A stretch of 64,000 nt of DNA from an uncultured bacterium (GTDB lineage: Bacteria; Acidobacteriota; Aminicenantia; UBA2199), in assembly GCA_965371805.1 (NCBI GenBank), contig CBDUZW010000005.1:28926-92925 (forward strand), given 5' to 3'. The translations under genes and the position numbers were made by a program. Below the pieces are notes generated by a model. That model ran no database searches, had not been told where the DNA came from, and was given only the letters and a program-made list of their open reading frames with translations. This document shows positions 1 through 64,000 of the stretch, piece after piece; positions within the stretch are counted from its first letter, which is position 1, and every line of letters begins with the position of its first letter.

Positions 1-1800
1 GCACTCCCGGTTTTTCATACCGCTGCTTTCATTAAAAGCAACACAGGTAACTTTGTCTATTCTGCCTGCAGCAAATTCAAATAATTGTTCCTTCTCAATA
101 TAAAAAATACCATTATTACAGCTCATCCAGAGTTTTCCTGCATCTTCAAGAATCGTATAAATGACATTATCATGTAATCCATTTTGAATAGTAATATGAT
201 TGATCCCCTTTGAATCGATCCAATTTAATCCACCTCCAATTGTACCAACCCAGGCAATATTCTGGTCATCAAAATATAGACCTGTTACAATATTACTACT
301 CAAACCGTCATCCATATCCGTAAAGACAAATTCCTTTCCATCAAATTTAGCCAAGCCTCTTCCTTCAATTTGAAACCATATATTCTTTTGATGATCTTCA
401 GCCATCCCGCGAACTGCATTTATAGCTGCACCCCCAGCTGAAACATAATTCTTAAATACACCATTTTCATATCTGCCAATTCCGGATCCTGTGCCAACCC
501 ACATGACACCATCCGATCCCTTAAATAATGAATATATCTGATCACTGGGTAAACTATGTGCAGGAGCAAATTTTTCAATTTTGTCACCTTTAACGATGCA
601 TAAGCCGCTGCCAATTGTTCCAATCCAGATATTACCTTCCGGACCTTCCATAATTGAGCGGACGACATTACCTTTTACAACATCTTTCCCATCTATAGAT
701 ATAAATGTATCACCTTGCTTTTTATAAATCTCACCTTGATTGGATCCAATCCACAAAGTACCCTGACTGTCTTCAAAAACCGTTCGGATAATATCCGATA
801 TTATACCGTCACTCGGGCCATAAACCGATACTTTTCCATCCCTCAGCCGGCTTAATCCTGAACTTGCTTTGCCAATCCAGAGATTTTTTTCTTTATCTTC
901 AAGAATTGCCTGTATAAAGTTTTTTGACATTCCACTCTTTTCTGAAAAACTGCTTATCTCATTATTATAAATCCGGTTTAACCCCCCATTCTGTGTCCCA
1001 ATCCAGAGATTATTTTGTTTATCCTCTGCAATAGTTGTGATATAGTTTCCCGATAATTTATCATTCCCTTCAAATCGAATAAGTTTTCCGGATGTTTTTT
1101 TAAACAATCCTTTATTCACTGTTCCTATCCAGATGTTTTTTACTTGGTCCATATATAGAGTACTAATCTCACTTTTCAAATCATCCTGGAAATTCAGTGA
1201 TATAAATTTTTCATCTACAAGTTTGTAAAGTTCATCCTTCGTGGAAATTAAAAGGTTTTTATCTATATCAAGAATCATTGAAGTAATATAATTGCTTCCA
1301 TCTGTAATAGGAAGTGGGTATTTAATAAAGCTGCCATTTTTATGCTTAACGACCCCATTATCTGTACCTACCCATAAATCACTTTTATCATCAAATCTCA
1401 GACATCGGATTAAATTAGATGTAAGGCCATTCTCAACTGTTAATAAATCAAATTTATTATTATTATACTTCATAAGGCCTTCATATGTACCAATCCACAA
1501 AAGTCCATTCTTACCTTCAATCAAAGAAGTGATCATACTGCTCTTAAATTCTGGAACATTTTTAATATTGAAAGTAGTCATATTGATTCCATCAAACCTA
1601 ACCACTCCTTCCTGAGTTCCCAGCCAGAGATACCCTTGTCTGGTTTGAATAATAGCAGTTACAGAATTCTGAGGGAGCCCATTTTTATTAGTCCAATTAT
1701 CAATCAAATATTTATTAATTCTCTGTTTTGGATCCAGCCCACTTAAGATCATGTTTAATATAAACAATAATACAAGACTAATAATTATATTTTTCTTCAT
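1..1800 (-). CDS. Two-component-regulator-propeller (Reg_prop) periplasmic sensor protein, N-terminal part; the 3' end runs off the window
   Basis: The reverse complement of 1740-1800 reads MKKNIIISLVLLFILNMILS, a signal/TM segment. It is followed by GLPQNSVTAIIQTRQGYLWLGTQEGVVRFDG and repeated ...LWIGT.. GLNR.. Reg_prop repeats, which continue in frame towards position 1. The ORF track missed it because it is truncated at the window edge. Confidence 0.7.
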   Translation of the reverse strand, partial: MKKNIIISLVLLFILNMILSGLDPKQRINKYLIDNWTNKNGLPQNSVTAIIQTRQGYLWLGTQEGVVRFDGINMTTFNIKNVPEFKSSMITSLIEGKNGLLWIGTYEGLMKYNNNKFDLLTVENGLTSNLIRCLRFDDKSDLWVGTDNGVVKHKNGSFIKYPLPITDGSNYITSMILDIDKNLLISTKDELYKLVDEKFISLNFQDDLKSEISTLYMDQVKNIWIGTVNKGLFKKTSGKLIRFEGNDKLSGNYITTIAEDKQNNLWIGTQNGGLNRIYNNEISSFSEKSGMSKNFIQAILEDKEKNLWIGKASSGLSRLRDGKVSVYGPSDGIISDIIRTVFEDSQGTLWIGSNQGEIYKKQGDTFISIDGKDVVKGNVVRSIMEGPEGNIWIGTIGSGLCIVKGDKIEKFAPAHSLPSDQIYSLFKGSDGVMWVGTGSGIGRYENGVFKNYVSAGGAAINAVRGMAEDHQKNIWFQIEGRGLAKFDGKEFVFTDMDDGLSSNIVTGLYFDDQNIAWVGTIGGGLNWIDSKGINHITIQNGLHDNVIYTILEDAGKLWMSCNNGIFYIEKEQLFEFAAGRIDKVTCVAFNESSGMKNREC

Positions 1801-2039
1801 TCCATTCCTTATAAAATTTTTTTTTTCAAATCTAGACAAACTACCTAACATTGTCGGATAAAAATAAATTTTATAGTAATTAATTCTAAAAATCAATAGT
1901 ACTCGACAAAACATACAAGTATAATTATTTCACTTAAACTCTGTTTATAATTTTTGTTAATATTATTAAAACATCAGGACACACATATATATTCAGATCT
2001 ATGGATGAAGCAATAAGCTGGATAGGAGAATGGACAGTC

Positions 2040-4778
2040 TTATTCTAAATCTTTGAACATTTTAATTAAGGCCATTCTATTATCTATATTCAGTTTTTTA
2101 TATATTTTTGAGTTACTATTCCTTATGGTTCCAGAAGATATAAATAATATATCCTCAATCTCTTTATTCGTTTTTCCTTTTAGAATTAAAAACAAGATTT
2201 CCTCTTCTGTTTTAGTTAAATTATTTTTAGAACATATATTTTTAACCCTTTCCTCGAAGCGAATCTTTAATCTGATTTTTTTTATTCTGCTGCGATATAA
2301 AAAAAACATTAATATCAACACCATCGTAAGTACTAATGCTTTAAACCAGACAGTTTCCCAAAATGGAGGAAGTATTATAATCTTAACACTTGTCCCCTCT
2401 TCATTCCAATATCCGTCATCATTTGAACCTTTTACTCTAAAAGTATATTCTCCATGGGATAAATTAGTATAAGTAGCTCTTCGATTTTTATAATCAGTTT
2501 CTATCCAGTTACTATCTAATCCTTCAAGTTTATATTTATACATATTTTTCTCTGGCTGCCGGTAATTTAATGCAGAAAATTCGAAGGTAAAAATATAATC
2601 AGTATACTCCAGAGTAATCTCTTTTGTAAAATTTATATGCTGCTTCAGTTGAAATTGTTTAGAATCAACTACTTTTTTAGCAACGTTGACAGATTTATTG
2701 AACAGTAAAAAATCAGTAATTAAAACCGGTGGAATAAATTTATTATCTACAACTTTTTCCGGATCAAAAACAGTAAAACCTTCTTCCCCTCCAAAATACA
2801 GTCTGCCCAAAGAATCTTTGAATTTTGCACCATCATTAAATGCATTGCCCTGTAGCCCATCCTGTTTATCATAATTGATAAATATGCCTGTTTTCGGATT
2901 AAACTTATTGATCCCATAATTTGTACTTACCCATAGATATCCTTCATTATCTTCCAGTACAGCATGTATAATTTCATTGAGCAAGCCATTTTTTCGTCCA
3001 TAATATTTGAATGTTTTTTTTTCTCGATCAAATTTATTTAATCCGGTATCTGTTCCAATCCATAAATTTTTTCCCCTATCTTCAAAAAGATCGAAAATAT
3101 GATTGCTACTAAGACTCTGAGGATCATTAATTTGATGTTGGAAAGTGGTGAATGTTTCTGTTTTTTTATTATATTTATTAAGTCCGCCACCGACTGTTCC
3201 TATCCAGATTATACCATTAGAATCTTCAAGAACTGACCAGACATAAGGGCCACTGAGACTTTTTGGATTATCCGGGTCAAAATTATAAGAGGTGTATAGA
3301 TCCTTTTTTTGATCAAATTTATAAAGACCATCACCATCAGTTGCAATCCATAGAGTCCTTTTTGTGTCTTCAAAAACTTGAGTAATCCCCCTTGCAGGAA
3401 AATTATCATGATATTGAATTTTATTAAAAATTTCTTTCTTATTATCAAATTTATAAAGACCATTAAAAGCGCCTACCCACAGATCTCCTTTTATATCTCC
3501 ACTAATACTATAAACATAATTATTGTTTATGTTTTTATTATTATTCGGCTGAAATTGATATAGCTTAAATTTCTCTAAATTTAAATCAGTTTTATTAAGA
3601 CCATTAGATGTTCCTATCCATACATTTCCATTTATACCTTTATAAAAAGAACTAACTGATTTACCACTAAGGCTATTGGCACTATCTGCTTTTTGATTAT
3701 ACTTCGAAAAAAGCATTTTTTTTTTATCAAGTATATTTAGTCCTCCACCATATGTTCCAATCCATAAGATTCCTTCTGCATCTTCAAAAATTGAAGCAAT
3801 GGAATTATTACTTAGACTATCAAGGTTGGCAGTTTGGTGTTGATATTTTGTAAATATTCCCGTTTTTCTATCAAATCTATTAAGGCCGCCACCATATGTT
3901 CCGATCCATAAAATGCCCTCTCTATCTTTAAAGACGGATAATACAAAGTTGTTGCTGATGCTTCTGAAATTTTTAGGGTTCGCTTTATAATTGACAAATG
4001 TGCCAGTAGATGTGTTTAACTTACTGAGCCCACCCCCCTTAGTACCAATCCACAAGATACCTTTCGCATCCTCAAAAATAGATAATACAGGATAATACTC
4101 ATTAATCTTATGTTTATAGTGAGTGAATGTCTCTTTATTTTTATCAAATCTATTGAGACCGCCTCGAGTACCAATCCATATATATTCCCTGCCTTCAAAA
4201 ATATCTCCAATTTCGTCATTATTGAGACTATTAGGATTATCAGCACTATGTTTATAATGTATGAACTTTTCCTTTTTTGTATCAAATTTATTAAGACCGC
4301 CGCTAAATGTTCCAATCCATAATATACCGTCTTTATCTACAAGAATTGAGCTGATAAAATTATTACTGAGACTGTTAGGATTATTCTTTTGGTGCCGATA
4401 ACTTAAAAAAGTTTCACTTTTTTTGTCAAATCTATTAAGTCCGCCACCATCTGTTCCAATCCATAGGATACCGTCTTCATCTTCACAGAGGGCAGTAATG
4501 TAGTTTTTTGTTAGACTAGTATTATCATCAGAGTTATGACGATAGATGGTAAACTTATACCCATCATATTTATTTAATCCATCCATTGTTCCAAACCACA
4601 TAAAACCCTGTTTATCCTGAATGATACAGTTAATGTCTACCTGTGATAGACCATGCTCGATTGAAATCCTTTTGAAATAGTTAGTATCTTTTTTTGCGAG
4701 AGAAAAAACATTTATAAAAATAAATATATAAATTATAAAAAATATTTTACTCTGCCTGTTTCCTGCTATATTTATCAT
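2040..4778 (-). CDS. Transmembrane one-component regulator: Reg_prop repeats + Y_Y_Y domain + TM + C-terminal LuxR/GerE-type HTH
   Basis: 912-aa ORF with about 14 repeats of the motif (D)G.LWIGT..GGLN.FD. It has a Y_Y_Y-like segment (LEYTDYIFTFEFSALNYRQPEKNMYKYKLEGLD...GEYTFRVKG), a TM (ALVLTMVLILMFFLY) and a C-terminus TEEEILFLILKGKTNKEIEDILFISSGTIRNSNSKIYKKL (LuxR HTH). There is no kinase domain. Confidence 0.75.
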   Translation of the reverse strand: MINIAGNRQSKIFFIIYIFIFINVFSLAKKDTNYFKRISIEHGLSQVDINCIIQDKQGFMWFGTMDGLNKYDGYKFTIYRHNSDDNTSLTKNYITALCEDEDGILWIGTDGGGLNRFDKKSETFLSYRHQKNNPNSLSNNFISSILVDKDGILWIGTFSGGLNKFDTKKEKFIHYKHSADNPNSLNNDEIGDIFEGREYIWIGTRGGLNRFDKNKETFTHYKHKINEYYPVLSIFEDAKGILWIGTKGGGLSKLNTSTGTFVNYKANPKNFRSISNNFVLSVFKDREGILWIGTYGGGLNRFDRKTGIFTKYQHQTANLDSLSNNSIASIFEDAEGILWIGTYGGGLNILDKKKMLFSKYNQKADSANSLSGKSVSSFYKGINGNVWIGTSNGLNKTDLNLEKFKLYQFQPNNNKNINNNYVYSISGDIKGDLWVGAFNGLYKFDNKKEIFNKIQYHDNFPARGITQVFEDTKRTLWIATDGDGLYKFDQKKDLYTSYNFDPDNPKSLSGPYVWSVLEDSNGIIWIGTVGGGLNKYNKKTETFTTFQHQINDPQSLSSNHIFDLFEDRGKNLWIGTDTGLNKFDREKKTFKYYGRKNGLLNEIIHAVLEDNEGYLWVSTNYGINKFNPKTGIFINYDKQDGLQGNAFNDGAKFKDSLGRLYFGGEEGFTVFDPEKVVDNKFIPPVLITDFLLFNKSVNVAKKVVDSKQFQLKQHINFTKEITLEYTDYIFTFEFSALNYRQPEKNMYKYKLEGLDSNWIETDYKNRRATYTNLSHGEYTFRVKGSNDDGYWNEEGTSVKIIILPPFWETVWFKALVLTMVLILMFFLYRSRIKKIRLKIRFEERVKNICSKNNLTKTEEEILFLILKGKTNKEIEDILFISSGTIRNSNSKIYKKLNIDNRMALIKMFKDLE

Positions 4779-4871
4779 ACTAAAAAGTTTCCCTTTTTAA
4801 GTTTAATCTATTTTTACGGAAATTACATCCGTTTTGTTTAAAATAAAAAGAAATTTTATCTAAAATAATTA

Positions 4872-5909
4872 TTATTGTATTTTTTCCCGATGAAGTTCGT
4901 ATTCTTCATTTTCCAGGTTTTCCTTGAGATAATAAAAAAAACCTTCATTAAATTTGAACAGTTTTGGCTCAACTCCATTTAAATGTGAGATCATTTCTCC
5001 TTCCCAGGTTTTTGGGAGAAGAACATTTTTAAGTAAATCTCCTTTTTTATTAAAGATCATATATTGTATTTTTTTGTCTTTCTCTTTAAAAGTCTTAATT
5101 ACTAGATTTTCTCCATTATCAAGAATATCCTGTATCTCAGGAAATATTTTAGAATATTTGAAACTGATACGGCTTTTTAATTGTTCAAATCCAAATTGCT
5201 TTACCAGGGGATCATTTTTATATCTATTTAATGCATAATTTTTATTTTCAGTGCTTACCTTTAGTTTTTGAGATTTATTTTTAATCTCTTTTACCAGATC
5301 TCCTCTTTTATTATAGACTTCAATTAAAAAACCTTTATAACTCTTTTCAACATAAACTTCTTCTCCAATTATAGTAAAATGAAGAGAGTCCGGGATCAAT
5401 TCTACTGAATCCAATTGAATATTAGATCTTTGTCTGGCAATTTCCTTGATCTTCTGCATCTTTCCATCATATAGGCTCAACGTTATATATTCTGTCTTTT
5501 TATCCAGACGGTCAATTCCCTTAACTATAAAATTGTCTGCAATTGGTTTAACCTGCAGAGCTAAGAATCTTCCCTTTTTTCTCTCTCTTAGAAACTTCCC
5601 TTCTTGAGAATAGAATATCACCTTATCAAGACTGTCTATTGCTATATTTCCTTTATGCAGGGTAAGCGTATTTGTCAGGAAGGGGCTTGTCTTGATCTCA
5701 CCCGGCCCTTCTCCTTTTCGTGCAAATTTAAATTTGAACTTACCGGATTTTATATCAAAAACTTTGACAGAAGCTCCATCCATAATAAAACCTTTATCAT
5801 TATAAAGAAGAATATCAGTTGGTTTTTCTAATTCTGGTAGATTAGCAACTTTCTCTGCGTTTAAAATAAATCCCATAAAAAGCAAAAAGAATATTAACGA
5901 TTTTTTCAT
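4872..5909 (-). CDS. Secreted/lipoprotein-like beta-propeller-type protein of unknown function (KGEGPGE motif family)
   Basis: 345 aa. N-terminal signal peptide MKKSLIFFLLFMGFILNA. Motif ARKGEGPGEI. Distant paralog of 44712..45719, sharing the signal peptide, the KKGEGP(K/G)E motif and the C-terminal EE(Y/W)ELH. Confidence 0.45.
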   Translation of the reverse strand: MKKSLIFFLLFMGFILNAEKVANLPELEKPTDILLYNDKGFIMDGASVKVFDIKSGKFKFKFARKGEGPGEIKTSPFLTNTLTLHKGNIAIDSLDKVIFYSQEGKFLRERKKGRFLALQVKPIADNFIVKGIDRLDKKTEYITLSLYDGKMQKIKEIARQRSNIQLDSVELIPDSLHFTIIGEEVYVEKSYKGFLIEVYNKRGDLVKEIKNKSQKLKVSTENKNYALNRYKNDPLVKQFGFEQLKSRISFKYSKIFPEIQDILDNGENLVIKTFKEKDKKIQYMIFNKKGDLLKNVLLPKTWEGEMISHLNGVEPKLFKFNEGFFYYLKENLENEEYELHREKIQ

Positions 5910-6033
5910 AATAATTACTCCATTTTATCTAATATTTTAAATATCAAATAAGCCTAAAAAACATTAGATGCAATAATGCCAATAAAAGTTTCGCTTACTT
6001 TAACAAAAAAAAATAACAGAGAATAATTTTGCT

Positions 6034-7413
6034 TTAAATATTATCTAAAGCATTAGAAAGATCTTTAATTATATCATCCGGGTCTTCAATTCCAACAGAG
6101 ATTCTACAGGTTGCTGCTTTAATACTTGCCAGAGCCCGTCCCTCTTCTCCCTGCTGCTGGTGAGTTGAGATTGCATTCAATGTTGCAACAGTTTTTACTC
6201 TACCAAGGTCTGTTGCTCTCCAGATCATTTTAAGGTTATCATAAAAAATACGTGAATTTTTTGAACCATCCGGTGTGTCCTCTTTTATCTCAATAACCAT
6301 CATATATCCGTACATATTTTCATCGGTATCAGCCAATTTCATATATTTTTTTGCAATATCATGTGCTGCATAAGTTTCTAATCCTGGATAATGAACCACA
6401 TCGACTTTAGGATGATTCTGGAGGAATTTTGCAACTTTAAGAGCAGTTTTACTCATTTGGTCAACCCTCATCCTCAATGATCTTAAATCATTTAATGTTA
6501 AAAATGCTGACATTGGACTTATTGCCGGTCCGTTATCTCTGAATGGCCATAACTTTGCCCAGAATGCAAAATTCGCCTTCATTTCCTCTGAACCTATTTT
6601 ACTGACTATATTATTTCTTGAAGTTAATAATCCTATTATAGAGGTACCACTTGCTCCAATAACCTTTGATGCAGACTGTATAACAATATCGGCTCCATGA
6701 ACAATTGGTCTTGTTAAAGCGGGAGATGCACATGTTGCATCAACAATAAGAGGACAATCAAAACTATGTGCAATTTTAGCAACATCTTCGATATCGAAGA
6801 TAGCTACTGCCGGGTTTGAAGGAAACTCCCCATAAACATATCGAGTTTCTTTATCAACTAAGGATTTCCACTCATTAATATCTGTTGAATCTTTTACCCA
6901 TCTAACTTCAATTCCATTTTCTACAAATCGCCTTACCCAGAATTGCTGAAATGTCCCGCCATATACCTTTGCTGACGCAACAATATTTGGTTTTTTATAA
7001 TTATCATCCTTAACTAAAAATGGATCTGTCGCAGTTCTAATGGCTGCCATTCCACTGGCGGTTGCACAGCAACTGGCTAAAATGTCTGAACCATAGGTTT
7101 CAAGCAAGGCAGTAGTTTCTTCAAGGTAAAGAGATGTGGGATTTGCAATTCTTGAATAACACCAGGTCGGCATTTCATAGGCAAGAGCTGCTTCCATATG
7201 ATTGCTGTCTACATATGCTTCCGCAGGACTAAGGTAAACAGGTTCCATTATTGATCCGTAATTATGATTCATTGCCTCTTCAAAATCATAAACACCATGT
7301 GTTGCAATAGTATCAAATTTCCAGCTTTTGGCCTTCTCTATCCGTTTGCTTCTATCAGCCATCATCTCCTTTCCTTTTTCTACCCATTCTTCTTTAGTTA
7401 ATTTTTTATTCAT
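6034..7413 (-). CDS. PLP-dependent Cys/Met-metabolism family enzyme (O-acetylhomoserine sulfhydrylase / methionine gamma-lyase-like)
   Basis: 459 aa. N-terminal YSRIANPT...LEETTALLE. PLP-lysine context IVIQSASKVIGASGTSIIG. C-terminal HYPGLETYAAHDIAKKYM, matching the family signature V.YPGL.SHP.H.LA..QM. Confidence 0.6.
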   Translation of the reverse strand: MNKKLTKEEWVEKGKEMMADRSKRIEKAKSWKFDTIATHGVYDFEEAMNHNYGSIMEPVYLSPAEAYVDSNHMEAALAYEMPTWCYSRIANPTSLYLEETTALLETYGSDILASCCATASGMAAIRTATDPFLVKDDNYKKPNIVASAKVYGGTFQQFWVRRFVENGIEVRWVKDSTDINEWKSLVDKETRYVYGEFPSNPAVAIFDIEDVAKIAHSFDCPLIVDATCASPALTRPIVHGADIVIQSASKVIGASGTSIIGLLTSRNNIVSKIGSEEMKANFAFWAKLWPFRDNGPAISPMSAFLTLNDLRSLRMRVDQMSKTALKVAKFLQNHPKVDVVHYPGLETYAAHDIAKKYMKLADTDENMYGYMMVIEIKEDTPDGSKNSRIFYDNLKMIWRATDLGRVKTVATLNAISTHQQQGEEGRALASIKAATCRISVGIEDPDDIIKDLSNALDNI

Positions 7414-7521
7414 TTATCTCTCCATATTGATTTTTTAAGTTAAATATTAAACAAATGTTGAATATTTGTCAAGAAAATCCCCTCAATACTATAACATTTC
7501 TTCAGCTCATATTCCTACCAA

Positions 7522-8322
7522 TTATTTTTTATCCCAGACTCCGGACCTTAATCCCTCCAGATCAAGAGTTATAAACTTCATTCCCTCTTTTTTACATAAG
7601 TTTAACAGCCGGGATTTAATTTTAAGAATTTTATTAATATTGCCATCTCCAGTCTCAATTCTAATTCCCTCATCTATATATCTGACTCTTACAGGATAGA
7701 CCTCATTATCAACTAGAAAGCCCTCAATTCTGTCAAATTTTCTTATTTGTTTCTCTGAAAGATTTAAATTATAAGGAAATCTTGTTGCAAGGCAAGTTGA
7801 CGATGTAAGGTAATATTCCTCAATGTCCTCTTTTTTTAATAGATTAACTATCTCAGATGAAGTAATTTTTGCATCACTTAATGGTGATATTATTTTTAAT
7901 TCTTCGAGGGCTAAAAGTCCTGGTCTGAACTCATCCAGATCTGAAAAGGTTGTACCATCAAGAACTGCTCCGACTCCCATACTTCTTGCCTTTTCAATAA
8001 TATTATTGAAAATAAAAGATTTGCATAAATAACATCTATTCTCTGGATTTTTGCTGATTTCTTGATTATCCAGAACTTTTAATTCAATTATAATAATATC
8101 CAAATTATATTTTTTTTCAAAATACCCAACTCTTTTTTTATCATTTTCAGCAATAAAATCAGAATTTATAAAAATAATTTTTACATTTTCTTTGCCCAAT
8201 ACTTCTATAGCTGTTTTCATCATAAAGAAGGAATCTTTACCACCTGAAAAAGCGACTACAACTTCGCCAAGGTCTTTTAATATCTTACTCACATCATTGA
8301 TCTTTTTTTTTATATCAGTCAT
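7522..8322 (-). CDS. PP-loop ATP pyrophosphatase of the LarE / TIGR00268 family
   Basis: 266 aa. PP-loop VVAFSGGKDS. RPGL motif. Conserved Cys in STCLATRFPYN. VRVRYIDEGIRIE...TLDLEGLRSG matches the LarE C-terminal half. Confidence 0.65.
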   Translation of the reverse strand: MTDIKKKINDVSKILKDLGEVVVAFSGGKDSFFMMKTAIEVLGKENVKIIFINSDFIAENDKKRVGYFEKKYNLDIIIIELKVLDNQEISKNPENRCYLCKSFIFNNIIEKARSMGVGAVLDGTTFSDLDEFRPGLLALEELKIISPLSDAKITSSEIVNLLKKEDIEEYYLTSSTCLATRFPYNLNLSEKQIRKFDRIEGFLVDNEVYPVRVRYIDEGIRIETGDGNINKILKIKSRLLNLCKKEGMKFITLDLEGLRSGVWDKK

Positions 8323-8396
8323 AATTTATCTCCAAAAATGATTTTAACCTGATATTAAGGATTTTTGCAAATAAATATAACTTCCTGAATTTTTCA

Positions 8397-8565
8397 CCAA
8401 AACCTACTGCAATGCCCGATATGCCCATTCTAACTGTGTAAATTTCAATCGTCTTCATTTCAAAATAGTGAAACTATTCTTCATTCAACTCAATCATTTT
8501 ACTTGTTATAAAGGACATCTCGAGCATTTCGCTACAATTTTGATGAAAACTTCAGAAACGTAGGT
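8397..8565. repeat. Copy A of a ~165-bp diverged direct repeat (copy B at 59694..59860)
   Basis: aaacctactgcaatgcccgatatgcccattctaactgtgtaaatttcaatcgtcttcatttcaaaatagtgaaactatt... aligns with 59694-59860 at roughly 84% identity, about 24 mismatches over about 150 nt, in the same orientation. It sits in the divergent intergenic region upstream of the LarE-like gene. Confidence 0.8.
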
Positions 8566-8602
8566 TTAATAATAACAGTAATTAGTGTATAATTATTCTG
8601 AT

Positions 8603-9106
8603 ATGGAAATAATACCGGATAGAGCTGAATTTAAAAGAGCGGAAGTTGAGAAAATCACAAGTTTATCTGGAAATGTTTTGGATTATTGGGAAGGAGAATT
8701 TTCTGCTTTTTTTCCCAAAAACAAAAATGGAGCAAAGACCTATTTATATAAAGATGTACTAATAATATTACAAATCAAACAATACCTTACAGTTGAAAGA
8801 TTAAATAAAGCTGAAATTAAAGAAAAACTAAAAGAAAATATTGAAATCACAAATAAATTGATTGAGAAAGATACTGAAAAAAATAATTCTTTTAAAAAAA
8901 AACCCCCTGAAGAAATCAAGCAAAAAACAATACATCCAATTGAATCCACTCCAAATATCAAAAATATTAAGCAAAGAAACCCTATACAAGAGCCAAAAGA
9001 GGAAAAGAAAAAACAAAAAAATAATAAAAACCAGCTTAGTATCATCAAACAGGACTTACACAAAATATTGACAATTCTTAAAAATAGTGATAGAAAAGGT
9101 AATTGA
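8603..9106 (+). CDS. MerR-superfamily HTH protein with K/E-rich low-complexity C-terminus
   Basis: The ORF track gives 8585..9106 with a GTG start; the first ATG is at 8603. [16 protein letters not shown] ... [30 protein letters not shown] fits the MerR HTH plus dimerization-helix pattern. Weak assignment. Confidence 0.4.
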
Positions 9107-9107
9107 T

Positions 9108-9184
9108 CGGGGCGTAGCGCAGTCTGGTAGCGCACACGCTTGGGGTGTGTGAGGTCGGTGGTTCGAATCCACTCGTCCCGACCA
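9108..9184 (+). tRNA. tRNA-Pro: tRNA-Pro (anticodon GGG in the best fold; UGG in an alternative register)
   Basis: CGGGGCGTAGCGCAGTCTGGTAGCGCACACGCTTGGGGTGTGTGAGGTCGGTGGTTCGAATCCACTCGTCCCGACCA. 7-bp acceptor stem, U8, D-arm GCGC/GCGC with GG in the loop, anticodon stem CACGC/GTGTG with loop TTGGGGT, T-arm GGTGG-TTCGAAT-CCACT, discriminator A, encoded CCA. Confidence 0.85.
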
Positions 9185-9227
9185 TTAATTTTATTCATTC
9201 AAATTTAGGATCAAATAATGAGGAATA

Positions 9228-9992
9228 ATGAAGACAATTTTAATTACAAATGATGACGGCTACATGTCTGAAGGAATCATTTTACTAACAGAACAACTTC
9301 GGAAAAAATATAATGTTTTTGTTGTCGCTCCAGACAGAGAGAGAAGTGCCATTAGTATGGGTTTAACCTTGAATACCCCATTAAGAATAACACAGGTAGG
9401 AAAACAGAATTTCATTACAACAGGTACTCCAATTGATTGTATTAATCTTGGATTAAAGATTGCACTTCCAGTAAAACCGGATCTTATAGTTTCAGGTATT
9501 AATCATGGAGAAAATGTTTCTGAGGATATTTTTTATTCAGGCACAGTTGCCGGAGCTTTTGCGGGACATCTCCATGAAATAAACTCAATTGCCATTTCTT
9601 TTGCAATCGGAAAAAAGATAAAAACTGTTTCAACGGAACAGTTAAAAGAATCTGCGGTTATTTCTATAAAAGTAATTGATAAAATTATTGAAACAAGTTT
9701 TAATAATAGGGTTTATAATCTTAATATTCCAGTCCCAAATAATGGAACAGTATTAACAACTTATCCTGAAAAAAAAAAATATGTCCCGGATCTAATTGAA
9801 AAAACAGACCCAAGAGGTAGGAAATACTATTGGCTTGGCACCGGCAACCCCCTATACTCAGAAAATTTTGGAAGTGATTCTCATGCTATCAAAAACGGAT
9901 ACATCTCGCTTTCTACACTCAAATATGATCTGAGCTGTAAAGACACAGAATATGGAAAAGTTTTTGAACAAATATCCCAAATTACGGAGTAA
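9228..9992 (+). CDS. surE: 5'/3'-nucleotidase SurE
   Basis: MKTILITNDDGYMSEGI... (NDDG motif), 254 aa, typical SurE length and N-terminus. Confidence 0.85.
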   Translation: MKTILITNDDGYMSEGIILLTEQLRKKYNVFVVAPDRERSAISMGLTLNTPLRITQVGKQNFITTGTPIDCINLGLKIALPVKPDLIVSGINHGENVSEDIFYSGTVAGAFAGHLHEINSIAISFAIGKKIKTVSTEQLKESAVISIKVIDKIIETSFNNRVYNLNIPVPNNGTVLTTYPEKKKYVPDLIEKTDPRGRKYYWLGTGNPLYSENFGSDSHAIKNGYISLSTLKYDLSCKDTEYGKVFEQISQITE

Positions 9993-9997
9993 TTAAT

Positions 9998-10996
9998 ATG
10001 AAAATACTTAACAATCTATTTAATGGAGCAATAATTGGAGTTGCAAATATCATTCCTGGAGTTTCAGGCGGAACAATGGCATTAATACTAGGCTTTTATG
10101 AGAGACTGATTGATGCAATTAATAATATATCCATTCAGACAATAATGATAGTTCTAAAAGCATTTCGATTGAAAAAAGAAAATATCGAAGATCTTAAAGA
10201 AGAGCTTAAACGTATAGATGCTTCTTTTTTAACTACTATATTAATTGGAGCTTTATTTTCAGCTGTATCTTTAGCGAAGCTGATGCCTATACTTTTACAG
10301 GATTTCCATGATCCAACCTATGGATTCTTTTTTGGACTTATCCTTGTTTCTGCCATTTCTCCCTACAAACTTATAAAAAAAAAGAGCCTACCTGTTTTTA
10401 TAATAGCAATAATTGCAATTATTTTAATTGTCTCCGTTACAAATGCAGCATCCGGAGATAAACTTTTAAAAAAGGAACAAAAAAAACTTGAATTGAAACA
10501 GAATAAAATGGTTAAGGAAAACATAAGCCAAGGAGCCAATATTGATATCGGACATCTATTAACTATGTTTGTTTTTGGCGCTATTGGAATATCAGCAATG
10601 ATATTACCCGGAATAAGTGGATCATTTTTACTTCTATTAATGGGTGGGTATATTGATATACTAAACGCAGTTGCAACAAGAAACTTTCCTGTCCTTTTTG
10701 CATTCGCCTTCGGCTGTGTTATTGGGATAGCATTATTCAGCAGACTGATAAATTTTCTTTTAAAAAAATGGCATGATCTTACGATGGGGTTTCTTGTTGG
10801 TCTTGTAACCGGTTCCCTCTGGATGATATGGCCATTTAAAACAACTGCTCTAGTTGGAAAAAAAACTGTATTTCTTTCCAATATGATCCCAAATACAATT
10901 GGCTCAAATGAGTATATTACATTACTGACAACAATTGCAGGTATAGCAATCGTTACAATACTACTTATTGTTGAATCAAAAAGAGAAAAAATATAA
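9998..10996 (+). CDS. DUF368-family polytopic membrane protein (family recently linked to undecaprenyl-phosphate recycling)
   Basis: Internal duplication with IPGVSGGTMALILG in the first half and LPGISGSFLLLLMGG in the second. Many TM segments. Starts 6 nt after the surE stop. Confidence 0.55.
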   Translation: MKILNNLFNGAIIGVANIIPGVSGGTMALILGFYERLIDAINNISIQTIMIVLKAFRLKKENIEDLKEELKRIDASFLTTILIGALFSAVSLAKLMPILLQDFHDPTYGFFFGLILVSAISPYKLIKKKSLPVFIIAIIAIILIVSVTNAASGDKLLKKEQKKLELKQNKMVKENISQGANIDIGHLLTMFVFGAIGISAMILPGISGSFLLLLMGGYIDILNAVATRNFPVLFAFAFGCVIGIALFSRLINFLLKKWHDLTMGFLVGLVTGSLWMIWPFKTTALVGKKTVFLSNMIPNTIGSNEYITLLTTIAGIAIVTILLIVESKREKI

Positions 10997-11020
10997 ATCA
11001 GAATTAAATAATATATGTAG

Positions 11021-11040
11021 AGGCGTTTGGCAAAACGCCC
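11021..11040. terminator. Hairpin between convergent genes (DUF368 + / fbaA -)
   Basis: AGGCGTTT-ggca-AAACGCC(C): 7-8 bp stem. The flanks are only weakly U-rich. Confidence 0.35.
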
Positions 11041-11073
11041 TTATGGTGTCATAAAACGCAGATGGAGTATTTA

Positions 11074-12147
11074 TTAATTCCTGTTTATCGCATTGAGGTC
11101 TTCAAAAGCTATCTTTAACCTTTCTACCATAGATTTTTCTGCCTCTCTTACCCATACCCTTGGATCGTATTTTTTCTTATTCGGTTTGTCCGGACCTTCA
11201 GGATTCCCTATTTGAGACTGGAGATAAGCTTCATTTTTTTTATAGTGCTCCATAACGCCATGCCAGAAGGCCCATTGTGTATCTGTATCAATATTCATCT
11301 TAATTACACCATACGAGATAGCTTCTCTAATTTCATCTCTGCTTGAGCCTGATCCTCCATGAAAAACAAAATCAACTTCATTTTGTGCAGTTTGAAATTT
11401 TTCTCTAATAAAAGACTGGCTGTTCTTCAATATTTTTGGCTCCAACTTTACATTACCGGGTTTATAAACACCGTGTACATTACCAAACGAAGCTGCAATA
11501 GTAAATTGATCACTTATCTTTTTTAAATTTTCATAAGAATATGCCACATCCTCTGGTTGAGTGTATAATAAACTATTATCAACCTCTGTGTTATCAACTC
11601 CATCCTCTTCACCGCCGGTAACGCCAAGTTCAATTTCAAGGGTCATTCCCATGTTTTTCATTCTTTTCAGGTACTGCCCACTAATCGAAATATTGTCCTC
11701 CAGACTCTCTTCTGAAAGATCCAGCATATGGGAGCTGAATAAGGGCTTACCTGTTCTATTAAAATACTCTTCTCCATATTCAAGCATGCCATCGATCCAG
11801 GGTAGAAGTTTTTTAGCAGCATGGTCTGTATGAAGGATCACCGAAACACCATAAGCTTCTGCAAGGGTATTTACATGAAGAGCACCTGAAATTGCACCAA
11901 GAATGGCTGCATTTTGTCCTTCATTTGATAGGGATTTCCCACCGAGAAACTGAGCACCACTATTTGAAAACTGTATAATTATCGGAGAGTTAACCTCTCT
12001 TGCAACCTCAAGAGCTGCATTTATTGAATGAGTCCCAATCGTGTTTACTGCGGGTAATGCAAAATCATTATCCTTTGCAAACCTTAAAACTTTCTGTACA
12101 TCCTTACCTGATACAACACCGGGTTTAACTAAATCTGACACTCCCAT
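11074..12147 (-). CDS. fbaA: Fructose-bisphosphate aldolase, class II
   Basis: MGVSDLVKPGVVSGKDVQKVLRFAKDNDFALPAVNTIGTHSINAALEVAREVNSPIIIQFSNSGAQF is near-collinear with E. coli FbaA; 357 aa. Confidence 0.9.
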   Translation of the reverse strand: MGVSDLVKPGVVSGKDVQKVLRFAKDNDFALPAVNTIGTHSINAALEVAREVNSPIIIQFSNSGAQFLGGKSLSNEGQNAAILGAISGALHVNTLAEAYGVSVILHTDHAAKKLLPWIDGMLEYGEEYFNRTGKPLFSSHMLDLSEESLEDNISISGQYLKRMKNMGMTLEIELGVTGGEEDGVDNTEVDNSLLYTQPEDVAYSYENLKKISDQFTIAASFGNVHGVYKPGNVKLEPKILKNSQSFIREKFQTAQNEVDFVFHGGSGSSRDEIREAISYGVIKMNIDTDTQWAFWHGVMEHYKKNEAYLQSQIGNPEGPDKPNKKKYDPRVWVREAEKSMVERLKIAFEDLNAINRN

Positions 12148-12173
12148 TTTCCCCTCCTATATTATCTTTATTT

Positions 12174-12202
12174 ATAATAAAATTAAAAAATAAAAAAGTC
12201 AA
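12174..12202 (-). promoter_or_regulatory. Sigma70-type promoter for fbaA (TTGACT-17-TATTAT)
   Basis: Reverse complement of 12174-12202 is TTGACT tttttattttttaattt TATTAT. Downstream GGAGGGG RBS before the ATG at 12147. Confidence 0.55.
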
Positions 12203-12436
12203 TATTTAAAAGTTATTGATTTAATATAAATTACCAGGGGATTAAAAAAAATGAGCCCTATTCCCGGACAAAAACTGTAAAAACCGTGTTTTGTAGTCCA
12301 AACCACTACAAAAAAAGTCAAACTTTCCCTACAGATTTTTTTTACAAATTATAATATACATATATTGGATGAAAAATGATTAATAATATACATATTTTAA
12401 ATTATTTGTTGTGTTCAAAAAACATAGGAGGATAAA

Positions 12437-13693
12437 TTGAATAAAAAATTTATTTTAATGATCTTTTTTTGTGCATTAGTATTTTTGCCAACATATACAT
12501 TTGGGGATAATACTAAAAACAGTAAACCTGAAGATGAGATTATTGTACTGAAAAAAGAGATAAGGGAGTTAAAACTGATACTTCAGAAACTATTGCAAAC
12601 TCTACCTCCTTCTCAAACAGAAAAATTTTCACAAATCATTAAGAAACTAGAAAAATCCTTAGAGAAAAAAGAAAACAGGGAAGTCAACTCTGATTCTACA
12701 AGGAAAATCAACAGGTTAAAACAGAAGATCGAAGATGTAAAAGAAGAGCTAAAAGAGCTGAGTGGCGGCGTTCAGTTCAGTGGCTTTTTTGACGTTTCTG
12801 TCTCTACCTACAAAAACAATCCAAATATTTTTGCTCTTGGAGATTTTGAGCTTGATATTGAAAAATCATTTGGAGAAAATTTCCAGGTAGCTGCTGCGCT
12901 GGTTTTTAATGATGATGGTGCAGAACTGGCAGTAGGATTTATTGATTTCCATCTCTTTGGAGGAGCTATAGCTGCTCGTGGTAGATTGTTCACACAAAAG
13001 GGACTTCATATTCAAATCGGCCGATACGATGTCCCCTTTGGAAACGACTGGCAGTATTATGCTTCAGTAGACAGGAAATCTATAACTGCACCCCTGACGA
13101 CTGAGTTTGTCATGGATGGTGGATATAATGATGTTGGTTTACGTATTCTTAGAGGAGCAGTATCTCATAATTATACCCTATACATGTTAAGAGGAATTGA
13201 AGAAGGGTTCTCTTTTGGGGGCAGATTTGGATTAACACCTTTTAACAACCCATATTCTTTGAAGAAGAAAGAATTACAGCAGCTGGAACTTGGTATTTCC
13301 TATATATATGACCAGGGACGTGATGGAAACCGTGAAGAAAAAGCCCTTGCATTTGATTTTGAGAGTGCTATTGGACCGTTTCATTTGCGTGGCGAGTATA
13401 TGAAGAGAGACAATGATATTGATGGAGTTTACTACTCCGGCTTTCATATTTCAGCAGTAATGGATGCAGGAAAAATCATCGATATACCAATAACTCTTTT
13501 TGGTCGCTATGACTGGTTTCAAAGTGAATTAAATGATGTGGAAGAGAAGAATGTCTTGAGCAGGATAACTGCCGGGCTTCATTTTGATCTATTCGAAATT
13601 GCTGTTTTAAAATTTGAATTTCACCATTTTCTTCAAGATAACGAAGAATTTGAAGGAAATTCATTTTTTGCTCAAATAGTTATTACCTTTTAG
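12437..13693 (+). CDS. Outer-membrane beta-barrel (porin-like) protein with N-terminal coiled-coil
   Basis: Signal peptide. Heptad K/E-rich coiled coil at residues ~30-110. Alternating-hydrophobic beta-strand pattern. C-terminus ...FFAQIVITF with a terminal Phe, the OMP signature. Confidence 0.45.
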   Translation: MNKKFILMIFFCALVFLPTYTFGDNTKNSKPEDEIIVLKKEIRELKLILQKLLQTLPPSQTEKFSQIIKKLEKSLEKKENREVNSDSTRKINRLKQKIEDVKEELKELSGGVQFSGFFDVSVSTYKNNPNIFALGDFELDIEKSFGENFQVAAALVFNDDGAELAVGFIDFHLFGGAIAARGRLFTQKGLHIQIGRYDVPFGNDWQYYASVDRKSITAPLTTEFVMDGGYNDVGLRILRGAVSHNYTLYMLRGIEEGFSFGGRFGLTPFNNPYSLKKKELQQLELGISYIYDQGRDGNREEKALAFDFESAIGPFHLRGEYMKRDNDIDGVYYSGFHISAVMDAGKIIDIPITLFGRYDWFQSELNDVEEKNVLSRITAGLHFDLFEIAVLKFEFHHFLQDNEEFEGNSFFAQIVITF

Positions 13694-13702
13694 GAGATAA
13701 AA

Positions 13703-14191
13703 ATGTATGTAAAAAAATTATTGAGATGGTTGATTTTTATTATTGGTTTCTGCAGTTTTATTATCACCTTTAATTTTGCACAATCTGACAAAACGGTTAA
13801 AATTGATAACGAAACTGTTAAAGTCATGCCTTTTGTAAAAGATAATTCATCCTGTCTGGAGTGTCATTCATCAAATGAACTTGAAGCAAAGGGTAATGAT
13901 CTGACCAAAAGCTGTAATACTTTCTGCAATAAATGTCATAATGAAAAACTGGATGATTCACATCATAAGGTAGGAATGGAGATCAGCTTTAAGATCCCAC
14001 CAGATATTGCTCTATTTGAGAATAAGCTGGCATGTGTCTCATGTCATGATCTTAAAAACCAGAGATTTTCAAAAGAGCCTTGGAAATCACAGAGTCTATT
14101 TGGAAGAATGTTCAAGGGTAAATCAAAATATAAGTCCTATTATCTGATATTAAATAATAGGAAAGGCAAACTTTGTAAATATTGTCATTAA
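13703..14191 (+). CDS. Small membrane-anchored tetraheme c-type cytochrome
   Basis: 162 aa. N-terminal hydrophobic anchor. Four CxxCH motifs: CLECH, CNKCH, CVSCH, CKYCH. Confidence 0.65.
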   Translation: MYVKKLLRWLIFIIGFCSFIITFNFAQSDKTVKIDNETVKVMPFVKDNSSCLECHSSNELEAKGNDLTKSCNTFCNKCHNEKLDDSHHKVGMEISFKIPPDIALFENKLACVSCHDLKNQRFSKEPWKSQSLFGRMFKGKSKYKSYYLILNNRKGKLCKYCH

Positions 14192-14203
14192 TAATAAAAT
14201 CAC

Positions 14204-14755
14204 ATGGAGGAAAAAATGAGTGAAGAAAAAAGAAAAATTAAATTAATTAACAGGGACTTTCAGTATAAGTTAATGGCTAAATTTATATTAATAAATGGCT
14301 TAATTTTAGCTCTTTTTGGAGCTATTATTTATGTTTTTTTTAATAGCGAAATAGATACTAACTTAAAATCAGCTACAGCGGCCTATTCCAGTGTAGCTCA
14401 GATGCTTCTACCTATAATTGTGACTTTGTCTGTATTGGCAATATTGATCACATCAATTATAATTATTATGGTTGTATTAAATGCATCACATAAAATTGCA
14501 GGTCCACTCTTTCGCTTCAATAAAGCGCTCAATGAAATTGAAAATAAAAACCTTAAACCATATTCCAATATCAGGGCTAAAGATCAGTTAGGTGGATTAG
14601 CCGATTCGTTTTCAAAAATGACCGATGTTCTCGCTTCTGATGTTTCGAAAATGAAGGAGTTAACCTTGGAACTATCAAATACAGTTATAGACCCAAAGGG
14701 AAAAGAATTGGTTGAAGAATTGTATAAATTAATTTTAAGCTATAAATTAGACTAA
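14204..14755 (+). CDS. TM-TM-HAMP-only membrane protein
   Basis: Two TM helices (FILINGLILALFGAIIYVFF; LLPIIVTLSVLAILITSIIIIMVV). HAMP-like HKIAGPLFRFNKALNEIENKNLKPYSNIRAKDQLGGLADSFSKMTDVL. No output domain. Confidence 0.5.
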   Translation: MEEKMSEEKRKIKLINRDFQYKLMAKFILINGLILALFGAIIYVFFNSEIDTNLKSATAAYSSVAQMLLPIIVTLSVLAILITSIIIIMVVLNASHKIAGPLFRFNKALNEIENKNLKPYSNIRAKDQLGGLADSFSKMTDVLASDVSKMKELTLELSNTVIDPKGKELVEELYKLILSYKLD

Positions 14756-14770
14756 AAAAGGAGAAAAAAA

Positions 14771-15562
14771 ATGAGAAATTTTAAGACAGTGATCTATTCA
14801 TTTGTTTTAGTTATTCTGGGAGTTATGTTCTCAACAAATTTACCTGGAGAATCTAAAGTAAAAAAATCAAGTCCTGATCAGACTATAAAGCAGCTTAAAG
14901 CTGGAAATGAAAGGTTTGTTGAAGGAAAAAGTATACATCCACATACAAATTCTGCCCGTTTAAAACAGGCCGGGACAGAAAACCAGGGAGATCATGCTTA
15001 TGCAACTGTTATTACCTGTTCAGATTCCAGAGTACCGGTAGAGCTTTTATTTGATGCAGGCGTTATGGATATTTTTGTTATCAGGGTTGCCGGCAATGTC
15101 TGTGATGTAGATGAGATAGGATCAATAGAATATGGGCTAGCCCATGTAAATACTCCAGTACTTGTTGTTCTAGGCCACACTCAGTGTGGAGCTGTAACTG
15201 CTGTTACTCATGCTGTTCATGGAACTGGACATGCTTTAGAAAGAAATATTCCTCCTCTAGTAGATAATATTGAGCCTGCAGTACGCCGTGCGATATCTGC
15301 TCATCCTGATGTCAAAGGGAATAATATTATTCCATATGCCATAGAAGAAAATGTCTGGCAGGGTATTGAGGATCTGTTTATGGAGAGTCCTTCGACTAGA
15401 AATCTGGTAAAACAGGGCAAAACTAAGGTTGTTGGAGCTATTTATGATGTCGGCACAGGAAAGGTACATTGGCTGTCAGAATTAACAGTTCAAAACATAC
15501 TTAATAAAGTAAACTCCTCATCAAAAAGAGCAATGAATGCAATGGCAAAAAGTGGCCATTAG
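14771..15562 (+). CDS. Secreted beta-class carbonic anhydrase
   Basis: Signal peptide. Beta-CA zinc-ligand motifs CSDSRV and GHTQCGAV. 263 aa. About 88% identical to the N-terminal domain of the next ORF, a tandem duplicate. Confidence 0.75.
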   Translation: MRNFKTVIYSFVLVILGVMFSTNLPGESKVKKSSPDQTIKQLKAGNERFVEGKSIHPHTNSARLKQAGTENQGDHAYATVITCSDSRVPVELLFDAGVMDIFVIRVAGNVCDVDEIGSIEYGLAHVNTPVLVVLGHTQCGAVTAVTHAVHGTGHALERNIPPLVDNIEPAVRRAISAHPDVKGNNIIPYAIEENVWQGIEDLFMESPSTRNLVKQGKTKVVGAIYDVGTGKVHWLSELTVQNILNKVNSSSKRAMNAMAKSGH

Positions 15563-15580
15563 AAGTAAGGAGAGATTAGT

Positions 15581-18331
15581 ATGAAGAGTATAAATAAAAA
15601 TATATTTTTAGTTATTATGATTTTATTATTTAGTTCAACAATCTTACAACTTTTTGGGGAGAGTACATCAAAAAAACCAAGTCCGGATGAAATAATCAGA
15701 ATGTTAAAGGATGGAAACAACAGATTTGCTACAGACAAAGGAATCTACCCCAATATAAGTACAGCCCGTCTAAGGCAGGCAGGTACTGAAAACCAGGGAA
15801 ATCATGCATATGCGACTGTAATCACATGTTCAGATTCCAGGGTACCTGTAGAGCTTCTATTTGATGCAGGAGTTATGGATATTTTTGTTATCCGTGTTGC
15901 AGGTAATGTATGCGATGTGGACGAAGTCGGATCGATCGAATATGGCCTTGCACATGTAAATACTCCCGTCCTTGTTGTTCTTGGTCATAAACAGTGTGGG
16001 GATGTGACTGCTGTAACTCATGCTGTTTTTGGTACAGGACATGCACTTGAACGTAATATACCACCACTGGTAGACAATATCGAACCGGCAGTCCGCCGTG
16101 CAATCTCCGCTCACTCAGATATTAAAGGGGATAATATTATTCCTTATGCAATTGTAGAGAATGTCTGGCAGGGTATAGATGACCTTTTTATGAAAAGCCC
16201 TTCAACCAGAAATCTTGTCCAGAGTGGAAAAGTCAAGGTAGTAGGAGCGATTTATGATGTTGGGACCGGAAAGGTGGAGTGGCTTCCACAATCGAAAACT
16301 GATCAAATCCTGAGAAAGGTAAATTTGTCCTCAGGACGTGCGATTGAACCAATGGCAGGATCTGAACATAAGTCAGGAAAGGATAAAACTACTTCCCATG
16401 AAGTAAAAAGTGAACATGAAACAAAAAATGTAAGTCAGGGTACAACAAGTGCTCATAAGGAAAGCAGTTATATAAAAAAAGATATATTAAGCAAATCGAA
16501 AAGAGCCCAGAGCAGAGATTCCGGTTACTCTGCAATCACCTGGCTATTTATTTTTCTTGGAATAACATTTGCCGGAGGAATCTTATTATTTATATTTAAA
16601 GGAGGCGAGAATATGAGTATAAAAAATTTAAAAGTAGGCACCAAGATCTTTGGCATGGTATTGATAATCTTAATTTTCTTAGTAATAACTACAATAGTAA
16701 GTATAGGAAAGTTGGGTTCTATTGGCGAAGAGATAAAACAGATTGCACATGAGGATATACCTTTAATTGAGTCTATAACAAAGGTTACAATGCATCAATT
16801 GGAGCAGTCGGTCTTGTTTGAAAGGGCACTGCGGTTTGGTGAGACCAAAAACAAAGAGGGTCTCAAAGAGGCAGAAAAAGAATTCGAAAAAATTTCAAGT
16901 TTAGTTGATGAAGAAATTAAAGAAGCCGAAAAGGTGGCGGAAGAGGCAGTAAAGAAATCCTTACATCCTGAAGAAAAAAAAGAATTCGAAGATATTTCAG
17001 ATCAACTTAAGGTAATCGAAAAGGAACATGGCAATTATGAGAGACATGTTGCAGAAGTATTTGAATTTCTCAACCGGGGAGAGCTTCATAAGGCAGAGGC
17101 AAAATCTGAAAATATTGAAAAGGAAGAGAAACAGTTGAATGAGGAATTGGGGAAACTCCTAAATGAAATTGAAAAATTTACCGAAAATTCTACATTAACC
17201 GCTGAAAAAGATGAAAAAGCTGCAGTAAAGTTTATTCTAATTCTAGGTTTCTTTGCAGTAATAATTGGTTCATTGCTGGGATTTTTTATAACCAGAATGA
17301 TCACTGTTCCAATAAGAAAAGCTATGAATATAGCAGATGACCTTGCCAAAGGTGATCTGAGTATGGAAATAGTGGAAATGGGAAAAGATGAGACGGGACA
17401 ATTAATGGCATCCCTAAAACTTATGGTTGAAAATTTGAGGGGCATAGTGTTTGAAATACAGACAGCCTCTGAAAATGTTGCTTCGGGCAGTGAAGAGTTG
17501 AGTGCATCGGCTCAATCTTTAGCCGAAGGTTCAACAGAACAGGCTTCATCAGCAGAGGAGATATCCTCTTCAATGGAAGAGATGGGAGCAAATATACAAC
17601 AGAATACAGATAACGCAAACCAGACTGAAAAACTATCAACAAAAGCATCTGCAAATGCAAAGGATAGCGGGGAAGCAGTAACCGAAGCAACTTCAGCAAT
17701 GAAAGAGATAGCCGGCAAGATAAATATAATTCAGGAGATAGCCAGACAGACCAATCTGCTTGCCTTGAATGCAGCAATTGAAGCTGCAAGAGCAGGGGAA
17801 CACGGAAAGGGATTTGCAGTTGTTGCCTCAGAAGTCAGAAAACTGGCTGAAAGAAGTCAGAGTGCTGCTGAAGAGATAACCGAACTTACCAAGAATAGTC
17901 TCGGAGTTGCGGAGAAAGCTGGAGAAATGTTAAATATCCTTGTTCCCGATATTGGCAAAACAGCTGATCTGGTTTCAGAAATAACTGCATCAAGTACCGA
18001 ACAGAATCAGGGAGCGGGTCAGATCGTAAAGGCCATAAATGAGCTTGATAAAGTTGTGCAGGCTAATGCAGGTTCGTCAGAGGAGATGGCATCAACATCA
18101 GAGGAACTTTCATCCCAGGCACAGCAGTTACAATCAACAATATCATTTTTTAATATTGGCAATGAAAGATCACGAGCACAAACCTCTTTCCAGCAGAAAA
18201 GAGCCCCTCAAACTCCAGCAAGAGCAACTATGGTTCAACCTGCAAAGCAGCTGAAACCAAAAACAGGTGGAATGAAACTTGACATGGGATCAGGCACAGA
18301 CAAAGAAGATGGTGATTTTGAGAGATTTTAA
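15581..18331 (+). CDS. Beta-carbonic anhydrase domain fused in frame to a methyl-accepting chemotaxis protein (signal peptide-CA-TM | TM-4HB-like-TM-HAMP-MCP signalling domain). Alternatively two genes with no intervening stop: CA 15581..~16610 and MCP from ATG 16614
   Basis: N-terminal 250 aa duplicates the upstream CA ([14 protein letters not shown]). Then a linker, [23 protein letters not shown], and an internal AAAGGAGG-N6-ATG at 16614 giving the MCP-like start [21 protein letters not shown] ~190-aa helical periplasmic domain, TM, HAMP ([17 protein letters not shown]...), and the canonical MCP core [41 protein letters not shown]. Confidence 0.7.
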
Positions 18332-18393
18332 AAAGACTTATTGACATTTAAGGATGCAAAGTTTAAAGTATTTATTTAAAATTTATAATTAAT

Positions 18394-18424
18394 AAAAGGG
18401 TAGATATTTTGTCTGCCCTTTTTA
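18394..18424 (+). terminator. Rho-independent terminator after the MCP gene
   Basis: aaaaGGGTAGA-tattttg-TCTGCCCttttt: 7-bp stem with one G.U pair, followed by a T5 tract. Confidence 0.6.
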
Positions 18425-18439
18425 AGGAAGGAGAAAATA

Positions 18440-18928
18440 ATGGAAAAAAATGAATTAATTGATGACGGACAATTATTCACATTTATGTTGAGTAATGAAA
18501 TATATGGAATAGAAATATCTAAAGTCCGTGAGGTTATGGACTTTAAGAAGATAACAACAGTACCGAAGACGCCTGATTTCATGAAGGGCGTGATTAATCT
18601 CCGGGGAGGTGTTGTTCCTGTTATTGATCTGAGATTAAAATTCGGGATGGATGAGACAGAAAAAACCGTTGATACCTGTATCATTATTGTTGATATAACA
18701 GTTGATGGAGAAAAGACCTTTATCGGTGCTTTGGCGGATTCGGTAAAAGAGGTTATTACTATTGAGCCGGAGAATATTGAACCTGCACCAAAGATAGGGA
18801 CAAAACTCGATACGGATTTTATTAAAGGCATGGGTAAACATGATGATGAATTTGTAATAGTTCTGGATATAGAAAAAATATTTACAACAGAAGAACTTGT
18901 AGCCGTAAAAGAGATAGCTAAGGATTAA
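18440..18928 (+). CDS. cheW: Chemotaxis coupling protein CheW
   Basis: 162 aa; QLFTFMLSNEIYGIEISKVREVM...KGVINLRGGVVPVIDLRLKFG is the CheW signature. RBS AAGGAAGGAG. Confidence 0.85.
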   Translation: MEKNELIDDGQLFTFMLSNEIYGIEISKVREVMDFKKITTVPKTPDFMKGVINLRGGVVPVIDLRLKFGMDETEKTVDTCIIIVDITVDGEKTFIGALADSVKEVITIEPENIEPAPKIGTKLDTDFIKGMGKHDDEFVIVLDIEKIFTTEELVAVKEIAKD

Positions 18929-18951
18929 CAAAACAATTCTAATACATTAAA

Positions 18952-18974
18952 CAGGGCGTATAGAATACGCCCTG
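18952..18974 (+). terminator. Strong hairpin after cheW (CAGGGCGTA-tagaa-TACGCCCTG)
   Basis: Perfect 9-bp GC-rich stem. The downstream tract is A-rich rather than T-rich, so intrinsic-terminator function is uncertain. Confidence 0.4.
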
Positions 18975-19127
18975 AATTAAAAACATTAAATCACAGAAGG
19001 TCTTATCAATATCAATAAATTGCATTTTATATGCCAATATACTTGATGAGGCAAATAATCTATCAAAAAACCTTCCCTCATTTTAACTATTAATGTATAA
19101 TTATAAAACCTGATTATTGGAGCATAA

Positions 19128-21356
19128 ATGATAGATAAAGCTGAAAATTTACTTAAAGATGTATTTGGATATGATTCATTCAGATTCGTACAGAAAGCGG
19201 CAATTGAAAATATTTTAAAGGGAAATGATACTCTTATCATAATGCCTACAGGTGGCGGAAAATCCCTCTGTTATCAGATCCCGGCTCTAATATTTGATGG
19301 ATTAACCATAGTTATTTCACCATTAATTTCGCTAATGAAAGATCAGATCGAGCAACTTAAACAAAACGGAATTAACGCTGTCATGTTGAATAGTTCATTG
19401 TCTTATGAAGAGTATCAACTCAATGTGGATTCAATTAGAGATGGAGAGGTAAAACTATTATACCTTGCTCCGGAAACATTATTAATGCATAAAACAATAG
19501 AACTTTTAAAAACCCGGAAGGTCTCCTGTTTTACAATTGATGAAGCACATTGTATATCTGAATGGGGACATGATTTCAGACCGGAATACAGACAATTAAT
19601 GGAAGTAAGAGAGATGTTTGCAGATACAATTTGTATAGCTTTAACAGCAACTGCAACTGAGAGAGTTAGAGTCGATATAAAGAACACACTTAATCTCCAG
19701 GGCTCAAGTGAATTTATCTCTTCATTTGACCGGAAAAACCTTTTTCTAAAAATAATTGAAAAAAATGATCCCAAAAACCAATTATTACATTTTTTAAAAA
19801 ATTTCAGCAGGAATGACCCGGGAATTATATACTGTTTTTCAAGAAAACAGGTTGATTCAATTTCAGAATTTTTAAATAAACATGGATACCTGGCACGCCC
19901 CTACCATGCGGGATTAGATACAGAAGATCGAAAAAAAAATCAGGAAAAATTCCTGAGAGATAAGGTGCAGATAGTCGTTGCAACAATAGCCTTTGGGATG
20001 GGAATCAACAAAACCAATGTAAGATTTGTTATTCACTATGATCTTCCTAAAAATATTGAATCATATTACCAGGAGATCGGGCGTGGAGGACGTGATGGAC
20101 TTAGAGCAGAATGCTTACTGCTTTTTGGATATGGTGATTCAAAAAAGATTGAATACTTTATTGAACAGAAAGAGGGAAATGAAAAAATAAATGCTATTAA
20201 TCATCTGAAAGAGTTGTTAAGCTTTGTTGATTCTATAAAATGCCGCAGAATCCCCCTTTTAAACTATTTTGGAGAGCATTATCCGGAAGAAAATTGCGGG
20301 ATGTGCGATAATTGTGTTGAAGAAAAAGAGGATCTGGTCAATATGACCGATATAGCAAAAAAACTTTTTACATGTATCATTCAAACAGGCAATATGTTTG
20401 GTCCAACACATTTAATTGATGTATTAAGAGGATCTCAATCGCAAAAAATAAAAAAATTTAATCATGACCATTTAGAGATATATGGGACAGGGAATGATCT
20501 ATCAAAAAAACAGTGGTTTTCAATTTCCAGGCAACTTATAAAAAAAGGGCTTCTATATCAGGATCCGGAGTATGGTGGATTGAAAATCACTCAGACAGGT
20601 AATAAAGTCATCTATGAGGGAGAAACCTATTTCGGAATAATCCCAAAGGAAGAGAAGAAAATAAAAAAATCAAAAAAGCAAAAAGGTATCACAATTGAAC
20701 TTGATGAACAGGATTTAGATCTATTTGAAGCCCTCAGAAAAAAAAGAAAAGAAATCGCTGCAATTTTGAATGTCCCTCCATTTGTCGTATTCTCAGATAA
20801 ATCATTAGTTGACATGACAGATAAAAAACCATTGAGCAATGACAAATTCTTAGAGATAAATGGTGTAGGAAACCAGAAGATGGAGAAATATGGCAAGTCT
20901 TTTATCTCTGTCATCAAAAAGTACTCTTCAGACAAACAAAATGGCAAAGAGGAAGAGTTTCCGGAAGAAGATCCAGAATCATATTATGAGAATAGTTTTG
21001 ATATTGTTGAAACAGATTCAAATACCAAATATCAGAAAAAACCAAAAATAAGAAAATACACACTGGTTGGAGACAGGTTTAATGATGGTGTAGATATGGA
21101 TGAATTATGCTCTCTTTTTAAGATAAAGCAGGACACAGTATTTAATAATCTCTACAAATACCTTCAGGATGGACATACGATCAATCCGGACCAGATACTG
21201 GCCTATTCAGGACTTGATACTCAGAGCCAGAAACAGGCAATACAATGTTTCAGAGAACTCGGTACAGAAAACGTATCACCTGTTTATGAAAAAATGAATG
21301 GACAAATAAACCATCATGAATTAAGAATTATTCAACTATATTTACTATGTAAATAA
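19128..21356 (+). CDS. recQ: ATP-dependent DNA helicase RecQ (with extended C-terminus)
   Basis: MIDKAENLLKDVFGYDSFRFVQKAAIENILKGNDTLIIMPTGGGKSLCYQIPAL; DEAH box FTIDEAHCISEWGHDFRPEY; zinc-binding CxxC region; HRDC-like segment. 742 aa. Confidence 0.9.
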   Translation: MIDKAENLLKDVFGYDSFRFVQKAAIENILKGNDTLIIMPTGGGKSLCYQIPALIFDGLTIVISPLISLMKDQIEQLKQNGINAVMLNSSLSYEEYQLNVDSIRDGEVKLLYLAPETLLMHKTIELLKTRKVSCFTIDEAHCISEWGHDFRPEYRQLMEVREMFADTICIALTATATERVRVDIKNTLNLQGSSEFISSFDRKNLFLKIIEKNDPKNQLLHFLKNFSRNDPGIIYCFSRKQVDSISEFLNKHGYLARPYHAGLDTEDRKKNQEKFLRDKVQIVVATIAFGMGINKTNVRFVIHYDLPKNIESYYQEIGRGGRDGLRAECLLLFGYGDSKKIEYFIEQKEGNEKINAINHLKELLSFVDSIKCRRIPLLNYFGEHYPEENCGMCDNCVEEKEDLVNMTDIAKKLFTCIIQTGNMFGPTHLIDVLRGSQSQKIKKFNHDHLEIYGTGNDLSKKQWFSISRQLIKKGLLYQDPEYGGLKITQTGNKVIYEGETYFGIIPKEEKKIKKSKKQKGITIELDEQDLDLFEALRKKRKEIAAILNVPPFVVFSDKSLVDMTDKKPLSNDKFLEINGVGNQKMEKYGKSFISVIKKYSSDKQNGKEEEFPEEDPESYYENSFDIVETDSNTKYQKKPKIRKYTLVGDRFNDGVDMDELCSLFKIKQDTVFNNLYKYLQDGHTINPDQILAYSGLDTQSQKQAIQCFRELGTENVSPVYEKMNGQINHHELRIIQLYLLCK

Positions 21357-21401
21357 TTAAAATATCTTTCCTCAGTCTGTATCTAATTAAAAATTAAGGG
21401 T

Positions 21402-22460
21402 CTAATCAAGTTGCTCCTTCAATCTCTCTTTATCTGACATTCTGCTTTCCAGTTTCCGCATATAGGTAAATGCTTTTCTATTGCCAAATTTGGTATAAGA
21501 CATTTGAGCCCATTTGTATGCTCTATCAAATTTCCCCTTTAATTCAGCAGCAAAGGCAAGATTATATGCCGCCCTTCCAGCTATTTTCGGATCATCATGC
21601 TTTAGAAGTGATTTCCATATTCGAGTAGCGCCACTCCAGTCATCTGCTTTAACATAACGCTTTGCCTCTTCTAAACCCGGATCCCCCTTGACATAAAAAT
21701 CTCTATAAACATTTATCCAGGTTGGAGAGATCCTTATTCCATACTGAATACCTGAGTTAAATCCTGAAACATTGATAGCTTCCCTTTTTGTTGGTAATCT
21801 GTATAGAGCCTTTCTTTTTGTTTTGCCTGTTGAACTCCATGCTTTTCTGTCACGAAAGGTATTCATATCAACTATACTGCTGGTTGCAGGATCATATATT
21901 CTCCACCCTGAGTTTACATCAATATATAGATCCGCATAATATTTGGGTACCAGTACTTTTTTTTTCTTATCTGTACCCTTTATTTTAATTTTTTTCTTTT
22001 TTAATTTTCTTTCAACATCAATAGAAATATTTGAATCAAATGTTTCAAGAACGATCAAAGCATCTACTCTATACTTATTACAGATATTTCTAACTGTGCT
22101 CCAGTTTAACTGCCTTGCAAATCTTCTTGTACCTGTCCCTCTCAGCCTCTCTCCCCTGATAATTACAGAAGTAAATCTTGGAGAGTCATTTAATTTGCCG
22201 GCAAGGCCATTGATGCATTTATCCGCACCTTCTCTATCTGCAAAAATCTGTTCACCAGTGACAAAACCTTCAAGAAAATTGATCACTTTTCTTCTACGTG
22301 CAGGTATAGTTCTATTGATAATACCTATATGCTTAATCTCTTTTGTAATGCTAATCTCTGCTGGTACCAGTATCTCAAGCGGCACAGAAGATGTTGAACA
22401 TGAAACAAAAAAAGATACAACTAAAACTAACGGCAATAGTACTAACTTTATATTTTTCAT
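21402..22460 (-). CDS. Hypothetical lipoprotein with C-terminal TPR-like helical region
   Basis: Signal peptide plus lipobox (VVSFFVSCSTSS). K-rich middle. C-terminal helical repeats (AGRAAYNLAFAAELKGKFDRAYKWAQMSY). Confidence 0.4.
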   Translation of the reverse strand: MKNIKLVLLPLVLVVSFFVSCSTSSVPLEILVPAEISITKEIKHIGIINRTIPARRRKVINFLEGFVTGEQIFADREGADKCINGLAGKLNDSPRFTSVIIRGERLRGTGTRRFARQLNWSTVRNICNKYRVDALIVLETFDSNISIDVERKLKKKKIKIKGTDKKKKVLVPKYYADLYIDVNSGWRIYDPATSSIVDMNTFRDRKAWSSTGKTKRKALYRLPTKREAINVSGFNSGIQYGIRISPTWINVYRDFYVKGDPGLEEAKRYVKADDWSGATRIWKSLLKHDDPKIAGRAAYNLAFAAELKGKFDRAYKWAQMSYTKFGNRKAFTYMRKLESRMSDKERLKEQLD

Positions 22461-22466
22461 AAAAAG

Positions 22467-22495
22467 ATTGTAAAAAAAATAAAAAAAAAAGTCAA
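22467..22495 (-). promoter_or_regulatory. Sigma70-type promoter (TTGACT-17-TACAAT); the -10 box ends 6 nt before the ATG, a possible leaderless transcript
   Basis: Reverse complement: TTGACT ttttttttt atttttttt TACAAT ctttttATG. Confidence 0.4.
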
Positions 22496-22758
22496 TGATA
22501 GCATTAATTTATTTCTTAAACAGACAACCTTTCCCCAATTTTTACGTATAATTTATTTATTACCTAAGTTTAGCGATTGTTTTGGATGAAGAGGTTAAGA
22601 ATGTTGTTGCCAGAAGGTTTACCAAAACCGCAAATGTACTATTGAGTACATTGAGGATTTTTGAAAACCCTTATGGTGCAACAAGCTTTGATCTATTCGC
22701 CGAAAGAATCACTCAATTTAGGTATTATATCTTTTAATTAATAAAATAAGGAGGATTT

Positions 22759-25700
22759 ATGTTAAATTTTAAAAATGGAATTTTCATTTCCATGTTATTA
22801 ATGTTTTTTTTAGTTTCTAATGGAGCATCCCAATCCACATTAATGCTCACACAACCGGCCGTAAGTAAAACAAACATAACATTTAGTTATGCAAATGATC
22901 TCTGGGTTGCAGATCTGAATGGGAAAAATCTCAGACGTTTAACTTCTGCTTCAGGTGTAGAAACAAATCCATTTTTTTCTCCAAATGGCAAATATATTGC
23001 CTTTAGCGGGAATTACGATGGAAACACAGATGTATATTTGATCCCTGTAGAGGGTGGAATACCAAAACGTCTGACCTGGCATCCAATTGGAGATACTGTC
23101 AGAGGTTTTTCCAGTGATGGAAAAAAAGTGATCTTTGCGTCCAATCGTTTTGCCGCAACAAGAGGAAGAGCAAAATTATATTCAGTTTCTTTAAAAGGTG
23201 GATATCCGATGCCTTTGGAATTGCCTTTCGCAAACAAACTCACCTACAGCCCTGATGGTGCCTATATTGCCTACATTCCTTATGCAGAGGTTTATAATCA
23301 GTGGAAAAATTATAGAGGAGGAACTTATACTCAAATATGGATATTCTCTCTCAAAACTAAGAAAATTGTAAAAGTTCCCCAACCCGCGGGACGCTGCAAT
23401 GACACTGATCCTTTCTGGCTAAACGGAAAGATCTATTTTAGATCCGACCGAAATGGAGAGTTTAATCTATTCTCTTATAATGTAAAAAGCCAAAAATTAG
23501 TCCAATTAACCAGGTATAAAAAATTTCCAATACTAAATATGAATGCAAATGCTGGAAACCTTGTCTTTGAACAGGCTGGAAGAATCATAAAATATAATTT
23601 AAAAAACAATTCTTCAACCCCTATACAAATTAAAATTGCATCGGATCTGAAAGAGGTCAGGATAAGATATAGTAGTAATCCAAGGTTTATTCGTTCAGGC
23701 AGTATTTCCCCCAGTGGTGCAAGAGCTGTATTTGGATATCGTGGCGAGATAATTACCGTCCCTGCCAAAAAAGGAGATCATCGAAATCTGACAAATACAG
23801 TGTCGGTACATGAAAGATTTCCTTCCTGGTCACCGGATGGCAAAAGAATCGCCTATTTTTCAGATATGGGAGGAGAATATATACTTAAAATTGCCCCTCA
23901 ATCCGGAAAGGGTGAATCGAAAAATTATAAAATTCCAGGTGCTGGTTTTTACACAAGTATTTCATGGTCCCCCGATAATCAAAAACTTTGCTTTACGGAT
24001 AATGCCCGTAACATTTTTTGGCTGGATATTAAATCAGGAAAGATCTTAAAAATCGACAGTGAGCCTCATTATGCTCCGGGAACCTATGGATCCATGATAG
24101 GTAGATGGTCTCATGATTCTAAATGGATTACATACCATCTCAATAATACAACTAAAATGAGTCAGGTATATGTATATTCTATAAAGTCGGGAACATCTCG
24201 ATTACTAACTGATGGCCTCAGTGATATATCTGAGCCTATATTTGACCCAAGTGGTAAATACATGTACTTTCTGGTTTCTACTGATGCGGGCCCGATTAAA
24301 CACTGGTTTGAGATGTCCAATTCAGATAAGAGGATGAGCAGCACTATTTATCTTGCCACATTACAACAAAAAACACTTTCTCCTCTCGCTAAGGAGAGTG
24401 ACGAAGAATCAGTAAAGGAAAAAAAGAAAAAAACTGATGATAAGAAAAAAAAGGCAGGGAAAAAGGCAAAGAAGAAAGAAGAGTTTAAAATTGATTTTGC
24501 AAATTTGGAGCGGCGTATTATTGCCTTACCAATAAAAAAAGGAATATACTTCAATTTACAAATCGGAAAAACTGGCGATATCTACTATCTGCAGTTTGAT
24601 CCTGAAAGCCGAAGTAGTGCTTTACACCATTATTCCCTAAAAAAAAGAAAGGATGAGGTTTTAGGTTCCGGAATACGTGATTACCAACTTTCTGCTGACA
24701 ATAAAAAAGTGCTGGTCCGATACAGAAGAGGATGGTCAATTGTTCCACTTGGAAAGATTAAACCGGGAAAGGGCAAGTTATCAACAGGCAAATTTTCTGT
24801 TAAAGTTAATCCAAAAGCTGAATGGAACCAAATTTTTAAAGAAGCATGGAGAATAAACAGGGATTACTTTTATGACACCAATATGCATGGTGCTGATTGG
24901 AATGCCATGTATAAAAAATATGAAAAATTCCTTCCCCATCTAAGTTGCAGACAGGATTTGAATAGAGTCATCCAATGGATGTGCAGTGAGCTGGGTGTAG
25001 GGCATCATCGAGGCGGTGGTGGAGAATTTATAGATCAAGCTAAAAGAATCCAGGTTGGATTATTGGGTGCAGATTATGAAATCGTAAATAATAGATACAA
25101 ATTCAAAAAAGTTTACGGCGGATTAAACTGGAACCCTGATTTAAGATCGCCACTAACAGAACCTGGAGTTAATGTAAAAGCCGGAGAATTTCTTTTTAAA
25201 GTTGATGGCAAAGCAATAAAATATCCGGAAAATGTCTTTAAATATTTTGAAAACAAAACAGGTCAAATCATAGAACTATCCATCAGTTCTGATGTTCAGG
25301 GTACCAAAATTCGAAAAGTGAATATTGTCCCTGTAAACCAGGAATTTACATTACGAAATAGAGACTGGGTAGAGAAAAACCTTGCCTATGTAACAAAAAA
25401 GACCAATGGCAGAGTAGCCTATGTTTATGTACCAAATACAGCAGGAATGGGGCATACATATTTTAAACGTTATTTTTACCCGCAGAGCAATAGAGAAGCG
25501 ATCATTGTTGATGAGAGATTTAACGGCGGCGGTCAGATCGCGGATTATTATATCGATATGCTGAAAAAGGATTACAGCTGCAGTTGGGCTTACCGTTATG
25601 GAAAGGACCAGCATTCACCATCTTCCGGTATTTTCGGACCCAAAGTTTTATTAATAAATGAAATGGCAGGCTCCGGTGGAGATCTCTTCCCATGGATGTG

Positions 25701-26022
25701 GAGACAGGCCAAACTGGGTAAAATGATCGGCACACGAACATGGGGTGGACTGGTTGGCGTATTGGGATATCCGGTCTTAATGGATGGCGGAAGAATAACT
25801 GCTCCTAATGTAGGATTCTGGACTGAAAAAGAAGGATTTTCAGTTGAAAATGAAGGAGTTGCTCCTGATATAAAAGTGGAACAGACACCAAAACTTATGC
25901 TTATGGGCAAAGATCCTCAACTTGATAGAGCGATTGAAGAGGTAATGAAAGAATTGAAAAAAAATCCAGTAAAAAAACCAAAACGACCACCATTTCCAAT
26001 AAGAGGAAATAATAAAAAATAA
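22759..26022 (+). CDS. Tricorn-protease-like multidomain peptidase (N-terminal beta-propellers + PDZ + S41 C-terminal peptidase domain)
   Basis: 1087 aa. Signal peptide. TolB-like repeats (NDLWVADLNGKNLRRLTSASGVETNPFFSPNGKYIAFSGNYDGNTDVYLI). The C-terminal half has S41-like architecture. Length and order match tricorn protease. Confidence 0.75.
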   Translation: MLNFKNGIFISMLLMFFLVSNGASQSTLMLTQPAVSKTNITFSYANDLWVADLNGKNLRRLTSASGVETNPFFSPNGKYIAFSGNYDGNTDVYLIPVEGGIPKRLTWHPIGDTVRGFSSDGKKVIFASNRFAATRGRAKLYSVSLKGGYPMPLELPFANKLTYSPDGAYIAYIPYAEVYNQWKNYRGGTYTQIWIFSLKTKKIVKVPQPAGRCNDTDPFWLNGKIYFRSDRNGEFNLFSYNVKSQKLVQLTRYKKFPILNMNANAGNLVFEQAGRIIKYNLKNNSSTPIQIKIASDLKEVRIRYSSNPRFIRSGSISPSGARAVFGYRGEIITVPAKKGDHRNLTNTVSVHERFPSWSPDGKRIAYFSDMGGEYILKIAPQSGKGESKNYKIPGAGFYTSISWSPDNQKLCFTDNARNIFWLDIKSGKILKIDSEPHYAPGTYGSMIGRWSHDSKWITYHLNNTTKMSQVYVYSIKSGTSRLLTDGLSDISEPIFDPSGKYMYFLVSTDAGPIKHWFEMSNSDKRMSSTIYLATLQQKTLSPLAKESDEESVKEKKKKTDDKKKKAGKKAKKKEEFKIDFANLERRIIALPIKKGIYFNLQIGKTGDIYYLQFDPESRSSALHHYSLKKRKDEVLGSGIRDYQLSADNKKVLVRYRRGWSIVPLGKIKPGKGKLSTGKFSVKVNPKAEWNQIFKEAWRINRDYFYDTNMHGADWNAMYKKYEKFLPHLSCRQDLNRVIQWMCSELGVGHHRGGGGEFIDQAKRIQVGLLGADYEIVNNRYKFKKVYGGLNWNPDLRSPLTEPGVNVKAGEFLFKVDGKAIKYPENVFKYFENKTGQIIELSISSDVQGTKIRKVNIVPVNQEFTLRNRDWVEKNLAYVTKKTNGRVAYVYVPNTAGMGHTYFKRYFYPQSNREAIIVDERFNGGGQIADYYIDMLKKDYSCSWAYRYGKDQHSPSSGIFGPKVLLINEMAGSGGDLFPWMWRQAKLGKMIGTRTWGGLVGVLGYPVLMDGGRITAPNVGFWTEKEGFSVENEGVAPDIKVEQTPKLMLMGKDPQLDRAIEEVMKELKKNPVKKPKRPPFPIRGNNKK

Positions 26023-26041
26023 CAAATATATGATTTAGAAG

Positions 26042-26078
26042 AAGTAGCAGAAATTGAACTTAATTTCTGCTACTTTTT
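26042..26078. terminator. Bidirectional rho-independent terminator between convergent genes
   Basis: GTAGCAGAAATT-gaactt-AATTTCTGCTAC, a perfect 12-bp stem, then TTTTT. Confidence 0.7.
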
Positions 26079-26095
26079 CGAATATTCCAACAGAA

Positions 26096-27775
26096 CTATT
26101 TATTCTTCATATTTTTCTTTTTAAGATTAGATATCAATTTTATAATAGCTAGAAAAGGCAGTAAAAATATAAAAATAATTCCTCCATAAGAAGTTACGGC
26201 AACATTTCTGTTTAAAATAAGATCCATTCCAAAGTTTGAGAATGGGTTATCATTAATGAGATAAGCCCAGGTTGATGATGGCCGGCTCAATCCTTCCTTT
26301 TTGGGATCAAAATCATCCAGAGACAGTTCCAAATCCTCATAGGTACTTTTTGATTTTTTTGTAATTATTGCAATTAATGTTTTAAATTCATTATGAACCT
26401 GATTTCTATATTGATCCAATGGTTGGACGCCTCCATATCTCATGAGATGTATCCCCTCTTTTATTGCAATTACCCTTTCAAGAAAGTTGCTCCATACTTG
26501 ATCTATATAAAACAAAATAACATATTTTTCTACCTCTCTAATTTTCTCTAATGAATTATTTTTCAGGAGTAAATCATACTTATTGGAACTCAATACTGAC
26601 ACATTAAATATACTAGTATTGCTCTTTAGAATATCTGTCCTTAGTTTCTCAAATATTTCCCTTTGCAACTCTGTGATATTTGAGTAATCCCATAGAGTCT
26701 TTCTGATCTCAAAATTATCGCTCTCTATTATTCTCTGAGCCCTGTTTATCTCTTTTGCAATAAAATGATCTGCTATTGCTTCCTGACTATCCCGGGGCCA
26801 GAATCTTTCTGGGATTATATTATCCAGACGATATCTTTTTATCAAATCATCATCCATACTAATGAAAAACTCGGATACTCCAGGATCCCCCTGCCTTCCG
26901 GCTCTTCCTCTCAGCTGATTATCAATCCGCCTGCTCTCATGTCTGTTTGTCCCGATGATATAAAGCCCACCTGTTTTAGATACAAATTTATATTCCTCTT
27001 TTGATCCAGCCCCCAGATGAATATCAACTCCTCTACCTGCCATATTGGTTGATATTGTTATCTTATAGGGTCTCCCTGCCTCAGCAATGATTTTTGCTTC
27101 CTGTTCATGGTTTTTTGCATTTAAAACACTATGAACGATATCTCTGTCTCTTAACTGCGAACTTAATAATTCCGATTCATAGACGCTTCCAGTCCCGATT
27201 AACACCGGCTGACCTTTTTCATTTATTTCAATTATTTTTTCTAATAAAGCCTTGTCTTTCGCTTCTTTTGAGGAATATATCCTATCCGTTTTATCTATTC
27301 TTCTATTTTTTTTATTAGGCGGAATTATCGTTATCTTAAAATTATAAAAAGAAAAAAACTCACTGGCAGCTTGAACAGCAGTAGCTGTCATACCTGAAAG
27401 ATTTGGATACAGTTTTACAAAATGCTGTATGGTTATTGAGTTAAATATGATTCCTTCTTCATTAATAAAAAGATTTTCTTTCAGTTCTACAGCCTTATGA
27501 ATACCATGAGGCCATCTTCTTTTATCAGCAATTCTTCCAGTAAATTGATCTATAATCTCAATTTTCCCATCCTTTATAATATAGTCCTTATCTTTTTCTA
27601 ATAATACCTTTGCATGCAGGGCTAAATTTACAGCGATAAAGGTTTTTTGGTTCTCAATGGCAAATATATTGGATATACTAAAATGTTTTTCAATCAGAGC
27701 CCAAATGCCGCATAGCTCACAATTCAGACTGGATCTTATACTGGCTAATGAAGTATTCGCAGGTGAACGATTCAA
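26096..27775 (-). CDS. secA: SecA homolog lacking the N-terminal ~300 aa (no NBD1 / Walker A); retains PPXD-NBD2-helical scaffold, with an atypical hydrophobic C-terminal tail
   Basis: HFSISNIFAIENQKTF aligns to SecA ~HFSVDEKSRQVNLTERG. RWPHGIHKAVELKE; NBD2 TNMAGRGVDIHLG...GGLYIIGTNRHESRRIDNQLRGRAGRQGDPGVSEFFISMDDDL; IRA1 LMRYGGVQPLDQYRNQVHNEF. All three frames upstream (27776-27840) contain stops. The C-terminus lacks the zinc finger and ends in a TM-like GGIIFIFLLPFLAIIKLI. Confidence 0.6.
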   Translation of the reverse strand: MNRSPANTSLASIRSSLNCELCGIWALIEKHFSISNIFAIENQKTFIAVNLALHAKVLLEKDKDYIIKDGKIEIIDQFTGRIADKRRWPHGIHKAVELKENLFINEEGIIFNSITIQHFVKLYPNLSGMTATAVQAASEFFSFYNFKITIIPPNKKNRRIDKTDRIYSSKEAKDKALLEKIIEINEKGQPVLIGTGSVYESELLSSQLRDRDIVHSVLNAKNHEQEAKIIAEAGRPYKITISTNMAGRGVDIHLGAGSKEEYKFVSKTGGLYIIGTNRHESRRIDNQLRGRAGRQGDPGVSEFFISMDDDLIKRYRLDNIIPERFWPRDSQEAIADHFIAKEINRAQRIIESDNFEIRKTLWDYSNITELQREIFEKLRTDILKSNTSIFNVSVLSSNKYDLLLKNNSLEKIREVEKYVILFYIDQVWSNFLERVIAIKEGIHLMRYGGVQPLDQYRNQVHNEFKTLIAIITKKSKSTYEDLELSLDDFDPKKEGLSRPSSTWAYLINDNPFSNFGMDLILNRNVAVTSYGGIIFIFLLPFLAIIKLISNLKKKNMKNK

Positions 27776-27799
27776 AACCAGCGGGATCGGCTTTCAATT

Positions 27800-28274
27800 A
27801 AACAGTCAGATAACCAAACAATTATTTTTTCATATATTTTTCAGAAACACAGGAGCAATTTTTTATGATGAAGAAAACCCCTTTGCCGGACGTGCTAATA
27901 GGGCGTCACTTTCTCTTGATTATCAGCCATTTGAAAAAATCAGCAACAGTATAAGTCTTTCTTACTCAAATTTTATCAGAAGCTCAGATAGTGAAATAGA
28001 ATATGATTATACTATTGTGAGAAATTATACAACTTTTCAATTGAATAAATACCTGTTTTTCAGAGGTATTGTTGAATATAATTTTTATAAAAAAATTCTC
28101 CAATTGGATTTTCTGGCATCCTTCACCTATATACCCGGTACCGTAGTGCATATAGGCTATGGATCAATTTTTGAAAAGCAGAAATGGGATGACAATAATT
28201 ATGTTAATAGTGATAGATTCATGGAAAATCATAGAGCATTCTTTTTTAAGGTTTCATACCTGTGGAGACTATAA
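27800..28274 (+). pseudogene. C-terminal fragment of an outer-membrane beta-barrel protein (no N-terminus or signal peptide)
   Basis: Alternating beta-strand pattern YDYTIVRNYTTFQLN / FFRGIVEYNFY / LDFLASFTYIPGTVVHIGYGSIF / AFFFKVSYLWRL. The 5' part of the tracked ORF 27657..28274 is antisense to the secA fragment. Confidence 0.3.
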
Positions 28275-28358
28275 TAATTCTTAGTGGATCTCCGAAAGAG
28301 CTACTTGATTTACCTTTATAATACTTATATAATCATCTCATATTGGAGGCAACACTAA

Positions 28359-28649
28359 ATGATTATTCGAATGGTTAAAATGACTATAGAAGAATCCCGA
28401 AGTAAGAATTTTAAGAAATTCACAGACTCAATTGCTGATTCGATTAAAGAATTTGAGGGTTGTATGCATTTGAAAATATTACAGGAGATACATAAAGATA
28501 ATATTTTTTTTTCCTACAGTATCTGGAAAACTGAGAAAAATCTAAATGCTTATAGAAGTTCCGAGTTTTTTAAAGCTACCTGGTCTAAAGCAAAAACTTT
28601 TTTTTGTATGCCTGCAGAGGCCTGGTCATTTAATGCACCTGAAGAATAG
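28359..28649 (+). CDS. ABM-domain (antibiotic biosynthesis monooxygenase-like) small protein
   Basis: 96 aa; ferredoxin-like beta-alpha-beta pattern with aromatic residues typical of ABM/Dabb proteins. Weak call. Confidence 0.4.
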   Translation: MIIRMVKMTIEESRSKNFKKFTDSIADSIKEFEGCMHLKILQEIHKDNIFFSYSIWKTEKNLNAYRSSEFFKATWSKAKTFFCMPAEAWSFNAPEE

Positions 28650-28847
28650 ACTTTGAATGTCAAGGTAGCAAAATTAACATATGGAATATAATGAAGCTCC
28701 AATAATAAGACTACAATCTGCAAGATTCTTTATTCTTAATTGTTAATATGATATGCTTTAAAATTATAAACTTTTCTATTCCTTAAATGAAAATCTTGAA
28801 ATTGATATGTAAATAGAAAGTTTTAATAGTAGGAGGTTTTAATTAAA

Positions 28848-29549
28848 ATGCAAGCAAGTAAAAAAATCTTATCAATCCTGGCAATATCTATATTATTTTT
28901 TTTGTGCGGATGGTCCAGTAGTTTAACTCCTGTCTCCTTTAATAAGACCTATCTAAATCTTGAACTGACATTAACATCTCAACAACAAGACAAAATAGTC
29001 AAACTATTTATAATGTTGAAAAAGCAGAAGATCAATGACTACCAACTTTATAAATCAAATCCTACTGCTCTTTATAGAACCGCACAGCAAAGAATTCGGA
29101 TGCAGGACACTATCATTTTAAACCTGCTTGATACAACACAGAGACAAAGGTTTAAACATCTACAATTATTAAGAGATAAGAACAATGAGTTTTTCATTAT
29201 TAATGAAACTCTTTTTCCTGATGAAAAGCAATCTCTACTTATACAAGACATTCTTGAAGGATATAAAAAAAAAGCAAAAATAATGATGGCATTATTAGAA
29301 TCAAGGGGAAAAGAAAAATACTTCATGAACTCCGATGATGGAGGAGGTATTAGAGGCAGAGGTAGAGGCAGAAGAATGAGCGGAAGTCGGGGTATGAAAA
29401 AAAACAGCCCAATGGAAAGCCTTAATAAGAAAAAATTTAAAGAGATAGAAATTCTATTAACTGAATCTCAGAAAAAATTATATTCTAAAGTAAAGAGCAT
29501 AATCAAAAAAGAACAGAAAAAAAAGTGGCAGAATGATCAAAATAAGTAA
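28848..29549 (+). CDS. Periplasmic LTXXQ-motif protein (Spy/CpxP-like) with a Gly/Arg-rich segment
   Basis: Signal peptide. LTxxQ motifs (LELTLTSQQQDK; LLTESQKKLYSK). GGGIRGRGRGRRMSGSRG low-complexity region. Confidence 0.4.
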   Translation: MQASKKILSILAISILFFLCGWSSSLTPVSFNKTYLNLELTLTSQQQDKIVKLFIMLKKQKINDYQLYKSNPTALYRTAQQRIRMQDTIILNLLDTTQRQRFKHLQLLRDKNNEFFIINETLFPDEKQSLLIQDILEGYKKKAKIMMALLESRGKEKYFMNSDDGGGIRGRGRGRRMSGSRGMKKNSPMESLNKKKFKEIEILLTESQKKLYSKVKSIIKKEQKKKWQNDQNK

Positions 29550-29567
29550 AACTATATAGTTACAAGC

Positions 29568-30473
29568 TTATCCTTTTTCTGTCAGGTATACGCCATATAA
29601 AACAGCAATTGATCCAGCGATGAGAGAGAGTCCAATAATCTCTCCAAGAAAGATAGCTGCAAATATCTGTGTTGTTGGAGGTATTGCATATAGATATACT
29701 CCAACTTTTTGAGATTCAGTATGCTGTAAGGCAAAAAAATAGAGAAGTGTTGCAAGAAAAGAGCAGGTTATACCAAGAAATAATACAGCTGCCCAGGCTT
29801 TTATTGGAACTTCAGAAAGAATTATAGAATGTTTAGTAAGATCATAGATACCTACCGGGGCCATATATAATGTCCCAATTAGAGTTATAAGCATTGTCAG
29901 ATCGAGAGCACCCATTTTTTGGGTCATCTTCTTCCCCAATACAGTGAATAATCCCCACATAGAGATACTGGAAAACACTAGAAGATCCCCAAGCAGATGT
30001 CCCTCCAAATTAAAATCAAGTAAAGTATCAAAACCAATAACAGTTAAAACACCGATCAAGGCAAGCATAATTCCGGTAAATTTTTTTAAACTCAGTTTTT
30101 CACCAAGAAAAAAAATTGCTATAACTGTTATTGTTAGAGGAGCAGTAACAGCATAAATACTTGCATTCGAAGCAGTAGTAAACTGCAAACCGATTGTTTG
30201 CAAGGAATAGTGTAAACCCGAACCAAAAACGCTCAGAACAATAATACTCCTGAGCCAGGATCCCCCTAAATACCTGATCTTTGTTCCTTTTATGTAAACC
30301 CAAATCAAAAAACATATAGAAGACACTACTAATCGGGCAAAAACTACAAAGAGTGGCGGCAGTGAGGCTAATGCAACCTTTGTCGCAATAAAAGAAATTG
30401 CCCAGAACAAAACAGCAATCATTAATGCGCCATGTATCTTAATACCACTTATTTTCTTTTCCATAGAATACAA
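29568..30473 (-). CDS. EamA/DMT-family transporter
   Basis: 301 aa, about 10 TM segments in two halves with the EamA-like pattern. Confidence 0.65.
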   Translation of the reverse strand: MYSMEKKISGIKIHGALMIAVLFWAISFIATKVALASLPPLFVVFARLVVSSICFLIWVYIKGTKIRYLGGSWLRSIIVLSVFGSGLHYSLQTIGLQFTTASNASIYAVTAPLTITVIAIFFLGEKLSLKKFTGIMLALIGVLTVIGFDTLLDFNLEGHLLGDLLVFSSISMWGLFTVLGKKMTQKMGALDLTMLITLIGTLYMAPVGIYDLTKHSIILSEVPIKAWAAVLFLGITCSFLATLLYFFALQHTESQKVGVYLYAIPPTTQIFAAIFLGEIIGLSLIAGSIAVLYGVYLTEKG

Positions 30474-30568
30474 TTATAACAAAATTAACGAAGTAGACAA
30501 GATAAATTAAAATGGAAATAAAAAACATTTTTTATTGAATTAAAGTTTCATCTTAGATAAAATAAGAT

Positions 30569-31909
30569 ATGAAAATAGAAATGAATGAAGATACGTTTTT
30601 GCTACTTTCTGAAGATAGAGCAGTAGGACACCATTTTCAAATATCAAATATTAAATTATATAGATGGTTGGTATCACTATTGTTTTTTCCATTACTTTGC
30701 TTTCTCCCATTTCTAATATACAATTCTTACTACTTAAAATATTTAGGTGCGTGGATAGCAGCGCCTATTTTGGGTACAATGTGGTTTCTGCGAAATAAAA
30801 AATTTACAAGTGATAATTTCAATATATTATTAAGAATTTCATTGATATTATTATATATTTTTCTATTAGGTAATAGTCTTAATCTATTAGACACTCCAAC
30901 AGAAATAAGAATTGGTATAGCCTATATATATCCTTTTTTATTGATCTTTTTCAGGTTGAGACCTTCTGATTCTATATTTATCTATCTTTTTCTTCTTATT
31001 ATAAACCTTTTTGATTTTTTTATACCATATCAACCAGAAAGTATTTTAATGCTATTATCTTTAATCATTACATATGCAGTTTTTTTTGGGATTGCCATTA
31101 GCATGGCAATAATGAAGAAAAAAAAGTTTCTTAAAAGTTGGCGAAAAGAGGTTAAAAAAAACAAAGATCGCTTAAGAATGAAACTGGAACTAGAGCGAGC
31201 CAAAGAGATTCAACTTGAAATGCTTCCAAAATCATTGCCATCATCAGATAAATTAGATATTGCCTGGAGATCTTTACCTGCTACTGAAGTAGGTGGAGAT
31301 TATTATGATTCTTTTAAATTAGGTGAGCAGCAGGTTGCGCTGGTTGTTGGAGATGTTTCAGGTCATGGATTAGCGAGTGGTTTGGTTTTATCAGGAACCA
31401 GAGCAGGCCTTCACTTACTTCATGATAGTAAAACGACACCGGCAGAAGTTCTGATTCGCCTGAACAGAATGATGAAAAAAACAACAGATAAAAAGACATT
31501 TATGACGATGGTATATACTTCATTTAATTTTTCAAATAATATTATGACTCTGGCAAATGCCGGCCATACGCCTGTTTTACATTATAATTCACAAAATGAG
31601 AATATAAACGAGATCAGACAGCCATCCCTCCCATTAGGAAGTAGAAACAACGCTCAATATAAGGAGATCGATGTTCCATTCAAGACAGATGATATTTTTC
31701 TGTTTTATTCAGATGGATTAACCGAAGCGATGAATTCAGATAATCAACAATATGATGAAATAAGGTTTCTGGATTGTTTTAAAAATCTGGTTTCAGGAAA
31801 AATTCATGTGCAGGAAATATTAGATTCAATATTAACAGATGTGGATATTTTTTGTGAGGGTGTAGAGCAAAAAGATGACATAACACTAGTAGTCGTAAGA
31901 ATAAAATAA
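30569..31909 (+). CDS. Membrane-anchored PP2C-type (SpoIIE/RsbU-like) serine phosphatase
   Basis: N-terminal multi-TM domain. Then EIQLEMLP...ATEVGGDYYDSF...ALVVGDVSGHGLASGL...FLFYSDGLTEAMN...DDITLVVVRI. Confidence 0.75.
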   Translation: MKIEMNEDTFLLLSEDRAVGHHFQISNIKLYRWLVSLLFFPLLCFLPFLIYNSYYLKYLGAWIAAPILGTMWFLRNKKFTSDNFNILLRISLILLYIFLLGNSLNLLDTPTEIRIGIAYIYPFLLIFFRLRPSDSIFIYLFLLIINLFDFFIPYQPESILMLLSLIITYAVFFGIAISMAIMKKKKFLKSWRKEVKKNKDRLRMKLELERAKEIQLEMLPKSLPSSDKLDIAWRSLPATEVGGDYYDSFKLGEQQVALVVGDVSGHGLASGLVLSGTRAGLHLLHDSKTTPAEVLIRLNRMMKKTTDKKTFMTMVYTSFNFSNNIMTLANAGHTPVLHYNSQNENINEIRQPSLPLGSRNNAQYKEIDVPFKTDDIFLFYSDGLTEAMNSDNQQYDEIRFLDCFKNLVSGKIHVQEILDSILTDVDIFCEGVEQKDDITLVVVRIK

Positions 31910-31938
31910 TCTTATTTTATTTCAAGATACAAACTTTA

Positions 31939-33090
31939 TTATTTTAATAATTCTCCAATAATTTCTGCTACTCTATTTAATTGTTTATTTGTTATTGTGA
32001 GGGGTGGCAAAAGTCTTAATACTGTTGATCCGGCTGGTAATGTTAAAACGCCTTGTTCAATAAGTTTTAAAATATAGGATTTCACTTTCTCTTTCAGTTC
32101 AATTCCTACCATTAGTCCAAGTCCTCTGATATCTCTCACTTTTGACATATTTTTTTGCTTTAGAATATCAAATAGATAAACCCCTTTTTCTTTTGCACTT
32201 TTTATCAACTCCTTATCTTCAATATAGTTAAGTGTTGCCAGCCCAGCAGCACAGGCTAATGGATTTCCACCAAAGGTACTCCCATGATTTCCAAGTGGAG
32301 GCTTAATAATATCTGAACATAGAACTGCTCCCATGGGCATACCGCCGGCAATCCCTTTAGCTATACATAAGATATCAGGCTCCAACTCATGATGATCAGA
32401 AGCAAACATCTCCCCAGTTCTACCAAAGCCAGTTTGAATTTCATCAATAATTAATAAAACACCCATATCTGTACATAGATTTCTCAATTGTTTAATAAAT
32501 GAATTATCCGCAACATTTACTCCTCCCTCACCCTGAACAATTTCAATTACCACTGCTGCTGTATTTTCATTTATTTTCTCTTTAAAACTCTCTATATTAT
32601 TAAAAGATGCAAAGCTGATATTCGGAAGAAGTGGCTCAAAAGGTTTTCTATAAGCAGGATTAAAGGTGATACTCAATGATCCATGAGTCCTTCCATGAAA
32701 GCCCCTTTTAGCTGCTACAAAATGATTTTTCCCAGTCGTAAATTTTGCAAACTTAATAGCTGCCTCAATACTCTCAGTACCGGAATTACAGAGAAAAACC
32801 CGGGTTAAATTTTCCGGAGCAGAAGATATCAACTTCTCCATAAACCGCCCCCTGATGTCATTATAAAATGTCCCGGGACAGGAAATGAGCTCATCGACCT
32901 GGGTTTTCAAGGCCTCAGAAATGTACGGATTATTATGCCCAATATTCATCACACCATGTCCTCCCACACAATCAATATACTCCTTTCCGTTTTCATCCCA
33001 AACCAGTGCCGAATCACCTTTAACTAAGGCTAGGTCTCTTTTTGGATAAACATTAAAGGAATATTTGTCTTCAAGAATTCTCATATTCAT
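31939..33090 (-). CDS. lysJ: Class-III aminotransferase, LysJ/ArgD-type
   Basis: 383 aa. ...LVKGDSALVWDENGKEYIDCVGGHGVMNIGHNNPYISEALKTQ... PLP-Lys region. Overlaps the lysZ start by 4 nt. Confidence 0.75.
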   Translation of the reverse strand: MNMRILEDKYSFNVYPKRDLALVKGDSALVWDENGKEYIDCVGGHGVMNIGHNNPYISEALKTQVDELISCPGTFYNDIRGRFMEKLISSAPENLTRVFLCNSGTESIEAAIKFAKFTTGKNHFVAAKRGFHGRTHGSLSITFNPAYRKPFEPLLPNISFASFNNIESFKEKINENTAAVVIEIVQGEGGVNVADNSFIKQLRNLCTDMGVLLIIDEIQTGFGRTGEMFASDHHELEPDILCIAKGIAGGMPMGAVLCSDIIKPPLGNHGSTFGGNPLACAAGLATLNYIEDKELIKSAKEKGVYLFDILKQKNMSKVRDIRGLGLMVGIELKEKVKSYILKLIEQGVLTLPAGSTVLRLLPPLTITNKQLNRVAEIIGELLK

Positions 33091-33890
33091 TCTATTACCG
33101 TACCCACAAATGCAAAAGCACCTTCAAGTGGTTTTTCTATCCTTCCATCAGCTATTATCACCCTCTTTACCTCATTTTCAAACATTTTTTTTAATGAATA
33201 AAGTTTCCGTTTGATCCTTCCTTTTGATTCCGCTTCCCAGGTTGTTAACTCTTCTCTATTCATTCTTTTTACTACCATATTTTCATTATATGGATCTTTC
33301 AAAAAACCTTTTGCTTCTATTAGATGAACGACTGTCTCTGATTTGAGACTCTTCTGTAATAAAGATACGATATCATCATTTTCACTATTGATGGCATAAC
33401 CGTTTTCATCAATAATCGGAACCGTAAGGACAGGCATATAGCCCTGATCAAGAAGGCTATGTAGTAGCTTAATATTTATTTTGTCAGGTTTACCGGAAAA
33501 ATCTCTTAGAATCTTCTTCTTTCCATTTTCCATGATCTTGATTCCCTTATTTCTTCTCCCCTGGATCAATCTTCCATCAAGCCCGCATAAACCTATGGCA
33601 TTAATAGCCTTTTGTTGACAAAGTTCAACTATCCTTTTATTTCGAATACCGGCATAAGCCATCATTTGTAGATCTATCAATTCCTGATCAGAAACCACAC
33701 TACTATAACCTGAAAGGGATGTTACCACATTTTTTGTATATCCTGTTTTTTCAGCAAGTTCATCCCTTAGACTATTTGCACCATGCACAATTATACACCT
33801 CTTGTTTATCCCCTTTAGTCCTTCAATAATACCTTCCAGGTTTATGCTGGCTCCTCCACCAATTTTAATTATCATTATCTTATCTTCCAT
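33087..33890 (-). CDS. lysZ: Amino-acid kinase LysZ (ArgB-like, LysW-substrate kinase)
   Basis: 267 aa. MIIKIGGG...VHGANS...GLCGLDGRLIQGRRNKGIKIMENGKKKIL...GRIKRKL...VKRVIIADGRIEKPL is collinear with Thermus LysZ. Confidence 0.75.
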   Translation of the reverse strand: MEDKIMIIKIGGGASINLEGIIEGLKGINKRCIIVHGANSLRDELAEKTGYTKNVVTSLSGYSSVVSDQELIDLQMMAYAGIRNKRIVELCQQKAINAIGLCGLDGRLIQGRRNKGIKIMENGKKKILRDFSGKPDKINIKLLHSLLDQGYMPVLTVPIIDENGYAINSENDDIVSLLQKSLKSETVVHLIEAKGFLKDPYNENMVVKRMNREELTTWEAESKGRIKRKLYSLKKMFENEVKRVIIADGRIEKPLEGAFAFVGTVIE

Positions 33891-33893
33891 CTC

Positions 33894-34540
33894 TTATCTC
33901 CTTTCTATCACCAGAATTGTTTTATTCTTTACCGGTTCCCATCCACTGTCCATAGGGAACTTCTCTGAACAGACTATAATAGAAGAGCCTGTCTCTTTTT
34001 TCTGAAGAGAGAAGTATTCTGTATCCTCATTATAAAAACTATTAATATAAATATTCTCTGAATCTAACATTATATAGTTCATTGCTCTAATATATTCTGT
34101 TCTTTTTTCTATTATCTTATTGCTTTTCTTTATGGCTTCCAGTAATCCGTTTTTATCAAATGTTTTTATAAAATTAAATATTTTTTCTGCCCCAATACGG
34201 CCCTTTACTTTAAGTTTAACCCCTCTTAGCTCCCCATTAAAAGCAAAACTATAATCATCTTCAAGAAAAGGCATATTATGTTCAATAGGTTTTAATACAT
34301 CATTAAACGCACTTCGTGCATGCACCAGTATCAAACTTGATCTTCCAAAGAGATCGAGATTATCTTCCCATATAGGATTCAGGTTATGATAAAAGTTTCG
34401 TACATTATTTTTATAATAACATATGCCCCATCCATCTCCCTGATATTCTTTACTGGTTTTTGCTATCTCTGCAAATTTATGTAAATATTCCGCTATATCA
34501 AATTCATTTTCTGAATTTATTAATAAAAGTCTGCACATAG
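33894..34540 (-). CDS. Class-II glutamine amidotransferase-type Ntn hydrolase (YafJ/EgtC-like, GATase_4)
   Basis: Probable start M-C-R-L-L-L, with the nucleophile Cys directly after Met, at 34538. The tracked ORF extends to 34595. GDGWGICYY motif. About 215 aa. Gaps of 8 nt to lysY and 3 nt to lysZ. Confidence 0.6.
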
Positions 34541-34548
34541 AAGTTCTT

Positions 34549-35631
34549 TTAAACTGGATGCAGTCCCGGAAATTCCAGTCCTGTTCTTTCATCAAAACCC
34601 ATCATTATATTTAATGCCTGTAATGCCTGTCCTGCAGCTCCCTTCATAAGATTGTCTATTGCACCAATCACAATTAAACGATTTGTTCCTTTATCCTTTA
34701 CAAATCCAATATCACAATAATTGGACCCGGCCAATAGTTTTGGTTCAGGTAATCTATAGATCCCATCTCCCTCCTTTACGATCCTTATAAATGGCTCTGC
34801 CCCATAATGTTTCCTGTATATTTTCCAGATCGCCTTCTCATCCAGATCCTCTTTCAAAAAAACATGGGACAGAGATTGGATACCTCTTACCATATCGATA
34901 GAGGTAGCCGAAAAATGAATTTTGAAATCCTCAGAAAACCCGAGTTCCTGATCCATTTCAGCAATATGCCGATGTCCGGAAGGTTTATAAGTCCTAATGG
35001 CACCACTTTTTTCAGGATGATGAGATGCAGCTGAATGAAGATTGCCCCCTTCACTGGACCCAACCTTTACCTCGGTTACAGTTCTGTCCGTCACAACTAT
35101 TCCTTCTTTATATAAAGGATAGAGTGGAAGAATAGTCGCGGTAGCATTGCATCCAGCGCTTGATATATATTTTGCTTCTTTCATTTCTTCTCTATACAGT
35201 TCAGGTATTCCGTAAACAAAATCTTTAAGCAGGTCCAGTTCCAGATGGGGAGTATCATTCCATTTTTCATAATGAGATGGATTTTTTGCCCTGAAATCCC
35301 CACTCAGATCAATGATATTTGGCGCCAATTTCATATATTTTCTTATATTTTTTTGAGAATTACCATGAGGCAGGGATAGAAATAACAGGTCACAAGTTTC
35401 CAGATCATCTATGGAACAAAATTTCAAATTTGTGATTTTTCTTAGATTCGGATGGATTTTTGAGACCGCTTTTCCAACATATCTTTCAGATGTAACTTGA
35501 GCAATCTCTGCATATGGATGAAAAAGCAATAATCTTAGCAACTCACCTCCAGCATAACCGGATCCTCCAGCTATGGCAATCTTCAGTTTTCTATCTGTTT
35601 CCATTATTCTCACGAGCTTCATTAACAACAT
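34549..35631 (-). CDS. lysY: N-acetyl-gamma-glutamyl-phosphate-reductase-like LysY/ArgC
   Basis: [34 protein letters not shown]. Catalytic-Cys region SSAGCNATA. 360 aa. Confidence 0.8.
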
Positions 35632-36448
35632 AAGCTGCTATCAACTCAGGAATATTAACACCTGTCGGCTTAATACTATTCTTAAATTCCATAGTATAGT
35701 TTACCTCACAAACCATTAATTCTTGATCAGACTCAAAAAGATCAACGGCAACAATGCCTCCTCCGACTGCCTTTGCAGCATCCAGAGATAGTTTTTCAAG
35801 CTCGGGAGTCAATGGACAATTACTTGCAACAGCACCTTTTGCAGTGTTGGTTATCCAATGATCAGATGTTCTGTATATTGCAGCAATACATTTATCTCCA
35901 ACCACAAAGCTACGTATATCTCTTCCTTTTTTTTGAACAAATTTCTGTATATAAAAGATTGAATGATGATATGTACCCAGGACAGTTTTATGCTCAAGGA
36001 TCGCTTCAGCACTGTCCTTATCATTTATTTTTGAGAGAAGCCTTCCCCAGGATCCAACTGCAGGTTTTAATACCACCGGATATCCCATCTCCTCTATTGC
36101 CTCCAGAGCTGATTGTTCAGTAAATGCAATTCTTAGCTCAGGCTGTGCTACTCCATATTCTTTAAGAGAAATAGACGTAAGCAGTTTGTCTCCACAAACA
36201 GTCGCCACATCAGAACTATTAATACATTTTATTCCCATACTCTCGAATAATCTTAATGCATGAAGCGCTCTGGAGTGGTTTATGCTCCTTTCTATCACTG
36301 CATCAAAATCAAAACCATTTTTCCCAAGATTAAATACAACCTCACGGTCATCAACCATAACGATTTCAATATCTTCAAATTTTTTAAACTCTTCCAATAG
36401 TAATTTTTCCTCTTTTCTTATAAGAGAATGTAAAAATCCGATTTTCAT
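35591..36448 (-). CDS. lysX: ATP-grasp ligase LysX (RimK-like; ligates substrate to the LysW C-terminal Glu)
   Basis: ...[95 protein letters not shown]...[29 protein letters not shown] is near-collinear with Thermus LysX. Confidence 0.85.
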
Positions 36449-36459
36449 TTTATCTCCTT

Positions 36460-37623
36460 TCAGGCAGAGACCTTTTGTTTTGTCTCATTTAATATATACC
36501 TGACAATTATTTGTAATTCTGAATTCTCAACAACTCTACCCCGTTGTCCTACTTCTTTAACTTTATTTAAAACCTTTTCCAAAAGACTTATGTCGGGATC
36601 TGAATAACCAATCCCTTCCATTGAGTATCTAACTGCAGCAATTCCTGACATATGATCCAGCGATATAACAGGTTCTTTTCCCAGTAACTCTGGTGAAAGA
36701 CTCTGGTAATGTATTGGATTACGAATCGCTGCCTGAGTATGCACACCAGCGCAATGAGTAAATGCATTCTTCCCTGTAACTGGAAAATTAACAGGAATCG
36801 GGATTCTCGAATACCTGCTGACCAGATCATATAGTTCAACCAGTCTTTCAAAATCCCATTTTTTATCATAGCCAAAATCTGTTGCCAGAACAGCAAGTAA
36901 GGTAGCCAGATCAACTATCCCAGCCCTCTCTCCTAATCCCATAACTGATGTATCTATAATAGTTGCTCCTCCCCTAAGGCCATCAATCGCATTTGCAAGC
37001 GCCAAACCTCTATCATTATGGCAATGAACTGCAATTTCCGGTTTTAGCCCCATCGAGAAAAGCCCGTCTTTTAACCTAGCTACATAATCACACATGTTTT
37101 TTTTTGTACCCGGGACCATATAGCCGGTTGTATCTGCAACACTTATAATGTCCGCTCCAGCTTTAACCGCTTCTGACGCAGCAAAGATAACATTGTCAAA
37201 TTGAGATCTTACAGTATCTTCCGGTGTATATCTGATAAGTATTTCCGGATTTGTCTCTTTTGTATATTTGATAATATCAGTAATTTTTTCAACAACATCC
37301 TTTAATTTTTTTGAGGATTCTTTTAATCTTAGATCGGAGACACAATAAAATATTCCGATAAAATCAACCCCGCATTTTAGAGCAAGATCAACATCTTTTC
37401 TTAAAGACCGTGAATGTGCCCCTGTTCTTGCTTTCAATTTAAGTTTAGAAATTCCTTTTACTGCATTTAAGATCTCATTTGTTACTGCCGGATGACCGGT
37501 TTCAATGATATCAACACCTATTTCATTTAGAAGTTCTGCAATTTTAGTTTTTATATGAACATCAAAATAAACACCGGGAGTCTGTTCCCCCTCCCGAAGT
37601 GTTGAATCAAGTATTTTAACCAT
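36460..37623 (-). CDS. HMGL-family synthase, homocitrate-synthase-like (LeuA/NifV/HCS family)
   Basis: [15 protein letters not shown]...; [35 protein letters not shown]; 387 aa with no LeuA regulatory domain. Confidence 0.7.
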
Positions 37624-37796
37624 TATTCACCCCAATCTTCATCTTCAGTAGGTGCCTCTTGGACTTTAAACGGATTTGTACCAATAACTTCAAGCTCAGT
37701 TCCACAATCTGTACATTCGATTAATTCTCCTGAAACAGTACCATCTGACATCTCCAATAAAAAATCGCATACCGGACATTCTGTTTGATTACTCAT
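37623..37796 (-). CDS. lysW: Amino-group carrier protein LysW
   Basis: 57-aa ORF, below the track threshold: MSNQTECPVCDFLLEMSDGTVSGELIECTDCGTELEVIGTNPFKVQEAPTEDEDWGE. CxxC...CxxC zinc ribbon plus the hallmark acidic C-terminus ending EDWGE. The TAATG stop/start overlaps the downstream gene. Confidence 0.8.
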   Translation of the reverse strand: MSNQTECPVCDFLLEMSDGTVSGELIECTDCGTELEVIGTNPFKVQEAPTEDEDWGE

Positions 37797-37882
37797 AATA
37801 TTCTCCTTTATTTATAACTTATTTGTTTTAGTCTCAATACCTTTCATATTGAAAAACCATTTTAAGTATAAATAGGATTTTG

Positions 37883-37908
37883 TGTCAAAAAAAACGAATA
37901 TTTTGACA
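37883..37908. promoter_or_regulatory. Palindrome TGTCAAAA-N10-TTTTGACA in the divergent lysW / ACT-gene promoter region
   Basis: Perfect 8-bp inverted arms. Each arm contains TTGACA and could serve as the -35 box of one of the two divergent promoters. Confidence 0.4.
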
Positions 37909-37937
37909 ATTTTTATTGTTTATGTTAAATATATAAC

Positions 37938-38591
37938 ATGATAACAATTTCAGAAGAGATAAAAAAGATTGTTCTGTCCTCTCCGTTCCTGGAAGAGGGA
38001 ATACTGAAAGGGATTATAAACCTGTCTGCATTGGCCAGGGAGATAAAACCTCAAATAGAAAAAACACTTATGAGAAAATTGAGTGACAGTGCTATTTTAA
38101 TGGCATTGAAAAGATTTTCTGATAACCTGGAGGGAGAGACATTTATTGCTATTGAAACAAAAAAAAAATTAGGCGATATTTCTGTAAGATCCAATCTTAT
38201 GGAATTTACTTTTCTAAAGTCAGATACTATTTTTGAAAAGCAGAAACTTCTAATGATGGGAATAGAGAACAAAAGAGATAATTTTTTTACTTTTACACAG
38301 GGAATCTATGAGCTTACAATAATATCCGGAACCGATCTCGAAGAGCAGATTGAAGATGTTTTTAAAGGAGAAACCCTTAAAAAAAAACTCTTAAACTTGT
38401 CAGCCATCATTATAAAACTCCCCCCTGAATCTGTAGATCAGCCGGGGGTTCACTACTCCATACTAAAACAACTAGCATGGAACAAAATAAATGTAGTTGA
38501 AGTAGTATCAACATTTACCGAGTTCATTGTCATTTTAAGCAGAAAGGACATAGACAGAGCATTCTCAATCCTGCTCAATTTCCTGTCATAA
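37938..38591 (+). CDS. Small ACT-domain-like ligand-binding protein (uncertain)
   Basis: 217 aa. C-terminal LNLSAIIIKLPPESVDQPGVHYSILKQLAWNKINVVEVVS resembles an aspartokinase-type ACT fold. No DNA-binding domain recognised. Confidence 0.35.
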   Translation: MITISEEIKKIVLSSPFLEEGILKGIINLSALAREIKPQIEKTLMRKLSDSAILMALKRFSDNLEGETFIAIETKKKLGDISVRSNLMEFTFLKSDTIFEKQKLLMMGIENKRDNFFTFTQGIYELTIISGTDLEEQIEDVFKGETLKKKLLNLSAIIIKLPPESVDQPGVHYSILKQLAWNKINVVEVVSTFTEFIVILSRKDIDRAFSILLNFLS

Positions 38592-38798
38592 AATATTTTC
38601 TAATTCCTTTTCATTTCTTTATTATAACTTTAGCCATTATTACAATTGATTGTAATTTATCCATATCGAATTAAGTAATTTCCCTGAATTTGCATAAGAC
38701 CGTTGCATCATAAGACTATATAGAAATTCTAAATCTGTCTGCAATTCAGAAATTACATTTATTAGCACATATATTTCAGATGATTTGACATTTTTTAG

Positions 38799-39149
38799 CA
38801 CATAAATAGTATAAAGAACAACAAACTTTTTTCTGAATATAATGGTGCTTTTATTGAAAATTATGTGGCTACTGAACTAATTAAAACAAGATATGAAGAA
38901 TTGTATTATTGGACAAGTGAACACAAAGCAGAAGTAGATTTTATTATATCTAATAATGACAATGAGATTATTCCAATAGAGGTAAAAAGTGGGTTTAGCA
39001 GGGAAAAGAAGAGTTTAAAAGTTTATATTGAAAATTACAAACCAAAAATATCTATAAGACTATCACCAAGAAATTTTACAAAAGATGGTAGTTTTGCAAA
39101 TATTCCTCTTTATGCAATTCCTTTTCTTACTTGGAAGAATAAATATTGA
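38799..39149 (+). pseudogene. C-terminal remnant of a DUF4143-type AAA ATPase gene
   Basis: In frame from 38799 without a start: ...LFSEYNGAFIENYVATELIKTRYEELYYWTSEHKAEVDFIISNNDNEIIPIEVKSG... is the typical C-terminus of AAA_14+DUF4143 proteins. The N-terminal ~250 aa, including the P-loop, is absent. Confidence 0.5.
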
Positions 39150-39152
39150 GCA

Positions 39153-40205
39153 CTACCTGTTTTCCTGCCTGAGTTTATTCCACTCTTTCTGGTTAACCGG
39201 AATACTTTCTATTTCCTGTTCTGATTTTTTTACCAGACTCAAAGCATCCGTTGGACAGGAGACAACACAAACACCACATCCATAACATAAACTGGTATTT
39301 ACCACTACTTTTTCATCTATGATTCTTAATGCATCAAATTGACATTTTTGCGTGCATAACCCACAGCCAATACAGAGGTCAGTATCATCTTGTACAATAT
39401 ATGAAGATTTTGCAACTGAATTTGTGGTCCCAAATTCTTTTGCAGCTCTTATTATCCCACAGGAACATGTACAGCAATTGCATATATAGGTAATCCCATC
39501 CTGCTTATTACTGGTAGTAGGGACCAGACCTTCTAAACTGGCCTCTTTCATTTTTTTTATGAATTCCTCTTTTGAAATAGTCTCTATTTTGTCAGTATTC
39601 TTAAATGCATTCTCTTTAGTATTAAAGGCAAGACAATTATGAACACTATGATCACAACCTTCACCAATAAGCCTTTTTTGTACTCTGCAAATACAGTCAA
39701 GAACACCGAATGATTTTGCGCCATCAAGATATTCATTCACATTTTCATACTGTAAAATATCTATATTAACAGGTATGGTCAAATTTACAGGTATTATTCT
39801 ATGAACAGAAGGAACAATATCAGTGATTTTCCCAAAAGCTTCTTTATAATATTTTTCAAATAGATGGGCAAATTTCTCACTTATTCTCCCATTCTGATTT
39901 TCATAGAAACCAACTACAAAGGGGATCAGTTTAAAGCCGAGCCCGGTCTCCATTTTTTCAATTTCAATTAGCCCTTTTCTCACCATTCCCTTTAATATCA
40001 CAAAAACCTCTCGTTCCGATTCTTCTGTTTTTTCCGAGATCGATTTAGATATTGAAGGCTGGTCATTTAGCAAGATTGCAATTTCAGCTTCTTTATTTGT
40101 AAAGAGTTCTGCAAGAAGTTCCAGTTCTACACCACTCTTAGTTTCAGGAAACCGGTTTGGAAGTTCATCAAGCTTTTCCGCCAATATTTTATAATTTGTT
40201 TTCAT
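39153..40205 (-). CDS. Fe-S protein with two 4Fe-4S ferredoxin-type cluster motifs
   Basis: CIGCGLCTQKCQFDA and CYGCGVCVVSCPTDA, plus additional Cys clusters (CNCCTCSCG). Confidence 0.5.
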   Translation of the reverse strand: MKTNYKILAEKLDELPNRFPETKSGVELELLAELFTNKEAEIAILLNDQPSISKSISEKTEESEREVFVILKGMVRKGLIEIEKMETGLGFKLIPFVVGFYENQNGRISEKFAHLFEKYYKEAFGKITDIVPSVHRIIPVNLTIPVNIDILQYENVNEYLDGAKSFGVLDCICRVQKRLIGEGCDHSVHNCLAFNTKENAFKNTDKIETISKEEFIKKMKEASLEGLVPTTSNKQDGITYICNCCTCSCGIIRAAKEFGTTNSVAKSSYIVQDDTDLCIGCGLCTQKCQFDALRIIDEKVVVNTSLCYGCGVCVVSCPTDALSLVKKSEQEIESIPVNQKEWNKLRQENR

Positions 40206-40363
40206 ATTTTAATTATAACCTAAGTTTTAGCATTTGTGTACAGATAGTGCTTTCTCTACTTTATAAAATAATTATATCTGATAAAATTTTATTTAAAAAA
40301 AGAAAAAAGTATAGTACAATTTAAAATGATGATGAAAAACAGCAGTCATTATAAAGACAACCA

Positions 40364-42940
40364 ATGATAAAACAACAAAACAAAATCTATCCATTTACAA
40401 TTTTATCTATCCTCTTTATCCTTTTCTCAAATCTGCCTGCTCAAAATAATACAATAAATTTCCAACATCTATCTTTGGAAGACGGATTGTCGCATAGCAC
40501 TATAAATTGCATTTTTCAAGATAGCAGGGGATTTTTATGGTTTGGAACAGATGATGGTTTAAACAGATATGACGGTTATAATTTTAAAATATTCTTAAAT
40601 GATCCTGAAAAACCTGGAACAATCTCCAGTAATCGCATTAGAGGAATATGCGAAGATGAGGATGGGAATCTCTGGATTGGGACATTTGGTGGATTAAATA
40701 CATTTAATATTAGAACAGGGCGCTTTGCCTCCTATACATTTCATCCTGATATAGAATCAAGACAAAATATAATATGGTCAATGGCTATAAATGATGGATT
40801 CCTATGGGTCGGGACTGAATCCGGATTGATAAAGTTTAATACTAAATCAAAAAAATATAATAACTATAAATTAAATTCAACTCAGTCCAAATTTCAAAGG
40901 AAAACTTTCATAACCATAGTATACATAGATAACTCAAAAAAAATCTGGATTGGAACTAAACATAACGGTTTATATACATTTAAAGAAACAACAAATTCAA
41001 TTGTTCCTTTTAAATATAAACATTCAAAAAACCCGAGTTTCAGAAGTATTAGAAATCTATTCAAAGACCAATCCGGCATATTATGGATCGGCACAGAGTA
41101 TGGAGGTTTAATCAAATATAACAGTCAAAATCAAGAACCTACTTTTTACAAACATATCCCCGGGATTAAGGGATCTATAAGCAGTAATGACATACAATCG
41201 ATATTTGGAACAAAATCAGGAGATCTGTGGATTGGGACCAATGCAAATGGCTTAAACAAGTATAATTCTGCAACAAACAGTTTCACCCTGTACGAACATG
41301 ATCCCAAAAATGCAAACAGCATTAGTCATAACAGTATTCTTTCAATGTATGAGGACAATTCAGGGGTTTTATGGATTGGAACTTATGCAGGAGGGATAAA
41401 CACACTTAACAAAAGTAAAAAAAGATTCGATGTCTTAAAAAATGAACCTGGGAATCCAATCAGCCTCAGTAACAGTACAGTATTTTCAGTTTATGAAGAG
41501 TCTAATGGAATAATCTGGATAGGCACTATTACAGGTTTAAACAGATATGATAGTAAGAATAATCTTTTTAAAGTATATAGTCACGACAAAAACAACCCTA
41601 AAAGTATTAGTCATAATGTTGCAAGAGCTATTTATAAAGATGATAAAGGAAATTTATGGATAGGAACTGATAATGGACTAAATAAATTTAATAGAGAGGA
41701 TGAGACATTTTCTATCTATAGAAACGCCATTACCATTAAGAACTATTCATCCAATTGGCAGAACATAATCCGTTCAATTATTGCTGATAATTCAGGAAAA
41801 CTTTGGATAGGAACACAAAATGGGATCTGTACATTTGATGAAAAAAAAGAACAATTTACATATTATAGATATGATGAAAATAATCAAAACAGTCTTTCAT
41901 CAAATACAGTCAGAGTATTATTAAATGACAGAGACGGTCTTATATGGATAGGCACTGAGAATGGATTAAATAAATTTAATCCAGAAACAAAAGAATTTTT
42001 CATTTATAAACACAACCCCAAAAACCCGCATAGCATTAGTAGTGATAATATCTATAGTATCTTAGAAGATAAAAAAGGTCTGATTTGGATTGGAACAAAA
42101 AAAGGATTAAATGCTTTAAACAGAAAAACAGGTCTATTTACAAACTATACAGAACATGACGGATTGGGAAATGATATTGTATACTGCATTCTTGAATCTA
42201 ACGACAATAATTTATGGCTCAGTACTGATAAAGGCATAACAAAGGCATATAATAGCTTAAAAAACATTGACTCATCAGTAAAAGATCAAAAATTGAAATT
42301 TAGAAATTTTGATATAAAAGATGGTGTGCAGGGACATGAGTTTAATTCAGGCGCCTCATTCAAAAGTAATAAGGGAACTTTGTACTTTGGAGGAATGAAT
42401 GGATTAAATATATTTGACCCGGAAAAAATAATGACTGATAACAGCTATATTCCGCCTGTAGTCTTAACTGAGTTCAGATTATTTTCTGAAAAAATATCCA
42501 TACACTCAAGGATCGATGGAAAAACCATATTAAGTAAGCCAATAGAATTGACAGAAAAAATAGTACTTCCTTATAATGCAAACTATATCTCCTTTAAATT
42601 CACAGCATTAGATTTCACTTGCACAAAAAACAATAAATTTGCCTATATGATGAAAGGATTAAGCAATGAATGGCACTACCTTGGCACAAAAAACGAACTT
42701 GATTTTCATCTTTCTCCAGGAACATTTATTTTAAACATAAAAGGTTCAAATAGTGACCATGTCTGGAATGAAAATGGAGTATCGATAACAATCATTATAA
42801 ATCCCCCTTTTTGGACTACAATATGGTTTAGAATAGCCGTTTCCATGTTTGTCTTTTTAGTGATATTTTCACTATACAGAGTCAGAATATACAATATTAA
42901 AAAAAAAATATCCAACTCAGCAACCATAATGAACAATTAA
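40364..42940 (+). CDS. Hybrid sensor, part 1: signal-Reg_prop repeats-Y_Y_Y-TM; terminated prematurely after an A10 homopolymer (42899..42908)
   Basis: GLSHSTINCIFQDSRGFLWFGTDDGLNRYDG and 13 or more further propeller repeats. Y_Y_Y segment and TM TIWFRIAVSMFVFLVIF. The stop falls 11 codons after the A10 tract. Confidence 0.7.
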   Translation: MIKQQNKIYPFTILSILFILFSNLPAQNNTINFQHLSLEDGLSHSTINCIFQDSRGFLWFGTDDGLNRYDGYNFKIFLNDPEKPGTISSNRIRGICEDEDGNLWIGTFGGLNTFNIRTGRFASYTFHPDIESRQNIIWSMAINDGFLWVGTESGLIKFNTKSKKYNNYKLNSTQSKFQRKTFITIVYIDNSKKIWIGTKHNGLYTFKETTNSIVPFKYKHSKNPSFRSIRNLFKDQSGILWIGTEYGGLIKYNSQNQEPTFYKHIPGIKGSISSNDIQSIFGTKSGDLWIGTNANGLNKYNSATNSFTLYEHDPKNANSISHNSILSMYEDNSGVLWIGTYAGGINTLNKSKKRFDVLKNEPGNPISLSNSTVFSVYEESNGIIWIGTITGLNRYDSKNNLFKVYSHDKNNPKSISHNVARAIYKDDKGNLWIGTDNGLNKFNREDETFSIYRNAITIKNYSSNWQNIIRSIIADNSGKLWIGTQNGICTFDEKKEQFTYYRYDENNQNSLSSNTVRVLLNDRDGLIWIGTENGLNKFNPETKEFFIYKHNPKNPHSISSDNIYSILEDKKGLIWIGTKKGLNALNRKTGLFTNYTEHDGLGNDIVYCILESNDNNLWLSTDKGITKAYNSLKNIDSSVKDQKLKFRNFDIKDGVQGHEFNSGASFKSNKGTLYFGGMNGLNIFDPEKIMTDNSYIPPVVLTEFRLFSEKISIHSRIDGKTILSKPIELTEKIVLPYNANYISFKFTALDFTCTKNNKFAYMMKGLSNEWHYLGTKNELDFHLSPGTFILNIKGSNSDHVWNENGVSITIIINPPFWTTIWFRIAVSMFVFLVIFSLYRVRIYNIKKKISNSATIMNN

Positions 42941-42999
42941 ATAGACAGATTTTAGAAAAAGAACTTGCAGAAAAAGAGACAAAAAAACTTCAAAATTAT

Positions 43000-44481
43000 A
43001 TGAGCAATATTATTGATTCAATGCCTTCAATTTTGATTGGAATAGATGCTTTTGGTAAGGTGACTCAATGGAATAAAACCACAGAACAAACTACTGGAAT
43101 TAGTGCTTCAGCTGCTCAGGGACAAAATCTTTCCGTTGTATTCCCCAGGATTGAATCTGAAATAAAGAATATTATTGACAGTATTCAATCCCGGGAAACA
43201 ATCCGGAAGTTAAAAAAGACCCATAATAATGAAGACTTGTTATTTGAAAACTTGACGGTCTATCCTTTAACAGCTGACGACATAAAAGGTGCTGTGATAA
43301 GGATTGACGATGTTACTAGAGAAAAAAAACTGGAAGAGCAATTGAGTCAAAGCCAGAAAATGGATGCAATCGGACAACTTGCAGGCGGTATTGCACATGA
43401 TTTCAATAATATGCTTGGAGGAATAATGGGAGCTGCCGAGCTCTTAAAACTCCCCAAAAGAAATATTGATCAGAAAGGGATAGAATTAGTTGATCTTATT
43501 CTTATTGCTTCGAAACAGGCAGCAGATCTAACAGCTAAATTATTAGCACTTGGTCATAAAAGTAAAGTATTTTCAACTGTGGTAGATATACATAAGATCA
43601 TAGATGACACCATTGCAATATTAAATAGAACAATAGACAGAAAGATAAAACTTATTTTAACAAAAGAAGCAGAAAGTCATAACGTAATTGGTAATAGTTC
43701 AAGCTTACAAAATATTCTTCTAAACCTGGGAATAAATGCAGCGCATGCAATGACTGATAGTGGCATAATTCAGATTAAAACAAAAAACAGTAAACTGGAC
43801 AAATCTTATTGTGAGTTCAGTCCATTTGATATTAAACCTGGCGAATATATTGAAATTGAAATAAGGGACTCCGGTTGTGGAATTTCAAGTGAGAATATGA
43901 AGAAAATCTTCGAGCCATTTTTTACCACAAAAGATCAGGGTAAAGGATCCGGACTCGGCTTAGCTGCTGTCTATGGAACAGTAAAATCTCATCAAGGAGC
44001 TGTAACAATAGACAGTTTATTAAATGTAGGTACATCCTTTCATGTATTTCTTCCATGTTCAAAAAAAACTGCTGATCCTGAACACAGTGATGTTGAAATA
44101 CAATATGGGACAGGTCAGATCCTCCTCATTGATGATGAAAAAATCATCAGAAAAACCGGCAAAGGAATGCTTGAAGAGATGGGATATAAGGTTATCACAG
44201 CAAAAAATGGTAAAGAAGGTGTTGATGTATACAGAAATATGTATAAAGAAATTGACATTATAATAATGGACATGATTATGCCTGAGATGAATGGACGTGA
44301 AGCTTTCTTAAAAATGAAAGAGATAAACAAAAACTGCAAGGTGATAATAGCATCCAGTTTTGCAAAAAAAGAGGTGCTTGATGAATTGGATAAAGCTGAT
44401 TTGTCCGGTTTTATAAGCAAACCCTTTAACTATCCTGAAATGGGGAAATTGATATCTGAGGTCTTATCAAAAGAACATTGA
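43000..44481 (+). CDS. Hybrid sensor, part 2: PAS-HisKA-HATPase_c-REC; its frame is open upstream to the A10 tract and is probably continuous with 40364..42940
   Basis: PAS (IGIDAFGKVTQWNKTTEQTTG). H-box AHDFNNMLGGIMG. G-boxes DSGCGIS...GSGLGLA. Receiver ILLIDDEKIIR...IIMDMIMPEMNG. The frame reads ...IQLSNHNEQLNRQILEKELAEKETKKLQNYMSNII back to 42909. Confidence 0.7.
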   Translation: MSNIIDSMPSILIGIDAFGKVTQWNKTTEQTTGISASAAQGQNLSVVFPRIESEIKNIIDSIQSRETIRKLKKTHNNEDLLFENLTVYPLTADDIKGAVIRIDDVTREKKLEEQLSQSQKMDAIGQLAGGIAHDFNNMLGGIMGAAELLKLPKRNIDQKGIELVDLILIASKQAADLTAKLLALGHKSKVFSTVVDIHKIIDDTIAILNRTIDRKIKLILTKEAESHNVIGNSSSLQNILLNLGINAAHAMTDSGIIQIKTKNSKLDKSYCEFSPFDIKPGEYIEIEIRDSGCGISSENMKKIFEPFFTTKDQGKGSGLGLAAVYGTVKSHQGAVTIDSLLNVGTSFHVFLPCSKKTADPEHSDVEIQYGTGQILLIDDEKIIRKTGKGMLEEMGYKVITAKNGKEGVDVYRNMYKEIDIIIMDMIMPEMNGREAFLKMKEINKNCKVIIASSFAKKEVLDELDKADLSGFISKPFNYPEMGKLISEVLSKEH

Positions 44482-44524
44482 AAACAAATTTATTTTTAAC
44501 ATTATACATTTAAATAGCAGAACA

Positions 44525-44555
44525 AAGAGACTTGTTCTTGAAGAATAAGTCTCTT
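44525..44555. terminator. Hairpin between convergent genes (AAGAGACTT-N13-AAGTCTCTT)
   Basis: Perfect 9-bp stem with a T-rich tract a few nt downstream. Confidence 0.4.
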
Positions 44556-44711
44556 ATGAGTAATTTTTATCCTAAACTATTTAATTTCATTGACATTAAG
44601 TTGCCACCACTTCTACAAACGCCATACTTGAAGTTAAAATAATTATAATGAATAGAATAAATAGCTTCATTTTCATTTTAGTTTCTCCTGTTATTGTTTT
44701 ATATCTTATTT

Positions 44712-45719
44712 CTAAAATTTATTCTCATGAAGTTCCCACTCTTCGGTTTCCTCATTTTCGATAAGTTGTATCAATTTTTCATTTCTTATATCAAATGGAT
44801 ATGGGCGAATCCCATCTCTTAGCTTTAAGTTTATAAAAGCCTCCTTAATCAATTTACCCTTTAAATCATAAATTAATGTTTCATACTTTTTATTCTCTTT
44901 TTTATAGGTTATTAAGTAAAGAATATCGTTTGAAACAATTATATTCATAAGTTTTGGAAAAAACTCTGGAAAAACAAACCTGTCTTTAATTCTATCATAT
45001 ATCCCGACAGGCATATTTTTTTTCATTAATTTTCGCATCTCTTTTTCAGTATTACTTGAAAGTTTCACCTTCTTTTTAACAAGTGGTATTGATAATTTTC
45101 TTTTTCCCATATCATCAAAGACCCCTAGATCACCTGTATCACTCATTGCATATATCAGGTCCTTATAGACATAAAAGAGTACTGAACTTGCCATTCCGAA
45201 CACATCCATTTTGTTAAAACTTCCAACAGGGAATTTGGATAATGCCCTGCCCTTTTTTAAGTCTTTGTCAAAAAGACTGATCATTGAATATAATTTAGTC
45301 TCCACAGAAGTCATACTGGATCCGACAAATCCCTTTTTCAATGGAAAATAATTTGGAATAGACATGGCACCAGTGGTCTTTATCTCTTTTAAATATTTCC
45401 CCTCTTTTGTAAAGAACGAAACCTTTCCCTGGCTATTAATCAGGATAGACTCAGCTGAAGGAACAATTCTAGCTACATTACCAATGAACTCTTTAGGCCC
45501 CTCACCCTTTTTTCCAAATTTTTTAATGAGTTTATAATCCTTTAATGAATAAATATAAACAGTTGTTCCCTCTGCAACATAGAGTCTTTCACTATCAGAG
45601 ATTATAAATTCCGGCTTCATAACCTCACCTAATGTCGCAATAACCTCTCCAAAAACCATTCCGGTTGCCAAAAAAGTTAAATTTAATAAAACTAAAATAA
45701 CTAAAATAATTTTTTTCAT
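44712..45719 (-). CDS. Secreted/lipoprotein-like beta-propeller-type protein, paralog of 4872..5909
   Basis: Signal peptide MKKIILVILVLLNLTFLATG. KKGEGPKEF motif. C-terminal EEWELHENKF. Confidence 0.45.
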   Translation of the reverse strand: MKKIILVILVLLNLTFLATGMVFGEVIATLGEVMKPEFIISDSERLYVAEGTTVYIYSLKDYKLIKKFGKKGEGPKEFIGNVARIVPSAESILINSQGKVSFFTKEGKYLKEIKTTGAMSIPNYFPLKKGFVGSSMTSVETKLYSMISLFDKDLKKGRALSKFPVGSFNKMDVFGMASSVLFYVYKDLIYAMSDTGDLGVFDDMGKRKLSIPLVKKKVKLSSNTEKEMRKLMKKNMPVGIYDRIKDRFVFPEFFPKLMNIIVSNDILYLITYKKENKKYETLIYDLKGKLIKEAFINLKLRDGIRPYPFDIRNEKLIQLIENEETEEWELHENKF

Positions 45720-45747
45720 CTTCTTCTCCTTGTCTTAGTGTACTAGA

Positions 45748-45776
45748 ATTGTAGTACAAAAACCTCGTTTTGTCAA
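45748..45776 (-). promoter_or_regulatory. Sigma70 promoter TTGACA-17-TACAAT for 44712..45719
   Basis: Reverse complement: TTGACA aaacgaggtttttgtac TACAAT. Preceded by a second ATTGACT and an A/T tract. RBS AAGGAGAAG. Confidence 0.55.
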
Positions 45777-46013
45777 TAAAAAAAATAAAAAAAGTCAATC
45801 TCCCCCTATATACAACAACAATTCAAATATATACTATATGCAGTAAAATAAAGTTTTTATAAAAAGCAATCATTACTATAGTTTTTTTAATATTCAATCA
45901 AGGTTTAAAACAGTCAAAAACAATACTTCTAATTAATTTATTGACTTTCTTCAACACTTTAAAGTACAATCTTAATTACCGTTTGAGTATTCAAACAACA
46001 AAAAGTTCAAAAT

Positions 46014-47540
46014 ATGGGAGTAATATCTATGAAAAAACTTATACCTATAGCTTTTATTATCTGCTCTTTTCTATTTCCTACTACCGGATATGGAAAAACT
46101 AATTCTGTAGTTAAAAAGATCATTGAAATTGGAAAAAACGATAACAGAACAATGAAACATCTTGATGTGCTCTGTCATAGATTTGGTGGTAGACCTATTG
46201 GATCAGCTGCTTATGATAATGCAGCAGAATGGGTCGGTAAAAAGTTCAAGGAATGGGGTATGAAGGTTGAATATGATGAGGCAGGCACACTCCCTGTTGG
46301 TTTTAACAGAGGACATTGGACCGGAAAAATGACATCTCCCAGAACTATGCACTTGCATTTTGCAACCCCCTCCTATACAGCTGGTACAAAAGGCAAGCAG
46401 GTTGCTCCGGCAGTCTTGGAACCTAAGGATGAAAAAGAATTTCAAAGAAAAAAAAAAAAGATCAATGGCGCATGGGTATTGCTGAACTTTCCTGAGATCG
46501 ACAAAACAAAAAAAGTTAAAAAAGTTAATTATTGGGAACGGAGAAAAATAAGAGAGGAAGAGAGAAAAAAAATACAGAAAAGAATAGATAAACTGGAAAA
46601 AGCAGGTGCTTTAGGCGTAATTGAACCAGCAAAGATCCCAATACAGGCAATGTATAATAAAGAAGTTTTTAAATGGAAATCATGGAATGATCTTCCAAAT
46701 ATTTGTCAAATCAAATTAGATGAACATCAATTTGCAGAAATCAAACAAATGATAATAGAAAGACAGAGAGTCGTTCTGGAAATTGACATCCGAAATTATT
46801 TTAAAATGGGTCCGGTAAAATATCATAATGTAATTGGCATTATTCCCGGGACAAAATATCCAAATGAATATGTAATATTAGGGGGCCATCTGGATTCATA
46901 TGATGTTGCAACCGGAGCAGTCGATAATGGTAATGGGACAACAACATCAATGGAAGCAGCAAGGTTAATTATGGCTGCCGGTGGGAAACCTAAACGGACA
47001 ATTCTTATCTGTTTATGGGCAGGAGAAGAGTTTGGACTTCTAGGTTCCCAGCATTGGGTAAAAAAATACAAAGGTAAATTAGCAAAAATTTCAGCAATGT
47101 TCAACCGGGACGGTGGACCAACTGTACCGGAAAGTTTAAGTGTTTCAGAAGCAATGTGGAAAGATATGGAAAAAATTTGTAAGCCTGTAAACAACATAAA
47201 CCCGGACTTTCCTTTTAAACTAACCAAAAGAAAACCACGAACAAGACCAAAAAATATAGGCGGTTCCGACCATGTCCCATTTGCAATGAAAGGAGTTCCA
47301 TCAATGGGTTTTAGAAATGGTGATCCTAAAGGTTATGATTTCCGTTACAGTGAGATCTGGCATACAGAAAATGATTATTATCAGAAAAGCATTGCCGAAT
47401 ACCAAAACCATGCTTCCATAGTTAATGCAGTCGTCATTTATGGTATTGCAAACCTGAAACATCAATTGGATAGAACCGGCTACTATCTTCCTGACGAAAA
47501 ACCAGTTAAAAAGAAAAAAAAGAAAGAAAAAAAGAACTAA
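46014..47540 (+). CDS. M28-family peptidase (aminopeptidase) with signal peptide
   Basis: HNVIGIIPGTKYPNEYVILGGHLDSYDVATGAVDNGNGTTTSMEAARLI...WAGEEFGLLGSQHW. The zinc ligands H, D, E and the EE motif are present. Confidence 0.75.
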   Translation: MGVISMKKLIPIAFIICSFLFPTTGYGKTNSVVKKIIEIGKNDNRTMKHLDVLCHRFGGRPIGSAAYDNAAEWVGKKFKEWGMKVEYDEAGTLPVGFNRGHWTGKMTSPRTMHLHFATPSYTAGTKGKQVAPAVLEPKDEKEFQRKKKKINGAWVLLNFPEIDKTKKVKKVNYWERRKIREEERKKIQKRIDKLEKAGALGVIEPAKIPIQAMYNKEVFKWKSWNDLPNICQIKLDEHQFAEIKQMIIERQRVVLEIDIRNYFKMGPVKYHNVIGIIPGTKYPNEYVILGGHLDSYDVATGAVDNGNGTTTSMEAARLIMAAGGKPKRTILICLWAGEEFGLLGSQHWVKKYKGKLAKISAMFNRDGGPTVPESLSVSEAMWKDMEKICKPVNNINPDFPFKLTKRKPRTRPKNIGGSDHVPFAMKGVPSMGFRNGDPKGYDFRYSEIWHTENDYYQKSIAEYQNHASIVNAVVIYGIANLKHQLDRTGYYLPDEKPVKKKKKKEKKN

Positions 47541-47721
47541 TATAGTTTAATAAAAACTTTATAAATCTACGCCTTTTTTTAGAAGATGTCTATTTGTAAA
47601 TTCTATTAATAATTTACATTAAATAAACTTTAATTTTTTTGATGTTAAAGAATAAAACACTCTTACTTTTTGTGAATAACTCAGTAAAATAAATGTAGAT
47701 TTGCATACACTTTTCTATAAC

Positions 47722-47750
47722 TTGACATTTGCAAATAAAGACCATAAAAT
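47722..47750 (+). promoter_or_regulatory. Sigma70 promoter TTGACA-17-TAAAAT upstream of dcp
   Basis: cTTGACAtttgcaaataaagaccaTAAAATc; RBS AAGGAGGGG before the ATG at 47787. Confidence 0.5.
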
Positions 47751-47786
47751 CAACTTTATATATAGATTTTAAGGAGGGGTAAAACA

Positions 47787-49958
47787 ATGAAAAAATTAAC
47801 TTTATTATTAATTCTAGCAAGTTTAATCTTTTTCTATTCCTGTGGAACAGAAAAAAAATCAGAAGAAGTAAAAACGCAGAAAAAAGAGGTAAATAAAGAG
47901 ATGAAAACTGAAGTAAAAGCTGAAACTAATCCATTTTTCAGTAATTTTGATACACCTTTTAATGTTCCACCATTTGATAAAATTAAGGTAAAACATTATC
48001 TACCAGCCATAAAAGAGGGTATTAAAAGACAGCAGACTGAAATAGATGAGATCGTTAATAACACCGAGCCCCCTACTTTTACCAACACAATTGAAGCCTT
48101 GGAAAAAAGTGGTTCAATGCTAAAAAGTACAAATAACATATTTGGTATACTTATATCATGCATGACAAATGAGGATATGCAGAAAGTAGCAAAAATAATT
48201 GCACCATTATTATCAAAAAATACTGATAGTATTAATCTGAATGAAAAACTTTTTAATCGTATAAAAACAGTAAAAGATCAGAGTGATAAATTTAATTTGT
48301 CAGGCGAACAATTAAAAATGTTAAATGATTATTATAAAGAGTTCGTAAGAGGTGGCGCTAATTTAAAGGGTGAGCAAAAAGCTCGTTTTAAAAAAATTAA
48401 TGAAGAACTCTCTGTATTAAGTTTAAAATTTGGAGACAATATTTTAAAAGAAACAAATAACTTCAAAATGATTTTAGATAAAAAAGAAGATCTTGCCGGT
48501 CTACCCCAATCCAGCATTGATGCGGCTGCCCAAACAACAAAAGAATCAAAACTTGAGAACAAATGGGTTTTTACAATCCAGAAGCCAAGCCTCATTCCCT
48601 TTCTCCAATACTCAAAAAAACGTGAATTAAGAGAAAAAATGTATAAAGCTTATACTAGCAAGGGTGATAAAAATGACGAATTAGACAATAAAAAGTTCAT
48701 TTTGGAAATTATCACATTACGGGCTGAAAAGGCTAATTTATTAGGATTTGAATCTCATGCTCATTTCGTTTTAGATGATAATATGGCAAAAACTCCAGAA
48801 AAGGTTGAAGAGTTCCTTATGAAATTATGGACACCTGCATTGGAACTAGCTAAGAGAGAGAGAGCAGAGCTTCAGGAAATGATAAAAAAGGATGGGGGAA
48901 ATTTCAAATTAGAAGCATGGGACTGGTGGTATTATTCAGAAAAATTAAAAAAAGAAAAATATGCTCTGGATGATGAGCAATTACGTCCATATTTCAAACT
49001 TGAAAATGTAAGAGATGGGGCTTTTGCTGTTGCGACAAAACTCTTTGATATTACATTTACTGAATTAAAAGACATTACTACTTATCATAAAGATGCAAAA
49101 GCATTTGAAGTTAAAGATATCAAAGGCGCTCATGTAGGCGTTTTATATGTAGATTATTTCCCACGAGCCAGTAAGCAGGGTGGCGCCTGGATGGAAGCAT
49201 TCAGAAAGCAATCCAATCGATCCGGAAAAATGATCCGGCCTGTAATCTCTAATAATGGAAATTTTTCTAAGCCAACTGCCGACAAACCATCATTATTGAA
49301 TTTCGAAGAGGTAAATACTTTATATCATGAATTTGGTCATGCCCTTCATGGTTTATTATCACAATGTACCTATGGAAAAACCTCAGGTACCTCTGTTGCC
49401 CTGGATTTTGTTGAGTTACCTTCACAGATCATGGAAAACTGGACATCTCAACCGGAAGTATTGAATATGTATGCAAAACATTATAAAACAGGTGAAGTTA
49501 TTCCACAGGAGCTTGTAAATAAAGTAAAAAAGGCCAGTCTTTTTAATCAGGGTTTTGGAACAGTTGAATACCTGGCAGCATCACTTTTAGATTTAAAATG
49601 GCATCAATTAAAAAGTATAGAAGGAATAACAGATGTTAATAAATTTGAAAATGAATATTTGAAAAAGATAGGATTAATTCCAGAAATCGCATCCCGTTAC
49701 CGTTCAACATATTTTGCACACATTTTTTCGGGTATGTATTCTGCAGGTTATTACAGTTATATCTGGGCAGAAGTCCTAGATGCTGATGCATTTGAAGCAT
49801 TTAAAGAAAAAGGAATATTTGACAAAGAAACAGCTACATCTTTCAAACAGAATATTCTTGAAAAAGGTGGTACAGAAGAAGCAATGACACTTTATAAAAA
49901 ATTCCGGGGCAGAGAACCAAAAGTAGAACCAATATTGAAAAAAAGAGGACTTAAATAA
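47787..49958 (+). CDS. dcp: M3-family peptidyl-dipeptidase (Dcp/oligopeptidase A-like), lipoprotein
   Basis: Lipobox LIFFYSCG. HEXXH HEFGHALHGLLS. 723 aa with thimet/M3 architecture. Confidence 0.8.
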   Translation: MKKLTLLLILASLIFFYSCGTEKKSEEVKTQKKEVNKEMKTEVKAETNPFFSNFDTPFNVPPFDKIKVKHYLPAIKEGIKRQQTEIDEIVNNTEPPTFTNTIEALEKSGSMLKSTNNIFGILISCMTNEDMQKVAKIIAPLLSKNTDSINLNEKLFNRIKTVKDQSDKFNLSGEQLKMLNDYYKEFVRGGANLKGEQKARFKKINEELSVLSLKFGDNILKETNNFKMILDKKEDLAGLPQSSIDAAAQTTKESKLENKWVFTIQKPSLIPFLQYSKKRELREKMYKAYTSKGDKNDELDNKKFILEIITLRAEKANLLGFESHAHFVLDDNMAKTPEKVEEFLMKLWTPALELAKRERAELQEMIKKDGGNFKLEAWDWWYYSEKLKKEKYALDDEQLRPYFKLENVRDGAFAVATKLFDITFTELKDITTYHKDAKAFEVKDIKGAHVGVLYVDYFPRASKQGGAWMEAFRKQSNRSGKMIRPVISNNGNFSKPTADKPSLLNFEEVNTLYHEFGHALHGLLSQCTYGKTSGTSVALDFVELPSQIMENWTSQPEVLNMYAKHYKTGEVIPQELVNKVKKASLFNQGFGTVEYLAASLLDLKWHQLKSIEGITDVNKFENEYLKKIGLIPEIASRYRSTYFAHIFSGMYSAGYYSYIWAEVLDADAFEAFKEKGIFDKETATSFKQNILEKGGTEEAMTLYKKFRGREPKVEPILKKRGLK

Positions 49959-49975
49959 TTATATTAGTTTGAAAT

Positions 49976-50018
49976 ATCATCTGGTAGCAGAAAACAATAA
50001 ATTCTCCTGCCAGATGAT
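49976..50018. terminator. Inverted repeat between convergent genes (ATCATCTGG...CCAGATGAT)
   Basis: 9-bp perfect stem, extendable by about 5 more pairs. The flanks are not clearly U-rich. Confidence 0.3.
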
Positions 50019-50048
50019 AATGATATAGAATTCAATATAGTTTTTTAC

Positions 50049-51437
50049 TCATTGATCTGTAGACTTATCTTCTATTATATTCAATTGTTCCATTCGATAG
50101 CGTAATATACGCTCACTAATCCCAAGAATTTTTGCAGACTTTACTTTAATACCGCCAGTTAGTCTTAAAGCCTCGCCGATATATTTTCTTTCTATAGATT
50201 CAATTACTTCAGGTAGTTTTCTACCGGAATGGACCAGATCCAGTTCAAATTGATCGTCTTTATTGAGAAATACCCCAATATCTTCATCGTCCAGATAATC
50301 AGAATTAGTAAGAATCACAGCTCTTTCTATCAAATTCTCCAACTCCCTTATATTTCCTGGAAAATGGTAATTAATAAGATTTTTTAAAGTATTTCTTTTT
50401 ATTCCCTTAATTATTTTATTTTCCCTCGTTGAAAATTTTAAAATGAAAAAATCTATCAGACAGGGAATATCTACTTTTCTTTCTCTCAAACTTGGGACAT
50501 CTATTCTGATCACATTTAGTCTATAAAACAGATCTTCCCTGAATTTCTTTTCTCTGACAAGATCTTCCATCTTTTGATTTGTTGCAGCAATTATTCTCAC
50601 ATCAGTTTTTACTGGCGTTGAAGAACCAAGCCTATACACTTCCTTATCTTGAATTGCCCTTAATATTTTCACTTGAGATGATATAGCAAGGTCTCCAATT
50701 TCATCTAAAAACAAAGTGCCTTTATGTGCAGCTTCAAATTTCCCTATTAACCTTCTATCAGCTCCAGTAAAGGATCCTTTTTCAGCTCCGAACAGCTCTG
50801 ATTCTAAAAGGGTTTCTGGAATTGCTGCAATGTTAATTTTAACCATTGGAGCGCTTTTTCTGTCTGATGCATTATGAATTATATCTGCAATTCTATCTTT
50901 TCCAGTCCCGGTTTCTCCACCAATCAATACTGTTGCTTCACTTTTAGCAACCTTCAATGCCATTTTGACTATTTTTTTCATTTTTCTGGAATTACAAATA
51001 AACTCTTTATCAGGTAAAACATCCTTTACCAACTCTTTCAGTCGTTCTACTTCAAGATTTAAGTTTAAAAATTCTATTGTTTTTTTTACTCTTAATAATA
51101 ATTCTTCTTTTTTTACCGGTTTACGTATAAAATCAAATGCACCATTTTGCATTGCCTCTACGGCCAGTTCAAGATTTCCAAAAGCAGTAACCATTATAAC
51201 TTTAGTTATCGGAGAGTTTTCCTGTATCTTTGGTAAGATATCCAATCCGGTCATATCACCCAATTTGTAATCAAGCAATAAAATATCAAAAACTTTTTCA
51301 TTAAATCTTTCTAAAAAATCACTGCCTGATTTAAATGTAGTTACATCAAATCCTTCATTAACAAGAATATCCCTGCTTAGATTTCTATGTAACTCTTCAT
51401 CATCAATAATGCCTATAATAATCAAGTTCTTATCCAT
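50049..51437 (-). CDS. Sigma54-dependent response regulator (NtrC family: REC-AAA+ sigma54 activator-Fis HTH)
   Basis: REC (IIGIIDDEELHRNLSRDILVNEGF...LLDYKLGDMTG). Walker A GETGTGKD. ESELFGAEKGSFTGA (GAFTGA). C-terminal HTH AKILGISERILRYRM. Confidence 0.85.
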   Translation of the reverse strand: MDKNLIIIGIIDDEELHRNLSRDILVNEGFDVTTFKSGSDFLERFNEKVFDILLLDYKLGDMTGLDILPKIQENSPITKVIMVTAFGNLELAVEAMQNGAFDFIRKPVKKEELLLRVKKTIEFLNLNLEVERLKELVKDVLPDKEFICNSRKMKKIVKMALKVAKSEATVLIGGETGTGKDRIADIIHNASDRKSAPMVKINIAAIPETLLESELFGAEKGSFTGADRRLIGKFEAAHKGTLFLDEIGDLAISSQVKILRAIQDKEVYRLGSSTPVKTDVRIIAATNQKMEDLVREKKFREDLFYRLNVIRIDVPSLRERKVDIPCLIDFFILKFSTRENKIIKGIKRNTLKNLINYHFPGNIRELENLIERAVILTNSDYLDDEDIGVFLNKDDQFELDLVHSGRKLPEVIESIERKYIGEALRLTGGIKVKSAKILGISERILRYRMEQLNIIEDKSTDQ

Positions 51438-51786
51438 ATATTTTTATATCATAAAAATATAAAAATTGCCAGTTTTACAACTCTTATAATACAGCTCATC
51501 AAAAATTATCATTTTAAATTCTTTATCCCTACAGGTTGTCCAGCTAATCCATTACTTATAATTTAGAAGCCTGGATAAGAGTAATAGTCAATCAGATTAA
51601 AGGATTATATTCATTTACATGTTATTGATTTTAATAATATATTATTAATCTCCAGTACTTCCAATAATTCATATTAATGGTTTCTTCATTTCCTCATTCC
51701 TTTATATAAAAGATTATAAGCTATTATTTAAAATAAATTTGTTTTGTTTCAAGATTTTTTTTTAAAATTCATTTTTCTTCTCCTTT

Positions 51787-53433
51787 CTATCTGTTAATTG
51801 TGAACCTTTTACTGCATGAATTATCCCGTTCATTAATTTCCTCAATAGTATTGTCAGGATCTACAGTCACAATCATTCTATACCTTTTTCCTTTTTTAAA
51901 TATACATGAAAATGATCTTGTATCAAATAAAATTCCACCTTGTTTTTTAATTGTAAGTTTGATGTTTAGATGATAAGTCTGACCACCTGTTATTAATGGG
52001 ATAATTGAATCGTGTTCCTTTTCACAAAATACATCGCCATCAACAGACTTGATCTCAAGTTTTACTTTAACGTTTCGTAAACTTGCACTTGAATCAACTC
52101 CATAACTACCACTAAACTTATATTTTCTGCCAATTTTGGTAACTCTTACCGAAAAACATGTAATTGTAAGGTTTTTCCAAGAAACAGAAATAGTTTTTGT
52201 ATTATTGCTCTCATCTGATTCGGGTATTCTTAAATTTGAATCTATCATACATGAGATAGTCTTATTGACCCTTCCTTCTAGAAAAAGACTTAATCCAATT
52301 AATGATACATCTTTAATAACACCTTTGCTCAGGTTTAGCCATTTAGTGACTCGTTTTACGGGAGAAACAGCCATAAATTCAATATTTCCTCTAAAGTTTG
52401 AATTATTGCTTCTTACTCTGGCATGAAGCCTTCCATTATCTGCAAAAATTTCTACTATTTCCAGATCTGTGACTGTAGAAGCACCTTGCTGGGGACTAAC
52501 ATCAGTTGTCTTAATCTCAAAGTCTCTGCTTCTACCGGAAATTTCTCCCTGTTCAACTCTAATAAAGTAATTTCCAGATTCAAAATCTGAAGGGATTTGC
52601 CAGTCAAATCCAGATGCGTTATACCTTATACTTTCTATAATAGTAATTCCACCTGATCCATCGGCCTTTCTTAAGTTGACTCTTACATTTCCGGTAATTC
52701 CTACTGCCCGCCATCTTCCTGATATGGTGGCACCCCTGGAACTTCTCAGAACTTGAGAATGTTGGACAGTAATTGACGACGGAAGTGATGCAGCTATACT
52801 AAAAATGGAAGAATCGTCTCCAACAAGATTGTCTATTGTTTTGACTCTGATTGTATAACTCCCATTGGCAACACTATTTGGGACATTCCAGCTAAAACTT
52901 CCATCATTTGTAGTACTATTTGAAATATCTAAAATCTTTGTTGTCCCTGCTGGATTATACAAACGGATCTTTACTGATGCATCTTGAGGTCCAGATTTTG
53001 TCCATTGGATGTTATATGAGCCCCCTTTTGCTACAGTTTCACTTAATACTGGTTTTGTTACTGTAATTGTAGCAGCTGGAGATGGAACATCTGAAATTGT
53101 AAAAACTCCACTATCATCCCAAGTTACATTGTCAAGGGTTTTTACTCTAACAACATAATTGCCATTTGCTACACTATTTGGGACCGGCCAAGAAAAACTT
53201 CCATTATTTGCTGTACTATTTGTAATATCTAAAATCTTTATTGTACCTGCTGTATTATACAAGCGGATCTTTACTGATGCATCTTGAGATCCAGATTTTG
53301 TCCATTGTATAGTATAAGGACTCCCTTTTACTACAGTTTCACCTGATGCAGGTTTTGTAACTGTTATAGTAGCAGCTGACAACATTCCCATAGTTATAAT
53401 TATAACTAACATAAATAATAATAATCTTTTCAT
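51787..53433 (-). CDS. Secreted protein with three tandem ~90-aa Ig-like (Kre9/KNH-like) repeats and a C-terminal CARDB-like domain
   Basis: Likely start MKRLLLFMLVIIITMG with a GGAGGG RBS. The tracked ORF extends to a TTG at 53484. Repeats ATITVTKP.SGETV.KGS.Y.IQWTKSG.QDASVKIRLYN.AGT.KILDI.NST.N.GSFSW.VPNSVANG.Y..RVKT. Confidence 0.45.
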   Translation of the reverse strand: MKRLLLFMLVIIITMGMLSAATITVTKPASGETVVKGSPYTIQWTKSGSQDASVKIRLYNTAGTIKILDITNSTANNGSFSWPVPNSVANGNYVVRVKTLDNVTWDDSGVFTISDVPSPAATITVTKPVLSETVAKGGSYNIQWTKSGPQDASVKIRLYNPAGTTKILDISNSTTNDGSFSWNVPNSVANGSYTIRVKTIDNLVGDDSSIFSIAASLPSSITVQHSQVLRSSRGATISGRWRAVGITGNVRVNLRKADGSGGITIIESIRYNASGFDWQIPSDFESGNYFIRVEQGEISGRSRDFEIKTTDVSPQQGASTVTDLEIVEIFADNGRLHARVRSNNSNFRGNIEFMAVSPVKRVTKWLNLSKGVIKDVSLIGLSLFLEGRVNKTISCMIDSNLRIPESDESNNTKTISVSWKNLTITCFSVRVTKIGRKYKFSGSYGVDSSASLRNVKVKLEIKSVDGDVFCEKEHDSIIPLITGGQTYHLNIKLTIKKQGGILFDTRSFSCIFKKGKRYRMIVTVDPDNTIEEINERDNSCSKRFTINR

Positions 53434-53479
53434 TTTTCCCTCCAAAAATGTATTTTCAAATTTCTCACATAAAACATAC

Positions 53480-53495
53480 AGCAAAAAATATGCCA
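53480..53495 (-). promoter_or_regulatory. Sigma54 (-24/-12) promoter TGGCAT-N5-TTGCT upstream of the secreted repeat-protein gene
   Basis: Reverse complement of 53480-53495 is TGGCATatttTTTGCT, close to the consensus TGGCAC-N5-TTGCA, about 47 nt upstream of the ATG. Upstream inverted repeats (GACAAG-GCTATATATAGC-N6-CTTGTC at 53549-53578; CAAACAA-N6-TTGTTTG at 53579-53598) are candidate enhancer sites. Confidence 0.45.
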
Positions 53496-53708
53496 GATAT
53501 AAATATTTTCTATTTAAAAAATCAATATTGTTTTATATAACAGAGATAGACAAGGCTATATATAGCTCTGGGCTTGTCAAACAAAAATAATTGTTTGTTA
53601 ATTTATAATTGATTTCAAAATGTATTAATTCAATTCTGACAATTTTGTTGTTTTTTCAACAAATTTGTTGGATTTACATATAGCTCAATCTGTTTGTTTT
53701 AAATCAAA

Positions 53709-56700
53709 TTATGTAGAATAATTGTCTTTAACAGGAAGAAGGACATAAAAAATGCTTCCTTTGGGAAAATTGTTTAGATAACCGATTGTTCCATCATGTG
53801 CTTCTATAATAAGCCGGGCTACTGCCAGGCCCAGACCGGTACCCTTAATTGAGGAAATCTGGTCTTTTTTTAATTGATAATATTTATCAAAAAGGTATTG
53901 GACACTTGCTTTATCAACTCCTGATCCTTCATCAATCACTGAAAACTCTTGAAAAACAGCATTATCTTTGATGGTCTTATTTAATCTTAGAGTAATCCAA
54001 CCATTTTTTGGAGAATATTTTAAGGCATTTGTCAACAGGTTATTAACTAATTGGGTCATACGCATCTGATCCAGTAAAATAGGCTGCAGATTTTCAAATT
54101 CAGTCTTGATTTGGAGGTTTCTATTTTTTAAAAGGGGTATCATCAAAGATACAGAATCTTCAATAATGCTCTGAAAAGGAATTATCTCTTTAGATAGAAT
54201 CATTTTTCCTGATTCAAATTTAAAAACATTTAAAATATCATCAATTATTTTCAACATTATGTCTGCTGATTTTGTAATAACATTATTTATTTTTTTGATA
54301 TTCTCCTTATCAGGTTGTTCATTTAAAACACTTGAATATCCCACTATATTATTAAGAGGACTTCCAAGATCATGTACGAGCATAGCAACAAAATCTTTCT
54401 TTAACTTGAGCTCACTTTTTAAATGATCTCTTTTCAATCTTGATTTTATTACCCTTATTCTTATTCTATAAAAAGTAAATATAATAAATAAAAATGCTAA
54501 GACTAATATTCCCTTAAACCATATTCTTTGCCAGAAAGGAGGTGTAATAGTGATAAGAAGTTTCGCCCCTTTCTTATTCCAGATGCCATCATTATTGGTC
54601 CCCAAAACCTTAAAAACATATTCTCCCGGATCCAGATTTGTATAAGAGACAAATCTACGAGCACCTGAATTTATCCACTCAGAGTCAAGACCCTCTAATT
54701 GATAGGAATATTTGCTTTTCCCGGAAATACGGTAATCGAGAGCAGCGAATTTAAAAGAAAAAAAATTTTCTTTATATGATAATACAATTTTATTTGTATA
54801 ATTTATTGGGTTTTTTAAGAATAAACTGGATTCATGATCAACAGGTTTATTAAATAATTGAAATTCAGTAATCAAGATTTCAGGTTTATATTGGTTATCT
54901 ACAATTTCTTCAGGTTTAAATATATTAAACCCATTGATGCCGCCAAATAACATTTCATTGTTTTTCCTTTTAAAACAAGCTCCCTGATTAAATTCATTAC
55001 TCTGCAAACCATCCCCTTGATCATAATTTTTAAATGTTTCAGATTTTGGATCAAATTTTGACAAGCCCAGATTGGTACTGAACCATAGAAGGCCCTTTTC
55101 ATCCTCCAATAATCCATAAATTACTTCATTGCTCATTCCATTTTTACTGTTAAATCTAACAAATTTTTTTAATTCTCTATCAAATTTGTTTAATCCCCCA
55201 TAAGTTCCAATCCATAAAGAGCCTGATTTATCTTCATAAATAGTAGTGATAATATTATTACTTATACTATTTTTGTCACCTTGAATATTTTTAAAATGAG
55301 TGAATTTATTTTTTTGAACATCAAACTTATTTAATCCTCCTCCGGATGTCCCAACCCAGAAATTGTTTAGTTTATCATTGTATATGGATAATACATAATT
55401 ATGACTTAAACTTGTCGGATCTCCAGGAATGTTTTTATAATGTGTGAACTTTTTTAAGATTGGATCAAATTTGTTTAAACCTCCAAGTTCTGTTCCAATC
55501 CAGATAATGCCTTCTTTATCTTCATATAATTTCCAAATTAAATTATCACTTAAACTATCCGGATCATTACTATTGGATAGAAAATGTACAAATTGGTTCG
55601 TTTCTTTGTTTAACATATTTAATCCACCACCATAAGTACCAACCCATAAAACGCCTTTTCTATCTTCTAATATTGATACCACAGCATTATTGTTTAAACT
55701 ATATGGATCTTTTGGATCATGAAGATATTGCTTATATTTATTTTTATATCTATCAAATCGATTTAAACCGCCCAGATAAGTGCCTATCCATATTATTTTT
55801 GAACGATCTTCATAAAGAGCCCATATATAATTATCACTAAGTTCATTTTCACCATCTGATTCATTGCAAAAATGTAAAAATTTCTTCCTATTTAAATCTA
55901 ATCTATTTACCCCTCCACCAAATGTCCCTATCCAAAGGATACCAGAATCATCCTCAACAATCGATAAGATTGAATTATGACTAATACTTCTTGAGTTTTT
56001 TATCGAATTTTTGAAATGTGTAAATGTATTAGTTTTGCGATTATATCTGTTCAATCCATCTCTATATGTACCAACCCATAGATCTCCATCTGTATCTTCA
56101 TAGATTGTTGAAACACTATTATTGCTTAAACTTTTACTATCAATTGGATTATTTATAAATTTAATAAACTGATCTGTTTTGGAATTATATAGATTGACAC
56201 CTCCCAATGCAGTACCAATCCAAAGTGATTTATGACTATCCATAAATACAGTTTGGATATAATTATCAGATAAGCTTTCAAGATTATCTTTTTGACTCTT
56301 ATAAACATCAAATATATTGTTTTTCTGATTATATCTATTTAATCCACCACCATAAGTTCCAACCCAAAGGTTTCCAAATTTATCTTCACAAATTGAAGTA
56401 ACATAGTTATGACTCAAACTTCTGGAATTGAGAGGATCATTTTTATTATGTGAAAAGTCACCTCTTATTTTTGAAAATTTATTCACCCCACCATTCCGGG
56501 TTCCAATCCACAATGTATTTGATGAGTCTCCATATAGACAGGTAATAAAATTACCACTTATGCTCCTTGGATTACCAGAAATATTTTTATAATGTTCAAA
56601 TCTCTCATTTTGAGGGTCATATCTATTAAGTCCCCCACCATGTGTTCCTATCCATATTATCCCATCTTTATCTTCAAAAATTGCCAGGATATAATTATTA

Positions 56701-57065
56701 CTAATGCTATTAATATCATTTAAATTATTTTTAAATATTTTAAATGAGTATCCATCATATCTGTTCAAACCGTCCTCAGTTCCAAACCACATAAATCCCT
56801 GTTTATCCTGTAATACACAAAATACAGAATTTTGTGAAAGACCATTATCAATTGACAGACTATCAAATTTTATATTATTTTCCCCTTGAACAGTACAGAT
56901 AAAACCTACAAAAAATATTACAATCAAAAAAAAAAGTACTCTATCTTTTTTTCTAAGCATACAAATATAATACCTTAAAAAAAACAAATTGTTAACACTT
57001 AAATTAAAAATATTGCAAAATCCCTCTGAATTCCACCTACTACATAAATGTAAACAAAGTGACAA
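53709..57065 (-). CDS. Reg_prop/Y_Y_Y transmembrane sensor histidine kinase (HisKA + HATPase_c, no receiver)
   Basis: Likely start MLRKKDRVLFFLIVIFFVGF. About 14 propeller repeats. Y_Y_Y. TM ILVLAFLFIIFTFY. H-box LVHDLGSPLNNI. G-box SVIDEGSGVD...GTGLGLAV. Confidence 0.75.
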   Translation of the reverse strand: MSLCLHLCSRWNSEGFCNIFNLSVNNLFFLRYYICMLRKKDRVLFFLIVIFFVGFICTVQGENNIKFDSLSIDNGLSQNSVFCVLQDKQGFMWFGTEDGLNRYDGYSFKIFKNNLNDINSISNNYILAIFEDKDGIIWIGTHGGGLNRYDPQNERFEHYKNISGNPRSISGNFITCLYGDSSNTLWIGTRNGGVNKFSKIRGDFSHNKNDPLNSRSLSHNYVTSICEDKFGNLWVGTYGGGLNRYNQKNNIFDVYKSQKDNLESLSDNYIQTVFMDSHKSLWIGTALGGVNLYNSKTDQFIKFINNPIDSKSLSNNSVSTIYEDTDGDLWVGTYRDGLNRYNRKTNTFTHFKNSIKNSRSISHNSILSIVEDDSGILWIGTFGGGVNRLDLNRKKFLHFCNESDGENELSDNYIWALYEDRSKIIWIGTYLGGLNRFDRYKNKYKQYLHDPKDPYSLNNNAVVSILEDRKGVLWVGTYGGGLNMLNKETNQFVHFLSNSNDPDSLSDNLIWKLYEDKEGIIWIGTELGGLNKFDPILKKFTHYKNIPGDPTSLSHNYVLSIYNDKLNNFWVGTSGGGLNKFDVQKNKFTHFKNIQGDKNSISNNIITTIYEDKSGSLWIGTYGGLNKFDRELKKFVRFNSKNGMSNEVIYGLLEDEKGLLWFSTNLGLSKFDPKSETFKNYDQGDGLQSNEFNQGACFKRKNNEMLFGGINGFNIFKPEEIVDNQYKPEILITEFQLFNKPVDHESSLFLKNPINYTNKIVLSYKENFFSFKFAALDYRISGKSKYSYQLEGLDSEWINSGARRFVSYTNLDPGEYVFKVLGTNNDGIWNKKGAKLLITITPPFWQRIWFKGILVLAFLFIIFTFYRIRIRVIKSRLKRDHLKSELKLKKDFVAMLVHDLGSPLNNIVGYSSVLNEQPDKENIKKINNVITKSADIMLKIIDDILNVFKFESGKMILSKEIIPFQSIIEDSVSLMIPLLKNRNLQIKTEFENLQPILLDQMRMTQLVNNLLTNALKYSPKNGWITLRLNKTIKDNAVFQEFSVIDEGSGVDKASVQYLFDKYYQLKKDQISSIKGTGLGLAVARLIIEAHDGTIGYLNNFPKGSIFYVLLPVKDNYST

Positions 57066-57204
57066 AATTGTCAGTCCCTACATAACACAAAACCTGTCTC
57101 ACAATAATTAAACAGCAATATAGGACGTTACTAGAAAGACATTTTCACAATTTTTCTTTGGCATATTACTTGCATTGAAATATATTAATTAAAGGGAGAA
57201 AAAA

Positions 57205-57708
57205 ATGAAAAAAAAAATTAAAGTTTTGATGTTTCTTGGAACAATGTGTTTAGTATTGGTAATAATGCAGCCGCTTTCAGCTTTTAACCAGGCAAACGTA
57301 ATGAAGAAACCCATAAAACCATTAAAGTTTGCTGTAGACGTTTATATAAGGGCAATTTCAGTTGAGCAATGTCTTTGTGAAAATGATTTAAGCCGCAATT
57401 TTAATGCCCTCGCACCTAAAAAAGTTGCAGTTATCCTCTACAATGAACACACAAGAAGTGTAAAGGTTGAAACAACACTCACATACTATAATCTTGCCAA
57501 CAAAAAAATAACAATAAAAAGGATTTCTGATCTACCCTCAAAAAGAACAAGATGGGTTACTTTTATAAATTCTTACAAATTGATAAAAAAATCATCACGT
57601 ATCTCTGCCTATATAAGAATAATAGATAGTAGATATTCTGACAAAAACACATCCAATAACAAAAAATCAATAAAAGAATGTCCCCATATGTTGAATAGAA
57701 AAATCTAG
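57205..57708 (+). CDS. Hypothetical secreted protein
   Basis: Signal peptide MKKKIKVLMFLGTMCLVLVIMQPLSA. No recognisable domain. Confidence 0.35.
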   Translation: MKKKIKVLMFLGTMCLVLVIMQPLSAFNQANVMKKPIKPLKFAVDVYIRAISVEQCLCENDLSRNFNALAPKKVAVILYNEHTRSVKVETTLTYYNLANKKITIKRISDLPSKRTRWVTFINSYKLIKKSSRISAYIRIIDSRYSDKNTSNNKKSIKECPHMLNRKI

Positions 57709-57908
57709 AAAAATGTTTTAGATATATCCTTACCTGAGGGAATAGATTAAGAGGTTATATCCTTTTCAGATATGCATAGGCAATTTCCTCTTTTCCTTTA
57801 GAAATACTAGATTGGCCTTCTTCATACGAGATTTTATTAATTAAAGGTTTAATTTAATAGACTTTAAATTGTTTTTTTGATAAATTTTCATTTAAAAAGG
57901 AGACAATA

Positions 57909-59081
57909 ATGACTTACTTTACTCATCTGGAATGTGGAAATTGTGGAAAGATTCTCAATAAAGACAAAATTTGGAATCTATGCCCGGATTGCTCAAAGCC
58001 TTTACTTGCAAGATATGATCTTAAAAGAGCAGGAAAAATAATTGACAGAGATCAGCTTAAACTAAGAGACCAGACTATGTGGAGATATAGAGAGTTATTG
58101 CCGGTAGCCGATGCATCAAAGATCGTTACCCTTGGAGAAGGAGGAACCCCACTTCACCGGGCTAAAAACCTTGAAAATCTGATAGGATTCAAGAATGTCT
58201 ATATAAAAGATGAAGGCGTTAATCCAACAGGCTCATTTAAAGCCAGAGGACTGGGAATGGCCGTTTCCAGAGCTCACGAACTGGGAATAAAATCACTTTC
58301 GATCCCAACAGCCGGGAATGCTGGTGGTGCAATGAGTGCCTATGCTTCTCTTGCTAAAATGGAAGCACATGTATTTATGCCCGCAGATGTCCCAAAACCA
58401 TTCATAAACGAATGTAAGGTTCTCGGGGCTACAGTTACACTGATAGATGGAGTCATAACTGACTGTGGAAAAGCTGCTGCTTCTGAGCTTAAAAAATTCA
58501 ACCGATTTGATGTGTCCACTCTAAAAGAACCATATAGAATTGAAGGCAAAAAAACTATGGGTTATGAGCTGGCCGAACAAATGGAATGGAAACTTCCAGA
58601 TGTAATTGTTTATCCAACTGGTGGTGGAACCGGACTAATTGGAATGTGGAAAGCCTTTGATGAGATGGAACAATTAGGATGGATAGGATCAAAAAGGCCC
58701 CGGATGGTTTCAGTTCAATCAGAAGGCTGTGCTCCAATAGTAAAAGCATTTGAAAAAGGTGAAAAGTTTGCAGAATTCTGGAAAGATGCCGCTACTATCG
58801 CAGATGGGATGAGGGTCCCGGCAGCTGTTGGAGATTTTCTGATTTTAAAAGCACTGGAGGAAAGTAATGGATTTGCCCTTACTGTGAGTGATAAGGATAT
58901 ATTAAAATACTCAAAATTAATGGGAGATACCCAGGGTATATTTCCGGCTCCTGAAGGAGCAGCAACTTTAGCTGCATTAATAAAAATGATATCAAAAAAA
59001 CTTATAAAAAATGGAGACAGTGTCGTACTTTTTAACACAGGAAGCGGTCATAAATACTCTCAGATATGGGATAATATTTAA
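57909..59081 (+). CDS. thrC: Threonine synthase
   Basis: N-terminal Cys-rich LECGNCGK...CPDCSKPL. PLP site GSFKARGLGMAVS. 390 aa. Confidence 0.8.
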   Translation: MTYFTHLECGNCGKILNKDKIWNLCPDCSKPLLARYDLKRAGKIIDRDQLKLRDQTMWRYRELLPVADASKIVTLGEGGTPLHRAKNLENLIGFKNVYIKDEGVNPTGSFKARGLGMAVSRAHELGIKSLSIPTAGNAGGAMSAYASLAKMEAHVFMPADVPKPFINECKVLGATVTLIDGVITDCGKAAASELKKFNRFDVSTLKEPYRIEGKKTMGYELAEQMEWKLPDVIVYPTGGGTGLIGMWKAFDEMEQLGWIGSKRPRMVSVQSEGCAPIVKAFEKGEKFAEFWKDAATIADGMRVPAAVGDFLILKALEESNGFALTVSDKDILKYSKLMGDTQGIFPAPEGAATLAALIKMISKKLIKNGDSVVLFNTGSGHKYSQIWDNI

Positions 59082-59117
59082 TTGGTAGTGTGTAATGATG
59101 TTAGATATTTACCAAAA

Positions 59118-59510
59118 CTACTTATTTACTAATGCTTTAACAACATTTGTAAGCTGATCAAATGAGTATGGTTTTTCAATATAACTGACATTCTTATATT
59201 TTAAAATTTCATCTATGCTATCATCTTTTTTTGTGCCGGAAGCAATTAAGACTTTTATATCCTCATTATGTTTTTTTATCTCAGTTAGAACTTCAATACC
59301 TGATTTTCTTGGCATCATAAGGTCAAGAATTATAAAACTCAATTCTTCTTTATTTTCAATAAAAACTCTAATACCTTCCTCTCCATCCTCAGCATGGATA
59401 ACATCAAATCCCATTTCCGAAAGAATAGCTGCAGCGACTTTTCTTATAATTGGTTCATCATCAACAACTAGTGCAAGTTCTTTATAATTATGTTTGTGAT
59501 TTTTTTTCAT
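59118..59510 (-). CDS. Stand-alone CheY-like response-regulator receiver
   Basis: LALVVDDEPIIRKVAAAILSEMGFDVIHAEDGEEG...IILDLMMPRKSGIEVL...VLIASG; 130 aa. Confidence 0.8.
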   Translation of the reverse strand: MKKNHKHNYKELALVVDDEPIIRKVAAAILSEMGFDVIHAEDGEEGIRVFIENKEELSFIILDLMMPRKSGIEVLTEIKKHNEDIKVLIASGTKKDDSIDEILKYKNVSYIEKPYSFDQLTNVVKALVNK

Positions 59511-59693
59511 ATTAATTTTTCTTTTAAAGTAACCAACCTCTTTTCTGATTTTTTCTTTTCATTCTTCCAAAAAAGCAAAAAGAGAAAGGAAATAAAATAA
59601 AGAAGAATAAGAAAAAACCTTTTTCTTTTCATTATTTTATTATAACAAAAAAAAAAAAAAGTACAATTATAATATATACCTAAATTTTTAATC

Positions 59694-59860
59694 AAAACCT
59701 ACTGCAATACTCAATATGCCCATTCTAACTGCATAAACCTCAATCATCTTCATTTCAAAATAGTGAAACTATTATTCATTCGATTTAATCGCTTTACTTG
59801 TTATAACGATCATCTTGAGCATTTCGTGACAATTTTGATGAAAATTTTAGGATATAAGAA
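59694..59860. repeat. Copy B of the ~165-bp diverged direct repeat (copy A at 8397..8565)
   Basis: See copy A. Preceded by an A15 tract at 59651-59665. Confidence 0.8.
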
Positions 59861-59906
59861 AAAAAATCTTGCGTTTTAGTAATATTTTTTTAAAAACTCA
59901 CTTTTT

Positions 59907-60890
59907 TTAACTGAGCCGCTTATTATTTTTCAGCCATGGAAGTTGATCTAAGTCTACATTTCCACCAGAAAGAATAATTCCTGTTTTCTTGTCTTTCACA
60001 TCTATTGCACTAGATAAAATAGCAGCTAAAGGGACCGCTGAAGAAGGCTCAACTATGATCTTCATCCTCTCCCATATCAATCTCATTGCTTCAATTATGG
60101 AATCCTCATCAACTCTGACAATACTGTCAAAATAGTGTCTTATTATATGAAAGGTTTTATCTCCCAGTGAGGTTAAAAGACCATCAGCTATAGTTTTTGG
60201 GTTTACAGAAGGAAATATTTTGCCCTCATAAAATGATCTGTAGGCGTCATCTGCCATAGCCGGCTCAGCAGCAATAACCTCTGTTTCAGGAAACATTGAT
60301 TTAACAATAATTCCGGTTCCACTTGCTAATCCTCCTCCCCCTACAGGAACAATTACTTTATCAAGCTTTCCCACCTCATTTAATAACTCCATACCTGCAG
60401 TCCCCTGACCGCTGATGATCTGGTAATTATTATAGGGATGGATAGATGTTGCTCCTGTTTTATTTACTATCTCTTTTAAAGTATCCTCTCGCGCTTTTAA
60501 AGTTGGTTTACAAAATGTAATTATTGCGCCATAACCCTCAACTGCCCTCTTTTTTATTTCCGGTGCTGTTTCCGGCATAGCTATATAGGCTTTTACGCCT
60601 CTGTATCTTGCAGCCAATGCTAGAGCTGCTGCATGATTGCCGGAGGAATGTGTAGCAACACCTTTTTTGATTTCTTCTTTACTTAGAGAAAACACTGCAT
60701 TTACAGCACCTCTTATCTTAAATGCTCCAACCTTCTGAAAATTCTCACATTTAAAAAAGATATTTCCACCTGTAATTTTATTTATTGCCGAACTTGTTAA
60801 TACAGGTGTATTGTGAATATATGGTTTAATTAGACTCGCTGCTTTTATAATGTCATCTTGACTTGGAATTTTCATTTTGTTTATTTCCAT
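59907..60890 (-). CDS. PLP-dependent threonine/serine dehydratase-family enzyme (fold-type II, no ACT domain)
   Basis: FKCENFQKVGAFKIRGAVNAV. Gly-rich loop VPVGGGGLASG. 327 aa. Confidence 0.7.
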   Translation of the reverse strand: MEINKMKIPSQDDIIKAASLIKPYIHNTPVLTSSAINKITGGNIFFKCENFQKVGAFKIRGAVNAVFSLSKEEIKKGVATHSSGNHAAALALAARYRGVKAYIAMPETAPEIKKRAVEGYGAIITFCKPTLKAREDTLKEIVNKTGATSIHPYNNYQIISGQGTAGMELLNEVGKLDKVIVPVGGGGLASGTGIIVKSMFPETEVIAAEPAMADDAYRSFYEGKIFPSVNPKTIADGLLTSLGDKTFHIIRHYFDSIVRVDEDSIIEAMRLIWERMKIIVEPSSAVPLAAILSSAIDVKDKKTGIILSGGNVDLDQLPWLKNNKRLS

Positions 60891-60898
60891 TTGCTATT

Positions 60899-61663
60899 TC
60901 AAGAACGAAGATATGATGCACCATTTACATCAATAATTCCTCCAGTGAGAAATTCCGTTCCATCAGAAGCAAGAAATAACACAGTTCTTGCAATCTCCTC
61001 AGGTTTTGCAACTCTTCCCAATGGACTCTGATTTCTTATACTGTCACCAAGCGGGCCATTCAGGATATCTAATGCCATATCAGTCTCAACAAATCCCGGA
61101 GCTATAGAATAAACATAAACATTATCCTTTGCCAGAGCTTTAGCCATTGACTGACTAAAAGAGTTCAGACCACCTTTACTTGCTCCATAAGCAGGTGCCT
61201 CAGGTTCCCCTCTAAATGCCCCCCTGGATGAGATATTTATTACTTTGCCGCCACCATTTTTCTGCATTTCTTTTGCCGCACAATAAGTAATATTTACAGG
61301 CGCAATAAGATTAATTTTAATTGTACGATCCCATTTTTTCTTCCATTCCTCATAGCTGGTCCCGGAAGGAGGATGTTCTTCAAATATCCCGGCATTATTT
61401 ACAACTATGTCAATTCCGCCTAATTTCTCTACAACTTGTTGAACAAGAATTAGTGGTGTCTCCTCTAAAAAGAGATCTCCTTTTATCAAGATATGGCCCG
61501 TACCTTCAAGACTCTTCAGTGCATCCTTTGCAATAGTATCATTTGAATTATAATGAACCGCTACTTTCGCCCCGGCTTTTGCAAACATGGCAGCAGTTTC
61601 AAGTCCTATGCCTCTGGATGATCCGGTTATCAAAACCCTTTTTTTTTCAAAATTAAATTTCAT
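60899..61663 (-). CDS. Short-chain dehydrogenase/reductase (FabG-like)
   Basis: TGSSRGIGLETA...NNAG...catalytic YGASKGGL. Confidence 0.8.
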   Translation of the reverse strand: MKFNFEKKRVLITGSSRGIGLETAAMFAKAGAKVAVHYNSNDTIAKDALKSLEGTGHILIKGDLFLEETPLILVQQVVEKLGGIDIVVNNAGIFEEHPPSGTSYEEWKKKWDRTIKINLIAPVNITYCAAKEMQKNGGGKVINISSRGAFRGEPEAPAYGASKGGLNSFSQSMAKALAKDNVYVYSIAPGFVETDMALDILNGPLGDSIRNQSPLGRVAKPEEIARTVLFLASDGTEFLTGGIIDVNGASYLRS

Positions 61664-61763
61664 ATTTCCTCCAAATCAGTTTATAAATAATAACCAAATT
61701 TCAACTAAATGTATAGCACTCATTTTCTACAAAATTATAACTAATCTTTTTCATTAAAAATAA

Positions 61764-63125
61764 TTGAAAAAAAAAGTTTATTGTCCTATAATTATTCTTA
61801 TGAAAAGGATGATACTTTTAATAATCTGTTTATTAAGTATTTCACTTCACGCTGATATTGTAAAACTGAAAATATCGGGTCCAATCGAATCTATTACTGA
61901 CGAATATATAACCGACTCATTTAAAACAATAAATTCAATGTCCGAAGTTGATCTTGTGATAATTGAAATCGATACTCCAGGAGGATTTGATACATCTATG
62001 CGGTCTATAATCAAAATCATATTCAGTTCTCCTGTCCCGGTAGTAACATTCATCTCCCCTCAGGGTGCAAGAGGCGCATCAGCTGGATTTTTTATTTCAA
62101 TTTCTGCAGATATAGCTGCAATGGCGCCAGGAACAAACATGGGAGCAGCACACCCTGTTTCAATCTTTCCCATCAGCCAGCCAAAAGAGGATGAGAAAAA
62201 TAAAAAAAATACGGAAAAAGAGTCCCAAAAAAATAATAGTATAATGATGGATAAAGTTACAAACGATGCAATCTCCTATATAAAATCCATTGCTAAAACC
62301 CGTGGACGTAATACCCGGTGGGCTATGAAAGCTGTAAGTGATAGCAAATCATATACAGCAGATGAATGCCTTGAAAACAACTTAATTGATTATATAGCAG
62401 CAGATATTAAGCAGCTCCTGGAAAAACTCGATGGAAAAGAGATTATAATGCTTAATGGGAAAAAATTTACTCTGAGTCTAAAAAACAAAAACATAATTGA
62501 AATCGAACTGACTTTTCGTCAAAAGTTTCTAAAAACAATTACAAACCCAAGTCTGGCTTATCTATTATTTATACTTGGAATTGCAGGACTTTATCTGGAA
62601 TTTACTCATCCCGGAGCTATACTTCCGGGAATTATTGGTGGTATATGTCTTTTAATTGCCTTTCTATCATTCCAAATACTTCCAATAAACTATATAGGTT
62701 TACTTCTAGTCCTCCTTTCAATAGGGCTATTTATTGCAGAAATAAAAATTCAGGGATTCGGAATATTAGGAATCGGAGGAATTGTATCATTTTTTCTTGG
62801 TTCTATTATGCTCATAGATGGACCGATCCCTGAGATGAGGCCATCTATGTCACTTATAGCAATTTTATCTATATGTTTCGGATCGACCATCCTTTTTCTT
62901 ACTTATAAAGTTTTTCAGGCAATGAAGAAAAAAGCTTTTTCAGGTGGAAATGCTTTTATAGGCAGGATTGGGATAACAAAATCTGAAGTCTCCTCTATGG
63001 GAGGAACTGTTTTTATTAATGGAGAATGGTGGAATGCCATTTCAGAGGATCATATAAAAAGAGGTAAACAGGTTAAGATTATATCTGTAAAGGAATTATT
63101 ACTTACCGTTGCAGAAGAAAAATAA
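61764..63125 (+). CDS. NfeD-like membrane-bound ClpP-class serine protease
   Basis: Signal peptide. Periplasmic ClpP-like domain (IEIDTPGGFDTSM...GASAGFFISISADIAAMAPGTNMGAAHP). Several TM segments. C-terminal OB-like domain. 453 aa. Followed by an SPFH gene. Confidence 0.7.
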   Translation: MKKKVYCPIIILMKRMILLIICLLSISLHADIVKLKISGPIESITDEYITDSFKTINSMSEVDLVIIEIDTPGGFDTSMRSIIKIIFSSPVPVVTFISPQGARGASAGFFISISADIAAMAPGTNMGAAHPVSIFPISQPKEDEKNKKNTEKESQKNNSIMMDKVTNDAISYIKSIAKTRGRNTRWAMKAVSDSKSYTADECLENNLIDYIAADIKQLLEKLDGKEIIMLNGKKFTLSLKNKNIIEIELTFRQKFLKTITNPSLAYLLFILGIAGLYLEFTHPGAILPGIIGGICLLIAFLSFQILPINYIGLLLVLLSIGLFIAEIKIQGFGILGIGGIVSFFLGSIMLIDGPIPEMRPSMSLIAILSICFGSTILFLTYKVFQAMKKKAFSGGNAFIGRIGITKSEVSSMGGTVFINGEWWNAISEDHIKRGKQVKIISVKELLLTVAEEK

Positions 63126-63144
63126 AATACCTGAGTTGAGACTA

Positions 63145-63324
63145 AGGGCTCGAGTATAAATTAGTTGGGTAATTAGACGATGATAGTGGGTCGATATTTG
63201 AGCGGCATCAGTGATGCTGGTATTAACTAACCTTAAGCATATTAGGTATATGTGTATGGTTCGTTAACGAAGAAGATCGGTTCAATATCAAGTGTAAAAT
63301 CCAAGTTATTTATACTTGAGCCCT
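63145..63324. repeat. 16-bp inverted repeat (AGGGCTCGAGTATAAA / TTTATACTTGAGCCCT, one mismatch) enclosing ~148 nt of relatively GC-richer sequence between nfeD and the stomatin gene
   Basis: Arms at 63145-63160 and 63309-63324. The interior contains further small hairpins, for example GCATCagtGATGC. Confidence 0.6.
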
Positions 63325-63351
63325 AAATCAATTCAGGTAATAGGAGGCACG

Positions 63352-64000
63352 ATGTATCCACTTGCTATTATTGGAGGTTTTTTTCTATTCCTGCTTTTAA
63401 ATTGGATTAAAGTTTTTAATGAGTATGAAAGAGGAGTTGTATTCAGACTTGGGAGATTGGTGGATAAACCAAAAGGTCCAGGTCTTGCTCTGATTTTTTT
63501 CCCTATAGACCGAGTTGTAAGAGTAAGCTTGAGAACCATCGTTCTGGATGTACCTCCTCAGGATGTTATTACAAAGGACAATGTCTCTTTAAAAGTCAAT
63601 GCAGTTGTCTACTGTAGAGTACTAAATCCCAACAGAGCAATAATGGAGGTAAAAGACTATCTATATGCAACTTCACAACTTTCTCAAACAACACTGAGAT
63701 CTGTACTGGGACAGGTTGAGCTAGATGAGTTGCTCTCAGAAAGAGAAAAACTAAATATGAAACTCCAGTCAATTATTGACGAACATACTGATCCATGGGG
63801 TGTAAAAGTATCAATGGTTGAGATCAAATATGTGGATCTTCCGATAGAAATGCAGAGATCAATGGCAAAACAGGCTGAAGCAGAGAGAGAAAGAAGAGCA
63901 AAAGTCATTCATGCTGAAGGTGAATATCAGGCTTCAGAAAAACTTCTTCAGGCTGCAAAAAAAATATCCCAGGACCCCTCAACCCTGCAATTAAGATACC
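63352..64000 (+). CDS. SPFH/band-7 (stomatin-like) protein, N-terminal part; continues past the window end
   Basis: [46 protein letters not shown]...[19 protein letters not shown]...[12 protein letters not shown]. Typical NfeD-stomatin operon. Confidence 0.8.

Follow-up and report, generated by a model that had tools for sequence, protein, structure and literature searches.

Programmed transcriptional slippage is exemplified by tssM1, Thermus dnaX, mxiE and IS elements, and in Escherichia coli dnaX a −1 programmed ribosomal frameshift takes place at A_AAA_AAG. Reading frames interrupted at A9 tracts and rescued by transcriptional slippage have been described as "pseudo pseudogenes" or authentic frameshifts (Baranov et al. 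2005, PMC1088944). In Citrobacter rodentium, the A11 tract of tssM1 allows about 20% frame restoration via transcriptional slippage; the two isoforms were each shown to be necessary, and a tract is used in a second species as well (PMC4256274). Two-component systems undergo phase variation by homopolymer length in bvgS of Bordetella pertussis (C6/C7, PMC1891110) and at the A/T tracts of flgS/flgR in Campylobacter jejuni (PMC3930126), and pDEST17 presents −1 frameshifting at C_AAA_AAA (PMC1851650).

The locus presented here, within a window of 64 kb (the whole stretch of DNA analysed), shares parts of each of these systems. As in the pseudo pseudogenes, an ORF is broken at no fewer than nine A's and one additional A in the mRNA would restore a product homologous to single-ORF proteins; unlike them, the present locus is known only as assembled DNA. 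The relevant features are as follows, all on the forward strand.

40364..42940, +, ORF1, 858 aa as the DNA reads: N-terminal hydrophobic segment, Reg_prop repeats, Y_Y_Y, TM helix and KKK cluster
42623..42799, +, Y_Y_Y domain, aa 754-812 (Pfam PF07495, E 1.3e-08)
42821..42877, +, predicted TM helix, about aa 820-838, IWFRIAVSMFVFLVIFSLY, read from the sequence, after the conserved PPFW motif
42899..42908, +, A10 run and frameshift site: lysine codons 846-848 and base 1 of the following codon
42907..42999, +, linker (signalling helix) in the ORF2 frame, NIQLSNHNEQLNRQILEKELAEKETKKLQNY, without a start codon of its own; the TM-to-PAS linker of full-length proteins is homologous to it
42908..42940, +, out-of-frame ORF1 tail, ISNSATIMNN and TAA, unmatched in the homologues
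43000..44481, +, ORF2 from its first ATG, 493 aa: PAS, HisKA, HATPase_c and REC
about 43000-43311, +, PAS, in ORF2 (Pfam)
43372-43554, +, HisKA, in ORF2 (Pfam)
43693-44058, +, HATPase_c, in ORF2 (Pfam)
44119-44448, +, REC (Response_reg), in ORF2 (Pfam)

An earlier note on this DNA, made from its letters, had proposed a single hybrid sensor kinase whose gene is interrupted at the A10 run and would be rejoined by an eleventh A. The geometry bears this out: the homopolymer is exactly A10 with T on either side, ORF1 continues after KKK for ten codons and stops at TAA, the 11th codon past the lysines, and the frame of ORF2 is open upstream to a TAA (42898-42900) that shares its two A's with the start of the run. 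With one A added, the product came to 1372 aa with the linker ...IKKKNIQLSNHNEQLNRQILEKELAEKETKKLQNYMSNII, agreeing with the linker quoted in the note and with its estimate of about 1375 aa. Either A11 or A8 yields the joined frame (ON form), and we infer that the intact sequence was ATT AAA AAA AAA AAT (A11), coding for I K K K N. The peptide NIQLSNHNEQLNR can be obtained solely from a fused or shifted product, there being no start codon between the tract and Met882.

Stop codons mark the same point from both sides. Over the 845 codons that precede the run the ORF2 frame meets 115 stops, and over the 526 that follow it meets none, while the ORF1 frame is free of stops before the run and has 51 beyond it; for comparison, the off-frames of the window's genes show 0.096 stops per codon. 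The frame switch at the tract is not a product of chance, and the 33 open codons upstream of ATG 43000 would by themselves be expected by chance with P of about 0.04.

Pfam matches bore out the domains assigned in the earlier note: Reg_prop (PF07494, E 3.5e-66, nine stretches) and Y_Y_Y in ORF1, PAS, HisKA, HATPase_c and Response_reg in ORF2. The position of the predicted TM helix is conserved in the alignment with homologues (A1), in which H1012, N1121, N1125, D1169, G1171, G1173, G1197 and G1199 are invariant columns, and the phospho-acceptor His together with the N, G1 and G2 boxes is intact in the fused protein. Both parts of a Reg_prop/Y_Y_Y hybrid kinase are present, namely propeller, Y_Y_Y and TM helix on one side and HisKA, HATPase_c and receiver on the other; as the DNA reads (A10, break at 42908) they lie on two polypeptides, and with one A added they lie on one. 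The periplasmic Reg_prop propeller, Y_Y_Y, single TM helix and cytoplasmic HisKA-HATPase-REC are common to the HTCS of Bacteroides, which are defined by a C-terminal AraC-type HTH after the receiver. That assignment was rejected, since no HTH_AraC or HTH_18 appears among the Pfam matches; the fused protein stops 10 residues past the REC match. A further difference is its PAS domain. It is of the plain hybrid kinase type, to which many homologues from Aminicenantes, Spirochaetota and Ignavibacteria also belong.

Homology across the junction leads us to read 40364-44481 as one gene with a 1-nt frameshift and not as two genes, upholding the central proposal of the earlier note. The A11 fusion aligns to its closest homologue (P0004) in one BLASTP HSP that passes the junction without a gap (46% identity, E 2e-89). 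It also restores the motif I-K-K-[KER]-N-[IF]-x-L, which spans the break in A1, and places 67 residues between the TM region and the PAS start, a spacing found likewise in 13 of 23 aligned full-length homologues. The best 120 homologues all measure at least 1049 aa and all carry an output domain; apart from the ORF1 record itself, no stand-alone propeller-Y_Y_Y-TM protein occurs among them. In the window itself, an intact paralogue at 53709-57065 has sensor and kinase in a single ORF.

Could the two ORFs nevertheless be true genes, a stand-alone membrane sensor acting together with a soluble PAS hybrid kinase? Public records do annotate the halves as separate proteins, and the ATG of ORF2 lies right at the PAS start, from which a complete soluble PAS-HisKA-HATPase-REC protein would be made. 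Against this, the 33 codons before that ATG show homology to the linker in homologues that are a single chain, the last 10 residues of ORF1 have no homology and the best 120 matches contain no stand-alone counterpart. No Shine-Dalgarno precedes ATG 43000, although the same is true of the ORF1 start and of about 40% of called starts, which makes this feature uninformative on whether ORF2 is translated independently. Linker and junction homology thus largely refute a pair of separate genes, which we rejected and regard as very improbable; the neat division into domains would be apparent, arising because a slippage hot spot falls exactly at the boundary between sensor and transmitter.

Close relatives of the sensor were not found. 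In the collections searched, no orthologue exceeded 46% identity. A DNA pattern with exact flanks and a tract of variable length returned 0 matches and no near-identical DNA in JGI metagenomes, and a protein scan of metagenomes with the junction region recovered relatives at 24-29% identity only. A scan of contigs with the fused protein, dominated by the generic kinase motifs IAHDFNNM and MDMIMPEM, recovered only remote kinases that matched the C-terminal half at 46% identity or less. One match that began at residue 844 (L001) was considered as a similar split and discarded, being an intact 895-aa kinase whose N-terminus differs. The neighbouring M3 peptidase has relatives at 72-79% identity, and none of their contigs presents an orthologous sensor beside it, so the arrangement is not syntenic.

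The tract itself can be accounted for by composition. The window has 33% GC and ten A/T runs of at least 10, so that an A10 is in itself unremarkable, and AAA makes up 79% of lysine codons. Coding runs of at least 10 are mildly depleted in the window's genes (5 observed against 9.2 ± 2.0 expected from synonymous shuffling), and homologues with the same K-K-x motif interrupt the tract by AAG or GAA, a comparison that is a weak test of tract conservation given how distant the relatives are (at most 46% identity). A long A tract would result from the coincidence of positively charged juxtamembrane residues with AAA-biased lysine codons in a 33%-GC genome.

A sequencing or assembly artefact, with A11 and an intact gene in the organism and one A lost in base-calling, PCR stutter or consensus, is a tentative but serious alternative: a 1-nt change in a homopolymer of 10-11 nt is a classic class of error, the remainder of the gene is flawless (no other lesion, intact catalytic residues, gap-free junction) and the uncultured-type contig of 126 kb draws its consensus from a mixed population. 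Homopolymer accuracy elsewhere speaks against it, as the other 55 coding A/T runs of at least 8 in the window are all in frame, including mid-gene A10, A10, A11 and A12, and across the 64 kb no frame break other than the A10 junction is linked to a homopolymer. The window's other A10-A12 tracts lie at 3716-3725, 38159-38168, 9769-9779 and 46448-46459. Statistically, the data are compatible with a single error in the roughly 7 coding runs of at least 10. The public records add a further argument. The proteins of ORF1 (P0001) and ORF2 (P0121) are each on file as a single record found in NCBI, Logan and ENA, and a neighbouring protein of the same contig is recorded in NCBI and ENA only. If the Logan tag denotes re-assembly of raw runs, as we infer, it would constitute an independent source for A10, suggesting that a separate assembly arrived at the same length; the separate recording of the halves in all three makes a real A10 allele somewhat likelier than an artefact. 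Together, homopolymer accuracy and the Logan record favour a real, recent indel over the error that the earlier note had set beside it, narrowing that choice without settling it.

A real A10 might instead be a selected one. The tract could be kept to switch between, or to make both, a truncated sensor and a full kinase, by phase variation or by programmed transcriptional slippage, and several features agree with this: at 10 nt it exceeds the length of roughly 9 nt for efficient slippage in many bacteria (PMC1088944), the truncated product breaks off cleanly past the TM helix, no terminator was found between the two halves, one additional A, or a −1 slip on A_AAA_AAA, leads to the required frame, and there are precedents in sensor kinases and in a membrane protein (PMC1891110, PMC3930126, PMC4256274). 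As in tssM1 (PMC4256274), the gene encodes a large inner-membrane protein with an early stop soon after a poly-A run, additional A's are needed for full length and the truncated form stops after the membrane-proximal part; the difference is that tssM1 is a T6SS component and the present gene a two-component sensor, seen so far at the level of sequence. The locus also shows what programmed transcriptional slippage calls for at the frame junction, a run of at least 9 A/T, with a fusion homologous to single-ORF proteins. The resemblance to bvgS and flgS/flgR is that a ±1 change in a coding homopolymer truncates the gene, reversibly in principle. Those organisms, however, are host-associated pathogens in which ON/OFF switching and phenotypes have been demonstrated; the genome considered here is environmental and Aminicenantes-like, and its tract looks like a by-product of composition.

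The case for selection is weakened at several points. The tract is not conserved, with AAG and GAA interruptions in homologues, long A runs are depleted rather than enriched in the window's genes and codon bias explains the tract; the clean domain boundary follows from the lysines adjoining the TM helix. As to the phase variation suggested in the earlier note, the run is a coding homopolymer whose ±1 change switches frame; a dedicated contingency locus is not supported, since a tract beyond composition or conserved among homologues is not seen, which without close orthologues is a weak test. That note also raised a programmed frameshift. A slippery heptamer, A_AAA_AAA, lies in phase at 42901-42907, and a −1 shift there reads AAT ATC CAA..., exactly the fused frame, as at the lysine-codon heptamers of dnaX and pDEST17. 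Stimulators were absent, unlike in E. coli dnaX: the upstream cagaatatacaatatt is without GGAG, no SD-like element stands about 10 nt upstream, and no stable stem-loop or pseudoknot, expected 5-9 nt downstream, is indicated in the 90 nt that follow (MFE −0.57 kcal/mol, z +1.47; 193 of 200 shuffled sequences are at least equally stable). A dnaX-type −1 frameshift was rejected for this reason, and any ribosomal contribution would be unstimulated background. The bacterium, moreover, is free-living and Aminicenantes-like and has many paralogous sensors, of which the window contains three, so that loss of one sensor is likely to be near neutral. Selected switching or programmed slippage is on balance unlikely, and one form of it, a maintained tract yielding two products at a tunable ratio (an output-less membrane sensor, possibly a decoy or partner, and the full hybrid kinase), is slightly less probable still. 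The intact downstream frame of 526 codons would also be expected from an artefact, in which the gene is intact, or from selection for a programmed shift.

The explanation we prefer, with a probability of roughly 0.55, is one gene for a hybrid kinase of ~1372 aa in which A10 is a real, very recent slipped-strand indel, perhaps leakily rescued. The protein would be laid out as a periplasmic Reg_prop propeller, Y_Y_Y, TM helix, helical linker, PAS, HisKA, HATPase and REC, and a one-base contraction from A11 to A10, in the run coding for the juxtamembrane I-K-K-K-N, would break its frame. Slipped-strand replication is the probable source of the indel, with A10 either fixed in the population or carried by the majority of its members. 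The event is taken to be recent because the invariant His1012 and the N, G1 and G2 residues are kept and neither half shows other decay. Gene relics lie nearby (a C-terminal DUF4143 fragment and a 5′-truncated secA-like ORF), and therefore real gene decay does occur in the source genome.

Read literally, the A10 DNA would encode a membrane-anchored sensor without output, and the downstream kinase, having no Shine-Dalgarno of its own, is probably poorly translated. By analogy with other A9-A11 tracts, a minority of transcripts would again encode the full-length sensor through RNA polymerase slippage that inserts an extra A, and low-level −1 ribosomal slippage on A_AAA_AAA could likewise restore the fusion. 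We speculate that the gene may behave as a leaky "pseudo-pseudogene", able to revert via a further replication slip. Slippage rescue is here an analogy, and RNA polymerases vary in their readiness to slip.

We regard the locus as a commonplace frameshift at a slippage-prone run, with a sequencing error as a possibility, and as no new kind of system. Were the tract maintained for two products from one locus, it would parallel tssM1, the protein being a two-component sensor and the organism a free-living anaerobe. For annotation, the 858-aa and 493-aa records belong together as a single hybrid sensor kinase gene with a frameshift, not as two proteins. If A10 is real, it would offer a natural test of RNA polymerase slippage rescue in an uncultured lineage, an incremental question. 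More generally, in AT-rich genomes a lysine cluster after a TM helix is written as a long A run and becomes a slippage hot spot at the boundary between sensor and transmitter, and frameshifts at such runs can mimic neat "domain splits".

An A10 run had earlier been described as splitting a sensor kinase gene, and the tract, the ORF limits, the open frame and the domains all check out. The break site reads TAC AAT ATT AAA AAA AAA A|TA TCC (the bar marks the break), with exactly ten A's at 42899-42908, and it separates two open reading frames:

40364-42940, + strand: ORF1, 858 aa, with three lysine codons in the tract, then ISNSATIMNN and a stop at 42938-42940
43000-44481, + strand: ORF2, 493 aa, its first start codon being ATG 43000

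The ORF2 frame is limited upstream by TAA 42898-42900, which shares the tract's first two A's, and carries 115 stops in 845 codons upstream of the tract and none in 526 downstream; the ORF1 frame carries 0 upstream and 51 downstream. Pfam matches are Reg_prop (nine stretches, E 3.5e-66) and Y_Y_Y in ORF1, and PAS, HisKA, HATPase_c and Response_reg in the extended ORF2 frame. One additional A at the tract gives a fused protein with the linker quoted in the earlier note, although it measures 1372 aa instead of about 1375 aa.

Searching the fused sequence against a collection of 5.8 billion proteins returned the window's own ORF1 as an 858-aa entry (P0001, 100% identity), and otherwise distant homologues whose identity in the alignments of that search does not exceed 45%. 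The best 120 homologues listed are all at least 1049 aa long, each carrying an output module C-terminal to the propeller, Y_Y_Y and TM, and many of the matches listed span 98-100% of the fusion at near-equal length; the database proteins P0007, P0064, P0095 and P0049 have 1401, 1380, 1373 and 1377 aa, respectively. In a 25-sequence alignment the break sits within a conserved juxtamembrane motif, which reads YRVRIYNIKKK|NIQLSNHNEQLNRQILEKELAEKE in the fused window sequence, YRIRTHNIKKENIQLERHNTQLNEQMLERERAERE in the homologue P0004 and ...YIKRKNFELEIHNKELNQQIRERKIAEHE in the homologue P0017, while the phospho-acceptor His and the N, G1 and G2 box residues occupy invariant columns. Residue 818 of the fusion lies in the PPFW motif that precedes the TM helix, and residue 885 where PAS begins; the 67 residues from one to the other match the spacing in 13 of 23 aligned full-length homologues. 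In BLASTP the junction region matches P0004 as one HSP, gapless over the break (46% identity, E 2e-89), and the ten-residue tail of ORF1 has no aligned counterpart among the homologues. Within the window, the paralogue at 53709-57065 (- strand, 1118 aa) holds Reg_prop, Y_Y_Y, HisKA and HATPase in a single ORF.

Full-length homologues, gapless junction, kept spacing, paralogue and invariant catalytic residues together indicate that one hybrid sensor kinase gene is interrupted by a single 1-nt frameshift. The intact sequence would be ATT AAA AAA AAA AAT (A11), encoding I-K-K-K-N, and the earlier proposal that A11 restores one kinase is borne out by the P0004 HSP and the shared 67-residue spacing. 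The gene product is an ordinary hybrid kinase of the Reg_prop/Y_Y_Y family. Identity as a Bacteroides HTCS was rejected because the AraC HTH of those proteins is absent here (Pfam).

Our favoured account, at a probability of roughly 0.55, is that a slipped-strand indel genuinely and recently shortened A11 to A10 in one hybrid sensor kinase gene, and that RNA polymerase slippage possibly makes the frameshift leaky. The main rival, which we regard as rather unlikely, is that A10 is a sequencing artefact: with about seven coding runs of at least 10, one error is compatible with the data, and the flawless downstream half is exactly how an artefact is expected to look. However, this is the only locus in 64 kb where two long same-strand open frames abut at a homopolymer, and the remaining 55 A/T runs of at least 8 within ORFs of at least 100 aa are all in frame, so the assembly is not generally unreliable at homopolymers. 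Long in-frame runs are found mid-gene in intact genes: A10 at 3716-3725 and 38159-38168, A11 in surE (9769-9779) and A12 in an M28 peptidase gene (46448-46459); these four and an intergenic A14 (59647-59660) would be useful internal controls for read-level stutter and are themselves potential slippage sites. Also against an artefact, NCBI, ENA and Logan each list the two truncated products, whereas the neighbouring M3 peptidase on the same contig is listed by NCBI and ENA only, which suggests, on an inferred meaning of the source tags, that Logan reached A10 independently when re-assembling the raw run. Real gene decay does occur in the window, as seen from two other gene relics, the second overlapping a divergent ORF 5' end to 5' end:

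38865-39149, + strand: 94-aa ORF that matches a DUF4143 domain over its last third only (profile positions 115-160 of 160), probably a relic of an AAA-ATPase/DUF4143 gene, just upstream of the kinase locus
26096-27775, - strand: secA-like ORF, 559 aa, without the N-terminal motor domain, starting at position 40 of the preprotein cross-linking domain; no SecA-like ORF was found upstream of it on the minus strand
27657-28274, + strand: divergent ORF, 205 aa, without a Pfam match, suspected on visual inspection to be part of an outer-membrane protein

The overlap may mark a scar left by a deletion or rearrangement, or else a chimeric junction in the assembly near 27.7 kb. On this indirect evidence, A10 is probably real in the DNA.

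The tract itself is a composition by-product, given the AT-rich lysine coding and a mild depletion of long runs. Lysine clusters directly after a TM helix agree with the positive-inside pattern, and with a GC content of 33.4% in the window, where lysine makes up 9.4% of codons in its genes and AAA 79% of lysine codons, the K-K-K-N cluster after the helix came to be encoded as A11; the position of the lysines also explains the neat split at a domain boundary. At the same motif the run is interrupted in P0004 (AAG AAA GAA AAT) and P0007 (AAG AAA AAA AGC). Compared with a synonymous-codon shuffle of the window's genes, sense-strand A runs of at least 10 number 5 versus 9.2 +/- 2.0 expected (about 3% of shuffles are as low), and those of at least 9 number 15 versus 18.2, a non-significant difference. 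Selection, if anything, acts against such tracts, and an enriched class of contingency sites was rejected on the mild depletion of runs of at least 10.

Selected phase variation or programmed slippage at the tract is possible but unsupported, and we hold it to be improbable. A -1 ribosomal slip at A_AAA_AAA (42901-42907) leads into the ORF2 frame, but no SD-like element lies upstream of the tract and the 90 nt that follow it have essentially no structure (MFE -0.57 kcal/mol, z +1.47; equalled or bettered by 193 of 200 shuffles), the 181-nt context around the tract likewise having less structure than shuffles. Both halves are presumably co-transcribed, since no terminator-like site was found between them. 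ATG 43000 has no Shine-Dalgarno, which is weak evidence because the ORF1 start also lacks one; a GGAG-type element precedes about 60% of window starts. Protein search and alignment returned no orthologue above 46% identity, two metagenome scans nothing close, and the nearest relatives' contigs (reached via the M3 peptidase, 72-79% identity) no synteny.

In many bacteria, slippage and counter-selection become evident when A or T runs reach about 9, and genes disrupted at such runs have been termed 'pseudo pseudogenes' (PMC1088944); at the A11 tract of C. rodentium tssM1 the frame is restored in about 20% of products (PMC4256274). By analogy, transcriptional slippage at the A10 run would be a reasonable expectation, and its commonest product, one extra A, would here restore the fused frame. 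If such rescue occurs, tssM1 is the closest mechanistic analogue.

The named homologues of the M3 peptidase belong to Candidatus Aminicenantes (62-68% identity; metagenomic relatives up to 80%). Three Reg_prop/Y_Y_Y sensors are encoded in the window, the kinase locus included, and the family is expanded in this genome:

2040-4778, - strand: Reg_prop/Y_Y_Y sensor fused directly to a LuxR/GerE-type HTH (one-component type)
53709-57065, - strand: Reg_prop/Y_Y_Y HisKA-HATPase kinase, about 2.3 kb from a sigma-54 response regulator
51787-53484: Ig-like-domain ORF, 565 aa, between that kinase and the regulator
50049-51437, - strand: the sigma-54 response regulator

A chemoreceptor and a SpoIIE phosphatase are encoded as well. 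ORF 15581-18331 (+ strand, 916 aa), matching Pro_CA (beta-carbonic anhydrase, aa 78-232, E 5.9e-34), 4HB_MCP, HAMP and MCPsignal, would be a chemoreceptor of unusual architecture with a carbonic-anhydrase-like N-terminal module, possibly sensing CO2/bicarbonate; ORF 22759-26022 (+ strand, 1087 aa) is tricorn-protease-like (PD40 repeats, Tricorn_C1, PDZ_Tricorn, Peptidase_S41).

The lesion belongs to the well-known homopolymer frameshift class and is a new instance of a known event, with sensor-kinase precedents in B. pertussis bvgS (C6/C7; PMC1891110) and C. jejuni flgS/flgR (PMC3930126). The genome is that of a signalling-rich, free-living organism, for which the cost of losing one paralogous sensor is likely small.

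Follow-up and report, generated by a model that had tools for sequence, protein, structure and literature searches.

Described systems closest to the locus

In the classical sigma54-dependent two-component systems, such as NtrB/NtrC, ZraS/ZraR, AtoS/AtoC and the Aquifex proteins NtrC1/NtrC4, the regulator combines REC, AAA+ and HTH_8 domains and has a GAFTGA-type loop, HisKA and HATPase_c sit on a separate kinase protein, and dyad-symmetric sites are found some 100-200 bp upstream of a -24/-12 promoter. The locus described here resembles these systems in all three respects, its dyad-symmetric sites being candidates. It is unlike them in its sensor, which is of the propeller/Y_Y_Y type, whereas the classical kinases carry PAS or periplasmic four-helix sensors; in its regulator, which falls under all of the named equivalog cutoffs; and in its predicted outputs, which are two uncharacterised secreted proteins.

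The sensor itself has a counterpart in the Bacteroides hybrid two-component system (HTCS) BT4663 (PDB 4A2L/4A2M), whose periplasmic domain is homologous to that of the present kinase over about 800 residues. In both proteins this domain is followed by Y_Y_Y, a transmembrane (TM) segment, HisKA and HATPase_c. In an HTCS, however, a receiver and an AraC-type HTH are fused into the same polypeptide; because the present kinase has neither, it is not an HTCS despite having the same sensor, and the regulator here is a separate bEBP. The HTCS proteins drive polysaccharide-utilisation loci from non-sigma54 promoters, whereas no carbohydrate-active genes adjoin the present locus.

Two further systems bear on the combination of sensor and output. 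In P0113, found on a Logan contig (SRR20820740), the sensor is of the Reg_prop/Y_Y_Y type and the output consists of Sigma54_activat and HTH_8, as it does here, and since this natural fusion exists, Reg_prop/Y_Y_Y sensors do drive sigma54 activators. P0113 is a one-component protein in which the sensor is fused straight to the AAA+ domain and there is no phosphorelay, whereas a kinase and a receiver domain lie between the two here. The PEP-CTERM system PrsK/PrsR likewise combines a kinase with a sigma54-dependent regulator, and its proposed targets are proteins that are secreted or surface-exposed, as we suggest for the present locus. The regulator studied here scores 366 bits against TIGR02915, whose cutoff is 502.6, and, unlike in the PEP-CTERM system, both outputs lack a PEP-CTERM sorting signal and the window (the whole 64-kb stretch of DNA that was analysed) has no exosortase gene. 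No description of a propeller kinase paired with a sigma54 output was found in the searchable literature. In kind the locus is already familiar, being another example of the well-known two-component/sigma54 circuit and ordinary in type, and it leaves the understanding of two-component or sigma54 systems unchanged.

A sequence-only reading of this DNA had proposed that a propeller kinase, a sigma54 promoter, a secreted repeat protein and an NtrC-family regulator form one complete signal-to-output circuit. Every element that it named is found at or close to where it had been placed, with the three genes on the minus strand, and all of the sequence-level tests (motifs, promoters, palindromes and the sole bEBP in the window) are consistent with such a circuit. 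The locus is larger than that reading had it, because of a second predicted sigma54-driven output (Table 1). The kinase, repeat-protein and regulator genes share a strand within 7 kb, with a single gene separating kinase and regulator. As far as the sequence can tell, the locus may plausibly be a sigma54 two-component regulon that is complete in itself and has two secreted proteins as its outputs.

We consider it fairly probable that the parts work together as follows. The BT4663-type double-propeller/Y_Y_Y domain of the kinase would detect a periplasmic or extracellular ligand, which by homology is most likely an oligosaccharide. The kinase would autophosphorylate at H863, the NtrC-type regulator would receive the phosphate on D56, and in this phosphorylated form it would assemble on palindromes of the form RACAA-WW-TTGTY, two tandem copies of which lie 3' of the kinase gene and one 5' of it. 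Using its GSFTGA loop and hydrolysing ATP, the regulator would then open sigma54 holoenzyme complexes at two promoters flanking the kinase gene. Promoter A would drive the secreted Ig-repeat/CARDB-like protein of 548 aa, and promoter B, which is divergent from the kinase gene, a secreted cysteine-containing protein of 167 aa.

Table 1. Coordinates of genes, promoter-like elements and palindromes in the window.
Feature	Position	Strand	Basis or remark
NtrC-family sigma54-dependent response regulator (REC, AAA+, Fis-type HTH), 462 aa	50049..51437	-	Pfam and motifs
Gap between repeat-protein and regulator genes, 349 bp	51438..51786	-	consensus scans
Secreted repeat protein, 548 aa	51787..53433	-	Pfam, AF2 model, N-terminal signal peptide
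Sigma54 promoter-like element A, TGGCATATTTTTTGCT	53480..53495	-	exact TGGCAY-N5-TTGCW match
Inverted repeat of the sequence-only reading, GACAAG-N6-GCTATATATAGC-CTTGTC	53549..53578	.	about -109 to -80 of promoter A
Two tandem RACAA-WW-TTGTY palindromes, candidate UAS	53638-53649, 53658-53669	.	about -170 to -200 of promoter A
Sensor histidine kinase, 1083 aa	53709..56960	-	Pfam, PDB 4A2L match, motifs
Palindrome TGACAAAATTGTCA, candidate UAS	57060..57073	.	about -125 to -112 of promoter B
Sigma54 promoter-like element B, TGGCATATTACTTGCA	57159..57174	+	exact TGGCAY-N5-TTGCW match
Second predicted output, secreted protein, 167 aa	57205..57708	+	signal peptide; promoter B upstream

The sensor kinase and the NtrC-type regulator

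The kinase consists of a signal anchor, a double beta-propeller (Reg_prop), Y_Y_Y, a TM segment, HisKA and HATPase_c, all four families being matched by Pfam (Reg_prop, 2.3e-81 over 11 stretches; Y_Y_Y, 3e-19; HisKA; HATPase_c). The gene had been read as 53709..57065, encoding a Reg_prop/Y_Y_Y kinase with no receiver. The architecture holds, but the start is most likely at 56960: the TTG at 57065 is merely the first possible start, and because the ATG at 56960 (MLRKKDRVLFFLIVIFFVGF...) yields a normal signal-anchor N-terminus, the gene probably spans 53709..56960. Pfam gives neither Response_reg nor HTH_AraC in the 1083- or the 1118-aa form, and the protein stops right after HATPase_c. Residues 8-812 match the BT4663 sensor domain (PDB 4A2L, E 3e-130), and TM-like segments near residues 5-28 and 812-838 bracket this homologous domain. 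The catalytic boxes are intact, with H863 in the H-box, the N-box at 978, G1 at 1010 and G2 at 1040.

The assignment of 50049..51437 to the NtrC-family REC-AAA-HTH activators is borne out by Pfam matches to Response_reg (5e-28, residues 9-117), Sigma54_activat (1.5e-67, 167 of 168 profile positions), AAA_lid_14 and, at the C-terminus, HTH_8 (7.8e-09, residues 412-451). The receiver has DDE at 12-14, D56 in LLLDY and K105 in FIRKP, and the AAA+ domain has Walker A (GETGTGK) at 174, GSFTGA at 221 and Walker B (LFLDE) at 242. Judged by its residues, the sigma54-contact loop (GSFTGA) is intact; this form is counted as a functional loop variant in two regulon studies (PMC4641369 and PMC6615313). 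The nearest solved structures are those of Aquifex NtrC-family proteins (4L4U, 1NY5) and of ZraR. The protein does not reach the cutoff of any NCBIfam equivalog; AtoC gives the highest score (412 bits vs 714), and NtrC (365 vs 559 bits) and ZraR (361 vs 760 bits) are among the others. It is the only bEBP within the 64-kb window, and both exact sigma54 motifs lie no more than 6 kb from it. The source genome presumably encodes rpoN; no Sigma54 domain was found in the ORFs of the window that were scanned, which comprised nearly every one of 150 aa or longer and a single one of 130 aa.

We infer that the kinase and the regulator are partners. Alternatively, the regulator and its sigma54 promoters could act as modelled while the bEBP is phosphorylated by a different kinase, the propeller kinase signalling to another receiver, for instance the stand-alone one (59118..59510) or one encoded in another part of the genome. 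In support of this, the kinase and regulator genes are not adjacent but have a gene between them, and the closest kinase homologues are orphans with no adjacent regulator. The nearest kinases of the same architecture (P0031, P0041 and P0053) are 45% identical to the present one and have no bEBP in their gene contexts; two of the three contexts have adjoining GH127 and sulfatase genes, and the other consists of unrelated genes. The window also offers alternative partners, namely the single-domain receiver 2 kb away and a hybrid kinase at 43000..44481, and the propeller kinase is not its only kinase. On the other hand, both promoter/enhancer regions bracket the kinase gene, and the three genes lie together on one strand. 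The stand-alone receiver lies across thrC, an unrelated housekeeping gene, and fused propeller-bEBP proteins are known to exist. We regard a non-cognate kinase as unlikely and retain the pairing of the propeller kinase with the neighbouring regulator. Scans of genomes and metagenome contigs with the regulator returned no orthologous locus, the best matches being 40-44% identical, and in none of 110 loci did the kinase plus output genes accompany the regulator relatives.

Promoter-like elements and palindromes flanking the kinase gene

A near-consensus sigma54 promoter, TGGCAT-N5-TTGCT, had been read upstream of the repeat-protein gene, and the motif is indeed there as an exact consensus match 36 nt 5' of the start codon (element A). 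Element B is located beyond the other end of the kinase gene and faces the gene for the 167-aa protein. These are the only two exact matches to TGGCAY-N5-TTGCW in 64 kb, where 0.18 would be expected, and two matches are reached in 2 of 100 shuffles. In both elements the GG and GC dinucleotides are exactly 10 nt apart, which is the canonical spacing. Both lie between genes and in the right orientation, 30-50 nt before a start codon with a Shine-Dalgarno sequence, and they flank the kinase gene. For promoter A, the predicted start site near 53469 is followed by a GGAGGG ribosome-binding site at 53443-53438 and the ATG at 53433; for promoter B, the predicted start site near 57185 is followed by an AGGGAGA ribosome-binding site and the ATG at 57205. 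The IHF consensus is absent from both regions between enhancer candidate and promoter. The gap between the repeat-protein and regulator genes has no intrinsic terminator by consensus scan and no sigma54 motif, and it is possible that a transcript from promoter A reads through into the regulator gene.

It could be argued that one or both motifs are chance occurrences in AT-rich intergenic DNA, with sigma70-type promoters used and the targets of the bEBP lying elsewhere. The two shuffles that reach two matches speak for this, as does a sigma70-like pair, TTGGCA-17-TATATT, that overlaps promoter B. Moreover, homologues of both outputs in other organisms (L056 and L117) lack an upstream sigma54 motif, and the exact 13-mer ACAAAATTGTCAG, common to 57060..57073 and 53636-53648, has by itself a P of only about 0.02 (0.024 in Markov resamples). 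However, both elements fall in the approximately 2% of window positions that are placed correctly before a start codon, both adjoin the sole bEBP, and they have a palindrome in common that is absent elsewhere in the window. The sigma70 scan of this 33% GC window carries no weight, because its site count is no higher than in shuffles (55 vs 51). We consider chance matches decidedly improbable, and the reading that we prefer is that A and B are two sigma54 promoters under the control of the regulator.

The 64 kb contain three copies of the palindrome in question, RACAA-WW-TTGTY (12 bp), where 0.27 would be expected, and none of 100 shuffles reaches three; since the pattern was defined post hoc, after the sites had been seen, these statistics are optimistic. 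The two tandem copies are 20 bp apart and were detected as a tandem 20-bp repeat, and a perfect palindrome of 14 bp, CAACAAATTTGTTG, is present at 53657-53670. The third and last copy sits about 100 bp 5' of the kinase ATG, at -113 to -124 of promoter B, and is the window's sole TGACAA-N(0-30)-TTGTCA inverted repeat. The 13-mer common to the two regions likewise speaks for the circuit. All three copies lie 110-200 bp 5' of promoters A or B, a typical distance for enhancers, and are putative binding sites of the regulator. The palindrome pointed out in the sequence-only reading was another, GCTATATATAGC. It is present at 53555-53566 with the flanks GACAAG and CTTGTC that had been described; these flanks are placed asymmetrically, 6 nt separating one of them from the palindrome while the other adjoins it directly, and the whole element bears two GACAA/TTGTC half-sites. 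From the distribution of the motifs, it seems more likely that the RACAA-WW-TTGTY palindromes are the enhancer than that the TATATATA palindrome is. The inverted repeats are situated just past the kinase stop codon and might act in RNA, terminating or attenuating the kinase transcript, instead of serving as enhancers that bind protein, but this is very improbable: the element at 53549..53578 is not convincing as a terminator because it would form only a weak, AT-rich hairpin (-7.8 kcal/mol, z -0.94) that lacks a T-run, the terminator scan is empty there, and the same palindrome is also found 5' of the kinase gene, where termination would be senseless.

A broader reading of the enhancer-dependent circuit seems to us evenly balanced between true and false. 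It holds that, in an uncultured and poorly sampled lineage, a BT4663-like glycan-type sensor has been rewired: in place of the Bacteroides-style AraC output, fused to the sensor, it would work through an NtrC-type activator on a polypeptide of its own. This activator would fire two sigma54 promoters by way of a 12-bp palindrome present on both sides of the kinase gene, and one of the promoters would serve a new small secreted family with conserved cysteines at 56, 58 and 159. The lineage appears poorly sampled because the closest regulator relatives in searchable collections are so distant. If the circuit works as modelled, the locus would represent a compact sigma54 regulon with a single sensor, a single activator, a pair of promoters and a short motif as candidate enhancer. 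The well-studied propeller domain with which Bacteroides senses glycans would thereby be tied to enhancer-dependent transcription, and two uncharacterised secreted protein families would gain a first regulatory handle.

The two predicted secreted proteins

The repeat protein had been described as secreted, with three Ig-like repeats and a CARDB-like domain. A signal peptide and three modelled beta-sandwiches agree with this; the third repeat is diverged and the CARDB match is partial. The layout is a signal peptide, which is the sole hydrophobic segment, three Kre9_KNH-type Ig-like domains and a C-terminal half with CARDB-like ends. Pfam matches Kre9_KNH (3.4e-24) significantly in two of the Ig-like stretches and only weakly in the diverged third (E 0.013 on its own). 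CARDB (7.3e-12, 45.8 bits in the whole-protein search) is matched at residues 505-541 by only the last 37 profile positions, and the middle domain matches it weakly (E 0.043). An AlphaFold model built from a 22-sequence alignment has three confident beta-sandwich domains in residues 20-310 (pLDDT about 80-97) and is unreliable in the C-terminal half (residues 346-548, pLDDT <50). Foldseek with this model retrieves generic tandem Ig/MG arrays and nothing more specific. Both secreted proteins possibly serve in surface or matrix binding.

The 167-aa protein matches no Pfam or NCBIfam family, and its single-sequence AF2 model (pLDDT 39) is unusable. A paralogous relationship to the CARDB-like C-terminus of the repeat protein was rejected, as BLASTP was not significant and hhalign gave a probability of 1.2%, with just a 14-residue xDxNxSNN motif in common. 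A word-indexed search had given the impression of an ORFan, which was overturned by an exhaustive phmmer search of 1.84 billion representatives that retrieved 25 relatives, mostly of 145-178 aa, none of them matched by any Pfam family. By these alignments, the protein belongs to a small uncharacterised secreted family, whose invariant residues are D45, C56 and C159; C58, N80 and N151-N152 come close to invariance.

A probable NtrC-type system with a propeller sensor

In functional terms the locus is most likely a classical NtrC-type sigma54 two-component system. The three minus-strand genes of the sequence-only reading, for a kinase, a repeat protein and a regulator, are all present as it claimed, and its interpretation of them as a signal-to-output circuit is supported. 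The circuit can be extended: it gains another predicted promoter with an output of its own, and a more convincing candidate for the enhancer. The locus would work like an NtrB/NtrC pair but uses a sensor of the type known from hybrid two-component systems (HTCS): the kinase has a sensor of the same family as the Bacteroides HTCS, but not their defining fused receiver and AraC HTH. Domain shuffling of this kind is the norm for two-component systems. A literature search found no description of a propeller kinase combined with a sigma54 activator.

Features of the locus, in window coordinates
Feature	Position	Strand	Properties
Regulator	50049..51437	-	REC, Sigma54_activat, AAA_lid, HTH_8 (Pfam)
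Repeat protein	51787..53433	-	signal peptide; three Kre9_KNH Ig-like repeats, the third diverged; C-terminal half with CARDB-like motifs
Promoter A	53480-53495	-	TGGCATATTTTTTGCT; predicted; exact match; upstream of the repeat-protein gene
Kinase	53709..56960	-	1083 aa; ATG 56960 the more probable start
Promoter B	57159-57174	+	TGGCATATTACTTGCA; predicted; exact match; new to this analysis
Second output	57205..57708	+	167 aa; signal peptide; predicted output
Stand-alone receiver	59118..59510	-	130 aa; convergent with thrC; 2 kb from the kinase gene

The kinase is receiver-less, as had been proposed, with 11 Reg_prop stretches, Y_Y_Y, HisKA and HATPase_c recognized by Pfam. The reading frame originally assigned to it (53709..57065) is open, although TTG 57065 is merely its first possible start; ATG 56960 is more probable because it yields MLRKKDR followed by a hydrophobic anchor. 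His863 lies within an HDLGSP H-box, and the N, G1 and G2 boxes are present. Hydrophobic segments bracket a domain of ~800 residues that matches the periplasmic sensor of the Bacteroides thetaiotaomicron hybrid system BT4663 (PDB 4A2L, E 3e-130). The BT4663 sensor binds a glycosaminoglycan fragment. Of three gene neighbourhoods inspected for the closest receiver-less kinases of the same architecture (45% identity), two contain genes for a GH127 glycosidase and a sulfatase next to the kinase, which is consistent with a glycan ligand.

The NtrC-family REC-AAA-HTH assignment of the regulator was likewise borne out. It carries an acidic pocket (D12/D13), D56, K105, Walker A GETGTGK, Walker B LFLDE and the loop GSFTGA, one of the variants that keep activation in two sigma54 regulon studies (PMC4641369, PMC6615313). 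The closest solved structures are Aquifex NtrC-family proteins and ZraR. The regulator scores too low for any NCBIfam equivalog and is therefore an NtrC-family protein without a name of its own. It is the sole bEBP within the window, where no rpoN was found. Searches of the genome and metagenome collections gave best relatives at 40-44% identity, none of them with counterparts of this kinase or of the output genes nearby.

Two predicted sigma54 promoters and a candidate enhancer

A scan with the consensus TGGCAY-N5-TTGCW returned two exact matches in 64 kb against 0.18 expected. One is the site called near-consensus in the sequence-only reading (promoter A), whose GC element lies 47 nt upstream of ATG 53433 with a GGAGGG Shine-Dalgarno sequence in between. 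Promoter B sits beyond the other end of the kinase gene, in an intergenic region between divergent genes; a 167-aa ORF with its own AGGGAGA ribosome-binding site starts, at an ATG, 31 nt downstream of it. One-mismatch matches, most of them intragenic, show no excess over chance (10 versus 7.4 expected). Both exact matches fall in the small fraction of positions placed correctly before a start codon and both adjoin the sole bEBP, so that coincidence is very unlikely as their source.

The promoter regions A and B have in common an exact 13-mer, ACAAAATTGTCAG. Taken alone this would be modest evidence, since Markov resamples of the two regions give a shared word of that length ~2% of the time. 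The word is a portion of a palindrome, which in region B takes the form TGACAAAATTGTCA, the only TGACAA-N(0-30)-TTGTCA inverted repeat of the window; in region A it lies 20 bp from a related perfect 14-bp palindrome, CAACAAATTTGTTG, within 53434-53708. For the pattern RACAA-WW-TTGTY, 0.27 copies would be expected in the window; there are three, every one of them at these palindromes, and none of 100 shuffles reached three. Because this pattern was set up only once the sites had been seen, the palindromes count as a good candidate for the enhancer and not as proof of one. Relative to the predicted start sites their positions are about -113 to -124 (B) and about -170 to -200 (A); such distances are typical of bEBP upstream activator sites, and so is a spacing of two helical turns between tandem dyads. 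Neither promoter region contains a match to the IHF consensus.

The palindrome GCTATATATAGC singled out originally is present, the GACAAG/CTTGTC flanks ascribed to it being asymmetric. This palindrome, TATATATA, occupies -109 to -80 relative to promoter A. Its GACAA/TTGTC half-sites are separated by 20 nt, and it may serve as an additional site or as a spacer that can bend. A terminator is unconvincing here because the RNA hairpin has little stability (-7.8 kcal/mol, z -0.94) and no T-run follows it.

The proposed output proteins

For the repeat protein, three Ig-like repeats and a CARDB-like domain had been proposed: two Kre9_KNH repeats are clear and the third has diverged, while the CARDB-like part resolves into motifs ending each of two C-terminal segments. 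An AlphaFold model (22 homologues) gave three confident beta-sandwiches at residues 20-310, the remainder being unreliable, and Foldseek returned only generic tandem Ig/MG arrays. Seven partial-length relatives (P0002, P0003, P0006, P0011, P0005, P0007 and P0016) show 53-79% identity over 21-56% of the query. Since the first four share one 8,714-bp contig, a tandemly expanded Kre9_KNH family in the same or a closely related organism is suggested. In the 349-bp non-coding gap between the repeat-protein and regulator genes (51438-51786), neither a terminator nor a promoter motif could be recognised; directly after the stop codon comes a mini-ORF of 7 codons, preceded by a strong ribosome-binding site.

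The 167-aa protein matched no Pfam or NCBIfam family, and a word-indexed search returned only itself. When 1.84 billion representatives were searched exhaustively with phmmer, 25 relatives emerged, most of 145-178 aa, with D45, C56 and C159 invariant and C58, N80 and N151-N152 nearly so; the protein therefore genuinely belongs to a small family of secreted proteins that is as yet undescribed. Kinship with the C-terminal half of the repeat protein was undetectable beyond a short xDxNxSNN motif. Other organisms have homologues of both output proteins, but with no sigma54 motif upstream; the predicted sigma54 control is therefore locus-specific and not a family trait. The next gene, threonine synthase (57909..59081; 583 bits versus a 303-bit cutoff), follows after a 200-bp gap and is probably independent.

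Kinase partners and other genes of the window

The proximity of their genes suggests that kinase and regulator form a pair, with indirect support by analogy from a natural fusion, P0113 (1263 aa, contig L116, 6001-9792), in which a Reg_prop/Y_Y_Y sensor is joined directly to Sigma54_activat and HTH_8. The main alternative is that the kinase would pass its phosphate to the stand-alone receiver encoded nearby, a possible partner. L116 also carries a second bEBP, and a one-mismatch sigma54 motif (5750-5765) in the divergent upstream region of the fusion gene.

The window holds three Reg_prop/Y_Y_Y sensors with three different outputs (2040-4778, minus; 40364-44481, plus; and 53709-56960, minus). 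One of the other two has a fused GerE/LuxR HTH; the second lacks any output domain, and 60 nt after its gene comes that of a cytoplasmic PAS-HisKA-HATPase-REC protein.

In the stretch 14771-18331 (plus), a 916-aa protein combining beta-carbonic-anhydrase (Pro_CA), HAMP and MCP signalling domains could be a CO2/bicarbonate-type chemoreceptor; a stand-alone Pro_CA paralogue precedes it (14771..15562) and cheW follows (18440..18928). In the stretch 26096-28847 (minus), a secA-like ORF of 559 aa starts inside the preprotein cross-linking domain, its N-terminal motor domain missing, with stops in all three minus-strand frames over ~1 kb upstream; possible explanations are the remnant of a truncated secA, an additional SecA-like gene and an error of assembly. 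A cluster at 31939-37623 (minus) resembles a LysX/LysW-type amino-adipate lysine (or arginine) pathway, with genes for a homocitrate synthase-like protein, a RimK/LysX ATP-grasp protein, a semialdehyde dehydrogenase, an amino-acid kinase and a class-III aminotransferase.
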